From Macrostomum lignano (taxonomy: Eukaryota), in the NCBI GenBank assembly GCA_002269645.1, contig NIVC01000271.1, positions 124,001 to 188,000 on the forward strand: a stretch of DNA of 64,000 nt, in the 5' to 3' direction. Position 1 is the first letter of the stretch. Each line of letters starts with the position of its first letter. The position numbers were made by a program, and so were the translations under genes. This document shows positions 1-64,000 of this stretch, piece after piece. The notes under the pieces were generated by a model. The model did not search any database and had not been told where the DNA came from. It worked only from the letters and a program-made list of their open reading frames with translations.

Positions 1-666
1 TAAACAACCATAAACAAGGCAATTTATCTTTCAAGGCCTTGAACCAAGACATTGACGAATATAAAATAAAATAAATTTAATTTTAAAAAGCACGAAACGT
101 TTTTTATTGTTCACTTCTATTTTGTCTATTTTAACAAACAGTATCTTATTTTCTAATTATAATTTAGCTTTAAGATATTAACTTTTACTTAAAAGCATAT
201 AAAAATAATAATTAATTATAGTAATTTCATAAGAACGTCTGAATGTGGTGTATCACAGTTTTTTTATCGAAGTGGATTCCATGTTGAATCAATATACGCT
301 TATTTCTCATGAATTCCTTGTAAAATCCACATCAACATTAGGACAGTAAAAATTAAAAAATAATGCATAAAAAATAATTTGCGTACCATTATGTCATCTT
401 TAAGTCATTAATTTGCAAAAATTAAGGAAACATTTAAATTCCACATGGCCACGTGGAACCCACGTGGAATCCATGAATCATTTTTCACTGGGTGGCAGCC
501 CTGCGGCATCGCCATCAATGCCTCCCTGTGGACTGCCGGTCAGCCTGGAGACAACATGCCCCATATTGAGAACTTTGCCGGCATGTGGGGCACCGGAATC
601 GGGGACTTCGCTCCCGATGTCATCTCTCTACTCGTGGCATGCTGTGCGAGTGCCTGTCGCCGTTCG

Positions 667-781
667 ACTGAACTTGTGCCGTACTGAACTTGTGCCGTAC
701 TGAACTTGTGCCGTACTACTGAACTTGTGCCGTACTGAACTTGTGCCGTACTGAACTTGTGCCGTACTGAACTTGTGCCGC
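667..781. repeat. 16-bp minisatellite (AACTTGTGCCGTACTG)n, about 7 copies
   Basis: Direct tandem copies visible; it explains the repetitive ends of ORFs 413..703, 445..687 and 540..812. Confidence 0.9.
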
Positions 782-1258
782 TGTAGGCCCAGCTTAGCTT
801 GAAAATTGTCACTTAAAATTAACGACTTGTTTGCTTATTCCCAACAAAAAAGGTAGATTTTTTTACAAACCAAACCAAAGCCACTTTATAGATTTCAACG
901 TTCAAAAAATGATTGCGCTGTTTCGTTACGATTGTATTTGTGCAACTAAATCCGTTATATTATTACTTACAAACGCAGCCCGGTACATTTTTTTTCTTGA
1001 AGAAATTAAGACTACTAAAAAAATTATGTTTAAATAAAACAGAAGCCGTTAACAACACATTTTATGAAACAAAATGACTAATTTTCCATTTTAACACATT
1101 CTATGGGTGAAATGAAAGTAGGCGATTTAGCGGTTGTGAAATTTCGCGTTTGTGGAAGCAACCCGTTTGGGCTTATTGCCATGCCAATGCAGTTTGTCTA
1201 CCTTTGGCGGTCTCGTTCCCGACATCAGCAAAGATCTATGAAAACCGTTTTTCATTCT

Positions 1259-4200
1259 CCCAGTAAAAAAGGGTAGTCGGAATTCGATTGGAATCTGATC
1301 GGAATTTAATCGGCAGTCGGAATTTGCCGGAAAAGGTTTAAACCACAATATTTTGTTTTATATAACACGTTACTATGATAATAAGCATAAAAAATACAAG
1401 AAAATGTTTTTCGAGCTATATTTGCGCAATCGGAAAATAGTCGGAAACCATCTCTTCTTCTTCCGATCGGAATTTGTACTCATTTTTCTTCCTACTTTCT
1501 GATACAGCCATATTCATAACGCATGTGCTGTACTAAACGTGTTTTCTTGCTTTTATGTATTGCCAGAATGTGCAGAATATACCTTTATGATACAAAAAAT
1601 TACTACAATAATTCAGTTTTTGTTTTGATGCCACAAAAAAATGCTGGCCATCCAATTTATATCGAAAGTATTTAAAAAGCGATTTATTTTTTACCTTCCT
1701 CTCTATATAACCTTTTCGTTATATTTTTGCTTATAGCGTCTTTCCACTGGCACTAGCACTGGCCCTGGCAAAAATATTACTAAATTAAAATTAAAAACCT
1801 TGTTATTAAAAACCTACTTAATGCCTAACCACTATCTTATTAATTATTGCTAATTGCAATACTCCTAGGCCTACTCCTATTGCAATTCCTACTTTACTAG
1901 GGCCTAGGCCTAGCCTATTTTGCTACACATTTTTCTCAAGATTGTCTTTAAAGCAGTATTTTCATTTAACTACAACTACAACTTATACCTTGTTTTTCTT
2001 ATATATGAAATTAATACTACCTAGTTTTAGGCTTTTAGTCATTGAATCTAAAAATATAAGGCCTTGGCCAGGCCCTAGTTAAACTTACTTTAGACATTTA
2101 GTGTGTCTTATTAGGTTTACTCAATATACCTAACAATCAATAGACATTTGTTTAGGCTAAGGCATTTAAGCAAAGTAATTGAATAATGTCTATAGTTTAC
2201 AATTGTATATTATAATTTGCTATTAGATAAGACTTTCTTTTTAGTATTATAATGAAGAATTATTAACTTATTATTTATAGACTAGGCCTAGTAAGTAAAT
2301 AATATAGGCCACATGTCAATAGCTATTTACACTTGCTTATAAAACATTTCTATGCTTAGAACTCTAGAACTCTAATTAAACTAAGACTCTAGACCCTGGA
2401 ATGTTACATGTATGTCAGAAAATTTGGATATGCAAATGTCAACTGACTCATTTTAAAGTTGGCATACAAATTTTGGTGTATAATTTATACATTTTTTGGC
2501 ATACAAATTTTGGTATACAAATTCACATCCATTTTTGGCCTACAACTTTTGGTGAATAAATTTATGTTGAGCATGAAAATTTCAATGTAAATTAATGTTT
2601 TTATGTAAAATAAAGAAATATTTGTATACTCAAGAAATTAATAATAAACTTTCTACTTCTTTATAATTAAAAATGATTTAGAGTAGTAAAATTATTATTA
2701 AAATGTAAATGTTGCATCATTATTTTTATAGGTACAATCAAGTTTGTCTAAAATGAAAATATGTATAATATTTTAAAGAATACTTTTCATACAAAAACCT
2801 TTCTTAGGAAACTCAACTTGTGAAAACCAAATGACCTTTTTAGGAGGCTTTTTTAGTTTACATTTTAATGATTTTTTTGTTTTTGGCATACACTGGCATA
2901 CATTTAGCTAAGATAAGATTCTTGTTCTAGCATACACTATTACACAATCCGGACCCTAGCTAAGACTTAGAATAATTTGGTCTTCTAATTTTGCCTTTAG
3001 AAATATTAAGATTTAGTATATTTAGATAAATAAAGTACTATATATCTCAATGTCAAATGAAAGTTCAAATAGACAACAGGTCAATAAGATAAAAAATACT
3101 CAGGACATTATATCCTTAGAATACATTATTTATAATAGTAAATATGATTGTGCATTTTGATTATGCTAGTATTAATTTTTTATTGTTTATATTATTTCTC
3201 TTAGTTATCATAGAGCACTGTTAGACTAAGACTAGGCCCCTAGTTCTAGCTTTACTAAGCATGCTATAGCTTGTATTATTATCTTATCAATGGCTTCTGC
3301 TTCTATTTCAGACACTGCTGGTCTAGATGTGGTGCATTAGTGCAAAGGTGCCACAGTCTGTTTGCTACATAATGGATGGGATCTCTAGGTTCAGTTCAAG
3401 ACTGGGGAAAAGGATCCTGGAAGAGCTGACTAGGCCTAGCTAACAAGGATCAAAGATCAAATTGTCTTTGAATATGTACAAGCATACTTTGGCGAGATCT
3501 TCAAGGGTATGTGTTCTTTGTGTTTTTATTCTTATAGTATATATAGTATATCCAATTGCTTTTATACCAGTTTTAAAGATTGCAAATGTTAAGTTTTTTC
3601 TTGCCTTGCCTGAAGACAACTATTCTCCTTATTTTTTATTTCCAAATCTTTCTAATGACAGTGAAGGTGCCCAACTGGTCTGCTGATCATGCCATTAACT
3701 CTCTAAATTACTCAATGCAGGACCCTATCCTCCGAGTTCTCTGGATTGCATCAAAGGCCATTTAGAGCTTCTGCGATGGCGTCTGAAAGTGCAAGAGCTC
3801 CAGACCAACATTTGTGGAGTGTCAGTGGGGAAGCAATTGCGACAATGAAGCGCCTCTGCCGCCACCTGTGATGACAAACCATGTGCTGACTCTGGCTGTA
3901 AGTTCGCTGACTGATAATGCAGCCGTTTGGTTCACAACATTTATCTAGCTAGCTAGCTTTTTGCATTCATGTGTTGTTCATCAATCATATTATTGTATTA
4001 TTCTGCATTTGTTTTCTGTATTTTATTATTTGTTTTCGGCACTCATTTTCTGCATATATTGCATTATTATTATGCTCTTTCTTGATGTTTCCTTGCATCC
4101 ACGTGTAATACAGTTACTCTCTTGACGTGTTGTGCAGAAATTGCTTACTGTAATCTTTATAATTGCATAATATACAATGCATTGAGTAAATTAAATAGCC

Positions 4201-4478
4201 AATCATTATTGTGCTTCACTCTTCAAGCAGAATAATATTTTAAATAATGTATTATTTTGCTAAGCACTTTGAAAACCGATTTGTTTATTTTTTACGCAAG
4301 CTAGCCGATGCAAAAGCAAATTCTGAAAAATACAACCTAATCGTAATTTAGTCGGATATTAGCGTCACATTCCGATCGGAAAACTCCGACTAGAAAACGA
4401 CCGGATTGCACGAGCCACTTTGCTGACAAATTCCGACCGGACATTCCGATCGGATTCCGACTACCCTTTTTTACTGGG
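1259..4478. mobile_element. Non-autonomous TIR DNA transposon, CACTA/EnSpm (CMC)-like, about 3.2 kb
   Basis: Perfect 25-bp TIR CCCAGTAAAAAAGGGTAGTCGGAAT at 1259 with its reverse complement ending at 4478. Flanking 2-bp duplication CT/CT. Many TCGGAA/TTCCGA subterminal motifs at both ends. No transposase ORF inside. Confidence 0.7.
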
Positions 4479-4599
4479 CTTCGAGGACAGTCCTGCAGTC
4501 GGAAGGCGGCATCATCTGCGCCGAGTCGTACGTACACTACAGAGCCCGATAAAATGGTACAAAGCCCCAAGAAGGGTCCCGAAGTCACTTCATCGCAAC

Positions 4600-4815
4600 A
4601 GAGTAGTTATCAGAGTCGTTGCAGGTAACACAGGTCAAATAGGAGAGGTGACTCAAGACGGCTCTAAAACGACGAGATTTCACGATACAAGTCGTCAGAG
4701 TCGCCTAAGAGTCAATTTGAGGCGTTTTACTCTGAGGCATTTCTATAATAGCTCTGCATGGGCCGTTGAGTCGTATCTGAGGCGTGCTACAGTCGCTGTA
4801 GAATCACTGAGTTGA
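4600..4815. repeat. Dispersed repeat rich in GAGTCG motifs, inverted homologue of 36040-36230
   Basis: Its reverse complement shares blocks such as CTCAAATTGACTCTTAGGCGACTCT and ATCTCGTCGTTT with 36040-36230. Confidence 0.65.
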
Positions 4816-4839
4816 GTTTATAATGCATCTGCGTCACTT

Positions 4840-5052
4840 GGGCCTGGCTGCGTGCAGCCTTAGTCTATGGGCCATAGACTATAAAGGATAAGCTAGGATT
4901 GGCTAGTCATATGGCTCAGAAGCTCAGAAGGTATAAAAATAAAAGAATACGACGCATAGACCAATCGATTCTCACATTGGATGGCTTTTTATCACTTTGC
5001 TTGTCCTTTATTGTCTATGGCCCATAGACTTAGGCTGCACGCAGCCAGGCCC
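4840..5052. mobile_element. MITE, about 213 bp, with about 50-bp TIRs (GGGCCTGGCTGCGTGCAGCC...)
   Basis: Left GGGCCTGGCTGCGTGCAGCCTTAGTCTATGGGCCATAGAC matches the reverse complement of the right end. TSD unclear (TT/TT at most), so the superfamily is not assigned. Confidence 0.75.
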
Positions 5053-5677
5053 TTCGCAGTCAGCGTAGGCAGGATTCTCATTTTGGGTGGCTTTATTCTC
5101 AGTTAGGCTGACAAAAGCAATAGTTATACGCAGTGTATCAAGTGAAGACAAAGAAAAGCAGTAACTATAACTTGAACATTTTTATAACTTTCACAATTCC
5201 CTTTCACGGCAGTCGGGCCATAGAGTAACAGCAGCAATGAGTTATTACTGTCCTGTTAGCCCGAAACGAAGTTTTATTTATATATGAACACATCGACATA
5301 AAGTAATGATTTCATTTTTAATCATCATTTAGTTGATTTTTTGCGCACAAAATAAAGACTTATTTGACAAAAAAAAATTTTGGTTCAGAGAAATAGGCAA
5401 CAGAGCTAGTGTCCAGGAAAGGTTTTCATGTTTGCGTAAAGTAGTAGACACGGGAATTAAATCAAAATGGGGCCATGCAGGTGCTAACTGTTTTGTAGCT
5501 ATCCTTAATTTAGCAAGATGTGGGCTGGCGGTGCACTTCCAACAAACAAACTAATTGTAATGCATAAATATCGAAAGCAAATTGTGCATGTAAGCAGGAT
5601 GAATCCATCTTTAATGCCCCGGACAACTAAGATATGAGATGAGGAGGGACAGAGATTGAGTTAAAGTCAGACAAATA

Positions 5678-5709
5678 AAAAAGACAGACACAGATAGACA
5701 CTAAGACAA

Positions 5710-5745
<36 letters not shown>

Positions 5746-5885
5746 GCAGACAGAGAGACACTAAGATAGACAGACAGACAAACAGACAGACAGAAAGATA
5801 GACAGACAAACAGTCAGACAGACAGGCAGACGGACAGACAGACAAACAGACAGACAGACAGGCAGACAGACAGACACAGGCAAAC
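5678..5885. repeat. (GACA)n microsatellite
   Basis: Direct tetranucleotide run. Confidence 0.95.
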
Positions 5886-7228
5886 AGCTACAGTAATTGG
5901 CAGAGAGGACAGAAAATCCCGAACTAAGATCAGCAGACCAATTGAAGCTCGGAGGAACAAGCGGCTACCAGAAAATCTTTAGCAGGTTTTCAAATAACCA
6001 AGAAAACACGGGTCTGCACAGAGGGAGAAGCGGTCAGTGTGCAATTTTGGAACATTCATATTTAAATTTATTAACAAAGCATGCATGTGCGCTGCAGCAA
6101 GACAGAGAAAACTGGTGTATATAAAAATGGGAGAAAGAACATTTGAAAGTCAATGCGAAGACCCACACGGCATTATATTTTCTCACCAAAAAGATCAATT
6201 TAAAGAATGGATAATAAAACAAACAGAAAAAAGAGAGCATTCAGAGACACAAAAATATAGAATCGACAGACCCAATCAATATGAAAATAAAATCCCATTT
6301 ATACAAAATGAAAACAAAAAAACAAACAAATTATATAATGGGACAGTTTTGGTGGGTGGGGCAACAAGCAAAAATAGGATGAAAATATAGAATTATGCAC
6401 AGATGGGTCACTACAGTTCACTCAATACTCAAACAGCACTGCATGTAGATGTATTCGAATATTTACATGGATATTACACTGTGCAGACGATCGAGAGGAT
6501 TAGGGGGAAAGAGCAAAGCATCAGCAAAGTTTAATCAGTCAAATTTTTAGCAAGATATGATATACCACTATAGTTAATAATAGTTAATCTATTCCACTAA
6601 TTCCATATCTAAATTAATCCTCTGTAGTGCTTTTGCCAGCCAAGTTCGTCAGTCAAAAAGGCAAAGTAAGTTGATGATTTGGCCATAGACATCTGCACAC
6701 AAAGGGAACCAGCAGTAACCCCTCTCTCTCTCTCTCTCTCTCTCTCACGCTTAAACATCTATTTTAATTAACAACTTGGGCTGACAAAATGCAATAAAAG
6801 AATCAGGCTATTGAAGATTTGCTTTGAATTGTCTATGGCCCAGATTGGGGAATTTGAGCGCACAATTTTAAATCCAATGAAAACAAACAAAGAACACAAG
6901 GCAAAACCTTAACTTATAAGTATAAGTTGCTCTACAGACACACATTTGCGCCATAGACAATGACAAGCCAGTCTTCAATAGTTTGACTTCTCTTAGGCTT
7001 CAACTCTGAGACACAGCAAGTATCTATGGCGAAACCTTCCCAAATATAAATTTAGATACAAATTTATTCAAGATTTTCATGCACAAAATAGTAGCAAAAG
7101 AAGCATTTGAAAAAAGGAGAAACTGGCATCGGCGCGGTGTTATATTCTATTTTTGAACAGACACAGATATATGAATATTAAAGAGTTGCTGAATAAATAA
7201 AAGCCAATCAATTGTATAATTGATTTGA

Positions 7229-10200
7229 TTAAGATCGACCAATAGAAGAACCGCCAGTTGAACTGCCAGTTCGCCTCCGTTTAACAGTCAGCGTTGTAAT
7301 CTTGGGACCGTTGCTGCCGCTGTTCAGGGTAGCGACTGCATGAGGCGGCGATGCCGGCCTCGCTGCCGTCGACGCTCGCTTAGGTGGTCGATCGACGCTT
7401 GATGAGGCTCCGCTACTAGTGGATGCTGGAGTCGACGGCAGGTCATGCTGTTCATCTTGAGTATAAAACAGAATGTAAGCCTGTGACGCCAGTGCTTCGT
7501 CAAGGTTGCTCGGCTGGACGAACGCGTCGTTGCAGTGAAGCCAAGAGCCTTCGGGTGTTGGAGCGACAGGCAGGGGTTTTGGGAGATGCTGGGCAATTCT
7601 TGGCAGGTGAACTTGGAACTTGCTAAGGTAGCCGATGATCATTCTAAGGAGTGGCGATTCTAAAGGGGGCGATTCCTTAAGGGGGCGATTCCTTAGAGGG
7701 CGATTTCGAAGGGGGCGAGTCTTAAGGGGCGATTCCTTAGGGAGGCGATTCTTAAGGGGGCGATTCCTTAGGGGGGGGGCGATTCCCCAGGGGGGGGGCG
7801 ATTGCTTAGGGGGGCGATTTCTAAGGGGGGCGATTCCTTAGGGAGGCGATTCTTAAGGGGGCGATTCCTTAGGGAGGCGATTCTTAAGGGGGCGATTCCT
7901 TAGGGGGGGGGGCGATTCCTCAGGGGGGGGGGCGATTGCTTAGGGGGGCGATTTCTAAGGGGGCGATTTCTAAGGGGGGGCGATTCCTTAAGGGGGCGAT
8001 TCTTAAAGGGGCGACTCTATTGAGAATTACAGACGTACATCAAATACAGCTCCTCTCACCAGTAGCCTTATTGAAGCAGAATGACGTGTAGTGGCCAGAC
8101 TGAAAGCCTCTGCCGTGGTGCACAACCACACCTGTAAGGTGATAGATGTTGCTGCCGCCTCCTGCTTCTCCTGCGGACTCGCCATCGGGCAGCAGGCAGG
8201 ACACATCCAGCTGGCTAGTAAAGCACACCCTGGCACAGATTTTCTCTCGGGCCCTACCAATCCAACGGAATCGTTTCAGATGCAGCCTGAGCACCCTTGG
8301 CAAGCGTTTAATTCGCAACTGTTGCCTAGCTTTGGAATATTGCGGCACTCGCTTGGCTCGCTGCGACATTGGCGACCTGTTGCAAGTCTCGCATAGGTAG
8401 CTTCGATCTTCAATCTCAGTTTCTCTGGCGAATAGTTTCAATAGCTCGGCTAGCTGACACTCGGTCTGCTCACCTGTGTGACAGCTCTCGGGAAAAGCCA
8501 ACGATATGTCCATGAAGATGTCCTCAGTCTGGGAGCATCTGCCGCATTGCAGACAGCGAACAGTTGACAAATAAGAGCCTTGGAATGTACTGGACACAAT
8601 GTTCTGAGCCTGGCTAAGCTCTTTCTGCAATCTGTCCAACAATTCGCACAGGAACTCTTGAGCATCCTGCTGTTTATAGCCGCGAAAGAATGGCACATGG
8701 CGCCAGACGCAGGTGAGAAGGCCCTGCGGCGAGACAACCGCCCGCCGGCCGGACCAGAGCACACGGAACAGAGCGTGCAGCTCCTCAGCCAGCGTGCCAG
8801 TTGGACCGTCTTCAGCCGCATAGGCGATGGCTTCGGAATTTCTGACACTATTAGCCTGATGACTGCCTCCGCTGAGACCGCCGCTATTACTAGAAGATGC
8901 CGCTTGTTGCTGCTTCGATGCCTTCTGCCTCTGCTGTTGCTCAACAGATTCTAAGCACTCTACCGAAGTGAGACGCCTCAAAGATTTCCTACCATTGCCG
9001 CTGCCAAATTGGCGGGCCAAATGAGCCGGGCAGGATGGCGATTTACAAATCGTCTGGCTAGCAACTGCTGAGCCCCGACCAGTGCCCGCGTCTCCATTCA
9101 GAGTTAAATGATCGATAAAATAAGCGGCTAAAGAGTCCGTGTGGCTCAATATCTGCACAACCGAATTCATGTAGCAGGTGTTGCCAAGATTGCGCAGGCC
9201 GGTAGTGCCCGGCAGGATTAAAATGGCCGATTTTTCTGTCTTTGCCGGGTCTCTGGCGTTTGCGCTGCTGGCTCTGCCAAATCTGCCGGTCTGAACTGCG
9301 CCGCTACTGCTACGACTACTACTACTAGTAGAAGAAGCGGCAGTTAAAGCAGACGCCAATTTAACAACGGTTTCTGGTCGACGCCTGAGCATAGCGCTGT
9401 GCCAGAGTCTGAGAGACCAGGATAGACGAGAGCGCCTGTGCAGCATCAGGGCTGTATAGGTCAGGTCCGCTTGCATCAGGTTCTGCGCTTTCCTGTTGGG
9501 TTTGTGCCAGTTTAAAAAAATATTTAGAAAACGAATTCGAAAATTATCGTTCCATAATTGAGAAGAACAAACCTCTTTATTGCTAAACGCTCTGCCATGT
9601 CTTATAATCATTTTCAATCCAAGTTATGATATACAGTATGTCGCAATCTTATGACGAATTAATATTTGTACATTGATGCAAATATAAAAATAGAAACAGC
9701 AGCTAAAGTACACTATAATTAATTACTTTTTTACTTACTTTCCAATGTGTCTTTTTGTTGCTAAGGCTACATAATAAGCATAATCTAAAAATAGAACATA
9801 CAACACAACGCAGGGACAATAGAAAAAGGTTTGTACGCTTTAAGCTTCAAGATGACATTGGTTTGTCCTATTTAATTGTTGATATTATACACTATCTGTA
9901 GTCAGCCGCTAGTTTAGTGTTAGGCGTCGCCCTACTGTCAGCAGTTTCCCTCGCCCTTGGTTGCTGTCTCCGCGTTTTCTTTGTGCTCTTGTTTGCAGCC
10001 ACGGGCATCTCTGCTGTTGGTCTGCTCTTTGGTTCGCTTCGCTTCATTTTTGAGGTCACGGTCGGTGGCCTTGCTTTTTTGGAGTCCAAAAGTGCAGTAA
10101 ACATATTTACAGCAACTCAGTGGCCCGTGTTTACGAGGGAATCACGTGTCTCAGAACCCCTGCCTTCTCTAAGGCGGGGCGTGACGTCAGTTCTAAAAAT

Positions 10201-12305
10201 AGAACTAAGTCACTAGATCTTGCGCACAGTGGCGCAATAGGGGAATTATCGGGTCGATTCTCACGCATGAGAATCATAGGGACGATTCTCAGGTATGAGA
10301 ATTGTAGGGGCGATTCTCAGGTATGAGAATTGTAGGGGCGATTCTCAGTTATGAGAATTGTAGGGGCGATTCGATCTCACGCATGAGAATCATAGGGGCG
10401 ATTCTCAGGTATGAGAATTGTAGGGGCGATTCTCAGTTAAGAGAATTGTAGGGGCGATTCTCAGGATGAGAATTATTGGGACGATTCTAGCGCATGAGAA
10501 TTGTAGAGGCGATTCTCACGCATGAGAATTATAGGGACGATTCTTCGATATAAGAATTGTAGGGGCGATTCTCAGGTATGAGAATTGTAGGGGCGATTCT
10601 CACGCATGAGAATTATAGGGACGATTCTTCGATATAAGAATTGTAGGGGCGATTCTCAGGTATGAGAATTGTAGGGGCGATTCTCACGCATGAGAATTAT
10701 AGGGACGATTCTTCGATATAAGAATTGTAGGGGCGATTCTCAGGTATGAGAATTATTGGGGCGATTCTAAAGCATGAGAATTGTAGATGCGATCCTCACG
10801 CATGAGAATTATAAAGGTGATTCTAACGCATGAGAATTGCAGAGACGATTCTCACGCATGAGAATTGCAGATACGATTCTCACGCATGAGAATGGGGGCG
10901 ATTCTAACGCATGAGAATTGCAGAGACGATTCTCACGCATGAGAATTATTGGGGCGATTTTCAGGTATGAGAATCATATGGGCGATTCTGAGGTATGAGA
11001 AGTGTAGGGTCGATTCTCATACTTCTCATACTAGGCCTGATTGAATGTCACAAGAACATAGGGGCATAAGAAAACTTAAAACAGAATATAGAGCGTATTA
11101 AGTCGACTCACTGCCTAGGATTGGCGGCCTGAGATCTGAGCAGCCGGGAGCGCAAACTGCAATTAGTCAGTATAGATAAATTCTGTGCTGCGACTGCGTC
11201 TAACGCCATGCGTAAGATTTTTATATCGCCAGCTGCGTTGTCGTTGAGAATGTAGTCGTCGCATACGTAGCTAAAATTGTTGGGAAAGAGTAGTATATGC
11301 GGCAGATTCAATGGTAGAGTGGATAGATTTAATGGTAGAGATGGTAGATTCAATGACAGATTTGGTAGATTCAATGGTAGAGATGGTAGATTCAATGACA
11401 GATTTGGTAGATTCAATGGCAGATCTAGTAGATTCAATGGCAGATTTGGTAGATTCAATGACAGATTTAGTAGATTCAATGACAGATTTGGTAGATTCAA
11501 TGACAGATTTAGTAGATTCAATGACAGATTTAGTAGATTCAATGGCAGATTCGGTAGCTTCAATGGTACAGTTGGTAGATTCAATGGTAGAGTTGGTAGA
11601 TTCAATGGTAGATTTGGTAGATTCAATGGTAGAGTTGGTAGATTCAATGGTAGAGTTAGTAGATTTAATGGTAGATTTGGTAGATTCAACTGTAAAGTTG
11701 GTAGATTCAATGGTACTGATGGTAGATTTAATGGTAGAGTTGGTAGATTCAATGGTAGAGTTGGTAGATTTAATGGTAGAGTTGGTAGATTCAATGGTAG
11801 AGTTAGTAGATTTAATGGTAGAGTTGGTAGATTCAACTGTAAAGTTGGTAGATTCAATGGTACTGATGGTAGATTTAATGGTAGAGTTGGTAGATTCAAT
11901 GGTAGAGTTGGTAGATTTAATGGTAGAGTTGGTAGATTCAATGGTAGAGTTGGTAGATTTAATGGTAGAGTTGGTAGATTCAATGGTAGAGTTGGTAGAT
12001 TCAATGGTAGAGATGGTAGATTCAATGGTAGAGTTGGTAGATTCAATAATAGCCAAATTAGTGAATCGCACTCACCAGAAGACGAACTTCTCATTAACCT
12101 CAATAGACAAGGGATGTTTAGTATCCCGGTGATGCTTCAAAGCGTGCTCTTCATTATAGCGACCGCAGGCAATATTGGGGCAGTGCAGACAGGCCCAAAC
12201 TGATTCTGTAGTTGAGCACACGGCACAATTCCACCTTTCTGGCTGCAATAGGCCCAAATCCACGCAGCCTTTAATTCGACTGACGTGCTTGCAGTTGTCT
12301 ACCAT
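7229..12305 (-). CDS. USP44/49: Ubiquitin carboxyl-terminal hydrolase 44/49-like (ZnF-UBP + USP catalytic domain), 4 exons, 713 aa
   Basis: Exons 12305-12076, 11270-11112, 9492-8060 and 7548-7229 sum to 2142 nt, in phase, all GT-AG. ZnF-UBP (CAVC...VWACLHC..IACGRY...HA..H...H), Cys box GLRNLGNTCYMNS, QQDAQEF, His box VVVHHG.GF.SGHYT, W.HCND and QAYILFY are all present. The exon 4 acceptor has a weak pyrimidine tract. Confidence 0.88.
7651..8015. repeat. G-rich 15-17-bp minisatellite (GGGGCGATTCCTTAG)n in USP intron 3
   Basis: Tandem GGGGCGATT units with runs of 4-9 G. Confidence 0.9.
10250..11020. repeat. About 28-bp minisatellite (GGGGCGATTCTCACGCATGAGAATTATA-like) in USP intron 2
   Basis: Tandem copies; many units contain the inverted repeat TTCTCA-N4-TGAGAA. 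Confidence 0.9.
11305..12046. repeat. 21-bp minisatellite (GTAGATTCAATGGTAGAGTTG)n filling USP intron 1
   Basis: About 35 copies. It generates the four long repetitive ORFs between 11108 and 12203. Confidence 0.95.
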
Positions 12306-12452
12306 GTGATCGGCTGCTGGAATATTTTTGGGATCGGTTTTTTATTTAATTAACCTGATTTAAAATCCGTCGGTTTAAACTACTGAAAGTAGTGCAGAAG
12401 TTTATTGTTAAGAAAATCATAAAGTCAAAAGGCAGGAGTTATTTTCAATAGG

Positions 12453-12458
12453 TTTATT
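12453..12458 (-). terminator. Candidate poly(A) signal AATAAA for TTI1
   Basis: First AATAAA on the minus strand after the TTI1 stop and the satellite, followed by a T-rich downstream stretch. Further AATAAA at 12406-12401 and 12346-12341. Confidence 0.45.
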
Positions 12459-12529
12459 AACAAAATACATGCGTTGTACAAGCAGAGGAAGGTATTGGCA
12501 TTACTGAATCAAGGAAAGACTTAAACATA

Positions 12530-13305
12530 TGGCATGAGTGCTATAGGACAAGTGGCATCAGTCCTAAAGGATAAATGGCATCAGTCCTATAGGATAAATG
12601 GCATCAGTCCTATAGGATAAATGGCATGAGTGCTATAGGATAAATGGCATGAGTGCTATAGGATAAATGGCATCAGTCCTACAGGATAAATGGCATGAGT
12701 GCTATAGGATAAATGGCATCAGTCCTACAGGATAAATGGCATGAGTGCTATAGGATAAATGGCATCAGTCCTATAGGATAAATGGCATGAGTGCTATAGG
12801 ATAAATGGCATCAGTCCTATAGGATAAATGGCATCAGTCCTATAGGATAAATGGCATCAGTCCTAAAGGATAAATGGCATCAGTCCTATAGAATAAATGG
12901 CATGAGTGCTATAGGATAAATGGCATCAGTCCTATATGATAAATGGCATCAGTCCTAAAGGATAAATGGCATCAGTCCTATAGGATAAATGGCATGAGTG
13001 CTATAGGATAAATGGCATCAGTCCTATAGGATAAATGGCATCAGTCCTATAGGATAAATGGCATCAGTCCTAAAGGATAAATGGCATCAGTCCAATAGGA
13101 TAAATGGCATCAGGATTCAGGCCATCAGTCCTAAAGGATAAATGGCATCAGTCCAATAGGATAAATGGCATCAGGCCATCAGTCCTAAAGGATAAATGGC
13201 ATCAGCCCTAAAGGATAAATGGCATCAGTCCTAAAGGATAAATGGCATCAGTCCTAAAGGATAAATGGCATCAGTCCTAAAGGATAAATGGCATCAGTCC
13301 TATAG
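12530..13305. repeat. 23-bp minisatellite (GGATAAATGGCATCAGTCCTATA)n downstream of the TTI1 stop
   Basis: Direct tandem copies with two variant unit types. Confidence 0.95.
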
Positions 13306-13377
13306 GTTAAATCGAATTTCGAGACACCCCCCCCCTAGCAACAATGATAAAGAATGAGTCTAAATTCAGTCTTAAGT

Positions 13378-16300
13378 CTAAAACTCAAAAATAGCCACAG
13401 CAGAATCCCAAAACTCGTGTCCATTAGAGTAGCGAGTATGATCTGCCGACTTTAACAAACTTGATCTGAGCTCAATCAGATTAGCTGGCACAGTAAAATC
13501 ATAAGCAGCAACCATACTACTCGGCGATAGGTGAGCAATTCTCGGACACAATTTGTACAGTCGATACCACACCAGCGACGGTTCAACCGAATAGATGCAG
13601 CGTACAGACTCCACAGCTGATAGTCTCAATTCGGCAGGAAGTTTATTTGATAAAAAAGGCGCCAATCCGTTCGATAGCAACAGGTCTAAGCTGCTTAGCT
13701 GCAAACGAGATCTAAAAGTTCAATTTATAATCATAATTAGAACTCTAGTATAAATCCTGGGGTCTGAGAGACTGGCTTTTTAGAAGCATAAATGTTTTAA
13801 GGCTGGGTATTGGAGTACGCACTCCCGAAGGTCTAGGGTATGGGAGAGAAGCTACTGAAGGTCTAGGGTATGGGAGAGAAGCTACTGAAGGTCAGTGGCG
13901 CAACCAGGGGGGGGGGCGGGGGACCGAAAAAAAACCAAAGGGGGGACCAAGCGAATTTTCGCCAAAAACAGAGCCACCCCTCCGCCGCCCCCCCCCCTCC
14001 CGGGACTTTACCCTCAGAATCCCCCTTGAAAAAATTCTGGTTGCGCTACTGCTGAAGGTCTAGGGTATGGGAGAGAAGCTACTGAAGGTCTAGGGTATGG
14101 GAGAGAAGCTACTGAAGGTCTAGGGTATGGGAGAGAAGCTACTGAAGGTCTAGGGTATGGGAGAGAAGCTACTGAAGGTCTAGGGTATGGGAGAGAAACT
14201 ACTGAAGGTCTAGGGTATGGGAGAGAAGCTACTGAAGGTCTAGGGTATGGGAGAGAAACTACTGAAGGTCTAGGGTATGGGAGAGAAGCCCTTGAAGGGC
14301 TGTGGAAAGGAGAAGTAAGAGATTAAAAACGACAGCTTAAAAAGTCGAATAAGACTAATCACCTGACAGCAAGCGGTCCCAGACTGCGTAGTACACTACA
14401 TAGTCGACGAAATTCTTGACTACGCCGACAAACTGCGGGCATCCAAGTGGGAGCCCTGGCCAACGCCGCTGGCAATAAACGCCGGCACAGCGGTCCAATC
14501 ACATCGTCGGCCACTCTGGAGCGTACAAACTCGCCAGATAGGGTGGCAACAGCTAGCACAGTGTTAACCGCTTCTAAAGATACCGAACTATCAATATCTG
14601 TTAGTCGGCTAACTGTCACAGGCCACAAGCTGTGCACTGTTGGCAATAATCGTTCCTGTGCTGGTCCATCATTGTAGGCCATTGCGTAGGCGGCGTAAGT
14701 AAGTCCGGTTAGAGCGCAACGACGAACGTTAGCATCGTCATCGAAATGCGTGAGATGAATTAGTCGATCAATCACTTGTTGACAAAGGCGAGCGTGCAAC
14801 GGCGGTGGCGGTTTTGGCTGCCGAGGATCGTCATCATTGCTATTACTATTGTTGATGTCGTTGGAGGAAGACTCAGAGTCGCCGTGTCGACGTCGCCATC
14901 CAGCGAGCAACTCTCGGACAGCGACAGCTGCTGCCGTTTCCCGCGGCTGACAGTCTTCGGCCGATTTACAAGGCATAGTCAATGCATTGTCTAGCAGATG
15001 CCTTTCCGTATCGATGCCAAACAACCGACACAACGATCGCAGCAGGAAAGCCAACAGTGGTACTAACATTCGATGCAGCCTTTCGTAGTGCCGATCAACG
15101 CGATCGCATAGGCGAACAACTAGAGGCTCAAGAGCCGGCAACACGTCCGCGTTGCAGTGCGCCAGAGCACTGTGCAGCACAGCAAATGGCTCCGGCGTCG
15201 GAGGACCCAGCAGTTTTACTAAACACTGATTAAACACATAGTCAGCATTGGCACCGATTAAATCGTCAATGCTATTATTTTTAGTCGATTGAGCCAATAA
15301 AGTAAGACAACGCAGTGCGGCAGATCGAACTGTGGTGAGCGGGTGAGAACAGGCGGCTAGACAAGCATAGAGACAGTGCATTGGAAGTGTCTGATCGTCG
15401 GAAAAGTGCCGACCTAGTCGACCGACAAGACGAAGAGCAAGTCGACGCGAAGCTGCGGAATCGCGTCGATCGCGAGCGTTTGCTATGCCTAGTTGACCGG
15501 CAGACAAGGAGACAACAGCTAGAGACATTGTCGCTGGAAAATCGCTGGATTCGGAAGCGTTCAAGATAGACAGCGCGGAATCTAGAAGACGCTGTTTTGT
15601 AGCTTCGATTCGAGTGCACCGACTAGCAATGGAGGCTAGAAGGGCGAGATAGCCCAAACGTAGACGTCGCTCAGAGTTGGATGGAGTCGAATTCTGAGAA
15701 ATCGATGCTAAACAATCCAGGGTGGCGTCGACAAGCAGATCACCAGAGTCAACATCGGCCGGCTCACCGGAGAGACGCGTCAACAGCAAGCGTATAGTCT
15801 CAGTCACATCCGCATCAACACCGTCGTCCATTTCGGCGTCATCATCGTCTAAAGCGTCGGCATCTTCAACTAGAGATAGACGAGAAGAATCGGGCGCAAG
15901 GCAATATGCGAGACCACGAATCAACTGCTCCCGGTGACGACTAGATCGAAGACAGAGACGGCCGCTACTTGGACGCACATTGCAACAGCCAGCCAGACCG
16001 TTAAGACAGGCTAGTAGTTCGTCTCTGTTGCCATGACAACTGGAAGAAAGCTGTTCGAGACTATCGCACATACTCAAAGCCACCTGATTAATCTTGCAGC
16101 TCGCCTCCTCATTGCATTCGCTATTGAGAAAACTCATCGCAACCGAGCTGACCCGAGGCTGCTGATCGGCGCACAGCCTGAGCAGTCTGTTGAGCAGTCT
16201 TGGTCGCATAATATCGGCAGCCTCAGTCGATGAGAGCGACGGCAACAGGTGACAAAGAAGTCGACCACATAGCCGACAAATTTCGAGTCGGACGCGCCAA

Positions 16301-17274
16301 TTAGCTTCACTGTCGGGTCGAATAGCGCCTTCAAGCCAGGCGTCCACGCGTTTAGCCGTGGCAACTACAATACTATCGTTAGACGCCATGCCAAGAATAA
16401 GAACTCGGCGTAATACCCGGATAATAGCGCAACGAGATCGGGTGTTTAAACGGATACTGCCAGACAGAACGCCGCCTAGACGACTAACCAATCCAGGCAG
16501 TAGTGGTCGCAGAAATTCTGAGACGGCTTTCTTGCCTGACGTTACAATACTAGCATCTGTAGCTTCCGTGTCACAGAAGTCATCACTATCATTATCTTCA
16601 CGCTCGCCAATGTCGCACAATCGTAGCCGAAGAAGACTGTTCAAACAGGCAGCGCCAGCACAACGATCGTCGGCATCACCAGGATCTACAGCAATGCCTG
16701 CATCAAATGCAAATGTGACTAAATGCGCAAACAATGGCAACTGCTGGCTCGACATTAGCGTAGGAATTTTTGATAGTGGACAAAGTTCAACTGTACTGGA
16801 TATTGCAGAAAGGACTGGTCGACGAAGATGCTCATCTGTTGTTAGGGCATTCTGTTGGCGTTGAATTAGGCTGGATAGTTCACTAAGTATGAGCAGAAGC
16901 TGAGGAACTGGAGGACATTTCTGTTGATGCTCAGCGGACAAGGGTAATTGGCGGCTAAACAAGATGGCAAGAGTTGCTAGCAACTCTGCTAGTTCAGTTG
17001 AAGTCAATCTATCTGAAGCCTGTCTGAGGCAGCGAATCAATGGTAACAATACCAGATCTATGTAGGTGCGACATTGCTCTGGTGTTAATTTTTCAACTAA
17101 TTGATGAAGATGCTGAAGATTTTGTAGACTATCTGGTTTGACAATGACCTCTCGACAGGCATTGCGAAGTTCAACAAATGTAGCAGCTGAAGACAAAGAC
17201 TGACTATTGGTATCATTGTCAGCAACACTGCTTGACAGTGCCACTGCTCCTCTCTTTGTAGACTGGGCAAGCAT
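13378..17274 (-). CDS. TTI1: TELO2-interacting protein 1 homolog (TTT complex, HEAT-repeat), 2 exons, 1081 aa
   Basis: Exons 17274-14363 and 13711-13378 (3246 nt, phase-2 GT-AG intron). Motifs recalled from TTI1: LPGLVS.L..VL.G, WRVRLE...L...LL, NADYVFN, LLP.VH.LWP..V.RL, GEFVRSRV..DV...L and a C-terminal S.EP..VW..L. Length matches the family (about 1.1 kaa). Confidence 0.8.
13826..14300. repeat. 30-bp minisatellite (GAAGGTCTAGGGTATGGGAGAGAAGCTACT)n in the TTI1 intron
   Basis: About 10 copies, interrupted by a MITE. Confidence 0.95.
13893..14051. mobile_element. hAT-family MITE, 159 bp
   Basis: TIR CAGTGGCGCAACCAG / CTGGTTGCGCTACTG (14/15 match). Exact 8-bp TSD CTGAAGGT at 13885-13892 and 14052-14059. 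An 8-bp TSD with CAG termini is characteristic of hAT. Confidence 0.9.
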
Positions 17275-19185
17275 GCATTGGATTTCTTAACAAATTAGCA
17301 AAGAGCATAAAATGAGAAAATGAAGTGCATATAGGATACAAAACCTTTTGTCTAGATCACTTCGTCTGCTTAAAAAATTATATAGACATTTTATCTGATG
17401 AGTCATTTTGTCAGAGTGATTTTAAGGAAATGTAAACAATAAGTGTAATGTTTTTGTTACTTGCTACTTAAAGTAATATAAATATTATAATAATTTGCAA
17501 AAATACAAGTTTAGCTTTAAAGTATTTTATACACACAAAATTTATATAAATTATACAAGGTGTATCTATATACTATATTGGCTAAAATTAATAAAAAAGA
17601 ATTTCAAAATTATCTTAGACATAAAAACAAAAAAATACAAAAAGTTGATAAAAATAATATATTGTTATCTATAATATAGAATTGTTACTAAATATATACA
17701 AGTTTTAACTTTTTATTTTAGAGCAAATTGAGGCTAAGGCTATTAATATATATTCTTTCTTTATAATATAGACTTATATTTTACTTTAAAGCTATTTATT
17801 TAAAAAAAAGTATTTTAATGAATTTAATTCACTACATTACTTAAATTACTTATTTGTTCCAAGATTTCTAGAATAATAAAGTCAAGACTATATAATAATA
17901 TAATATAATATTTATATTATATCATTTTTTGTACATAGATCTAAAATTAAACTTTAAAATATAATAATTAATTATAATATAATTTATAGTAAATAATAAA
18001 TATACTAGCCTATTTAAGATTGATCCTACTTATACTATTTATATTAAGCATATGCATTGCATATAAGATAGCCATGATAATACTAATAGTAATATTGAAA
18101 TTAAGTTACAAAAACAAAAAAATGTTATATTTAAACCTAACCTTAAACGGCTAAAATGAAGCCTAGCTACCCAACTATGAATTTATAACTAGGTCTAGTA
18201 AATATTATTAGAAAAAATAGTAAGGCCTACTTTAGGTTACTTTAAATTCAATAGGGCCTAGGGGCTCTATTGAAACATAGGCCCTACATTAGTACATTAT
18301 AACAAAGCTAAAAAATACATAAAAATAGGTAAAATTACTAAGTTTTATACAAAAAATACAATACTAAGCTTATTAATATTGCTAATTAATAATGACTAGA
18401 AATACTAACTTAACAAATGTCAACAATTCTTATTATAATTTTTATTTGACTTGACTCCTAATCATTAATCATCACAACTTCACAAGTAATTAAAACTTGT
18501 AAATAAACAAGTAGAAAAACCATTGCTATTGGGTTAAAGCAAACCAATGAAAAGCCGGCCTTTAAATATTTACAATACTTTGTTGGGGCACAGGCATAGC
18601 CAATTCAATTTTTTATATTTTAATTATTATACCCTAAAAATAAAAAATTGGGACTAGCAACCATCCAGAAGTGATTGATATAGAAAAAAATATTTACAGA
18701 AACTTAGTTTACTGTAGAACAATTATTATTCATTAAATCTTAGGGAAAAGGAATTAAATCCTTATCCCATTTATCATTGACACATTCTCACATCAATGCG
18801 GTCCTGTCCTGGATCATGTCATATGATTAGGGCAGTGTAGGGGCTTGGAAAACTCAGATTTAAATATTGTTGACACGTAAAAAGAACTGTAGCTGTTAGC
18901 CTTATAAAATTTTAATTTTTTAAATTCACAAACAAAATGTCTTTTTAGTGCTAAAATACCTCTATTAAAGTGTAACTGAAAAAAATATTCGTTTTACTGG
19001 TTATAAAGGCAAAGAACTTTTAATTTTTTGTTTTCCAAGACGGCTAGTGTAAATACAATTCTGCAATCCTTTATTCACTCGTTATAGAATTAAATAAAAT
19101 TCTTTGACAGTATTCACTGTAAGAATTGATTCTTGATTTTTAATAGAACCTTAACTTTGGAACAAAGTAAATCAAAGGCTTAGTT

Positions 19186-22100
19186 ATGTCGCACTGGTTT
19201 CATCGAAATCCACTAAAAGCTACAGCTAAAGTTTCTTTTGATTTAAAAATGGTTGCTTCAAACACTGCAGCTCGACAGTTAACAAGGTTTGTACACTTTA
19301 GTTTATTTTTTCCTTATTTTAGCCTCTATATGTTGTTTATCCTAAATTAAAATCAATTTTTATTTGAAATGCTACAATACCAATGAAGTCCCATTAAAAA
19401 TGAATGACTGTAGCATAGCCATAGGGTATAGGCATAATACAGTAATATTATTGTTGACAAATTACATTACTTACAATGCATACCTTTTATGACAGTTACT
19501 ATTGTCAATTTTTTATATTTGATTTCATTAAGAATTGAAGTAACAAAAATTTATAATGCAAGTTTTATGCTATATGGTGGAATCCAAAAAATTGGGGGCA
19601 AGTTTTATGAAAATTCGTTTTTTGGCAATTTGAAAGCAATAAAGCTATAAAATAAATCTATGTAAGTTTTAAAAAAGTAAAAAAGTCCATAAAAGCACAA
19701 ATTATTTATGTATAGTTTCATTTTTATTAAAATGATTTGTTAAAATGGTAAGTTTAATTACAACCTAAAATGACTCTAATAAGAATAATAGAAAAGCTAT
19801 AATAATGTATTTTATCAACTTAAGGTATCTTATAATGTTACACTCTATAATTCTACAACATATTTAACATTATTTTTAAGGTTTTATTTGTTTATCACTT
19901 TCGTTACTCTTGACAATGTGTATTTTGTAGAGTTCGTTTGCAATAAATTGTATTCTATGTATTATGTAAGTTTGTTATTTAAGCATACAAATTCCCATAA
20001 GGATCGGAAAATTGCATTTTACTCAGCTTCTACTGAAGCAATTTGAAAAGTTCTTTTTTTCCTGCATACACATTGCGGTAATACATGTTTTAGTGTAATT
20101 ATATTGTTATTCGTCGCTTAATAAGCATACAGTAAGCATCTGATTTGGAAGCCAGGTAACACATTAGAATTCCCATAAGGATTAGAAAATTGCATTTTAC
20201 TCAGCTTATACTAAAGCAATTTGGAGAGTTCTTTTTTTCCTGCATACACGCTGCAATGATACATGTTTTAGTGTAATTTCATTGTTATTTATTGCTTATA
20301 AAACATTTGATTTGGATGCCGGGTTCACATTTTGTGGTACCATTTTTTACCCAAATTTTTTAAGTCTAAATATAGGCATATTTCAAACACTAATACTATG
20401 CAAGTTGATATATAAATGAAAGAAAACAACTTAAAGATTATTTTGCAACAAGGAATTAGTGGTATATTTACTTTTAGAGAAAGATATTTGCTGGCAAACT
20501 TTGCACTTTAAATTAGTATGAAATTTTGCGAGTTTATGTGGTTTTGGAAAAACTTTGAAATCCTTAAAAATACTTCATCTTTTTAAATAAAATAAAAAGT
20601 AAAATGCAGATTACTTTCTGTTTTGTAAGTAGTAAAAAATTAGCCTTCTCTAAGGCCTACAAATTTTAAAATTAATTGTTTATTATTGAAAAAAATGAAA
20701 CAAAAAATTGCTAATTGGTCAAATCAGACTTTTAAAATGCTTTTTTATGGTTTTTTCTTATTTATTCAACAATGTAAAGCATGAAAACAATAGTTTTTAT
20801 CCAGAACTATTTTTAAAGACCTATCTGTCTTTCAAAAAGCTTTTTTAGATACATTACCTTCCATCAAATGTCCGCAGATTTGTTTTACCATTTTATCCCA
20901 CGTTTTTGGATTTCGCCATATAGAGTTATAAAATTTTATTATTTTTATTAGGCCCTTATTTCATAGTCTGGATCATGCTGGGTGCACGCCTGAACAAAAA
21001 TTGAATAATTACAAATGTATGCTGAAAAAAATGTTAAGTGCACACCCATTAATGCTGGTGTTGCAACAATAAATGACCTTTTTTGTTGTGACAATAAATG
21101 ACCTTTTAAAAATTGTGTAAAATACCCTTATTAGCAAATAATTTCATTGATTTCTATGCTTTTAGGGATACCATTTACAGTGGAAAAGTGATACATGCAA
21201 AAATTTATTTAAATGTATTTTACAAGCTTGAAAAACTAGAAAGCTTGAAATTTACACTTAAAAATTAACTTTTTCTTTGTTTTCTACTTCACTATAACTC
21301 TTATGCTTAATTCTATAAAGTTCACACCAGGTGTGCACGCATACTATTTTCTCAGGAGTGGTGCATGCCAACTGTGCATGCCTAATTTTGACATGCAAAG
21401 TCAATGTACACCTGAATTTTTGGGCATATACTACATGATCCAGAGTGTGGCAGAAATTTTGCATTTGTATAAATTTGCCCAGGATACAAAAATTGTAGAA
21501 TATATTCCATTTTAGTAAAACCTATAAAGGTACTACCTAGGCAGAGACCAGGCAATTTACAAAGTAAAAAATTGTTAAAGTACATACTCTATGATAAAAG
21601 GCAATTGAACTAGATTTGTGCTTCCTAAAAGCTTTTTTGCAAACTTTGGAAAAGTTTGAAAAGTCATACCAGTAAAAAGGACCAATGGTACATTGACTAT
21701 ACTTAGAGCCTCTTCATATCGCCAGTTTGAAAAATGGAACTGGTTCCAAACTAGTTTGATGCTCTTCATATTGATAGTTCAAAAAACAGAATCAGTTCCA
21801 GAACATGGTTCTGGTTCTGGAATATGGTTCAAGAAATTTTCTCAAACTATTGTCATGTTTACATTTTAATAGTAAAATATATTTGGAATCATCAATTTTT
21901 TTGTTATATAATTATTCCATTTTTGTCATATTTAAGAGGAAACAAAGTCAAAGAATGACAAAATTAATTTTTAAAGACGGTCAAACATAAAATGGGTTCA
22001 AAGCTCCTCATTTCACATTTCAAAACATAAGTTGTGTTACATATAGTAAGCTACACAAAGGGAGGCAAGAATTTTTCATTAGAGTGAAAGCCTTCTTTGC

Positions 22101-25100
22101 CTACTTATCCAGCAGTTTGCAAGACACCTTGCCATTGAGCAATACACTTCTGAGAGACATAGGCTTTCTGCAACTGGATTATTCTGGTAGCAAAGACTAC
22201 CAAACTGATGTTGCAAAGGTTCTCTTGTGGTCTTCCTCAAATTGTGATGCCCTCCTGCTAGAATGGTGCTTGTTTCTGATTGATCAAAGCATTCAACAGT
22301 GGTATTCTAAAGAGCCAGATCTCACCAAGTTCTGGTGAGCACTATATTTATAGCATTGAGCAATATCCACTATTAGCAAAGCTTGCTGCCAGTCCTTTAA
22401 CAGTGCCATGTGGCAATGCAGCAATCGAAAGGGCCTTCAATTTGCTCTCCAACTTGCTAACAAAGGAGTGCATTGGTTTAGGAGAGGATTTAATTAACTC
22501 TAGTTTGCTCCTCATGTTTGGGTGTAACCTAGGGATTCACCCAGCCATTTCTATTGGCCATGCACATGTAAGTCCCTATTGTACAAAATAGTAGTCATGT
22601 GACTACTCAGCCAATAGTGACTATAGTAACTATAGGATATAGTCGATAGCCCTATTACAACTTCTTGTGTTGGCTACAGGAATTAATAGCCCTAGAACAA
22701 AAGAACAAAGTAATAAAAATAAAAAAGATAAATCACCACCTTGTTAGACAAGATACCATCTAAATTACAAGTATCTTATCATTTTTTGACAAATTTAAAC
22801 TCCTTAAAGAAACAAGCAAAAACCTATTGTGAAAGGACCAATTATTGTTTATTAACGGACTATTTATCAACACTGCTTAACCGACATAATAGGCTTATAA
22901 GATCTTATAGACTATGATTTCATTTCAGCAACAGAATTCTTTGCTTTAATTAATTTTTTTTTTCAAAATAACTTTGCACTTTTTCTTAGTGATGCCACTA
23001 ACAAGCGCAACAAGCTGCTGGACATGCTGGCTGACCCAAATCTAAGCGTGTCAATAGTTGAAGAGGCGGCCAATCAGTACCTCAGCCTGCTAGTTGGCTT
23101 CATCCATGGCCCAGAGACTGGCACTGACAGTAGCAAAATTCGGCACGCTTTGAAATTCAAATGGACTGACTCATTGCAGTTGAAAGGCGAGCAACCTGCG
23201 TAAGAGACCTTTTTATGGTGTTATCTAGGTTTCTATTCATCTTATTAGATTGGTCTGTTCATTTTATTTCACTATGCTTCAGTATGCATTGCTAGTCTTC
23301 AACATCCTTAAATATATTGTTCTATTTTCTTTCCTTAAAAAAGCCACAATCCTTCTGAAATGGTCACTACTCACTAAAAAATCGCTCCTAATCCTTCCCA
23401 AAAATCCCTCAGAAATCGTCCCTAATCCTTTCCAATGATCCCTTAAAAGTCGTCCCTAATCCTTTGTCATAATCCGCCAGAAATCGCCCCCAATCCTTTG
23501 TCATAATCCTTCAGAAATCGCCCCAATCCTTTGTCATAATCCTTCAGGAATCGCCCCAATCCTTTGTCATAATCCTTCAGAAATCGCCCCAATCCTTTGT
23601 CATAATCCTTCAGAAATCGCCCCTAATCCTTTGGCATAATCCGTCAGAAATCATCCCTAATCCTTTGCCATAATCTACCAGAAATCGCCCCTTATCCTTT
23701 GGCATAATCCGTCAGAAATCATCCCTAATCCTTTGCCATAATCTACCAGAAATCGCCCCTAATCCTTTGGCATAATCCGTCAGAAATCATCCCTAATCCT
23801 TTGCCATAATCTACCAGAAATCGCCCCTAATCCTTTGGCATAATCCGTCAGAAATCATCCCTAATCCTTTACTATAATCTACCAGAAATCGCCCCTAATC
23901 CTTTGGCATAATCCGTCAGAAATCATCCCTAATCCTTTGCCATAATCTACCAGAAATCGCCCCTAATCCTTTGGCATAATCCGTCAGAAATCATCCCTAA
24001 TCCTTTGCCATAATCTACCAGAAATCGCCCCTAATCCTTTGGCATAATCCGTCAGAAATCATCCCTAATCCTTTGCCATAATCTACCAGAAATCGCCCCT
24101 AATCCTTTGGCATAATCCGTCAGAAATCATCCCTAATCCTTTGCCATAATCTACCAGAAATCGCCCCTAATCCTTTGGCATAATCCGTCAGAAATCATCC
24201 CTAATCCTTTGCCATAATCTACCAGAAATCGCCCCTAATCCTTTGCCATAATCTACCAGAAATCGCCCCTAATCCTTTGCCATAATCTACCAGAAATCGC
24301 CCCTAATCCTTTGGCATAATCCGTCAGAAATCATCCCTAATCCTTTGCCATAATCTACCAGAAATCGCCCCTAATCCTTTGGCATAATCCGTCAGAAATC
24401 ATCCCTAATCCTTTGCCATAATCTACCAGAAATCGCCCCTAATCCTTTGCCATAATCTACCAGAAATCGCCCCTAATCCTTTGGCATAATCCGTCAGAAA
24501 TCATCCCTAATCCTTTGCCATAATCTACCAGAAATCGCCCCTAATCCTTTGCCATAATCTACCAGAAATCACAATATACTAAATCTCTAAGATCTGTCTG
24601 TCTGTCTGTCTGACCGGTATTCCAGTCCACAGCCTGAATGCCTGAACCGATTTTTTTCAAACTTGCTTTATTCAACTCAAAATTCTTGTGAGATTGTGTG
24701 GGTGTAATTGCATTGAAAAATTCGAATGGGAAGTTGGTTAAATATTCGAAAAACGAGTTTTCCCAATGCTTTCAATGGAAAGCTAGAAAAGGTCAAATCT
24801 CACTAACTGAATTTCAATTCATATTAAGATTGCGCCACAACTTTTCTCTGTTCACTGTGTACGCCTCAATACTGGCTGCAATAAGTGAGAGGAAATGCTC
24901 AGTGGCTGCGTGTGTACATTCTGACCCTGGCTGACTGGCGGACTGCATAGACAATTGCTATTTATAGATTTCACTCAATTGTGCATTGGCTCTGCCTGCA
25001 CTCAACCTGTGCACACTGAGCAGCCTATCACTGCTATGTATTTGACTGCAGTGCCGAAGCATATATGGCTGATTTTTGCGCCCTCCCATCAGTAGGCGGA

Positions 25101-28100
25101 ATAGCCGCACTGTAGGCACTAGGACTAGGTTTAGGCTAGGCATAAGGTCCAAGGTTCGAGTCCGCCTCCCCAGCGGATAATTAAAATTAAATAAATTCAT
25201 TTATTAGTAGCTTCTGCCTCGACTATTCTGAACATTTTTTGAATATTTTTTTTGCTACTCGCACAAGCCACTAAGCAAATTTGATTTGATTTGTAAAATC
25301 CTAAGATCCCATTAATTGTTATTATCTAGGTCTATAGAAGTAGATATTACTAAACTGCAGATGATGCTGCTAAACTGCTGAGGTATTGCTAAATGCTGAG
25401 TGGTGCAAGAGATTGCCGATATGTATCGAAAATCGATTAGTGAGCCATAAAATGCTGAGTTAATTTCTACATTGTTGAAAGGATCATTGCAGTAGACGAT
25501 GCTGCTAAACTGCTGAGGTATTGCTAAATGCTGAGTTGCGCAAGACTGCCAATATGTATCGAAAATTGATTAGTGCGCCGTCGTAAATGCTGAGCAAATT
25601 TTTAAATAATTGAAAAGATCATTGCAGTTTGCTGAAAATACTGAGGGGCCAGCTGAGAGAACTGCAGACTGCTGAGGGGATAAATGAGAATTATTAAGGA
25701 AACACTTGCTGACTGCAAATGAATTGACTGCAGACTACTGAGGGTAACTGCAGATTGTTGAAAGGATCATTGCAGACTGCAAAGGGGACAAACTGCAAAC
25801 TGCTGACGTTGGTTAGTTTCTCGAGACTTATGAGCGTATAAGCTGCAAACTGCCGAGTGGATAGCTGCAGACTGCTAGGATAATAATGGCAGACTAGGAT
25901 AATAATGGCAGACTTCTGAGGCGGATATTTAACTGTGAATAATTGTAGCTTGCAGAAGGGACAATTCTGGGTCCCTGAGGGATAAATGAATAATAATAAT
26001 AAAAGTTGTAGAGTGCAAATGAGCTGTATGACTGCAGTCTGTTTTGCGGAATTAGAAGGGATAATTTCAGGTTGTTGTGGGGATAACTGCCAATTTCTGG
26101 GGAGGGTTTAACTTTAAACTTCTGAGGCGATAATAGTAGTCACCTTTTAGCAGTTTGGGAGTGGTGCTAATATAAAGGAGTGGGGGGGGGGCTAATCTGG
26201 GGGATTGGGGCTAATCTGGAGGAAGTAGCGATGCAAATTTTTGCGGAGTAGTGCTAATCTGGGAAGGTGAAACTATCTGGGAAGCGGCGGTAATCTGTGG
26301 AGCGGTGCTAATCTGGGCTGAGTGCTAATTTGGGCTGAGTGCTAATCTGGGCTGAGTGCTAATTTGGGCTGAGTGCTAATCTAGGCTGAGTGCTAATCTG
26401 GGCTGAGTGCTAATCTGGGCTGAGTGCTAATCTAGGCTGAGTGCTAATCTGGGCTGAGTGCTAATCTGGGCTGAGTGCTAATCTGGGCGCAGTGCTAATC
26501 TGGGCTGAGTGCTAATCTGGGCTGAGTGCTAATCTGTGCTGAGTGCTAATCTAGGCTAAGTGCTAATCTGGGCTGAGTGCTAATCTAGGCTGAGTGCTAA
26601 TCTGGGCTGAGTGCTAATCTGGGCTGAGTGCTAATCTGGGCTGAGTGCTAATCTGGGCTGAGTGCTAATCTGGGCGCAGTGCTAATCTGGGCTGAGTGCT
26701 AATTTGGGCTGAGTGCTAATCTAGGCTGAGTGCTAATCTGGGCTGAGTGCTAATCTAGGCTGAGTGCTAATCTGGGCTGAGTGCTAATCTGGGCTGAGTG
26801 CTAATCTAGGCTGAGTGCTAATCTGGGCTGAGTGCTAATCTGGGCTGAGTGCTAATCTGGGCTGAGTGCTAATCTGGGCTGAGTGCTAATCTGGGCTGAG
26901 TGCTAATCTGGGCGCAGTGCTAATCTGGGTGTAGTGCTAATCTGGGGGAAGTGGGGCTAATCTGGGGGTGTGCGGCTAATATGGGGGGAGTATTAGTGAG
27001 AATCACTTCATCTCTTCACTTCACTTCATCTGGGGGAAGTGGGGCTAATCTGGGGGTGTAGGGCTAATATGGGAGAATAGCGCTAATCTGGTGAGGATTT
27101 GAATATAACGAATAAGCATAAAAGAACTATAAATGAATTGACATTGCAAAGTTTCAAACATTAAGAAATGTAACTTTTTAGAACTTTTTAGTCTCAAAAA
27201 ATTGGTGTACAACTGCTTAGAGATTTGCTACTGCAGAACTTCACGGAGATTAGTGAGATTTGCTCAGCGACTGTGCAAAACTGCTTATAGACAAGCGCTA
27301 AACTGCTAAGAAGCCACCCGGAGGGGGGCTAAATGGCTAGTCCATATACTAAAAATGGTCTGTTGGTATGTGTGTGATCGATTTTAGCAAAAACGGCTCA
27401 ACCGATTTTATTCGAACTTGCACCATTCGATTAGAAATTTTTCCGTGACGATACATGCATCGTGGCTAAGAAATTGCTGGATGCTAAAGGGATTAAATAT
27501 TCGAAAAACATGCTTTTTGCAAAGGTCAAGAAAACTTTTCGACTTGAAATGCATTGTAAAAATGCTAGAGAAAAAACTGACTGGTTGAATTCTGATTCTG
27601 AAATAGATTGCATCATCACAATAGGCTTTTTATTTATCGTCTGTGTACTGGCTGAATTTGACACTCAATTGAATTGCGTCACAGCTTTGAGTGTGAAAGC
27701 ATAGTGCAGTACTGAATTTATATTACGTAACCATATTGTTAGCTTTCATAGACACTGGTACTGACTTGCCTAAGAAATTGATTATGTCATAACTGCTTCG
27801 TGTGACTTTTTACTCTACCTGACTTGGTGTGAGTGTTGAATTATATAAGTGGTACAAATTCACTGATAACTTCGATGAGAGCTAGCCTAGAGCTGAGCAG
27901 ACCAGACTGCTATATAATGCAGCGACCTGGGTTCGAATCTAAGTAGTTTAAAAGTAGTAGTGTAAAATTTTTTATTAAACGCTTTTATTAAAGGACTAAA
28001 TAAAAACACTTAGATTACTGCACTCAATAAGCCAAGGATTATTGCTATTAATAAACCAAGGATTACTGCACTCAATAAGCCAAGGATTATTGCTATTAAT

Positions 28101-31100
28101 AAACCAAGGATTAATGCACTTGATTAATCAAGGATTATTGCTATTAATAAACCAAGGATTACTGCACTCGATAAGCCAAGGATTATTGCTATTAATAAAC
28201 CAAGGATTACTGCACTTGGCAAACCAACGATTACTGCACTCGATAAGCCAAGGATTATTGCTATTAATAAACCAAGGATTACTGCACTCAATAAACCAAG
28301 GACTATTGCTCTGGGCAAACCAAGGATTACTGCACTTGATTAATCAAGGATTATTGCTATTAATAAACCAAGGATTACTGCACTCGATAAGCCAAGGATT
28401 ATTGCTTTTAATAAACCAATGATTACTGCACTCGATAAGCCAAGGATTATTGCTATTAATAAACCAAGGATTACTGCACTCGATAAGCCAAGGATTATTG
28501 CTATTAATAAACCAAGGATTACTGCACTTGGCAAACCAAGGATTACTGCACTCGATAAGCCAAGGATTATTGCTATTAATAAACCAAGGATTACTGCACT
28601 CAATAAACCAAGGACTATTGCTCTGGGCAAACCAAGGATTACTGCACTTGATTAATCAAGGATTATTGCTATTAATAAACCAAGGATTACTGCACTCGAT
28701 AAGCCAAGGATTATTGCTATTAATAAACCAAGGATTACTGCACTCAATAAACCAAGGACTATTGCTCTGGGCAAACCAAGGATTACTGCACTTGATTAAT
28801 CAAGGATTATTGCTATTAATAAACCAAGGATTACTGCACTTGGCAAACCAAGGATTACTGCACTCGATAAGCCATGGATTATTGCTATTAATAAACCAAG
28901 GATTACTGCACTCGATAAGCCAAGGATTATTGCTATTAATAAACCGAGGATTACTGCACTCGATAAGCCATGGATTATTGCTATTAATAAACCAAGGATT
29001 ACTTACTGCACTTGGCAAACCAAGAATTACTGCACTCGATAAGCCATGGATTATTGCTATTAATAAACCAAGGATTACTGCACTCGATAAGCCATGGATT
29101 ATTGCTATTAATAAACCAAGGATTACTGCACTCGATAAGCCAAGGATTATTGCTATTAATAAACCAAGGATTACTGCACTCGATAAGCCATTGATTATTG
29201 CTATTAATAAACCAAGGATTACTTACTGCACTTGGCAAACCAAGAATTACTGCACTCGATAAGCCATGGATTATTGCTATTAATAAACCAAGGATTACTG
29301 CACTCGATAAGCCATGGATTATTGCTATTAATAAACCAAGGATTACTGCACTCGATAAGCCATGGATTATTGCTATTAATAAACCAAGGATTACTGCACT
29401 TGATAGCCAAGGATTACTGCGCTTGATAAGCTTGGCTACATGTATAGGATTATTTCTATCCAGGGATGCTTGCTATTTAGGGATTCTTGCTATGTGCAGG
29501 ATGCTTGCTATCTGGAAGGATGCTTCTACATTATTTGGGGGATGCTTGCTATCTGGAAGGATGCTTCTACATTATTTGGGGGATGCTTGCTATCTGGAAG
29601 GATGCTTCTACATTATTTGGGGTGTGCTTGCTATCTGCAAGATGCTTGCTATCTGCAAGATGCTTGCTATCTGCAGATGCTTGCTATCTGCAGATGCTTG
29701 CTATCTGGGTGGATGCTTGCTAGGAGTATTAGGGGATGCTTGCTATCTGGGTGGATGCTTGCTAGGAGTATTAGGGGATGCTTGCTATCTGGGTGTATGC
29801 TTGCTAGGAGTATTAGGGGATGCTTGCTACTGGAGGGATGCTTGCTGTCTTGGGAATATTTCCTATTTAGGGGTAATGACTGTGATCTTTGTGAAAGCTA
29901 TATTTTCTTGTCTGTTTATTAATTTTAAGAATCTTGTTGGCGAAGCCTTCTGCAAAAACATCTTAGTTCTTATCCTTTTGACTATAGCTTTGAACTGTTC
30001 TGTCTTTATTCGATAATTCGTTGGAAATTAATAAAGACGATATTGTTCAGTTTAATAGACTTTTTTTAGCTGTAGTTGCTTTTCCAGTCGTTGCAGAGCG
30101 CACTGCTTGCACCGCAACAGAAGTAGTACGCTATTGCTCTGAAAGAAGTCAAGTAGGTTGAATTGTCAGTTTTAAAATTCTAAACAAGCATGTTTTATTG
30201 GTACATAAGCCCCAGAATTAAAATGAGAATTCGATTCCTAGCCCCTCCCTAAGAATTATTTTCATTTTAAAGGATTCGTCCCTTGCTTATTGGCCACCCC
30301 GAAGGGGGGCACTAGATTGCTAGTCTAATATACTAAAAATGGTCTGTTTGTGTGTGTGTGTGTGTGTGTGATCGATTTTAGCAAAAACGGCTCAACCGAT
30401 TTTCTTCGAATTTGCACCATTCGATCAGAAATTTTTCCGTGACGGTACATGCATCGTTGCTAAGAAATTGCTCGATGCTAAAGGGATTAAATATTCGAAA
30501 AACATGCTTTTTTGCAAAGGTCAAGCAGCTCTTTCGACTTGAAATGCATTGTAAGAATGCTAGAGAAAAAATGACTGGTTGAATTCTGATTCTGAAATAG
30601 ATTGCATCATCACAATTTTATCGTCTGTGTACTGGCTGAATTTTGACACTGAATTGAATTACGTCACAGTATCGAAAACGCAGTGTGGAAGCATAGCACA
30701 ATACTTGATTTATCTTGCGTAACCATATTGCTAACTTTAATAGACTGGTACTGACTTGCCTAAGAAATTGATTATGTCATAACTGTCTCTTGTAACTTTT
30801 ACTCAATTGACTTGGTGTGAGTGTTGAATAATAAGTGCTACAAATCATTTATAATTTAAATGAGAGCTAGCCTAGATGTAAACACACTGGACTGCTAATG
30901 CAGCTACCTGGGTTCGAATCTTAGTAGTGTATAAGTGTATATAAGAATAAAAGTAGCATAATTTTTTTATTAAAAGCTTTTATTAAAAAAACTAATTAAA
31001 AATACCTGGATTATGGATTATAAGCCAAGGATTATTGCACCTGATAAACCAAGGATTATTGCACTAGATAAGCCAAGGATTACTGCACTTGATAAACCAA

Positions 31101-34100
31101 GGATTATTGCACTTGATAGGCCAAGGACTACTGCGCTTGATAAACAAAGGACTACTGCGCTTGATAAACAAAGGATTACTGCACTTGATAAACCAAGGAT
31201 TATTGCACTCAATAAGCCAAGGATTATTGCACTTGATAAGCCAAGGATTATTACACTTGATAAGCCGAGGATTACTGCACTTAATAAACCAAGGATTACT
31301 GCACTTGATAAGCCAAGGATTACTGCACTTGATAAACCAAGGACTACTGCGCTTGATAAACAAAGGACTACTGCGCTTGATAAACCAAGGATTTCTGCAC
31401 TTGATAAACCAAGGACTACTGCGCTTGATAAACAAAGGATTACTGCACTTGATAAACCAAGGATTATTGCACTTGATAGGCCAAGGACTACTGCGCTTGA
31501 TAAACAAAGGACTACTGCGCTTGATAAACAAAGGATTACTGCACTTGATAAACCAAGGATTATTGCACTCGATAAGCCAAGGATTATTGCACTTGATAAG
31601 CCAAGGATTATTACACTTGATAAGCCGAGGATTACTGCACTTAATAAACCAAGGATTACTGCACTTGATAAGCCAAGGATTACTGCACTTGATAAACCAA
31701 GGACTACTGCGCTTGATAAACAAAGGACTACTGCGCTTGATAAACAAAGGATTACTGCACTTGATAAACCAAGGACTACTGCGCTTGATAAACAAAGGAT
31801 TACTGCACTTGATAAACCAAGGATTATTGCACTTGATAAACACCAAGGATTATTGCACTCGATAAGCCAATGATTACTGCGCTTGATAAACCAAGGATTA
31901 TTGCACTTGATAAACCAAGGATTATTGCATTTGATAAACCAAGGATTATTGCACTCGATAAACCAAGGATTATTGCACTTGATTAGCCAAGGATTATTTC
32001 ACTTGATAAACCAAGGATTATTGCACTTGATAAACCAAGGATTATTGCACTCGATAAGCCAATGATTACTGCGCTTGATAAACCAAGGATTATTGCACTT
32101 GATAAACCAAGGATTATTGCACTTGATAAACCAAGGATTATTGCTCTCGATAAACCAAGGATTATTGCAGTTGATAAGCCAAGGATTATTGCACTCGATA
32201 AGCCAAGGATTACTGCACTTGATAAACCAAGGATTACTGCACTTGATAAGCCAAGGATTACTGCACTTGATAAACCAAGGACTACTGCGCTTGATAAACG
32301 AAGGATTTCTGCACTTGATTAACCACGACTTACTGCACTTGATAAACGAAGGATTACTGCACTTGATAAACCAAGACTTACTACACTTGATAAACCAAGG
32401 ATTTCTGCACTTGATAAACCAAGACTTACTACACTTGATAAACCAAGGATTTCTGCACTTGATAGACCAGAACTTACTGCACTTGATAAGCCAAGGATTA
32501 CTTCGCTTGATAAGTCAAAGATTTCTACACTTGATAAACCAACGATTACTGCACTTGATAAACCAAGGATTTCTGCACTTGATAGACCAACGATTACTGC
32601 ACTTGATAGACCAAGGCTTACTGCACTTGATAAACCAATGATTACTGCGCTTGGCAAACAAAGGATTACTGCGCTTGATAAGCTTGGCTACATATATGGG
32701 ATTCTTTCTATCTAGGGATGTTTGCTTTTTATGGATTCTTGCTAACTGGGTGGATGCTTCTGCAATATCTGGGGGGGGGGGGGTGCTTGGTATCTGTAGG
32801 ATGCTTTCTGTCTAGGTGGATGCTTGCTATCTGGGGGATGCTTGCTGTCTGGGTGGATGCTTGCTACGAGTATTAGGGGATGCTTGCTATCTGCGGTTGC
32901 TTACTTTTGGAGGGGGTGCTTGCTATCTGGAGGGATGCTTGCTGTTTTGGGAATATTTTCTATTTAGGGGTAATGTCTGTTATCTTTGTGAAAGTTATAT
33001 TTTGTTGCATATTTGTTAATTTTAGAAAAAAATAGATTCATAGCAAATACGAGCTGTCATTGTCCGTGACTTTTTTTACATGAATAAGGTGATTTTTAAA
33101 AGTTAAGAAGGAATTGGTGTTTAAGAAAATGTGCTTTTTTAATTGTTTTCCATTAACTATTTTTGCTCCGTGCTTATTGGGCGCCCCGAAGGGCACTAGA
33201 TTGTTTATTGCTTATTGGGCACTAGATTGCTAGTCGCCCCTAATCCTTTGCCATAATCTACCAGAAATCGCCCCTAATCCTTTGCCATAATCCGTCAGAA
33301 ATCATCCCTAATCCTTTGCCATAATCTACCAGAAATCGCCCCTAATCCTTTGCCATAATCTACCAGAAATCGCCCCTAATCCTTTGGCATAATCCATCAG
33401 AAATCATCCCTAATCGTTTACTATAATCTACCAGAAATCGCCCCTTATCCTTCCGCATGATTCCTCCAAAATCGCCAGAAATTTTTGCAACAATGTCTCA
33501 GAAATCATTGCCGTATTTCTACAGAAAAAAAGCAGCTTATCCCTCCCCATAATCCTTTAAAATTTTTTTCAAATCCCTTCGGAACTCGTCACTAAACACG
33601 TCTAATAATGTTTCACTAGACAATATCTCTCTTAAACCATGCGCATAAAAATTTCAGTTTCCAAGCTGACGCCCAGTTCGAGCTAATCTGCATGCTCACC
33701 AACCTGGCTCTCTGGTACACCAAGCATGCAGCAAAATTGTCAGCCAGCGAGAAGGTCGGCATGGAGGACGCCAAAGAGGTGCACAAATGCCTGCGCATAG
33801 CGGCCGGCATATTCAAAGAGGTGAAGGAGAACCAGCTGCAGAAGCTCATCCAGAAAGACAATATTGGCACGGATTTCGACGATCGAGTTGTTGACGCCTA
33901 CGTGAATCAGTGCTCAGCTGAGGCTCAGGAAGTCACCATGGCCAGAGCTATCGAGTTGGAGCATTCGCATAGTATTGTGGCCTCGCTGGCTTCGGACACG
34001 GCTAGGATGTTTAAAACTGCTGGTGTGTGTGATATATTGATAGGGTAGCGGAGGGTTGGGTAGAGAAAAAAGGGAGATTAGAATTGAGTTGGAGTAGGAG

Positions 34101-36604
34101 ACAAAGGGAATGATGCATAGAGGCGGACGGAAGTAAAAAAGTAGATAAAGCAGGCTGAAGGTTAAATATGTAGACCGAGGGGTAGATAAGGTAGACGCAG
34201 AATTAGATAGAATCGACTGAGGGGTAGATAGGGTAGACTGAGAAGTAGACAAGGTAGACTGAGAAGTAGACAAGGTAGACTGAGAAGTAGACAAGGTGGA
34301 CTGAGAAGTAGACAAGGTAGACTGAAGTCGAGAAGGTAGACTGAGAAGTAGTCAAAGTAGACTGAGGGGTAGATAAGGTAGACTGCAGGGTGGATGAGGT
34401 AGACGCAGAGGGTTAGGTAGATATTAGATAAAATCAGTATTTGTCCATGTATTAGGCATAAATGTAGATAGACTAGGCCGATATATGGATGCTTAATGGT
34501 ATTATGTTGGAATCTTCAACCTTCCTCCCTTTAGAGCTGGCCCTATCCACCATGGACGACAGGAAGGTTCTTAAATGGCGCAAATATCTAACATTCAAAT
34601 ACTGTTGCTACCAGGCCTACGCTTATAGCTATCACGGCGAAGGCCTTCTCAAAGTGGACAAGTGTGGCGAAGCTATCGCTTGTCTGCGCGAAGCTGTCAA
34701 ATGTGAGTCTTATCGTTTATCGTTATGAGTTTATGCGAAACTTTTGGGTTGATCTATTGTATTTTTCTGGCAGTTTTCTTGTATTTCTACTAGTAGTAGG
34801 CGACGTGAATATTACTTTAATTTTTATTTACACTTTATGCAAAACTTTTCAGTTAATCTTTTGTATTTTTATGGCAGTTTGCTAGTGTTTCTACTAGTAG
34901 TAGGCGACGTGAGTATTACTTTAATTTTTATTTACACATAATTCAAAACTCTTCAGTCAATCTTTTGTATTTTTATGGCAGTTTTCTTGTAATTGTTGCC
35001 TACTTACAGTAGGCGATATGAATATTGGTTTTATTTTATATTTGCAAACGATTTTCTATATGACTAATTCATGCAGTCTATCAAAAGGCCGAGGTGGCCG
35101 CGGCCGAGTACAACAAGACCACTGGGCCAGGCATGACCGTGCGCCCGGAGCAGCATCTGTTCTTTCGCAAACTGGGGCCCCACGTTAGAATGACGCTGGA
35201 AAAGTGTGAACGAGAGAATGGATTCATGTGAGTTTTTTTAGATAAGCTTCAGATCGAAATATTGTTGATAATCCCAATCAAGTTATAGCATCTCAGAATC
35301 CCATGTAATTATAAACAGAATCACATGTCATTATGACCATAATTCTAAGCCATTATAACCTGAATCCCAATTCCCAAGTCATTAAGACTAGAATCCCATG
35401 TCATTTTGACTAGAATCCCAAATCATTATGACTAAAATCCCATGTCATTATGACTAGAATCCCAAGTCATTATGACCAGAATCCCAAGTCATTATGACCA
35501 GAATCCCAAGTCATTACGACCAGTATCCCAAGTCATTATGACCAGTATCCCAAGTCATTACGACCAGTATCCCAAGTCATTATGACCAGTATCCCAAGTC
35601 ATTATGACCAGAATCCCAAGTCATTACGACCAGTATCCCAAGTCATTATGACCAGTATCCCAAGTCATTATGACCAGAATCCCAAGTCATTACGACCAGT
35701 ATCCCAAGTCATTATGACCAGTATCCCAAGTCATTACGACCAGTATCCCAAGTCATTATGACCAGAATCCCAAGTCATTATGACCAGTATCCCAAGTCAT
35801 TATGACCAGAATCCCAAGTCATTACGACCAGTATCCCAAGTCATTATGACCAGAATCCCAAGTCATTATGACCAGAATCCCAAGTCATTACGACCAGTAT
35901 CCCAAGTCATTATGACCAGAATCCCAAGTCATTATACCCACATGTCATTATCATTAATCCGTTAAAAACGTTACCGTTACAAGAATCGCTAGAGTCATTG
36001 AAAACAGTTCAGTAGTGACTCTAACGATAAGTGGCGCAGATGCACTTTAGAAGCAAGTCAGTAATTCTTCAGCGACTCCAGCACGCCTCAGGCACGACTC
36101 TACGGCCTCAGAGTGGTTTCAGAGTCGCAGACAATAAAACGGCTCAAATTGACTCTTAGGCGACTCTTTGACCACTTTTTAGCGACCTGTACCGCGCGAC
36201 ATCTCGTCGTTTTAGAGTCGTTTAGAGTCGCTGCTTTCCTATTTTACCTGTGCTTCACTTTCACCCTAAACTTTATCATCGGAACTAAGAACCCCGCTCT
36301 TTATTCCTCACAATACTCCAGCTACCATCAGAACGTGCCCTCGGAGATTCCCGAGCTGGAGCTGAAGCCGACATTCGGCTTAGCCGCTCCAGAGAACTAC
36401 CAGCTGCCGGAGATTAACAAGCTGTGGACGCCCGAAGCCTACAAAGGCTTTGATCTGACAAAAATGGGCGTCAAGTCGGAGAGTGAGGAGAGCAAAAAAG
36501 CAGAAGAGAAAGAAGACAAAGCGCCAGTTCAGCCAGTCAAAGAGCAGCCAATCTATCAGAGTGAGAAAGATCCCAACAATTCTAGCGGATGCGTGGTGTC
36601 GTAA
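19186..36604 (+). CDS. BROX: BRO1 domain-containing protein BROX, 6 exons, 425 aa
   Basis: Exons 19186-19286, 22990-23199, 33658-34022, 34535-34702, 35077-35227 and 36322-36604 total 1278 nt, all junctions in phase. N-terminus MSHWFHRNPLKATA, then FKWTDSL, FELICML.N.ALWYTKHAA, CLRIAAGIF, QC.AEAQEVT.ARAIE, KW.KYL.FK, CGEAIACL, LEKCERENGFIYHQ, and C-terminal CAAX CVVS. Confidence 0.93.
19990..20330. repeat. Tandem direct duplication of about 178 bp
   Basis: AATTCCCATAAGGAT..GAAAATTGCATTTTACTCAGCTT... starts at about 19990 and again at about 20168. Confidence 0.8.
22084..22520 (+). pseudogene. Degenerate hAT transposase C-terminal (dimerisation-domain) remnant in BROX intron 1
   Basis: Frameshifted ORFs read ...DLTKFW / QYPLLAKLAASPLTVPCGNAAIERAFNLLSNLLTKECIGLGEDLINSSLL. 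This resembles the hAT consensus FW...YP.L.KLA...L.VP.SNA..ER.FS......TK.R..L..D.INA.L. Confidence 0.65.
23440..24568. repeat. 34-bp minisatellite (CTTTGCCATAATCTACCAGAAATCGCCCCTAATC)n with A/B 68-bp higher-order alternation; left part
   Basis: Tandem copies. The array resumes at 33234 after the Helitron insertion. Confidence 0.95.
24569..27340 (+). mobile_element. Non-autonomous Helitron, unit 1 (2772 bp)
   Basis: 5' TC-ACAATATACTAAA followed by (TCTG)n and AACCGATTT. 3' GC hairpin GCCACCCGGAGGGGGGC then ...GGCTAG. Contains a 17-bp array (GCTAATCTGGGCTGAGT) at about 26300-26935. Confidence 0.75.
27341..30323 (+). mobile_element. Non-autonomous Helitron, unit 2 (2983 bp)
   Basis: 5' TC-CATATACTAAAAATGG, (GT)n, AAAACGGCTCAACCGATTT. 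3' hairpin GCCACCCCGAAGGGGGGC then ACTAGATTGCTAG. Internal 24-bp arrays at 28015-29420 and GGATGCTTGCTATCT repeats at 29460-29850. Confidence 0.85.
30324..33233 (+). mobile_element. Non-autonomous Helitron, unit 3 (2910 bp), paralogue of unit 2
   Basis: 5' TC-TAATATACTAAAAATGG, with the first about 650 bp clearly aligning to unit 2. 3' hairpin GCGCCCCGAAGGGCAC and terminal ...ATTGCTAG followed by host T. Internal 24-bp array at 31020-32690. Confidence 0.85.
33234..33450. repeat. Right part of the 34-bp BROX intron 2 minisatellite
   Basis: Same units as 23440-24568, resuming in register (CCAGAAA|TCGCCCCTAATCC). Confidence 0.95.
34170..34400. repeat. 21-bp minisatellite (GTAGACTGAGAAGTAGACAAG)n in BROX intron 3
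   Basis: Tandem copies; the source of ORF 33914..34315. Confidence 0.85.
35385..35940. repeat. 22-bp minisatellite (CCCAAGTCATTATGACCAGAAT)n in BROX intron 5
   Basis: About 25 copies; the unit contains the near-palindrome GTCATTATGAC. Confidence 0.95.
36040..36230. repeat. Dispersed GAGTCG-rich repeat, homologous to 4600-4815
   Basis: Shares blocks with 4600-4815 in inverted orientation. Confidence 0.65.
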
Positions 36605-37577
36605 ATCAATCAAACTATTCTCCAGACTGTCTTGAAGAGAAAAGATTCTGTCTATATACCGCATAAAGCACATTGACAAATGGACTAATATTAGATTTTT
36701 GCCGATATGTTTCGTAATTAACTATATTTTAAAAAAGGTTTTTATAGACGCCTATTATATTTGGTTTTTTTTGACGTCTTTGACGTTTCAAACTCTTATA
36801 TTTTTTGTTTATTTGATTGTATAATCACAAGTTAATTTAAAATATATACGAGCGTATTTGTCTTCACGTGAAGTTTTTAATTTAATCTTTAAAGCTGACG
36901 TGGCTACCACTAAACGTGAAAAGTAAGTAGTGTGTGGAGTTTGTATATTTTTGCTATGTCACTGATATTTGTCTATCAAATATAACTTATAATAAAAATA
37001 TAAATTTCAGATTTCAACAAAATCGTTTAAAAAATAATTAAATGCTTATATAATCTACTATTAGTATGCGTCATTACTTTTTTCTCAGTTTTTTACTTTC
37101 GCTTCTTGATTGTAGAATTCATGTATAATCTTTGATAAACTGATGGAAAACACATTCTTGACGTTTTTTATTCATGTTTATCCTTGACAAAAAGTGAAGG
37201 ATCTGCTGCCCCTGTTTTCAATGTCTATTCAGATTTTTTTCTATTGTTCTCTTTCTTCTTTATTTAATACGTAAAAGAAGTCAATATTCAATGCCATTTA
37301 AATCTTTGTTTTTTGATCCAATTAAATTTTCTGTCTAAATAAAAGCAAAGCTTAAAACACTTAAAACATTAGCTTGAGTGTATATTTATTTTTCCTGCTA
37401 CTGTCTCGTTCTGTAATATTATATTGTTTTTTGTAATATTACAAAATATGCTCTGATTTAGAGATATACGAGAGTATATATGCATAAAAAGAATATATAT
37501 TTATACCTGCACTGATAAGTTCCCGTTTCGACTGTCTATAAGCATTAAAAAATGGTGTTTTTTCTGTCTACTTAACT

Positions 37578-37915
37578 CACGTAGTAGTACTAGCAGTAGT
37601 AGTACTAGTAATAATATACAACGATTGACTACACCTGCCCTACTGGGCAGATGTGCAACCGACAACTCAGCTATTGCTTTTTTTGTGGTGTTGCATCTGA
37701 AGGCTGCGTACGGCTGTTCGGTCCAAGGACTGGGGGGGGGGCGCCACACACCCTGTCGATTACCCCAGCTAATGCTGGCACCCATTTTATATCTGGATGA
37801 ACTGAAGCAACGCAGAGTAAAGTGTCTTGCTCAAGGACACAAATTGTTCCGAGTGTGATGGTACTTGAACCCCCGACCTTTAATTCATGATCCGACGCTC
37901 TAACCACTAGGCTAC
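37578..37915 (-). mobile_element. tRNA-derived SINE with a conserved central (V/Meta-type) domain
   Basis: Minus strand reads TAGCCTAGTGGTTAGAGCG (A box), GGTTCAAG (B box), then TGTGTCCTTGAGCAAGACACTTTAC...ATAAAATGGGT, and a (TAC/TAT)n tail. Confidence 0.75.
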
Positions 37916-38596
37916 AAGGGGGGTATTTATAGTATTAGTAGTTGTAATAATAGTAGTATTTTTTACCCTTTTTATAGCCCTATACATATTGAATCCCAGG
38001 TGTGTGACCGTTACAAATTCAACTATAGAATAATATTTCGCCTCTATCTAGTCAGGGAAAAGAAAAATTAATCAGCAAGTTCTTTGTAAACTTTGCTTGT
38101 GCGTAAATAGTGGATATAGCATTATGCATAAGTCTTGACTAAGCTCTTTATATGCTATTCAATAGGGATTTATGAGCCAATGCTGTTGACTGGACTGCCG
38201 ATTTCTCAGGAAGTTACCGCCGCATAGCTGGGATAATTCAATAATAGCTCAATATACGGGGAGATTTAATCAACTTCAATCCAATTCTGTCCTATTATTC
38301 TTTTCGTCCGGCATTTTGTTAATAAGCTTGATCGGATTTTGGCGGCGTTCCATGGCCCCCGTAGCTGTCCACGTTGCAATATTTTTAGTTTATTGCGATA
38401 TGTGGCGTAGTTCAACTTCCGCACCTGCTGCGGAGACTGCCCTGTAACTCGTATACAGTTGCCAATAAGGCCGATTGGGTTTAAACCACAGATCCTTAAA
38501 ACACCAGATGTGTGTCAACTCCTTGTAAAAAAAAGTGGTCACTTTTTACGCTGGATTCCGTGCACATTTAGTTCTTAAAACTGAAGTACTTTTATT

Positions 38597-38624
38597 ATAG
38601 ATGGATAGATAGATAGATAGATAC

Positions 38625-38687
<63 letters not shown>

Positions 38688-38716
38688 CATAGATATATGG
38701 ATAGATAGATAGATAC

Positions 38717-38751
<35 letters not shown>

Positions 38752-38780
38752 CATAGATATATGGATAGATAGATAGATAA

Positions 38781-38846
<66 letters not shown>

Positions 38847-38860
38847 TCATAAATAGATGC

Positions 38861-38910
<50 letters not shown>

Positions 38911-38924
38911 TCATAAATAGATGC

Positions 38925-38987
<63 letters not shown>

Positions 38988-39016
38988 CATAGATATATGG
39001 ATAGATAGATAGATAA

Positions 39017-39094
<78 letters not shown>

Positions 39095-39108
39095 TCATAA
39101 ATAGATGC

Positions 39109-39151
<43 letters not shown>

Positions 39152-39180
39152 CATAGATATATGGATAGATAGATAGATAA

Positions 39181-39236
<56 letters not shown>

Positions 39237-39240
39237 ATAC
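38597..39240. repeat. (GATA)n microsatellite, about 640 bp, with internal higher-order variants
   Basis: Direct tetranucleotide run. Confidence 0.97.
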
Positions 39241-39261
39241 TCAGATACATGTAGATAAATA

Positions 39262-39322
39262 GACAGGAATCGAACCCGGGCACTCTGGCACAACAGTCAG
39301 ACTGTGTTGCCGCTTGGCTTCA
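39262..39322 (-). mobile_element. tRNA-derived SINE head whose tail is the adjacent (CTAT)n tract
   Basis: Minus strand AGCCAAGCGGCAAC (A-box-like) ... CCCGGGTTCGATTCC (B box), with a CT-GTT loop resembling tRNA-Asn. No convincing acceptor stem. Confidence 0.5.
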
Positions 39323-39954
39323 TCAATAATTCAGCCCCATATACTTCTATATCCGTCTCCAAATTCCCATTGCATTGCTGTATGTTTTACAAAGAGCAAA
39401 CAAAAAATCCGAACAAACCACTGCTAAAGGAAAGAGATTTAGAAGATTGGGATCGGGATCAGGAAACGGATTCCTGAGCGAAAATGTTCTTTCCAACCGG
39501 AACTGCCCGAGAAACAGCAGGCTGTGGTGTGCAAACATACACACCCGCACGGAACACACTACTGCTATAGGAAGCTCGTAGCTGGTGTCGATAAGGCATT
39601 GGGAATGAAAGCCGAGAAATGGAGCCCATGCAAAAAAGGAAAATGGATGCGAGTGAGCGCGGCTTAACGATAGCTTTCCCTCCGTTTTCTGCTCTGCTCC
39701 CAACCCGCCTTTGCAGTCCATGCTAGCTATAACTGATATTCTATAACGCCCTGCTGCAACCCAAGCCCTGCAGTTTACCCTCGATTCTGCAACTCTCCTG
39801 CTCCTAGTAGGCCTGCTAGGGGGTGTAAGGGAATCAGTCGACTTTTAGCCTCGGAGCCACCACAAAAATTCTTAATAAACTACATGTATACACATTGTGT
39901 TAGAATGTTTCTACAATATTTATATTGCCTGGAGTGTTGTGGAGAAATGAACAG

Positions 39955-40510
39955 CAGGATACTGTTTTAAACTACAGTCCAGGTATTCTCAGAGGTCCTT
40001 ATGCAGACCAGACTGTTTTAAACTACAGTCCAGGTGTTCTCAGAGGTCCTTATGCAGACCGGACTGTTTTAAACTACAGTCCAGGTATTCTCAGAGGTCC
40101 TTATGCAGACCAGACTGTTTTAAACTACAGTCCAGGTGTTCTCAGAGGTCCTTATGCAGACCAGACTGTTTTAAACTACAGTCCAGGTATTCTCAGAGGT
40201 CCTTATGCAGACCAGACTGTTTTAAACTACAGTCCAGGTATTCTCAGAGGTCCTTATGCAGACCAGACTGTTTTAAACTACAGTCCAGGTGTTCTCAGAG
40301 GTCCTTATGCAGACCAGACTGTTTTAAACTACAGTCCAGGTGTTCTCAGAGGTCCTTATGCAGACCAGACTGTTTTAAACTACAGTCCAGGTGTTCTCAG
40401 AGGTCCTTATGCAGACCAGACTGTTTTAAACTACAGTCCAGGTGTTCTCAGAGGTCCTTATGCAAACTGGACTGTTTTAAACTCCAGTCCAGGTGTTCTC
40501 AGAGGTCCTC
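39955..40510. repeat. 51-bp minisatellite immediately upstream of the NCS gene
   Basis: About 11 copies of GTCCTTATGCAGACCAGACTGTTTTAAACTACAGTCCAGGT(A/G)TTCTCAGAG. Confidence 0.95.
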
Positions 40511-40707
40511 AGACAACTAGCGGCGGTGCATGCACTAAACCTCCGTCTGATTCAGTAAATTTCTCCCATTTGAGTTGATCTGATTCGTTGAGTTTGTTCC
40601 AATGAAAAGCGTATACGAACTCGTATATTTGTATAACTATTGCTGTGAACTCTGGTGTAGACGCTATTTACTTGATTAGTAACACTGACTCCAATGCTTG
40701 AAAACCA

Positions 40708-43258
40708 ATGGGCAACATCATTGGACCACGTCGGAAGCTGCCAAAAGAGGACATGCAGTTTCTTTTGTCCAATACTAAATTTACGAAGAAACAGATTAAA
40801 CTATGGTATCGCGGATTCACTGTGAGTATAGTGTACATGTAACTTACGAGTTATGAGAACCCCTGGTTCTTGTTGTTTTATTTGACTGGGTGCCATTTTC
40901 ATTTGAGTAGGGTGCCATTTTTATTTGACTGGGTGCCATTTTCATTTGAGTGCAGGGTGCCATCTTTGTTTGAGTGTGGCGCCATTTTCATTTGAGTGCA
41001 GGGTGTCATTTTGATTTGAGTAGGGTGCCATTTTCATTTGAGTGCAGGGTGCCATTTTCATTTGAGTGCAGGGTGCCATATTTGTTTGAGTGTGGCGCCA
41101 TTTTAATTTGAGTGCAGGGTGTCATTTTGATTTGAGTAGGGTGCCATTTTCATTTGAGTGCAGGGTGCCATCTTTGTTTGAGTGTGGCGCCATTTTCATT
41201 TGAGTGCAGGGTGTCATTTTGATTTGAGTAGGGTGCCATTTTCATTTGAGTGCAGGGTGCCATCTTTGTTTGAGTGTGGCGCCATTTTCATTTGAGTGCA
41301 GGGTGTCATTTTGATTTGAGTAGGGTGCCATTTTCATTTGAGTGCAGGGTTCCATTTTCATTTGAGTGCAGGGTTCCATTTTCATTTGAAAGCGGGTGCC
41401 ATTTTCATTTGAGTGCAGGGTGCCATATTTGTTTGAGTGTGGCGCCATTTTCATTTGAGTGCAGGGTGTCATTTTGATTTGAGTAGGGTGCCATTTTCAT
41501 TTGAGTGCAGGGTTCCATTTTCATTTGAAAGCGGGTGCCATTTTCATTTGAGTGCAGGGTGTCATTTTGATTTGAGTAGGGTGCCATTTTCATTTGAGTG
41601 CAGGGTGCCATCTTTGTTTGAGTGTGGCGCCATTTTCATTTGAGTGCAGGGTGTCATTTTGATTTGAGTAGGGTGCCATTTTCATTTGAGTGCAGGGTTC
41701 CATTTTCATTTGAAAGCGGGTGCCATTTTCATTTGAGTGCAGGGTGCCATTTTGATTTGAGTAGGGTGCCATTTTCATTTGAGTGCAGGGTGCCATTTTC
41801 ATTTGAAAGCGGGTGCCATTTTCATTTGAGTGCAGGGTGCCATATTCATTTGAGTGGGGTGCCATTTTCATTTGAGTGCAGGGTGCCATTTTCATTTGAA
41901 AGCGGGTGCCATTTTCATTTGAGTGCAGGGTGCCATTTTCATTTGAAAGCGGGTGCCATTTTCATTTGAGTGCAGGGTGCCATTTTCATTTGAAAGCGGG
42001 TGCCATTTTCATTTAAGTGCAGAGTGCCGTTTTCATTTGAGCGCAGGGTGCCATTTTCATTTGAGTGGGGCGCCCACTTCTACTTGAGTCAGCTGTACAT
42101 CATTAAACCCAGCTGAGCATGAAACTCTGAAACTCATTCCAGCGCGACTGTCCATCAGGCCAGCTGAGCAAGCGGAAGTTTATCGAAGTCTACTCCGGCT
42201 TCTTTCCCGACGGCGACGCCGAGCAGTTCTGCACGCACGTGTTTCGCACATTCGACAAGGACAATTCGGGCAAAATTGACTTTAAAGAGTTCCTGTTAGC
42301 TATTAACATCACTTCAGGTGGCAAGCCGCAGGACAAGCTGGAGTGGGCCTTCCAGATGTACGACATCGACGGAAATGGGACGATTGAAAAGTCTGAAATG
42401 GTTGAGATTATCAAGGTGGGAATTTTTTGGCGTCAGGAAAGGTTTTTGTGTTTCTGACGTGTCTTTGTGCTCCTGATATCTGTCTTGGGGGTTCCTGACT
42501 TCAAGCTTAGTACACCCCTGACATTAATCTTGGTACACTCCTGACATCAATCTTGGTACACCCCTGACATTAATCTTGGTACACCCCTGACATCAATCTT
42601 GGTACATCCCTGACATCAATCTTGGTACACTCCTGACATCAATCTTGGTACACCCCTGACATCAATCTTGGTACATCCCTGACATCAATCTTGGTACACT
42701 CCTGACATCAATCTTGGTACACTCCTGATATCAAGCTTGGTACACTCCTGACATCAATCTTGGTACACTCCTGACATCAATCTTGGTACACTCCTGACAT
42801 CAAGCTTGGTACACTCCTGACATCAAGCTTGGTACACTCCTGACATCAATCTTGGTACACTCCTGACATCAATCTTGGTACACTCCTGACATCAATCTTG
42901 ATACCAAACCCCTGACATCAATCTTCGAGCTTCTGACATAAATTTTTGTAACCGAAATTGGGTGCCATCAACTTTGTTCTCAAATTTTGCACCTGAAGAA
43001 ACCTTGCTTGAGTCTAATAAAAAACCTCAGTGTGGTTTCCACCCGGCAACCTGCCCAACCAAACAGGCCATCTACAGCATGCTTGGCGCCGACGAGTCCA
43101 ACGTGGACATGTCGCCGGAAGATCGAACCGTCGAAATCTTCGAAAAAATGGACGACAATGGCGACGGGGTGCTGTCTCGAGAGGAATTTATGAAGGGCTG
43201 CATGGCGGATAAACAGCTGTACGCTATGCTGCTAGCTGATGAACAGAATACTGAATGA
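40708..43258 (+). CDS. Neuronal calcium sensor (NCS-2/neurocalcin-like EF-hand protein), 3 exons, 192 aa
   Basis: Exons 40708-40821, 42143-42415 and 43067-43258, phase 0, GT-AG. N-terminus MGN (possible myristoylation), LPKEDM.FL..NT.FT..QIK.WY.GF, DCPSG.L, and EF-hand loops [24 protein letters not shown] and [12 protein letters not shown]. Confidence 0.92.
40885..42075. repeat. 22-24-bp minisatellite (AGTGCAGGGTGCCATTTTCATTTG)n filling NCS intron 1
   Basis: About 50 copies with higher-order variant blocks. Confidence 0.95.
42510..42930. repeat. 23-bp minisatellite (CCTGACATCAATCTTGGTACACT)n in NCS intron 2
   Basis: About 18 copies. Confidence 0.95.
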
Positions 43259-43316
43259 CTAAAACTATAGTTTAACATGTGCCCGCATAGGCACATGTTG
43301 ATATTCTCGTTATTCT

Positions 43317-43949
43317 CGGGAATTTCCAACTATCTCATAGTTGGATTCAGATAGATAAATGGCGCTGACGTTAAATGTTAAAAGTTCTAAACATGAGAGT
43401 CCAAGTCGCGCTCAAATATCCTTGTCGTTAAGGATGGAAACCTTCTCCACGTAGTCACCGTTGCAGTTGACGCATTTCTCCCAGCGAATGACCAATGAAA
43501 CAATGGCATGCGCGTACTGCTCCTTGGGAATCGCATAAACAAGGAGGCGCCGAACCTCTTCTTCAAGGCAGTGACGATTGGCGTAGACTCTTAGCAGCTC
43601 CTTCAGCCTCGGAAAAAGACAAAAATTTGCTGGAGAGCAAGGTGGGTGAGGCAGGAGTTCAATCTTAATGCGTCGAATTGCCTCCACTGTCCTTGAAGCT
43701 GTGTGTAGTCGGGCGTTGTCATGGTGGAGCATCGGTGGGTTGATTAAAGTCATTTTCTGTAATCTATACCCAGGGTCACAGTACTAGATTGGACAGAACT
43801 TCTGAATGCCCGTAGATATTTACAAAATTCAAAAACTATGTTATAGATAGCTGAAGCCGCTTTCATTTAACGTCAGCGCCATTCATCTATCTCAGGAATT
43901 CAACTATGAGTTAAGTTGGAAATTCCCACAATACTTTTTGGACACTCCG
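43317..43949 (-). mobile_element. Internally deleted mariner (Tc1/mariner) element with C-terminal transposase remnant
   Basis: Inverted termini of about 60 bp (GGGAATTTCCAACT...AGATAGAT.AATGGCGCTGACGTTAAATG). The right end reads ...TTTTTGGACACTCCG|TA. ORF 43412..43753 has LHHDNARLHT and LLPHPPCSP..F.LF..LK, the mariner D,D34D region. Confidence 0.85.
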
Positions 43950-44754
43950 TATTAAAATCTATATTTTTTTCATCGAAGTCCCGTTTTAGTCCCATTGATA
44001 TATCAATCAGATTCATGCAAATCTAGCAAAATGGCACGTGTATTTCTCGAAAAAGCATACCTTTAAAAATACCTATACATGTATGTATAACAAATTTATT
44101 CGAAAGGTTACGTTTCAAATATAACTTTAAGCTACGTCATCATTGAAAGATAAATTTGACAGACCAAAAATCAACTATCGAACCTAACCTAAAATCTAAG
44201 TTCTAGCCGAAATCACAACGATAACCTAAACCATAATCATAACCTGAACTAAAACCCTAGCCTATAAACCGTAATCCTAACCTAAACCATAGCCCTAACC
44301 TGAGCCATAACCCTACCAAGAGTCAAAATGCTTCCCATTTAAACACACCCTTCGAACACATACTTTTTAATCCACTTACATATACTTTTCATTATTTTAC
44401 AGTTAGCATGTCTCTAAAGAGTTCTGACTTGATTTAGTTCTAAAACACTCAAAACTTTCTCTTGTCTTCTCAGCTTAGCTGCCCGCAAAATTAAATAAGT
44501 CGAATAAGCCGACTTATAAAATGCGTATTAATTTGACTTTCAATGGATAACGCTATTATTTATAACCCCTGGAACCTGGCGCCATTTTAAATAACTTTAC
44601 TTCAACATTTTAATAAGTCTTGTTTATTCAATTAGACGCCTTTCAACTTCAACTTCAAATTCAAATAAACTAGAATGGAGTAAATAAAACATCGATATGA
44701 AAAGTATTGGTGTATTTAGTATTTCTTCATTTCCCACTTGGACCCGACCTACAC

Positions 44755-45230
44755 AAAACTAAAAAAACGTATTCATTCCCCACTTAGGCTGAGCCATAGA
44801 CTAAAGAAACGTATTTATTATCCACTTGCGCTGGGCCATAGACTACAGAAACGTATTTATTATCCACTTGCGCTGGGCCATAAACTACAGAAACGTATTT
44901 ATTATCCACTTGCGCTGGGCCATAAACTACAGAAACGTATTCATTCCCCACTTAGGCTGAGCCATAGACTACAGAAACGTATTTATTATCCACTTGCGCT
45001 GGGCCATAAACTACAGAAACGTATTTATTATCCACTTGCGCTGGGCCATAAACTACAGAAACGTATTTATTATCCACTTGCGCTGGGCCATAAACTACAG
45101 AAACGTATTTATTCCCCACTTATACTGGGCCAAAGACTACAGAATCGTTTTTATTACCCACTTGGGTACGGAAATAAACTACAGAAACATTTTTCTTCCC
45201 CACTCAGGCACGGTAACAGACTACAGAAAT
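44755..45230. repeat. 42-bp minisatellite (TACAGAAACGTATTTATTATCCACTTGCGCTGGGCCATAAAC)n
   Basis: About 11 copies; the source of ORFs 44738..45268 and 44994..45317. Confidence 0.95.
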
Positions 45231-46059
45231 ATCCTTCTACTGCAGTTGTTCATACATTCTACGAGTAGGTACATTCTGTGGTTCTGCAGATACCAGATGA
45301 GCATTGAACACTTTTAAATTATTTAAAACAGCATCTCTAATGGCCTCGGAGTTGGCAGAAATTCAATGATATATAAAACGTGAAAATCTGCATTGCGAAA
45401 AACGCAGTAAAGTTCAGAACTGGTGTGTTTTATTAGGTGTTTTAATTTATGATTTCTCATTTAAATTTTTCAAGTTCTGAAAATTCTATTTGGCCTCGAT
45501 TTTTTGTTATATTTAAGATTGCGAGTTACTCTTTTTTGCGTTTGTCTCTGAATATATCAATTTTTCGTGGCTTTTTATTAGGCCGAACTCGGCACACAGT
45601 TGCACCGATATTTTCTATTAAAACAGTTATGCAAATTTGAGTTAACATAAACTGCTTGGCACTTAAGTGAGAATCTAAACTGCAAAATTTGTTATTCTTA
45701 GGTGGCAACATTACCCGATGATTTAGATATTTTTAGTTAGTTAGGGTCACGGGACTCTGGCGCAGCATGTACACTTCACTGTGCCTTGGTGGTTGGGCCT
45801 CAAGGGCGTCAGTTGCATGACCAAAAAGCCAAGCCGAGATTCCAATTTAGCTTCAAATTAATGTGACTGCACTTGGAAACGAGCCTGGGCCGCTGGGACA
45901 TCAGAGCGTTGCACTAAACCACTAGGCTAGGGCATCCCTAAGTTAGAAAGCGATTCTGTAGAATATACTACTGAATGAATAGTATGATTTTCAAGTTTAG
46001 GATTAAACTGTTTTTTACAACCTGAAGTCCGCGAGGCTGTTGTTCTAAGACTTGGACGC

Positions 46060-46330
46060 TATATGAGCAAAAAACGGCAGGTTGAAGCACCTTCAAGATC
46101 AGAGGCCTGGTCCGTCCATTGCGCCGTCGGCGACTCCAGCTGGCAAGCCGCATCATCCACTCCGAGTCGCATTGCTCACAGCCGGTGCATGACGTCCTGC
46201 TGCCGTGGCTGCAAACAGCCTATACTACCGGAGAGGACAAGGCGCGCACTCGGTATTTTGTTGACTGTCTGTTTGGTCTGTTGTTTGAGTAGGCTCAAGC
46301 TTTGAGGCGTGCCCTGTGTGGCGCTGTTGT
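46060..46330 (+). pseudogene. 3' remnant of an RTE-type non-LTR retrotransposon ORF
   Basis: An unlisted frame reads PLRRRRLQLASRIIHSESHCSQPVHDVLLPWLQ...ARTRYFVDCL. This resembles the post-RT C-terminus RRRL.LAGH..R of RTE-like LINEs (recalled, not searched). It is followed by a (GTT)n-rich tract. Confidence 0.5.
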
Positions 46331-46539
46331 GATTTTCTTTCAAGAAACCTTGATGACAGTGTGAATGTCTTATTATTATTGTTGTTGTCTCTGTTGTTGG
46401 TTTCGTTGTTGTTTTTGTGTTTATTGTTATTTTAACTGTTTATTTGTTGTAGCTTAATGTATATTTCTATTGTTGCTAGTAGTTGTTATATGTTTAGTTG
46501 CTACTGTTGTTCTACTTGCTTGTTCATAGTGTCGTTATT

Positions 46540-46574
<35 letters not shown>

Positions 46575-47097
46575 GCTGTTGATTTTGCTGTTATTGTTGT
46601 TGGATCGGCAAGCATGGAAATGAAGCCATGGAGTTGCCTTTGTAAATTAATATTCACCTGTTCAAGGATCCTACGCACCATGCACTACTTTCAAGGAACA
46701 ATTGCTGGAGATTCAAGTAATTATTACAGCAGCCACATACATTTAGATGCAGAATCATAATCAGCTGAAATATTATTCAAGTTAGGCAGACCGAAAAATG
46801 TTTGTTTTTCAAATTATCTTTGAAATTAAATCTTTAAGTTATTCTACATAGAAATATGAAAATTCTTCAAACACTTGAAATTCGAAGCTACTTCAGCCTT
46901 GGGAAAGTAGATTAATGTAATTATGAAAATAGTGAATTCTTTCGTCTCCAGCAGCATTATTCGGTTCATTGTCGCCCCACGGAGAGAGTAGTCCACAGTG
47001 AGGTTGCAGCTGACCCAGTACCATGCGGCCGCCATCCGGCTCTCAGGACTGCCAGCTGGCTGATAACCTCCAAGCCAGATCGTCCGGCTCTCTGCCC

Positions 47098-47225
47098 GAG
47101 TGAGTCCAAAGCAGGACCGGCTCAAGCTTCAATAGACCAGTCATCGCGTGGCTTGGCTGTGCAAACGTGAGCGATAACTTGTTGCGCGGTCGTTCGTTCT
47201 AAAATAAAAACCTGTAAGCATGTAT
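47098..47225 (+). repeat. Dispersed repeat of about 130 bp, also at 59617-59745
   Basis: Both copies share GTGAGTCCAA..AGGACCGGCTCAAGCTTCAAT..GGCTTGGCTGTGCAAACGTGAGC..TAACTTGTTGCGCGGTCGTTC..CTAAAATAAAAA. Confidence 0.85.
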
Positions 47226-50055
47226 TAGGCCGGATTCTTCACCAACAAAAAAACGCCACTTGCAGGTACGACGGAATTGACATCTTTGGGCCAGGTTGAG
47301 CTGTCAGGTTCGATCAACCTTCAACTTTTGGTAGCCCCAAGCCATGTATGATCTGCGAGCGTATAATTGTAGAAATTCGTAATTTAGCGTTCATGCGCTA
47401 TTTATACTACTCTTTTTGAGGCAGTTAGTAGGCAAGCCGCGAGTTTTAATTGCGATTTTTCAAAATATACCCATTCCAACAAGATTCTCGCCCATGACAG
47501 CCATCCCTTTAGAGTGTGTCCATGTCCGAGGCATGAGAAAGTCAGGGCCACTGTGCACCCTGTGTGTTTGTGTGACTGCGCGCGTATCAGTGTTTGTGCA
47601 TTAGGCATTTCTTGGGACAAGCGTGTATAAACTGACCCGTGCTATTAGGACCAAAAATGTGTTGGGCCAGGCCCAATAAGTGCGTCCCGACACTTCCAAA
47701 AATGAATTCTATTGAAATGAAAAAATATTCATTGGAACCGTCTTTCGATTCTCCTTTCAAAAATCAATGTCATTTTTTCATATTTTTAATCAAACACGGG
47801 GAATCTAATGATTTGCAGTGTCCTAAGAAGTTTAAAAAATTATGCGAACTGATGGTATGATCCAACAGAACAATTGGGTCTCAAATCGGAATTCTCGTTT
47901 TATTACAATATTTCTTACAATATCAAGAAAGTCTACTACAAGTAACAGATAGAGGTTCTCCACAGGGCTGCCAATCGACACTTGAAAGGATCCTGACATT
48001 TGGCATCGTGTTTACTATAAAATATGAAATAATTTAATAAAGATTTAGAATATTACAATCAAGCATACAAACCTTATAGATTTAGTATATTTAGATTTTT
48101 GCATAGAAACAGCTAGCATCTAAATTCATTAGCTTCCAATTTCACTTATACACGAAACATGGAAAATTAAGGTTACATCCGCCTGTGCCCTCGGCCATTT
48201 TAACTGAAATTCTCGTTTTCAGTCAGCTGCATTAATCTATTTGTCATATGTGAATGGGTATTAACTGACTCAAGTTAGTGACTGGAGGCCATTAACGTAA
48301 AGTGACACTTTGAGTGAGGTAGTTTTCCGGTGGAAATTCTCACAGTCTTATGAAGCGCTTTTAGAGCAAAGAAATAAAGGGCAAAGAAAAACTTTGCATT
48401 CCCCAGAAAACCGAGGACGAGTATTAGAGGGAAACGTTTAATCTCTAAGGCTTTAAATGACTTCCTTATTGGCCTGGGTTTGGGCAGCCATACTATGTAG
48501 CAAATTTTTCCTAGAATTATGATAATTATCGTCTGGTATACTGAAAAGTACGGAGATACCAAGAAACTTAAGATGACTGCATGGACTGCTAGCACATGTT
48601 TGAGTGTCACTGTCACTGTAAAGTCGAAATCGATGACTAGTTGGCCCAAAACTACTACTAGGCCTTCCTGAAAAACAATTCTGCTTATCTTGGATCGTAA
48701 AGATAAACCCATGTACAGTGCAGAAGTGTTAGGACAAGCGTGTACAAGACCCAGGCAATCCCTTACCCAGGCCACGTGTACATTCCTATCGCGGCGGGGG
48801 GAAGCGGGGAGGAGAGGCGGGCGCAAGGGAGTCGGGATAAAGTTTACACTGAAGTTGAGGCCTACAAGAGGAAGAGCCAATTCTAACGGAAAGGTACATG
48901 TAGAAGTTCCCTTTGACAAAAGGCGTACTGGCGGTACTGCATATGTTAAAACGAATATAATTCATTTACGAGACCTGCACTACACAGACAAAATGTGCCA
49001 CGTCACAAGAGTTTCCATGCATGACCTGGCATGAAAAGACTTGGCTAGGAACCATTACACATATGTAAGTAGAATTTAAAATTCTTTTTAAAATTTTATG
49101 ATTAAATAAAAACTTAACTGGAATTTACATATGTACTTTTCTAAAATTCCAGATACGTTGATATCGATAAGCTACCGTTTTCTTCTATAACAAACAGATT
49201 TGCCTTCATTGTCAAGTAAGTCTTGTCTCGTACTCGTATATGTCGTATTTTTGTACGTTGAAAAAATAATAAGCAGCCTAGTAATACTCTGAGCTCAGTG
49301 AAATATAAGAGAGGCGGCACGATCACCTTATTTATCAATTAATTTACAACAGCACTACACAGCACTCATAAGTAGGCAAAATTTACACTTCTAGGAAGAA
49401 CAAATTTTACTAAAAGTTTCAATCAAAACATTTAGGAAAGAAATCTCGCATGACACATCGCCCACAGTACTAGAGACTTGGAGAAATACCATGTGAGTTT
49501 GCAGGGCAACTAATATAATATATTACTGTTATAATTCGATAGTCAAATTATTTTTCTACTCAAAGCAGTATTATTACATAACTAAAGAACAGTATAAAAT
49601 GACAGCATTCTAGAACGAGAAACAAAGCTTACTGCAAAGGCAAACGCCGAAAGAAAAGCAGGGCAGAGTCAGCAACAAAAAAGAAGCTCATCTGATTGGG
49701 AAGATGGGCGGTCAGCAAAGAGATAGGATCTCAGAAAATTGCAACTCCCAGTAACTGAAACTTAATTGCAATAAGTGTTTTGTTCTCTAGGGCATTATTA
49801 AAACAAGCAAGCCTGCCTGCAGTCAGCTAAGGGCAAAGTAAGTTGCTGCGGCACTATCGAGAAAGTGAAATTTGTACATACTCCATCTAACTGACACAAG
49901 CAGCACCGTTGGGACAAACTACGAGTATTTTAATTGTACAGTAAAATTTCATTGACAATGAAGCATTTATTAGAACAGCGACATTTAAATCTGTTTTCAA
50001 ACAAATCAGACAGATTTCTCAATAAGTGATTTTTCTTTTATGCGCTCACGCACAG

Positions 50056-50860
50056 GTTCATCCGCATTCAAACTCGCCGCTGCATCCGTCATTTGGTTCA
50101 CTTGCTGCTCACAAGCCGCAGCAGCAGCAGCAGCAGCAGCAGCCGCTATCCGTGCAGGCAGTCAGTCTATTTGTGAATTTTCTGGTGGATCTGAAGAAAA
50201 CCCGTCCGGCACAGGATTAAAGAGAAAGAGACGATCTGTTTTGGGTGAGTATTATCTGCTGTAGAAGTATTGTACACCAGAGTACTTGTGTTACTTGGTA
50301 GAGCACAATTCAAAAGCAATGCAACAATCTCAGTGGCATTGTTGGGACACAAGCTACAAACGCAATGAATAGTAAACACAGCCCAGCCTAGCTCAAGGCT
50401 AGTAATTTGTTGGGCATTTATTGGGACATTGCAGCCAGGCCTATTTTTTGAACAGCATTTGTTGGGTCGCACTTATTGGGTGTTGCGACTTTCCTAGTCA
50501 TTTCTTAGTTCACCTTCACTTGTCTCTGTTTACTCTGTTTTCTCTCTCTCTCTCTCTCTGTCTAGCTCAATCTTGATAATAATTGGGACAATACTGATTC
50601 TAATCGCGACTACTTCTGAGTTCTGACTTTTCAAAACAGACCCAGCATTAGTTGAACACGTTCTATTAAAGGGTTCCTTTATAGCCTTTTAATGATTACT
50701 AAGGCAAGCCTATCTTAATTGATTTCTTTTCCTCGCAGATTCTGAAGTCAGCCACGCCAGCGACATGCCTAAGAGACAAGAATGCGCTTTAACGATCAGC
50801 AGCGAGCATTCTGATCTCACCGCTGCATCCGTCATTTGGTTCACTTGCTGCTCACAAGCC

Positions 50861-50893
<33 letters not shown>

Positions 50894-51502
50894 GCTATCC
50901 GTGCAGGCAGTCAGTCTATTTGTGAATTTTCTGGTGGATCTGAAGAAAACCCGTCCGGCACAGGATTAAAGAGAAAGAGACGATCTGTTTTGGGTGAGTA
51001 TTATCTGCTGTAGAAGTATTGTACACCAGAGTACTTGTGTTACTTGGTAGAGCACAATTCAAAAGCAATGCAACAATCTCAGTGGCATTGTTGGGACACA
51101 AGCTACAAACGCAATGAATAGTAAACACAGCCCAGCCTAGCTCAAGGCTAGTAATTTGTTGGGCATTTATTGGGACATTGCAGCCAGGCCTATTTTTTGA
51201 ACAGCATTTGTTGGGTCGCACTTATTGGGACAATACTGATTCTAATCGCGACTACTTCTGAGTTCTGACTTTTCAAAACAGACCCAGCATTAGTTGAACA
51301 CGTTCTATTAAAGGGTTCCTTTATAGCCTATTAATGATTACTAAGGCAAGCCTATCTTAATTGATTTCTTTTCCTCGCAGATTCTGAAGTCAGCCACGCC
51401 AGCGACATGCCTAAGAGACAAGAATGCGCTTTAACGATCAGCAGCGAGCATTCTGATCTCGCCGCTGCATCCGTCATTTGGTTCACTTGCTGCTCACAAG
51501 CC

Positions 51503-51535
<33 letters not shown>

Positions 51536-52144
51536 GCTATCCGTGCAGGCAGTCAGTCTATTTGTGAATTTTCTGGTGGATCTGAAGAAAACCCGTCCGG
51601 CACAGGATTAAAGAGAAAGAGACGATCTGTTTTGGGTGAGTATTATCTGCTGTAGAAGTATTGTACACCAGAGTACTTGTGTTACTTGGTAGAGCACAAT
51701 TCAAAAGCAATGCAACAATCTCAGTGGCATTGTTGGGACACAAGCTACAAACGCAATGAATAGTAAACACAGCCCAGCCTAGCTCAAGGCTAGTAATTTG
51801 TTGGGCATTTATTGGGACATTGCAGCCAGGCCTATTTTTTGAACAGCATTTGTTGGGTCGCACTTATTGGGACAATACTGATTCTAATCGCGACTACTTC
51901 TGAGTTCTGACTTTTCAAAACAGACCCAGCATTAGTTGAACACGTTCTATTAAAGGGTTCCTTTATAGCCTATTAATGATTACTAAGGCAAGCCTATCTT
52001 AATTGATTTCTTTTCCTCGCAGATTCTGAAGTCAGCCACGCCAGCGACATGCCTAAGAGACAAGAATGCGCTTTAACGATCAGCAGCGAGCATTCTGATC
52101 TCGCCGCTGCATCCGTCATTTGGTTCACTTGCTGCTCACAAGCC

Positions 52145-52180
<36 letters not shown>

Positions 52181-52790
52181 GCTATCCGTGCAGGCAGTCA
52201 GTCTATTTGTGAATTTTCTGGTGGATCTGAAGAAAACCCGTCCGGCACAGGATTAAAGAGAAAGAGACGATCTGTTTTGGGTGAGTATTATCTGCTGTAG
52301 AAGTATTGTACACCAGAGTACTTGTGTTACTTGGTAGAGCACAATTCAAAAGCAATGCAACAATCTCAGTGGCATTGTTGGGACACAAGCTACAAACGCA
52401 ATGAATAGTAAACACAGCCCAGCCTAGCTCAAGGCTAGTAATTTGTTGGGCATTTATTGGGACATTGCAGCCAGGCCTATTTTTTGAACAGCATTTGTTG
52501 GGTCGCACTTATTGGGACAATACTGATTCTAATCGCGACTACTTCTGAGTTCTGACTTTTCAAAACAGACCCAGCATTAGTTGAACACGTTCTATTAAAG
52601 GGTTCCTTTATAGCCTATTAATGATTACTAAAGGCAAGCCTATCTTAATTGATTTCTTTTCCTCGCAGATTCTGAAGTCAGCCACGCCAGCGACATGCCT
52701 AAGAGACAAGAATGCGCTTTAACGATCAGCAGCGAGCATTCTGATCTCGCCGCTGCATCCGTCATTTGGTTCACTTGCTGCTCACAAGCC

Positions 52791-52823
<33 letters not shown>

Positions 52824-53432
52824 GCTATCCGTGCAGGCAGTCAGTCTATTTGTGAATTTTCTGGTGGATCTGAAGAAAACCCGTCCGGCACAGGATTAAA
52901 GAGAAAGAGACGATCTGTTTTGGGTGAGTATTATCTGCTGTAGAAGTATTGTACACCAGAGTACTTGTGTTACTTGGTAGAGCACAATTCAAAAGCAATG
53001 CAACAATCTCAGTGGCATTGTTGGGACACAAGCTACAAACGCAATGAATAGTAAACACAGCCCAGCCTAGCTCAAGGCTAGTAATTTGTTGGGCATTTAT
53101 TGGGACATTGCAGCCAGGCCTATTTTTTGAACAGCATTTGTTGGGTCGCACTTATTGGGACAATACTGATTCTAATCGCGACTACTTCTGAGTTCTGACT
53201 TTTCAAAACAGACCCAGCATTAGTTGAACACGTTCTATTAAAGGGTTCCTTTATAGCCTATTAATGATTACTAAAGCAAGCCTATCTTAATTGATTTCTT
53301 TTCCTCGCAGATTCTGAAGTCAGCCACGCCAGCGACATGCCTAAGAGACAAGAATGCGCTTTAACGATCAGCAGCGAGCATTCTGATCTCGCCGCTGCAT
53401 CCGTCATTTGGTTCACTTGCTGCTCACAAGCC

Positions 53433-53465
<33 letters not shown>

Positions 53466-54715
53466 GCTATCCGTGCAGGCAGTCAGTCTATTTGTGAATT
53501 TTCTGGTGGATCTGAAGAAAACCCGTCCGGCACAGGATTAAAGAGAAAGAGACGATCTGTTTTGGGTGAGTATTATCTGCTGTAGAAGTATTGTACACCA
53601 GAGTACTTGTGTTACTTGGTAGAGCACAATTCAAAAGCAATGCAACAATCTCAGTGGCATTGTTGGGACACAAGCTACAAACGCAATGAATAGTAAACAC
53701 AGCCCAGCCTAGCTCAAGGCTAGTAATTTGTTGGGCATTTATTGGGACATTGCAGCCAGGCCTATTTTTTGAACAGCATTTGTTGGGTCGCACTTATTGG
53801 GACAATACTGATTCTAATCGCGACTACTTCTGAGTTCTGACTTTTCAAAACAGACCCAGCATTAGTTGAACACGTTCTATTAAAGGGTTCCTTTATAGCC
53901 TATTAATGATTACTAAGGCAAGCCTATCTTAATTGATTTCTTTTCCTCGCAGATTCTGAAGTCAGCCACGCCAGCGACATGCCTAAGAGACAAGAATGCG
54001 CTTTAACGATCAGCAGCGAGCATTCTGATCTCGCCGCTGCATCCGTCATTTGGTTCACTTGCTGCTCACAAGCCGCAGCGCAGCAGCAGCAGCAGCAGCA
54101 GCAGCCGCTATCCGTGCAGGCAGTCAGTCTATTTGTGAATTTTCTGGTGGATCTGAAGAAAACCCGTCCGGCACAGGATTAAAGAGAAAGAGACGATCTG
54201 TTTTGGGTGAGTATTATCTGCTGTAGAAGTATTGTACACCAGAGTACTTGTGTTACTTGGTAGAGCACAATTCAAAAGCAATGCAACAATCTCAGTGGCA
54301 TTGTTGGGACACAAGCTACAAACGCAATGAATAGTAAACACAGCCCAGCCTAGCTCAAGGCTAGTAATTTGTTGGGCATTTATTGGGACATTGCAGCCAG
54401 GCCTATTTTTTGAACAGCATTTGTTGGGTCGCACTTATTGGGACAATACTGATTCTAATCGCGACTACTTCTGAGTTCTGACTTTTCAAAACAGACCCAG
54501 CATTAGTTGAACACGTTCTATTAAAGGGTTCCTTTATAGCCTATTAATGATTACTAAGGCAAGCCTATCTTAATTGATTTCTTTTCCTCGCAGATTCTGA
54601 AGTCAGCCACGCCAGCGACATGCCTAAGAGACAAGAATGCGCTTTAACGATCAGCAGCGAGCATTCTGATCTCGCCGCTGCATCCGTCATTTGGTTCACT
54701 TGCTGCTCACAAGCC

Positions 54716-54748
<33 letters not shown>

Positions 54749-55357
54749 GCTATCCGTGCAGGCAGTCAGTCTATTTGTGAATTTTCTGGTGGATCTGAAG
54801 AAAACCCGTCCGGCACAGGATTAAAGAGAAAGAGACGATCTGTTTTGGGTGAGTATTATCTGCTGTAGAAGTATTGTACACCAGAGTACTTGTGTTACTT
54901 GGTAGAGCACAATTCAAAAGCAATGCAACAATCTCAGTGGCATTGTTGGGACACAAGCTACAAACGCAATGAATAGTAAACACAGCCCAGCCTAGCTCAA
55001 GGCTAGTAATTTGTTGGGCATTTATTGGGACATTGCAGCCAGGCCTATTTTTTGAACAGCATTTGTTGGGTCGCACTTATTGGGACAATACTGATTCTAA
55101 TCGCGACTACTTCTGAGTTCTGACTTTTCAAAACAGACCCAGCATTAGTTGAACACGTTCTATTAAAGGGTTCCTTTATAGCCTATTAATGATTACTAAG
55201 GCAAGCCTATCTTAATTGATTTCTTTTCCTCGCAGATTCTGAAGTCAGCCACGCCAGCGACATGCCTAAGAGACAAGAATGCGCTTTAACGATCAGCAGC
55301 GAGCATTCTGATCTCGCCGCTGCATCCGTCATTTGGTTCACTTGCTGCTCACAAGCC

Positions 55358-55390
<33 letters not shown>

Positions 55391-56050
55391 GCTATCCGTG
55401 CAGGCAGTCAGTCTATTTGTGAATTTTCTGGTGGATCTGAAGAAAACCCGTCCGGCACAGGATTAAAGAGAAAGAGACGATCTGTTTTGGGTGAGTATTA
55501 TCTGCTGTAGAAGTATTGTACACCAGAGTACTTGTGTTACTTGGTAGAGCACAATTCAAAAGCAATGCAACAATCTCAGTGGCATTGTTGGGACACAAGC
55601 TACAAACGCAATGAATAGTAAACACAGCCCAGCCTAGCTCAAGGCTAGTAATTTGTTGGGCATTTATTGGGACATTGCAGCCAGGCCTATTTTTTGAACA
55701 GCATTTGTTGGGTCGCACTTATTGGGACAATACTGATTCTAATCGCGACTACTTCTGAGTTCTGACTTTTCAAAACAGACCCAGCATTAGTTGAACACGT
55801 TCTATTAAAGGGTTCCTTTATAGCCTATTAATGATTACTAAGGCAAGCCTATCTTAATTGATTTCTTTTCCTCGCAGATTCTGAAGTCAGCCACGCCAGC
55901 GACATGCCTAAGAGACAAGAATGCGCTTTAACGATCAGCAGCGAGCATTCTGATCTCGCCGCTGCATCCGTCATTTGGTTCACTTGCTGCTCACAAGCCG
56001 CAGCAGCAGCAGCAGCAGCAGCCGCTATCTGTGCAGCAGTCAGTTAATTC
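50056..56050 (+). repeat. 642-bp tandem array (about 9 units) amplifying an exon+intron unit
   Basis: Unit starts at 50739, 51381, 52023, 52669, 53311, 53953, 54594, 55236 and 55878. Copies are nearly identical apart from (GCA)n length and single-base changes. Confidence 0.97.
50739..55950 (+). CDS. Putative multi-exon gene of repeated 255-nt symmetric exons (poly-Ala, KRKRR); expression unproven
   Basis: Each unit has the acceptor TTGATTTCTTTTCCTCGCAG, a 255-nt exon (258 nt in copy 3) open only in phase 1, and the donor G|GTGAGT. Copy 6 has a 1-bp frameshift. Confidence 0.4.
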
Positions 56051-56242
56051 ATGAGTTTTCTGGCGGAGCTGGATATTTTTTAATTTTCTGAATTGAGAAG
56101 CCGATTAACTGTTGTGTGCTTCACTGGAATATTATTTAGAGGACGCATTTTTTGCAGTCTGTTTCTAATAAAACCGGTGCAATGACCGCGGTAGAGCTCT
56201 AGCATTTGCTTTTTATAGTATTTGTGTATATTCTTTTTCAAG

Positions 56243-56572
56243 CTATGCTGGAATTGTTGGGACAGCCCTATCCACACTGGCTATGGTGGAATTGTTGGGA
56301 CAGCCCCATCCACACTGGCTATGGTGGAATTGTTGGGACAGCCCTATCCACACTGGCTATGGTGGAATTGTTGGGACAGCCCCATCCACACTGGCTATGG
56401 TGGAATTGTTGGGACAGCCCATCCACACTGGCTATGGTGGAATTGTTGGGACAGCCCCATCCACACTGGCTATGCTGGAATTGTTGGACAGCCCTATCCA
56501 CACTGGCTATGGTGGAATTGTTGGACAGCCCTATCCACACTGGCTATGCTGGAATTGTTGGGACAGCCCTAT
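56243..56572. repeat. 38-bp minisatellite (CTATGGTGGAATTGTTGGGACAGCCCCATCCACACTGG)n
   Basis: About 9 copies. Confidence 0.95.
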
Positions 56573-57936
56573 ACTATAGTGTGTGCTGGCTTCTGCTATA
56601 GTGTGGTTCATTTCCGCATCCTTTTACGTAGCATTCTGTGGGTCCGAATAGCTGACATGTACGAGCTACCTTTTGAGTAATTCTAGTGATTGTGTCTTAA
56701 TCAATAAAGTACATTTTTATGAACAGTGGAGTTTCGCTACAGAATTGTTTTTTTCCCAGTGGCACTAAATGTAGCAAATTTTGTTTATTCAGATCGTAAA
56801 ATTTTTTTGATATGTGTCAATGTCGTTTGTTTTCGATAACCTTAAAGTCCCTTGCCATTTACCATCCTGTCTTCTATAATCTATGATCGCTGAAATTATC
56901 CTGTGAAATTTGACGCGCTGATATTATTGCCTTAAGTGGAATTCAGCAAGACACCAGGGTTTTTTAATTCTGTTTTAGACAAGTATACATGTACAATCTG
57001 TTGTGAGTTCAATGCACCTCGAAAAATGCTTTCCAACTGTTTTCAGTAAGCCAAAAGCATGTTGTCAATAAAAATCGATTTGGTGGGTTGAAAATTGCCT
57101 GTGTGGGGACGTGTGTGTGTGTGATTTTTCGTGTGTCGGAGCAGTCCCAATATGTGCAAGCTTTTGCACACTTGGCCAATAAGTGCCTCGTGCACGTTTG
57201 TGTGTGTGTGTGTGTGTGCGTGTGTGCGTACTCGGAGCTCAGAGGAGCTGCTACTATAATAGGGTGCATTAGGGGACCGGAACTAAATTATAGTAACTCT
57301 TAAGGCTATAGAACGACATTCGCTAATTTAAATTAAAACTCGCCACCTGCTTTATAATAAATTAACAAAGCCAGACTAATGTTTGCAGAGAGAGTGTTTA
57401 TTGGTGATTGGTAATATTATTACAGACTTAATTTCTAAGCTCTTATGATGTTCATGATGGTAAACTGGGTTAATTGCCTATTAACTTTACATCACTGCTC
57501 ACTAATGCTATTATCTGTGCATCAATTGTCTTTGGTTTTGCAGTCTATTATAATACAGTATCCTACAGTCTGGTCAGGTCTTTGCTTCACTCGTAACTCT
57601 CGTTATATATACTACTTGTAATATGCTTCTGAAGCCCGCTATTGATTAATATGTGTTTTGCATACTGATAAATAAACTATGCTAGATTATTTATCCATCT
57701 GATTTATGGTTCGACATTTTATCTTAATAGAAAATTGCACTTAAAAAGTCAAATAGTTATTTTTTAATTTATCGATAACAAGAGCCGATAAAATTTACCG
57801 ATGCTGTTTATTTGTTTAGATTGTTCAGGATTATTTTGTTAAAACAGTAAAAATTAGCAAGTGTCACAGCTGTTACCGAGAGTCTTAAAACAGTCGTAGA
57901 ACCTGGCTCGGATCGGGGCTGCAACAGTTCAGTTTT

Positions 57937-58257
57937 TTAGACAACGCCGCACACCATCGTGTTGTCTCCGGTTGAGAAGGCGTCACTCTTAGTCACGCTG
58001 CCGAACTTCATCCAGCAGGTGCCGCCGTTGTAGCGGGTCCAGGCGAAGTGGGTGCAGCGGTGGGTTCGGGCGCAGGCGCCACCGCACTGCTCGCCGGGCA
58101 TCCGCTCATTCTTCAGATCGCGGTTGTAGAAGTCGCAACCGAACGCCCAGTTGCCGTTCCAGCGGATGCGTCGAGCCTCTACTTGAGTTGACACGGCGCA
58201 AAGAAGACCTAAGAACACCAGTAGAACCTTCAACGAGCTGATACGGCCGGCCATCAT
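57937..58257 (-). CDS. Small secreted PAN/Apple-domain (PAN_4, CBEL-like) protein, 106 aa
   Basis: Intronless GC-rich ORF with a hydrophobic signal peptide (LKVLLVFLGLLCAVSTQVEA). The mature part has WAFGCDF..RDL....GEQCGGAC..T.RCTHFAW...NGGTCWMK...MVCG, a six-Cys Apple pattern. Confidence 0.85.
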   Translation of the reverse strand: MMAGRISSLKVLLVFLGLLCAVSTQVEARRIRWNGNWAFGCDFYNRDLKNERMPGEQCGGACARTHRCTHFAWTRYNGGTCWMKFGSVTKSDAFSTGDNTMVCGVV

Positions 58258-59104
58258 TGCGCTCTGCAGGAAATTTAAATTGCGATGAAAGGACGCCTTA
58301 AATATGAATGAATAAACGCTTAAAGATATTCCTGGAATTTAGGACCATGAAGTGGTTGTTCTGAAAGTGGTTTAGAGCCGGTCAAGTGTAGGCTTAAATG
58401 GCCTTCTTAATCTTAAGACCTATCTAAAGTAATTACAAGAGCAAACAAAGATTGACAGAAACTTACCGAAGCTTTTGTGGTTGACTCTCGGTAAGAATAA
58501 ACTAGAAATTACGCTTGTAGTACTTTGCAACCGATCCTGAGATGATTTTGTGTTTGAGTGAGTCAATTTTTACCTGCTTTTATAGACTAGAAAGTTCTTC
58601 AGTCGCAGCATTGGTTTGGGGTGACGAAGTGGCCCAGCTCTGACGCTATTGGCTGTCGCGCAAGTCCATCGTGCAGGTTAATTGTCTTCACTCGTGAGGG
58701 CCAGTTTATTACCCCCACGACTCAGAAAGTGTACATGCTGTAAGTGAGTCAGGGCCCTCGTGCTAAGCACCTGTGTGAAGGTGCGTGCACACTGGGGGGG
58801 GGGTTTGCAATTTTGAAATTAATCTTCCAATTAAGGCTGATTTGTGCATTGAAAATGAATCACGCATCATAAAAACTTTCTTTAAGATAAATATATAATG
58901 GTTATTAGTTTAGTTTTATTATGCAATCACTCCACTTGAACTTTTGCCACTGATGCAATATATCGTTTGAAGCAATTTAAACTGGATAAATTATCGGTGA
59001 TTAAAGCCATGGGCAACTAAGGTAAGGACAAGTTACATAATTGTCGCTGCATGTCAGTTTTGCATGTATCTGCAGTATGCATTTGCAAGAAAGGCAGTTT
59101 TCCT

Positions 59105-59372
59105 TTTTCATTTTGAAGGGGCGCCGTTCCATTTTGAAGGGGCGCCATTCCATTTTGAAGGGGCGCCGTTCCATTTTGAAGGGGCGCCATTCCATTTTGA
59201 AGGGGCGCCGTTCCATTTTGAAGGGGCGCCATTCCATTTTGAAGGGGCGCCATTCCATTTTGAAGGGGCGCCATTCCATTTTGAAGGGGCGCCATTCCAT
59301 TTTGAAGATGCGCCATTCAATTTTGAAGGGGCGCCATTCCATTTTGAAGGGGCGCCATTCCATTTTGAAGGG
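59105..59372. repeat. 21-bp minisatellite (CCATTTTGAAGGGGCGCCATT)n
   Basis: About 13 copies. Confidence 0.95.
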
Positions 59373-59383
59373 AAGCAAAGCAT

Positions 59384-59520
59384 CAGGGTCTGAGCCAACA
59401 CCCCCGCCAGCACCAGGGTCTGAGCCAACACCCCCGCCAGCACCAGGGTCTGAGCCAACACCCCCGCCAGCACCAGGGTCTGAGCCAACACCCCCGCCAG
59501 CACCAGGGTCTGAGCCAACA
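59384..59520. repeat. 30-bp minisatellite (CAGGGTCTGAGCCAACACCCCCGCCAGCAC)n
   Basis: About 4.5 perfect copies. Confidence 0.95.
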
Positions 59521-59616
59521 TGTATATTGTACTATTTAGGTGACCTCTGGCGTCAGAATGCTGCTAATGTAAACAGAAATAGCACCTGGTGTTTGGCTTC
59601 GTGAGTCTAAGTCCAA

Positions 59617-59745
59617 GTGAGTCCAAGGAGGACCGGCTCAAGCTTCAATTGACGAGTCATCACTTGGCTTGGCTGTGCAAACGTGAGCTATAACTTGTTG
59701 CGCGGTCGTTCTTCGTCTAAAATAAAAATGAAGCATGACTGGAAA
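59617..59745 (+). repeat. Second copy of the 130-bp dispersed repeat (see 47098)
   Basis: Direct sequence match to 47098-47225. Confidence 0.85.
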
Positions 59746-61680
59746 TTAAGGCTTAATCTACTTTAATTAGTAGTCCTTGAGCCGTGTATAAGCTAGATTG
59801 TTGCTGCTGGTGAACCTATGATGAGCAGGCAGTATGTATGGAATCAGACTGTGAAGGCCTGAACTTAAGCGTAGCTATCTGGAACCGTCAATTGTGTGTA
59901 TACGGTACAGCACAATTTACACATCCCTGCGATGATATGTTTGCCACGAATCTCTTATTCCCGACATTTGCCTAGCAACCACGCCACGTTGCAAGTTTCC
60001 ACTCTCATTTTATATAGCTTTTATATGGACACGCGAAGATCACTCATCTAAAGATTTCTTAGTTGGCTACAAAATTATACGGGTTTAGATTTGATTGAAG
60101 TATGAGCATCATCGGTCAGGTTATAAACATTTCCCACATTTTTTAGGATCGTTTGAGGGCCTTTATCGAATAAGTGCATGTACGTATATGTATATGACGT
60201 TTGTTAGCCAACTCAGCGAATTCAGAATAAATCTCAGAAAATAATAAATGGCCCTCTGATGCAAGCCGAGGAGATCCCTGGAAAAAGGAAAAACAGGATG
60301 AAATGTCAGATCACTGTTCTGTTTTGGGGCTGATGCGCCCAAGCAATGCTGCCTTAATTCTGGCAGTAGGTTATGTACATGAATATACATGCAGTTGCGC
60401 AAGTCAACAATACGAAGAACACAAACAATAAGGCACCAGAGAAAGACGAAGGACACTACTATAGATATAATATACTCGTATGCGTATGCAATAAATACTA
60501 ATCGCAGGTATTGCACTTAACTATCGTTTTTTAATTAATCCTAACATAAATAAATAGTATATTTAAATTTTAAACGTTTCATAAAGCTCTTTGTTGTTAA
60601 ACGGGGTGGGAAGCTGGGCTTACCCGCGGATCAGCCCTGGGGGGGGGGCTCTGCCGCTAGTGGGGCACTTTCCTAGGGCACTTTCGTGGACCCGAGATAC
60701 CCTCCTCGGAAGACCAAGAACCATGTGAATTGGGCCCTGACATAAGCCAGGGGAGAGCAAAGGGACCTCAAGCCTACGGTACAAGACACCGCGCCAACCC
60801 AATATTAGTGGAATCAGGGACGGTACAAGGACTGAGTCCACCCAGGCCACCCCCCCAGCAGACAAGTCCTCGGGAGTGCGCGAAAAAACAGAATTGGAAT
60901 TATTAGTAAAAGCTGTCCAAGAGCGGGGAAACCCAGAAGTCTTGGAAAGGGCTTGATTATTGGAGAGTCTGGAAGGCTTGTTTCCGAGGGCGAGACTCCA
61001 GGCAGGAAGACCGTCTACCGGCTACAAACCCAAGGGTATCGCCTATCCAGCTCATTATTGGGGGCCAGGCCAAGGGGGGCGGGGAGGGGCACAAGGAGCA
61101 AGAGGAAACCGGACTCAGCCGGTTTTCCCCGATTCGGGACGAACATCCTTCCCAGGACTCCAATCCACTGTCAGAGATGAGAGCCAAGGCGCAAAAGCAG
61201 GGAGACAACCAGAGGAGCCAGCAGATGGACCAAGGACAGAGCAGGATGGACCGGGCAGGTAGGGCAGAGCTCATAACTCCAAAGAAATTCTTCATAAAGC
61301 TCTTTAAAGCACCATACCCAGAAGGCGATCTGTTTAGCTATTTATATATAATCCTTAATGCTATGCGCTACCAGTTACTAAACTCAAAATAAGAAATAAA
61401 TAAATGTTTCAGCCTTGAATAGTTAATGCACTATTTAGCCTGCTAGCGTTTTATATTCGACATCCAATTTAAATGTTTTGTTTTCTTATACGCGGTATCA
61501 AAAATGGCACGAATACAGTTTCCAATCCTGTCGGACTTTTCCAAGAATAGTTACCTTTTCGTCGATCCTGAATTGCTGTAACGTATTTGTCTGCGAAAAC
61601 AAATCTGTATAGTAGCTAAAATCCTGTAGTCGCAGTAATATTTGTAAATCGGTGTAATATTCCTGTTGTATATTTATGTT

Positions 61681-61812
61681 ATGGATAATTCGCCTAGTAT
61701 ATCCCCTGCTGCTCCTATTGATATCCAAGTTGAGAAAGCAGATGATCAAATTCAAAGTGAAAACTTGGAACTTGACCTAGCTCAAGCTTTGGGTTTAGAA
61801 ACTCTGGATGAA
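61681..61812 (+). CDS. Candidate first coding exon of an unidentified gene (MDNSPSISPAAPIDIQVEKADDQIQSENLELDLAQALGLETLDE)
   Basis: ATG-initiated 44-codon acidic ORF ending at a consensus GAA|GTAAGT donor. No downstream exon or homology established. Confidence 0.3.
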
Positions 61813-62114
61813 GTAAGTAATCTAAGTAGTTTTTTAGTTTGAATTCTTATTTTTGACACGGAATTAAGTGTTTTCATTGTTTTATAATTATAAATTCAAT
61901 TTATTCAGATAGTAAATAGAAACCCCACAATTTGACTTGAGTTTAATATTTATTTATAATATTAGGAAACTTTTAGTGTCATTATTATTAACTTTGTCAT
62001 TTTGCATAATCCTCTTTGAAACTCAAATGTTGTAGTTTTGGATTTAATTTTAAAAGAATTAAAAAAATAATATATAGATAGTTTATAAAATTATAGTTAT
62101 CAATGGTTATATGA

Positions 62115-63775
62115 CGAGTATAACTTTGGCCATCAACTTTTCTGTCAACTTTTCCGTCAACTTTTCCGTTAACTTTTCTGTCAACTTTTCCGTCAAGTAT
62201 TCCGTCAACTTTTCCATCAAGTATTCTGTCAAATTTTCCGTCAACAATTTATTGTTCTGAAAAAAACATGTGGCTTTCTCAAATAGGATCATCATGCGAG
62301 TAGCTCTTTGATCATTTATTGTGTTTGCATGCTTATATATATCAATGAAAAAACAAGCCTGCACTGCATTAGTAACAACGTACATCTTTTCCATTTTCCC
62401 TAGTACTAGTGCTTTATTTCACAAAGATAAATTGATGAACAAGTGCAGATGTTGTAGTGCAGGTAGTGTAGCAATACCAATTAAATTCTGGAACATGTCG
62501 CACTGGAAATTTTTGTGTGTGTTTTTTATTTCTAATTTACACATGTACATGTGTATATACTCAACAAATTTAAAGCATGTATAAAAAATTGCTAAGGAAA
62601 CTGCACTTATGCAAAAAATTAACACTTTCCATTCAGAGTACACAAAAAATTTGATAGAATATATTTCACAGACTTGCATAAATGTTGATGAAATAGTTAA
62701 CGGAAAAGTGTGAGATATTTGGCGGAAAAGTTAATGGAAATGTTGACAGAAGAGTTAACGGAAAAATTTATCGGAATACTTGATGGAATAGTTAACGGAA
62801 AAGTTAACGGAAAAGTTGACGGAAAAGTTTGACGTAAAAGTTGACAGAATAGTTAACGGAAAAAGTTATTTATCCTACTAACACGAAAATGTGCCAGGCC
62901 TTCTGGCTCTGTCTTTCTAAACTTCTAACTATTAGCGTTTATTAAATATCCCACTATTGCCACCAGCTGTGACAGGTGTTATTCCTACAGTTATCCTGAT
63001 TATACTTGTTTCTACTCCCTAACTATTTCTTAGAATTTCATTTAAATATTTCTGGGTAGCGTTCTTAGTAGCGTCTCTGGTAGCGTATGGCTTGCTTTCT
63101 GGTAGCGTTCTGGTAGCTTATGGCTTGCTTTCTGGTAGCGTTCTGGTAGCTTATGGCTTGCTTTCTGGTAGCGTTCTGGTAGCTTATGGCTTGCTTTCTG
63201 GTAGCGTTCTGGTAGCTTATGGCCTGAGCGGTCTAGTACTGGTATATGTATTAGTGAATAGTCCTAATCGGGCGTTACCGAGACTAGAGGGTCACGGCGC
63301 CTCTTTTAGTATAACTCCAAGAATTAGTCCCAATTTCCCTTCTCTTAGCAAATTTCTTAGAATCATTTCACAGGTTTTTGCAAATGAATAAGTCGCTATT
63401 CAACTTAAAGACTTTGAAAGGTTTAGATCAAACTGCTTGTTTTGTTTGCAATATAGCTCACAGGTATCAGACAGTTGGTTTATTTGCTATAAAATCGCTC
63501 CTATATATAGTGGTTTCCCCCCATACAATTAAAACAAAAAATAATTCCCCAATTTATTTCGCGCAGTAAAACAAAAATATTCGGTACGGTAAAACAAAAT
63601 ATTTATCTAGTATTTCGCACGAGTTTAGTTTCTAAGAAAACATACCTTTATTGCTCAAAATTCGTACAGTATTAAAGCACTACTACAAAAAGTTGACGGA
63701 ATAGTTGACGGAATAGTTAACAGAAAAGTTAATGGAAAAGTTGACGGAAAAGTTGATGGCCAAAGTTATACTCAT
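62115..63775. mobile_element. Mutator/foldback-like non-autonomous element, about 1.66 kb
   Basis: Inverted termini GAGTATAACTTTGGCCATCAACTTTTC with inverted arrays of a 12-bp unit (AACTTTTCCGTC). Flanked by a 9-bp direct repeat GTTATATGA at 62106-62114 and 63776-63784; the ends are offset by 1 nt. Confidence 0.7.
63070..63245. repeat. 33-bp minisatellite (CTGGTAGCGTTCTGGTAGCTTATGGCTTGCTTT)n inside the Mutator-like element
   Basis: About 5 copies; the source of ORF 63092..63391. Confidence 0.9.
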
Positions 63776-64000
63776 GTTATATGAGACATAAGTCTAATTT
63801 TTCTGAGAAATCTGAGAAAATGTCTTAGTGGCCTAATCTAAAAAAGTTAGAAGACTTACTATAATAATGTATTCATTTTTTGTGAACTTTCTAGTAAAGT
63901 AATACTTTAAACCATACCTAAGAATAGCTAAAGGACTTCTTCAAGTTTAAGTTGATAAAATACTTTTGATTTTACTATTTTTAAAAACTTTTTTAGCATA

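Follow-up and report, generated by a model that had tools for sequence, protein, structure and literature searches.

We found a tandem array in the analysed window (64,000 nt of Macrostomum lignano contig NIVC01000271.1) that is probably a young, continually homogenised exon-intron macrosatellite in an M. lignano-specific transcribed locus, with a 642-bp unit that evolves without detectable coding constraint. The array spans window positions 50073-56029 on the forward strand and holds about 9.3 head-to-tail copies. Pairwise identity between units is at least 99.2% (mean 99.7%), and the units are spaced at 641-646 bp, each repeated one carrying one complete exon (254-258 nt) and one complete intron (387-388 nt). 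A preliminary description of this DNA had presented the region as an exon A, eight hybrid exons and a terminal exon B, an order that we recover. A simpler description is about 9.3 copies of one unit, which comprises a shared block holding the (GCA)n microsatellite, 3′ sequence of A, an intron and 5′ sequence of B.

All eight hybrid exons are present on the forward strand at the proposed positions and with the proposed splice sites, TTTTCCTCGCAG directly upstream and GTGAGT directly downstream. Each joins the 5′ part of B to the 3′ part of A, as unequal exchange within the common A/B block predicts. The length of 255 nt given for them is correct for six: exons 1 (50739-50993, with a private A>T amino-acid variant), 2 (51381-51635), 4 (52669-52923), 5 (53311-53565), 7 (54594-54848) and 8 (55236-55490). 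Exon 3 (52023-52280) has one additional GCA and measures 258 nt, while exon 6 (53953-54206) lacks one nucleotide of its GCA run and measures 254 nt. Except for exon 6, the hybrids are multiples of three in length and of phase 1-1, and across a hybrid exon only the phase-1 frame is open, as had been claimed. The deletion in exon 6 shifts reading into a poly-Gln frame that ends at a stop (...RPAQD*). Permissive blastn and tblastn searches of the rest of the window detected no further copies or diverged exons outside 50000-56100. Local alignments for decayed older units 5′ of exon A and further 3′ of exon B scored no better than shuffled sequences (15.5 versus 12.7 ± 2.0, and 13.0 versus 12.2 ± 1.8). 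The exceptions that stand out near the array are a 43-nt extension after GCCGCTATC and the 17-nt core of a minisatellite.

Exon A has the coordinates and length described for it (50056-50244, forward strand, 189 nt). Its acceptor is an AG (50055/50056) and its donor GTGAGT (50245), and position 50073 within the exon (CTCGCCGCT...) is where the array starts. The equivalent of 50056 is the first base of four database models, P0018, P0020, P0023 and P0027. The proposal that A is an internal coding exon fared less well: no upstream exon is documented, and the models P0013, P0019, P0020, P0022 and P0027 use another frame for the SEVSH/VHPHS exons of the window type, as P0018 and P0023 do for the exon types of related loci. 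Another role that we considered for A is to open the coding sequence, with a signal peptide that would begin at an in-frame ATG at 50040, 5′ of the proposed acceptor. Each of the three related loci described below has GTG at this codon, so we reject that role as a conserved feature; the ATG is the sole start codon for exon A and is private to the window copy.

The first intron of the window is 494 nt long, compared with 387 nt in the others. Alignment to the second intron places the difference in a 107-bp segment at 50475-50581 on the forward strand, which includes a (CT)n run, occurs in the first intron only and has no second copy that we could find. The segment and the ATTGGG bounds at both of its ends are as previously noted. 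Its interpretation as a mark of the founding event does not hold, since only the window's first intron carries it: the first introns of the three related arrays lack the segment, with 389-392 nt between donor and acceptor. Judged from this distribution, a single insertion or retention in the window copy would be more parsimonious than repeated loss elsewhere.

Terminal exon B (55878-56172, forward strand) begins where it had been placed and closes on the described AAVS-stop, its coding sequence running to a TAA at 56045-56047 (...ICAAVS). An AATAAA at 56167-56172 is the only one within 50001-56400. The block with (GCA)n that A and B were said to have in common does exist, but it does not end at GCCGCTATC, since homology goes on for 43 nt at lower identity (44 matches in 53 columns, including the identical 10-nt anchor GCCGCTATC). 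In exon B, positions 56030-56071 correspond to the 3′ part of A in diverged form, and a 1-nt indel in this extension gives rise to B's stop. Further downstream, a 38-bp minisatellite (56242-56572, forward strand, 8.8 copies) has a core, GTGGAATTGTTGGGACA, that resembles GTGGCATTGTTGGGACA, located about 89 nt into every repeated intron (alignment score 17 versus 8.8 ± 1.6 for shuffles, with a maximum of 15). The window contains more than 25 minisatellite arrays.

For comparison we used three loci, L001, L002 and L003, from the independent Mlig_3_7 assembly of M. lignano, whose 5′ flank is common to the window at 95.7-98% identity. While the window has eight hybrid exons, L001 has the architecture A, nine hybrids and B, L002 has A and at least 16 hybrids, and L003 has A and at least four. 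From this we conclude that the array is real and that related loci differ in copy number. An assembly artefact with only one or two real units had been named as what would undo the preliminary description. Such an inflation, or consensus polishing that made the copies alike, would be in keeping with the unusual uniformity of the window units, six of the eight having the same (GCA) length in comparison with heterogeneous units in L001 and L002, and with the tendency of long-read assemblers to misjudge copy number in near-identical arrays. We regard an artefact of either kind as extremely improbable given the unit numbers at the three same-flank loci, the clean joins to unique flanks at both array edges and the private variants among window units (one added GCA, one 1-nt deletion, two SNPs and one extra A).

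Several variants are fixed across whole arrays according to locus, D/H in the window and L001 and A/N in L002 and L003, which argues for concerted evolution. Unit consensus sequences differ between loci by 0.2-0.8%, compared with 1.0-2.4% substitutions in the flanks; among other possible causes, this smaller divergence may stem from constraint acting on the unit as a whole. The unit occurs in the window only within the array, and all three retrieved related loci have the window's 5′ flank, which counts against a dispersed satellite with many unrelated sites. L001 also bears an antisense gene model with TIR-domain exons; no TIR-like stretch stood out among minus-strand stop-to-stop frames of at least 70 aa at 40000-50000 and 56600-64000 of the window.

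Serial splicing of the units has indirect transcript support through gene models at the related loci, since the Mlig_3_7 annotation was made solely from RNA-seq and transcriptome evidence (PMC5730564). Two NCBI models, P0003 and P0002, are exactly reproduced once introns of 385-387 nt with GT..AG ends are removed, and these models, at L001 and L002, join successive hybrid exons, each covering two to three units only. The junctions that they use between units are the predicted G|AT or else G|CT. Because the exons are symmetrical, any of them can be skipped with the frame kept, as had been proposed. In many database models, these exons are translated in the poly-Gln or poly-Ser frame or are joined through alternative sites that shift the frame, and public databases hold at least 27 different ‘proteins’ derived from this single repeat in three reading frames. 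For Mlig029855, Mlig003618 and Mlig033615, we found no mention regarding expression or tissue in the searchable full text and supplements of M. lignano papers.

These models also bear on a different reading of the array as a series of mini-genes, in which every unit would be an independent cistron resolved by spliced-leader (SL) trans-splicing, as in flatworm operons. Each unit would receive the leader at its acceptor, start at an AUG (MPKRQ...), encode an 82-83-aa peptide ending in GEYYLL* with its GTGAGT left unused, and finish at the ATTAAA found in every intron 74 nt 5′ of the next acceptor. Unspliced ORFs of 82-83 aa are indeed present in seven of the eight units, several database models start with MPKRQ, and four start exactly at an acceptor. 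In M. lignano, trans-splicing affects about 30% of genes, intergenic distances within operons have their peak close to 100 bp, and the leader has ATG at its 3′ end (PMC8629364). We nevertheless find this reading very unlikely: in the RNA-based NCBI models the units are joined by cis-splicing, with no termination between them, the unit acceptors deviate from the enriched trans-splice motif [T/C]TNCAG (PMC8629364), and the nonsense and frameshift load described below weighs equally against it. An array of structured RNA genes, for example for SL RNA or snRNA, was rejected, since positions 49000-57500 gave no Rfam match at E ≤ 1.

In-frame units make up 7/8 of the window array and 8/9 of L001, while a TGG>TAG nonsense mutation is present in 11 of 16 units of L002 and in one of four in L003, where a single unit out of four is intact. 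Frameshifts occur in all four arrays (unit 6 of the window, one of nine units in L001, and several in L002 and L003). Single-base indels within (GCA)n runs may represent long-read assembly errors. Across 35 units, 10 of the substitution variants that we identified lie in the exon (223 sites) and 12 in the intron (387 sites). Although these 22 variants are a small sample, exons are as variable as the intron, and the ten exonic changes comprise eight non-synonymous, one nonsense and one synonymous (9:1). Coding constraint on the repeated frame is not detectable, and the related arrays have expanded and homogenised despite nonsense and frameshift mutations, which speaks against the emerging functional protein envisaged in the preliminary description.

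A functional or nascent repeat-protein gene is possible, in our assessment, without being likely. It would make secreted or membrane-associated modules, their number set by the exon array and their release perhaps mediated by furin-type sites at RKRR, with the window and L001 as working copies and the others as decaying duplicates. The mostly open frames of those two arrays are consistent with it, as are the symmetrical exons with strong splice sites, the RNA-based models spliced serially in frame and the canonical AATAAA on the 3′ side of exon B. UniProt assigns several models the automatic name ‘Secreted protein’, and RKRR, a predicted site by its match to the R-X-[KR]-R motif, is found in every unit. 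A diverged paralogous exon, P0029, is about 50% identical and keeps both the frame and the C-terminal GLKRKRRSVL, which, from its sequence, may point to a coding unit that is older and perhaps under constraint; no locus is on record for P0029 itself, and it is absent from L001-L003. Against such a gene are the nonsense and frameshift mutations spread over the related arrays, the substitution pattern, a serial frame already cut by exon 6 in the window, a sole start codon private to the window copy, and the many models that use other frames or frame-shifting sites. In addition, the Ala-rich segment reaches a Kyte-Doolittle peak of 1.5, under the usual transmembrane threshold of 1.6. Such a hydrophobic block in each unit is atypical of secreted polyprotein or neuropeptide-type precursors.

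The sequence is also an orphan, with no Pfam match and no fold or family assigned. Neither a word-indexed search nor a full HMMER scan, which covered 1.84 billion representatives, returned homologues outside M. lignano; from elsewhere came only two weak matches to unrelated repetitive proteins (P0026 and P0028). A related and rather improbable interpretation is that of a gene at birth, in which an orphan locus lengthens its protein through a fast-evolving exon macrosatellite seeded by a CAG/GCA microsatellite in the exon. After the recent duplication of the M. lignano genome, one or two copies would be kept as an RKRR-delimited secreted or membrane protein and the rest would decay, with isoform diversity arising from copy number and in-frame exon skipping. 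Since the window and L001 are mostly in frame, one or two copies could be functional while redundant ones decay after genome duplication.

We favour the macrosatellite interpretation, for which we infer the following course of events. Terminal exon B would first have received, through an earlier duplication, an A-like block that included a (GCA)n microsatellite. Between this block and its counterpart in A, unequal crossing-over or replication slippage would then have created units of 3′ A, intron and 5′ B, and would have enlarged and shrunk their number again and again. The spliceosome would string the copies together because each unit offers a good acceptor, a GTGAGT donor and a length that is a multiple of three. 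The long reading frame would be a passive outcome of copying an open, symmetrical exon, and it is already broken in the window array and in related ones. As coding constraint is undetectable and the frame is broken, the transcript is most likely non-essential, either effectively non-coding or yielding a dispensable low-complexity peptide. Simple and tandem repeats reportedly constitute 15% of the M. lignano genome (PMC5730564). The array looks more like a by-product of this repeat-rich genome than a new protein.

The classic intron-containing coding VNTR or macrosatellite is the kringle-IV type 2 repeat of human LPA, with a unit of about 5.5 kb and two exons that code for a folded, conserved kringle domain. 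Both arrays consist of head-to-tail units of whole exons with introns that preserve the frame, so that copies can be spliced in series, and in both, copy number varies between alleles or copies under concerted evolution by unequal crossing-over. By contrast, the M. lignano unit measures 642 bp and has a single exon for an orphan, low-complexity sequence without detectable constraint, and many units in related arrays are broken. Tandem exon duplication is a general route to repeat proteins, as in nebulin, collagens and mucin-like genes, and duplication of a symmetrical phase 1-1 exon by unequal recombination is common to these and to our array. In contrast to their diverged copies maintained by selection, those in M. 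lignano are 99-100% identical, and only the edges A and B are diverged.

Among flatworms, schistosome micro-exon genes (MEGs) encode secreted proteins from symmetrical exons of 6-36 nt with combinatorial skipping. The M. lignano locus is likewise lineage-specific, all of its internal exons are symmetrical so that any subset is skippable in frame, and a secretory leader is predicted in some models. We reject a micro-exon gene of the schistosome type on exon size (189-258 nt, against a criterion of at most 36 nt); MEGs also lack identical tandem copies and have no sequence similarity to the array. The array resembles euchromatic satellite or macrosatellite DNA in the high identity of its units, their homogenisation within each locus, changes in copy number and indifference to the frame. 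It differs from satellite DNA in being confined to one locus family (the window and three related copies), in having splice signals that are probably functional and in apparently being exonised.

If translated, the array would be a clean natural case of a repeat protein arising in few steps, from an exon with a microsatellite, through unequal exchange between two exons, to the amplification of a symmetrical exon-intron module. The fates of the four related copies would then differ, from intact through expanded but broken to interrupted. For now, the locus mainly indicates that in a genome rich in repeats and recently duplicated, the dynamics of tandem repeats can yield long, spliced and open-looking ‘genes’ without selection. 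This calls for caution in annotation, where the repeat has already entered databases as a set of distinct proteins.

A near-perfect head-to-tail repeat occupies positions 50056 to ~56050 of the window on the + strand. It starts with exon A (50056-50244, + strand, 189 nt) and ends with terminal exon B, which begins at 55878 on the same strand and finishes with ...ICAAVS-TAA at 56045-56047. The eight hybrid exons between them each combine the 5' part of B with the 3' part of A, the junction falling within a ~100-nt block with a (GCA)n tract 7-18 repeats long. Six of these are 255 nt long, exon 3 has one additional GCA (258 nt), and hybrid exon 6 (53953-54206, + strand, 254 nt) has lost 1 nt from its GCA run, which leads into the poly-Gln frame and then to a stop. 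Every hybrid exon is flanked by TTTTCCTCGCAG on its 5' side and GTGAGT on its 3' side. Acceptor motifs are spaced at 642, 642, 646, 642, 642, 641, 642 and 642 bp, and donor motifs at 749 bp for the first interval and 642-645 bp later. Identity between copies is 99-100% over gap-free 300-nt blocks, and 99.2-100% (mean 99.7%) in pairwise comparisons among the eight full units. The window sequence bears out the structure proposed in the preliminary description, including its exons, splice motifs, longer first intron and open frame, which is the only one open. A simpler account of it is ~9.3 copies of a single 642-bp unit running from 50073 (within A) to 56029 (within B). A canonical AATAAA follows the exon B stop by 120 nt (56167-56172); ATTAAA occurs in each intron 74 nt upstream of the acceptor and also once per exon.

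When the A+B product was searched against proteins, 23 clusters matched, every one of them from Macrostomum lignano; they comprise UniProt entries of the older ML2 assembly and three BOX15_Mlig entries at NCBI. Over 1.84 billion representatives, a full HMMER scan yielded nothing beyond further M. lignano models and two weak matches to unrelated repetitive proteins. With no Pfam match for the repeat product and no Rfam match for the array sequence, this is an orphan sequence. The three NCBI proteins lead to three contigs of the PacBio assembly Mlig_3_7 (GCA_002269645.1), here called L001, L002 and L003. Since all three share the 5' flank of the window at 97.9%, 97.2% and 95.7% identity (differences of 1.05%, 1.6% and 2.4% counting substitutions alone), they are alleles or duplicated copies of the window locus. 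This fits the redundancy reported for Mlig_3_7 (PMC5730564) and the recent genome duplication described for M. lignano (PMC12896417). L001 contains A, nine hybrid exons and B; L002 contains A and at least 16 units, its contig ending within the array; and L003 contains A and at least four units before unrelated sequence, possibly a mobile element, breaks an intron at L003:11382. Because the arrays differ among the three related loci, the repeat is very unlikely to have been created by assembly, and the number of units is labile. Each related array also has its own variants fixed in all units. In the public annotation, a long antisense gene model (L001:1-20371, - strand, 981 aa, TIR_2 domain) spans the entire L001 array.

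The first intron of the window exceeds the others by 107 nt, the extra segment (50475-50581) having ATTGGG at each side. The preliminary description took this segment as a mark of the founding event, a reading that did not hold up: the first introns of all three related loci equal their other introns in length (389-392 nt from donor to acceptor), and no second copy of the segment was found in the window or the L001-L003 data. The flanks, together with the D/H and A/N variants that are diagnostic, would place the window with L001, and L002 with L003. Under this grouping, ancestral retention in the window alone requires at least two independent losses and a private insertion requires one event; private retention in the window, with removal elsewhere via gene conversion, could equally explain the pattern. 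Under none of these accounts can the segment mark the founding event.

Homology between exons A and B runs past the block first noted. It continues for 43 nt after GCCGCTATC, between B and the 3' part of A, at lower identity and with a 1-nt indel (44 of 53 alignment columns identical, counting a 10-nt anchor). The indel puts the A-like extension of B into a frame with an immediate stop. Exon B therefore contains A-type sequence that is older and diverged, and the 100%-identical part of the block is the portion that the array keeps homogeneous. No further decayed homology was demonstrable on the 5' side of A or beyond 56071, the core of a 38-bp minisatellite excepted. This minisatellite (56242-56572) and the repeated introns, ~89 nt into each (e.g. 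51724-51740), have in common a 17-nt core, GTGG[A/C]ATTGTTGGGACA; the alignment score of 17, against 8.8 +/- 1.6 for shuffles, makes the link suggestive only. The repeated intron also has five TTGGG motifs inside 150 bp, and all 16 occurrences of TTGTTGGGAC in the window (0.1 expected by chance) fall in the array-minisatellite region.

More than 25 minisatellite arrays with periods of 16-104 bp are spread across the window (1-64000), for example at 10243-13312, 23379-24570, 28013-29429, 31020-32681, 38597-39239 and 40888-42067, along with an (ATAG)~160 run. One 24-bp repeat is found at both 28-29.4 kb and 31-32.7 kb, and again downstream of the L001 array at ~86% identity. Three conserved genes neighbour the array: a homologue of TTI1 (TELO2-interacting protein 1; 14359-17274, - strand, a single 971-codon ORF), ubiquitin-specific protease exons with a UCH domain (7229-9617, - strand) and an exon with a BRO1 domain (33692-34048, + strand). 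On the opposite strand 1.9 kb downstream of exon B, a 106-aa ORF (57937-58257, - strand) combines a hydrophobic N-terminal leader with a PAN_4 domain, whose match (E=4e-6) sits right on the Pfam threshold. A 113-aa ORF at 43412-43753 (- strand; …HDNARLHTA…LLPHPPCSP…), which had no Pfam match at E<=0.01, may resemble the C-terminal end of mariner-type transposases.

The Mlig_3_7 GenBank annotation derives from RNA evidence alone, combining STAR, StringTie and TACO on RNA-seq with a de novo transcriptome, trans-splice and poly(A) reads and TransDecoder ORFs (PMC5730564). Two of its protein models, P0003 (L001) and P0002 (L002), match residue for residue, including the junctions between ...KRKRRSVL and D/A-SEVS..., once GT..AG introns of the proposed type (385-387 nt) are excised from the annotated ranges. 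These partial models, which come from the sister loci, cover two to three units each and leave the ICAAVS end of B outside, lend indirect but real support to serial splicing of hybrid exons there. In the UniProt/ML2 models the same exons appear in poly-Ala, poly-Gln and poly-Ser frames, implying an in-frame alternative donor GGCA/GTCAGT (171-nt exon; / marks the cut), a frame-shifting donor ACCC/GTCCGG (214-nt exon) and an internal acceptor CAGCAG/CGAGC; these sites recur in each unit (e.g. window 51545-51557, 51588-51600 and 51436-51449). Some repeat-derived models bear the names Dymeclin, UCH, BAF250_C or DRIM, for which the sequences give no grounds. Four models (P0018, P0020, P0023 and P0027) start at precisely the base that corresponds to 50056, which fits a true acceptor preceding it. 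Read directly, exon A has no ATG from this acceptor on. Given that ATG forms the end of the M. lignano spliced leader (PMC8629364), the site may be an acceptor for that leader. At 50040 of the window, an in-frame ATG would yield MRSRTGSSAFKLAAASVIWFTCCSQ(A)11IRAG..., resembling a secretory leader; it is ruled out as a conserved start because L001, L002 and L003 all have GTG in its place.

The predicted translation is 22% Ala and 16% Ser, with peptides such as SQSICEFSGGSEENPSGTGLK and QECALTISSEHSDLAAASVIWFTCCSQ. Its Ala-rich stretch is moderately hydrophobic (Kyte-Doolittle maximum 1.5, under the usual 1.6 cut-off). The basic motif first read as NLS-like KRKRR is present in each unit; with one RKRR site per unit, it would fit furin-type cleavage at least as well as nuclear localisation.

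The preliminary description envisaged a possible repeat-protein gene in the making, a reading that hinges on whether the frame is protected. Intact units number seven of eight in the window, eight of nine in L001 and one of four in L003. In L002, only four of 16 units stay in frame throughout, in one case through compensating shifts; a TGG>TAG change (W to stop) is common to 11 of the 16, and several have frameshifts. Indels in (GCA)n are possibly long-read errors. The nonsense codon has passed through L002 by the very homogenisation that sustains its array, so amplification runs irrespective of frame. Across 35 aligned units of the four arrays, leaving out the GCA run, there were 10 substitution variants among 223 exonic sites and 12 among 387 intronic sites. 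Eight of the exonic variants are non-synonymous, one is nonsense and one synonymous; three (D/A, H/N and W/stop) distinguish the array consensus sequences. These small counts match the neutral expectation, and on available data the frame appears unprotected and is not maintained among the units of the four arrays. Duplicate copies may be free to decay with one copy working. The neutral reading is also qualified by a further UniProt model (P0029, A0A1I8FV09, M. lignano), which matches the hybrid exon at ~50% identity and lacks poly-Ala (...TINSEHSDIADALATSCLLAAQEQQRTLLMQTGCSQSIDDLSCGAKDNSSGKGLKRKRRSVL); the frame and the GLKRKRRSVL end are kept in it, and splicing joins its hybrid-type exon to a normal ASEVSN one. 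Its sequence was not found in the window or L001-L003, and it may represent an older unit or a separate paralogue. We consider the emergence of a functional repeat protein at this locus unlikely.

The M. lignano array is real and neatly resolved. In kind it is an intron-containing coding VNTR or macrosatellite, i.e. a tandem exon duplication, with one exon and one intron per unit, symmetrical phase and variable copy number; serial splicing has indirect support from models at the sister loci. It does not qualify as a dispersed satellite. Its textbook analogue is the LPA KIV-2 repeat. Among flatworms, schistosome micro-exon genes offer a looser parallel in their combinatorial in-frame skipping. 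An early duplication would have produced the block common to A and B, within which unequal crossing-over or slippage, aided by the microsatellite, could have generated the first hybrid unit. Ongoing unequal exchange would then expand, contract and homogenise the arrays, and the spliceosome would use all copies, since each supplies splice sites of its own. The frame would be open as a legacy of the copied exon and not as a product of selection.
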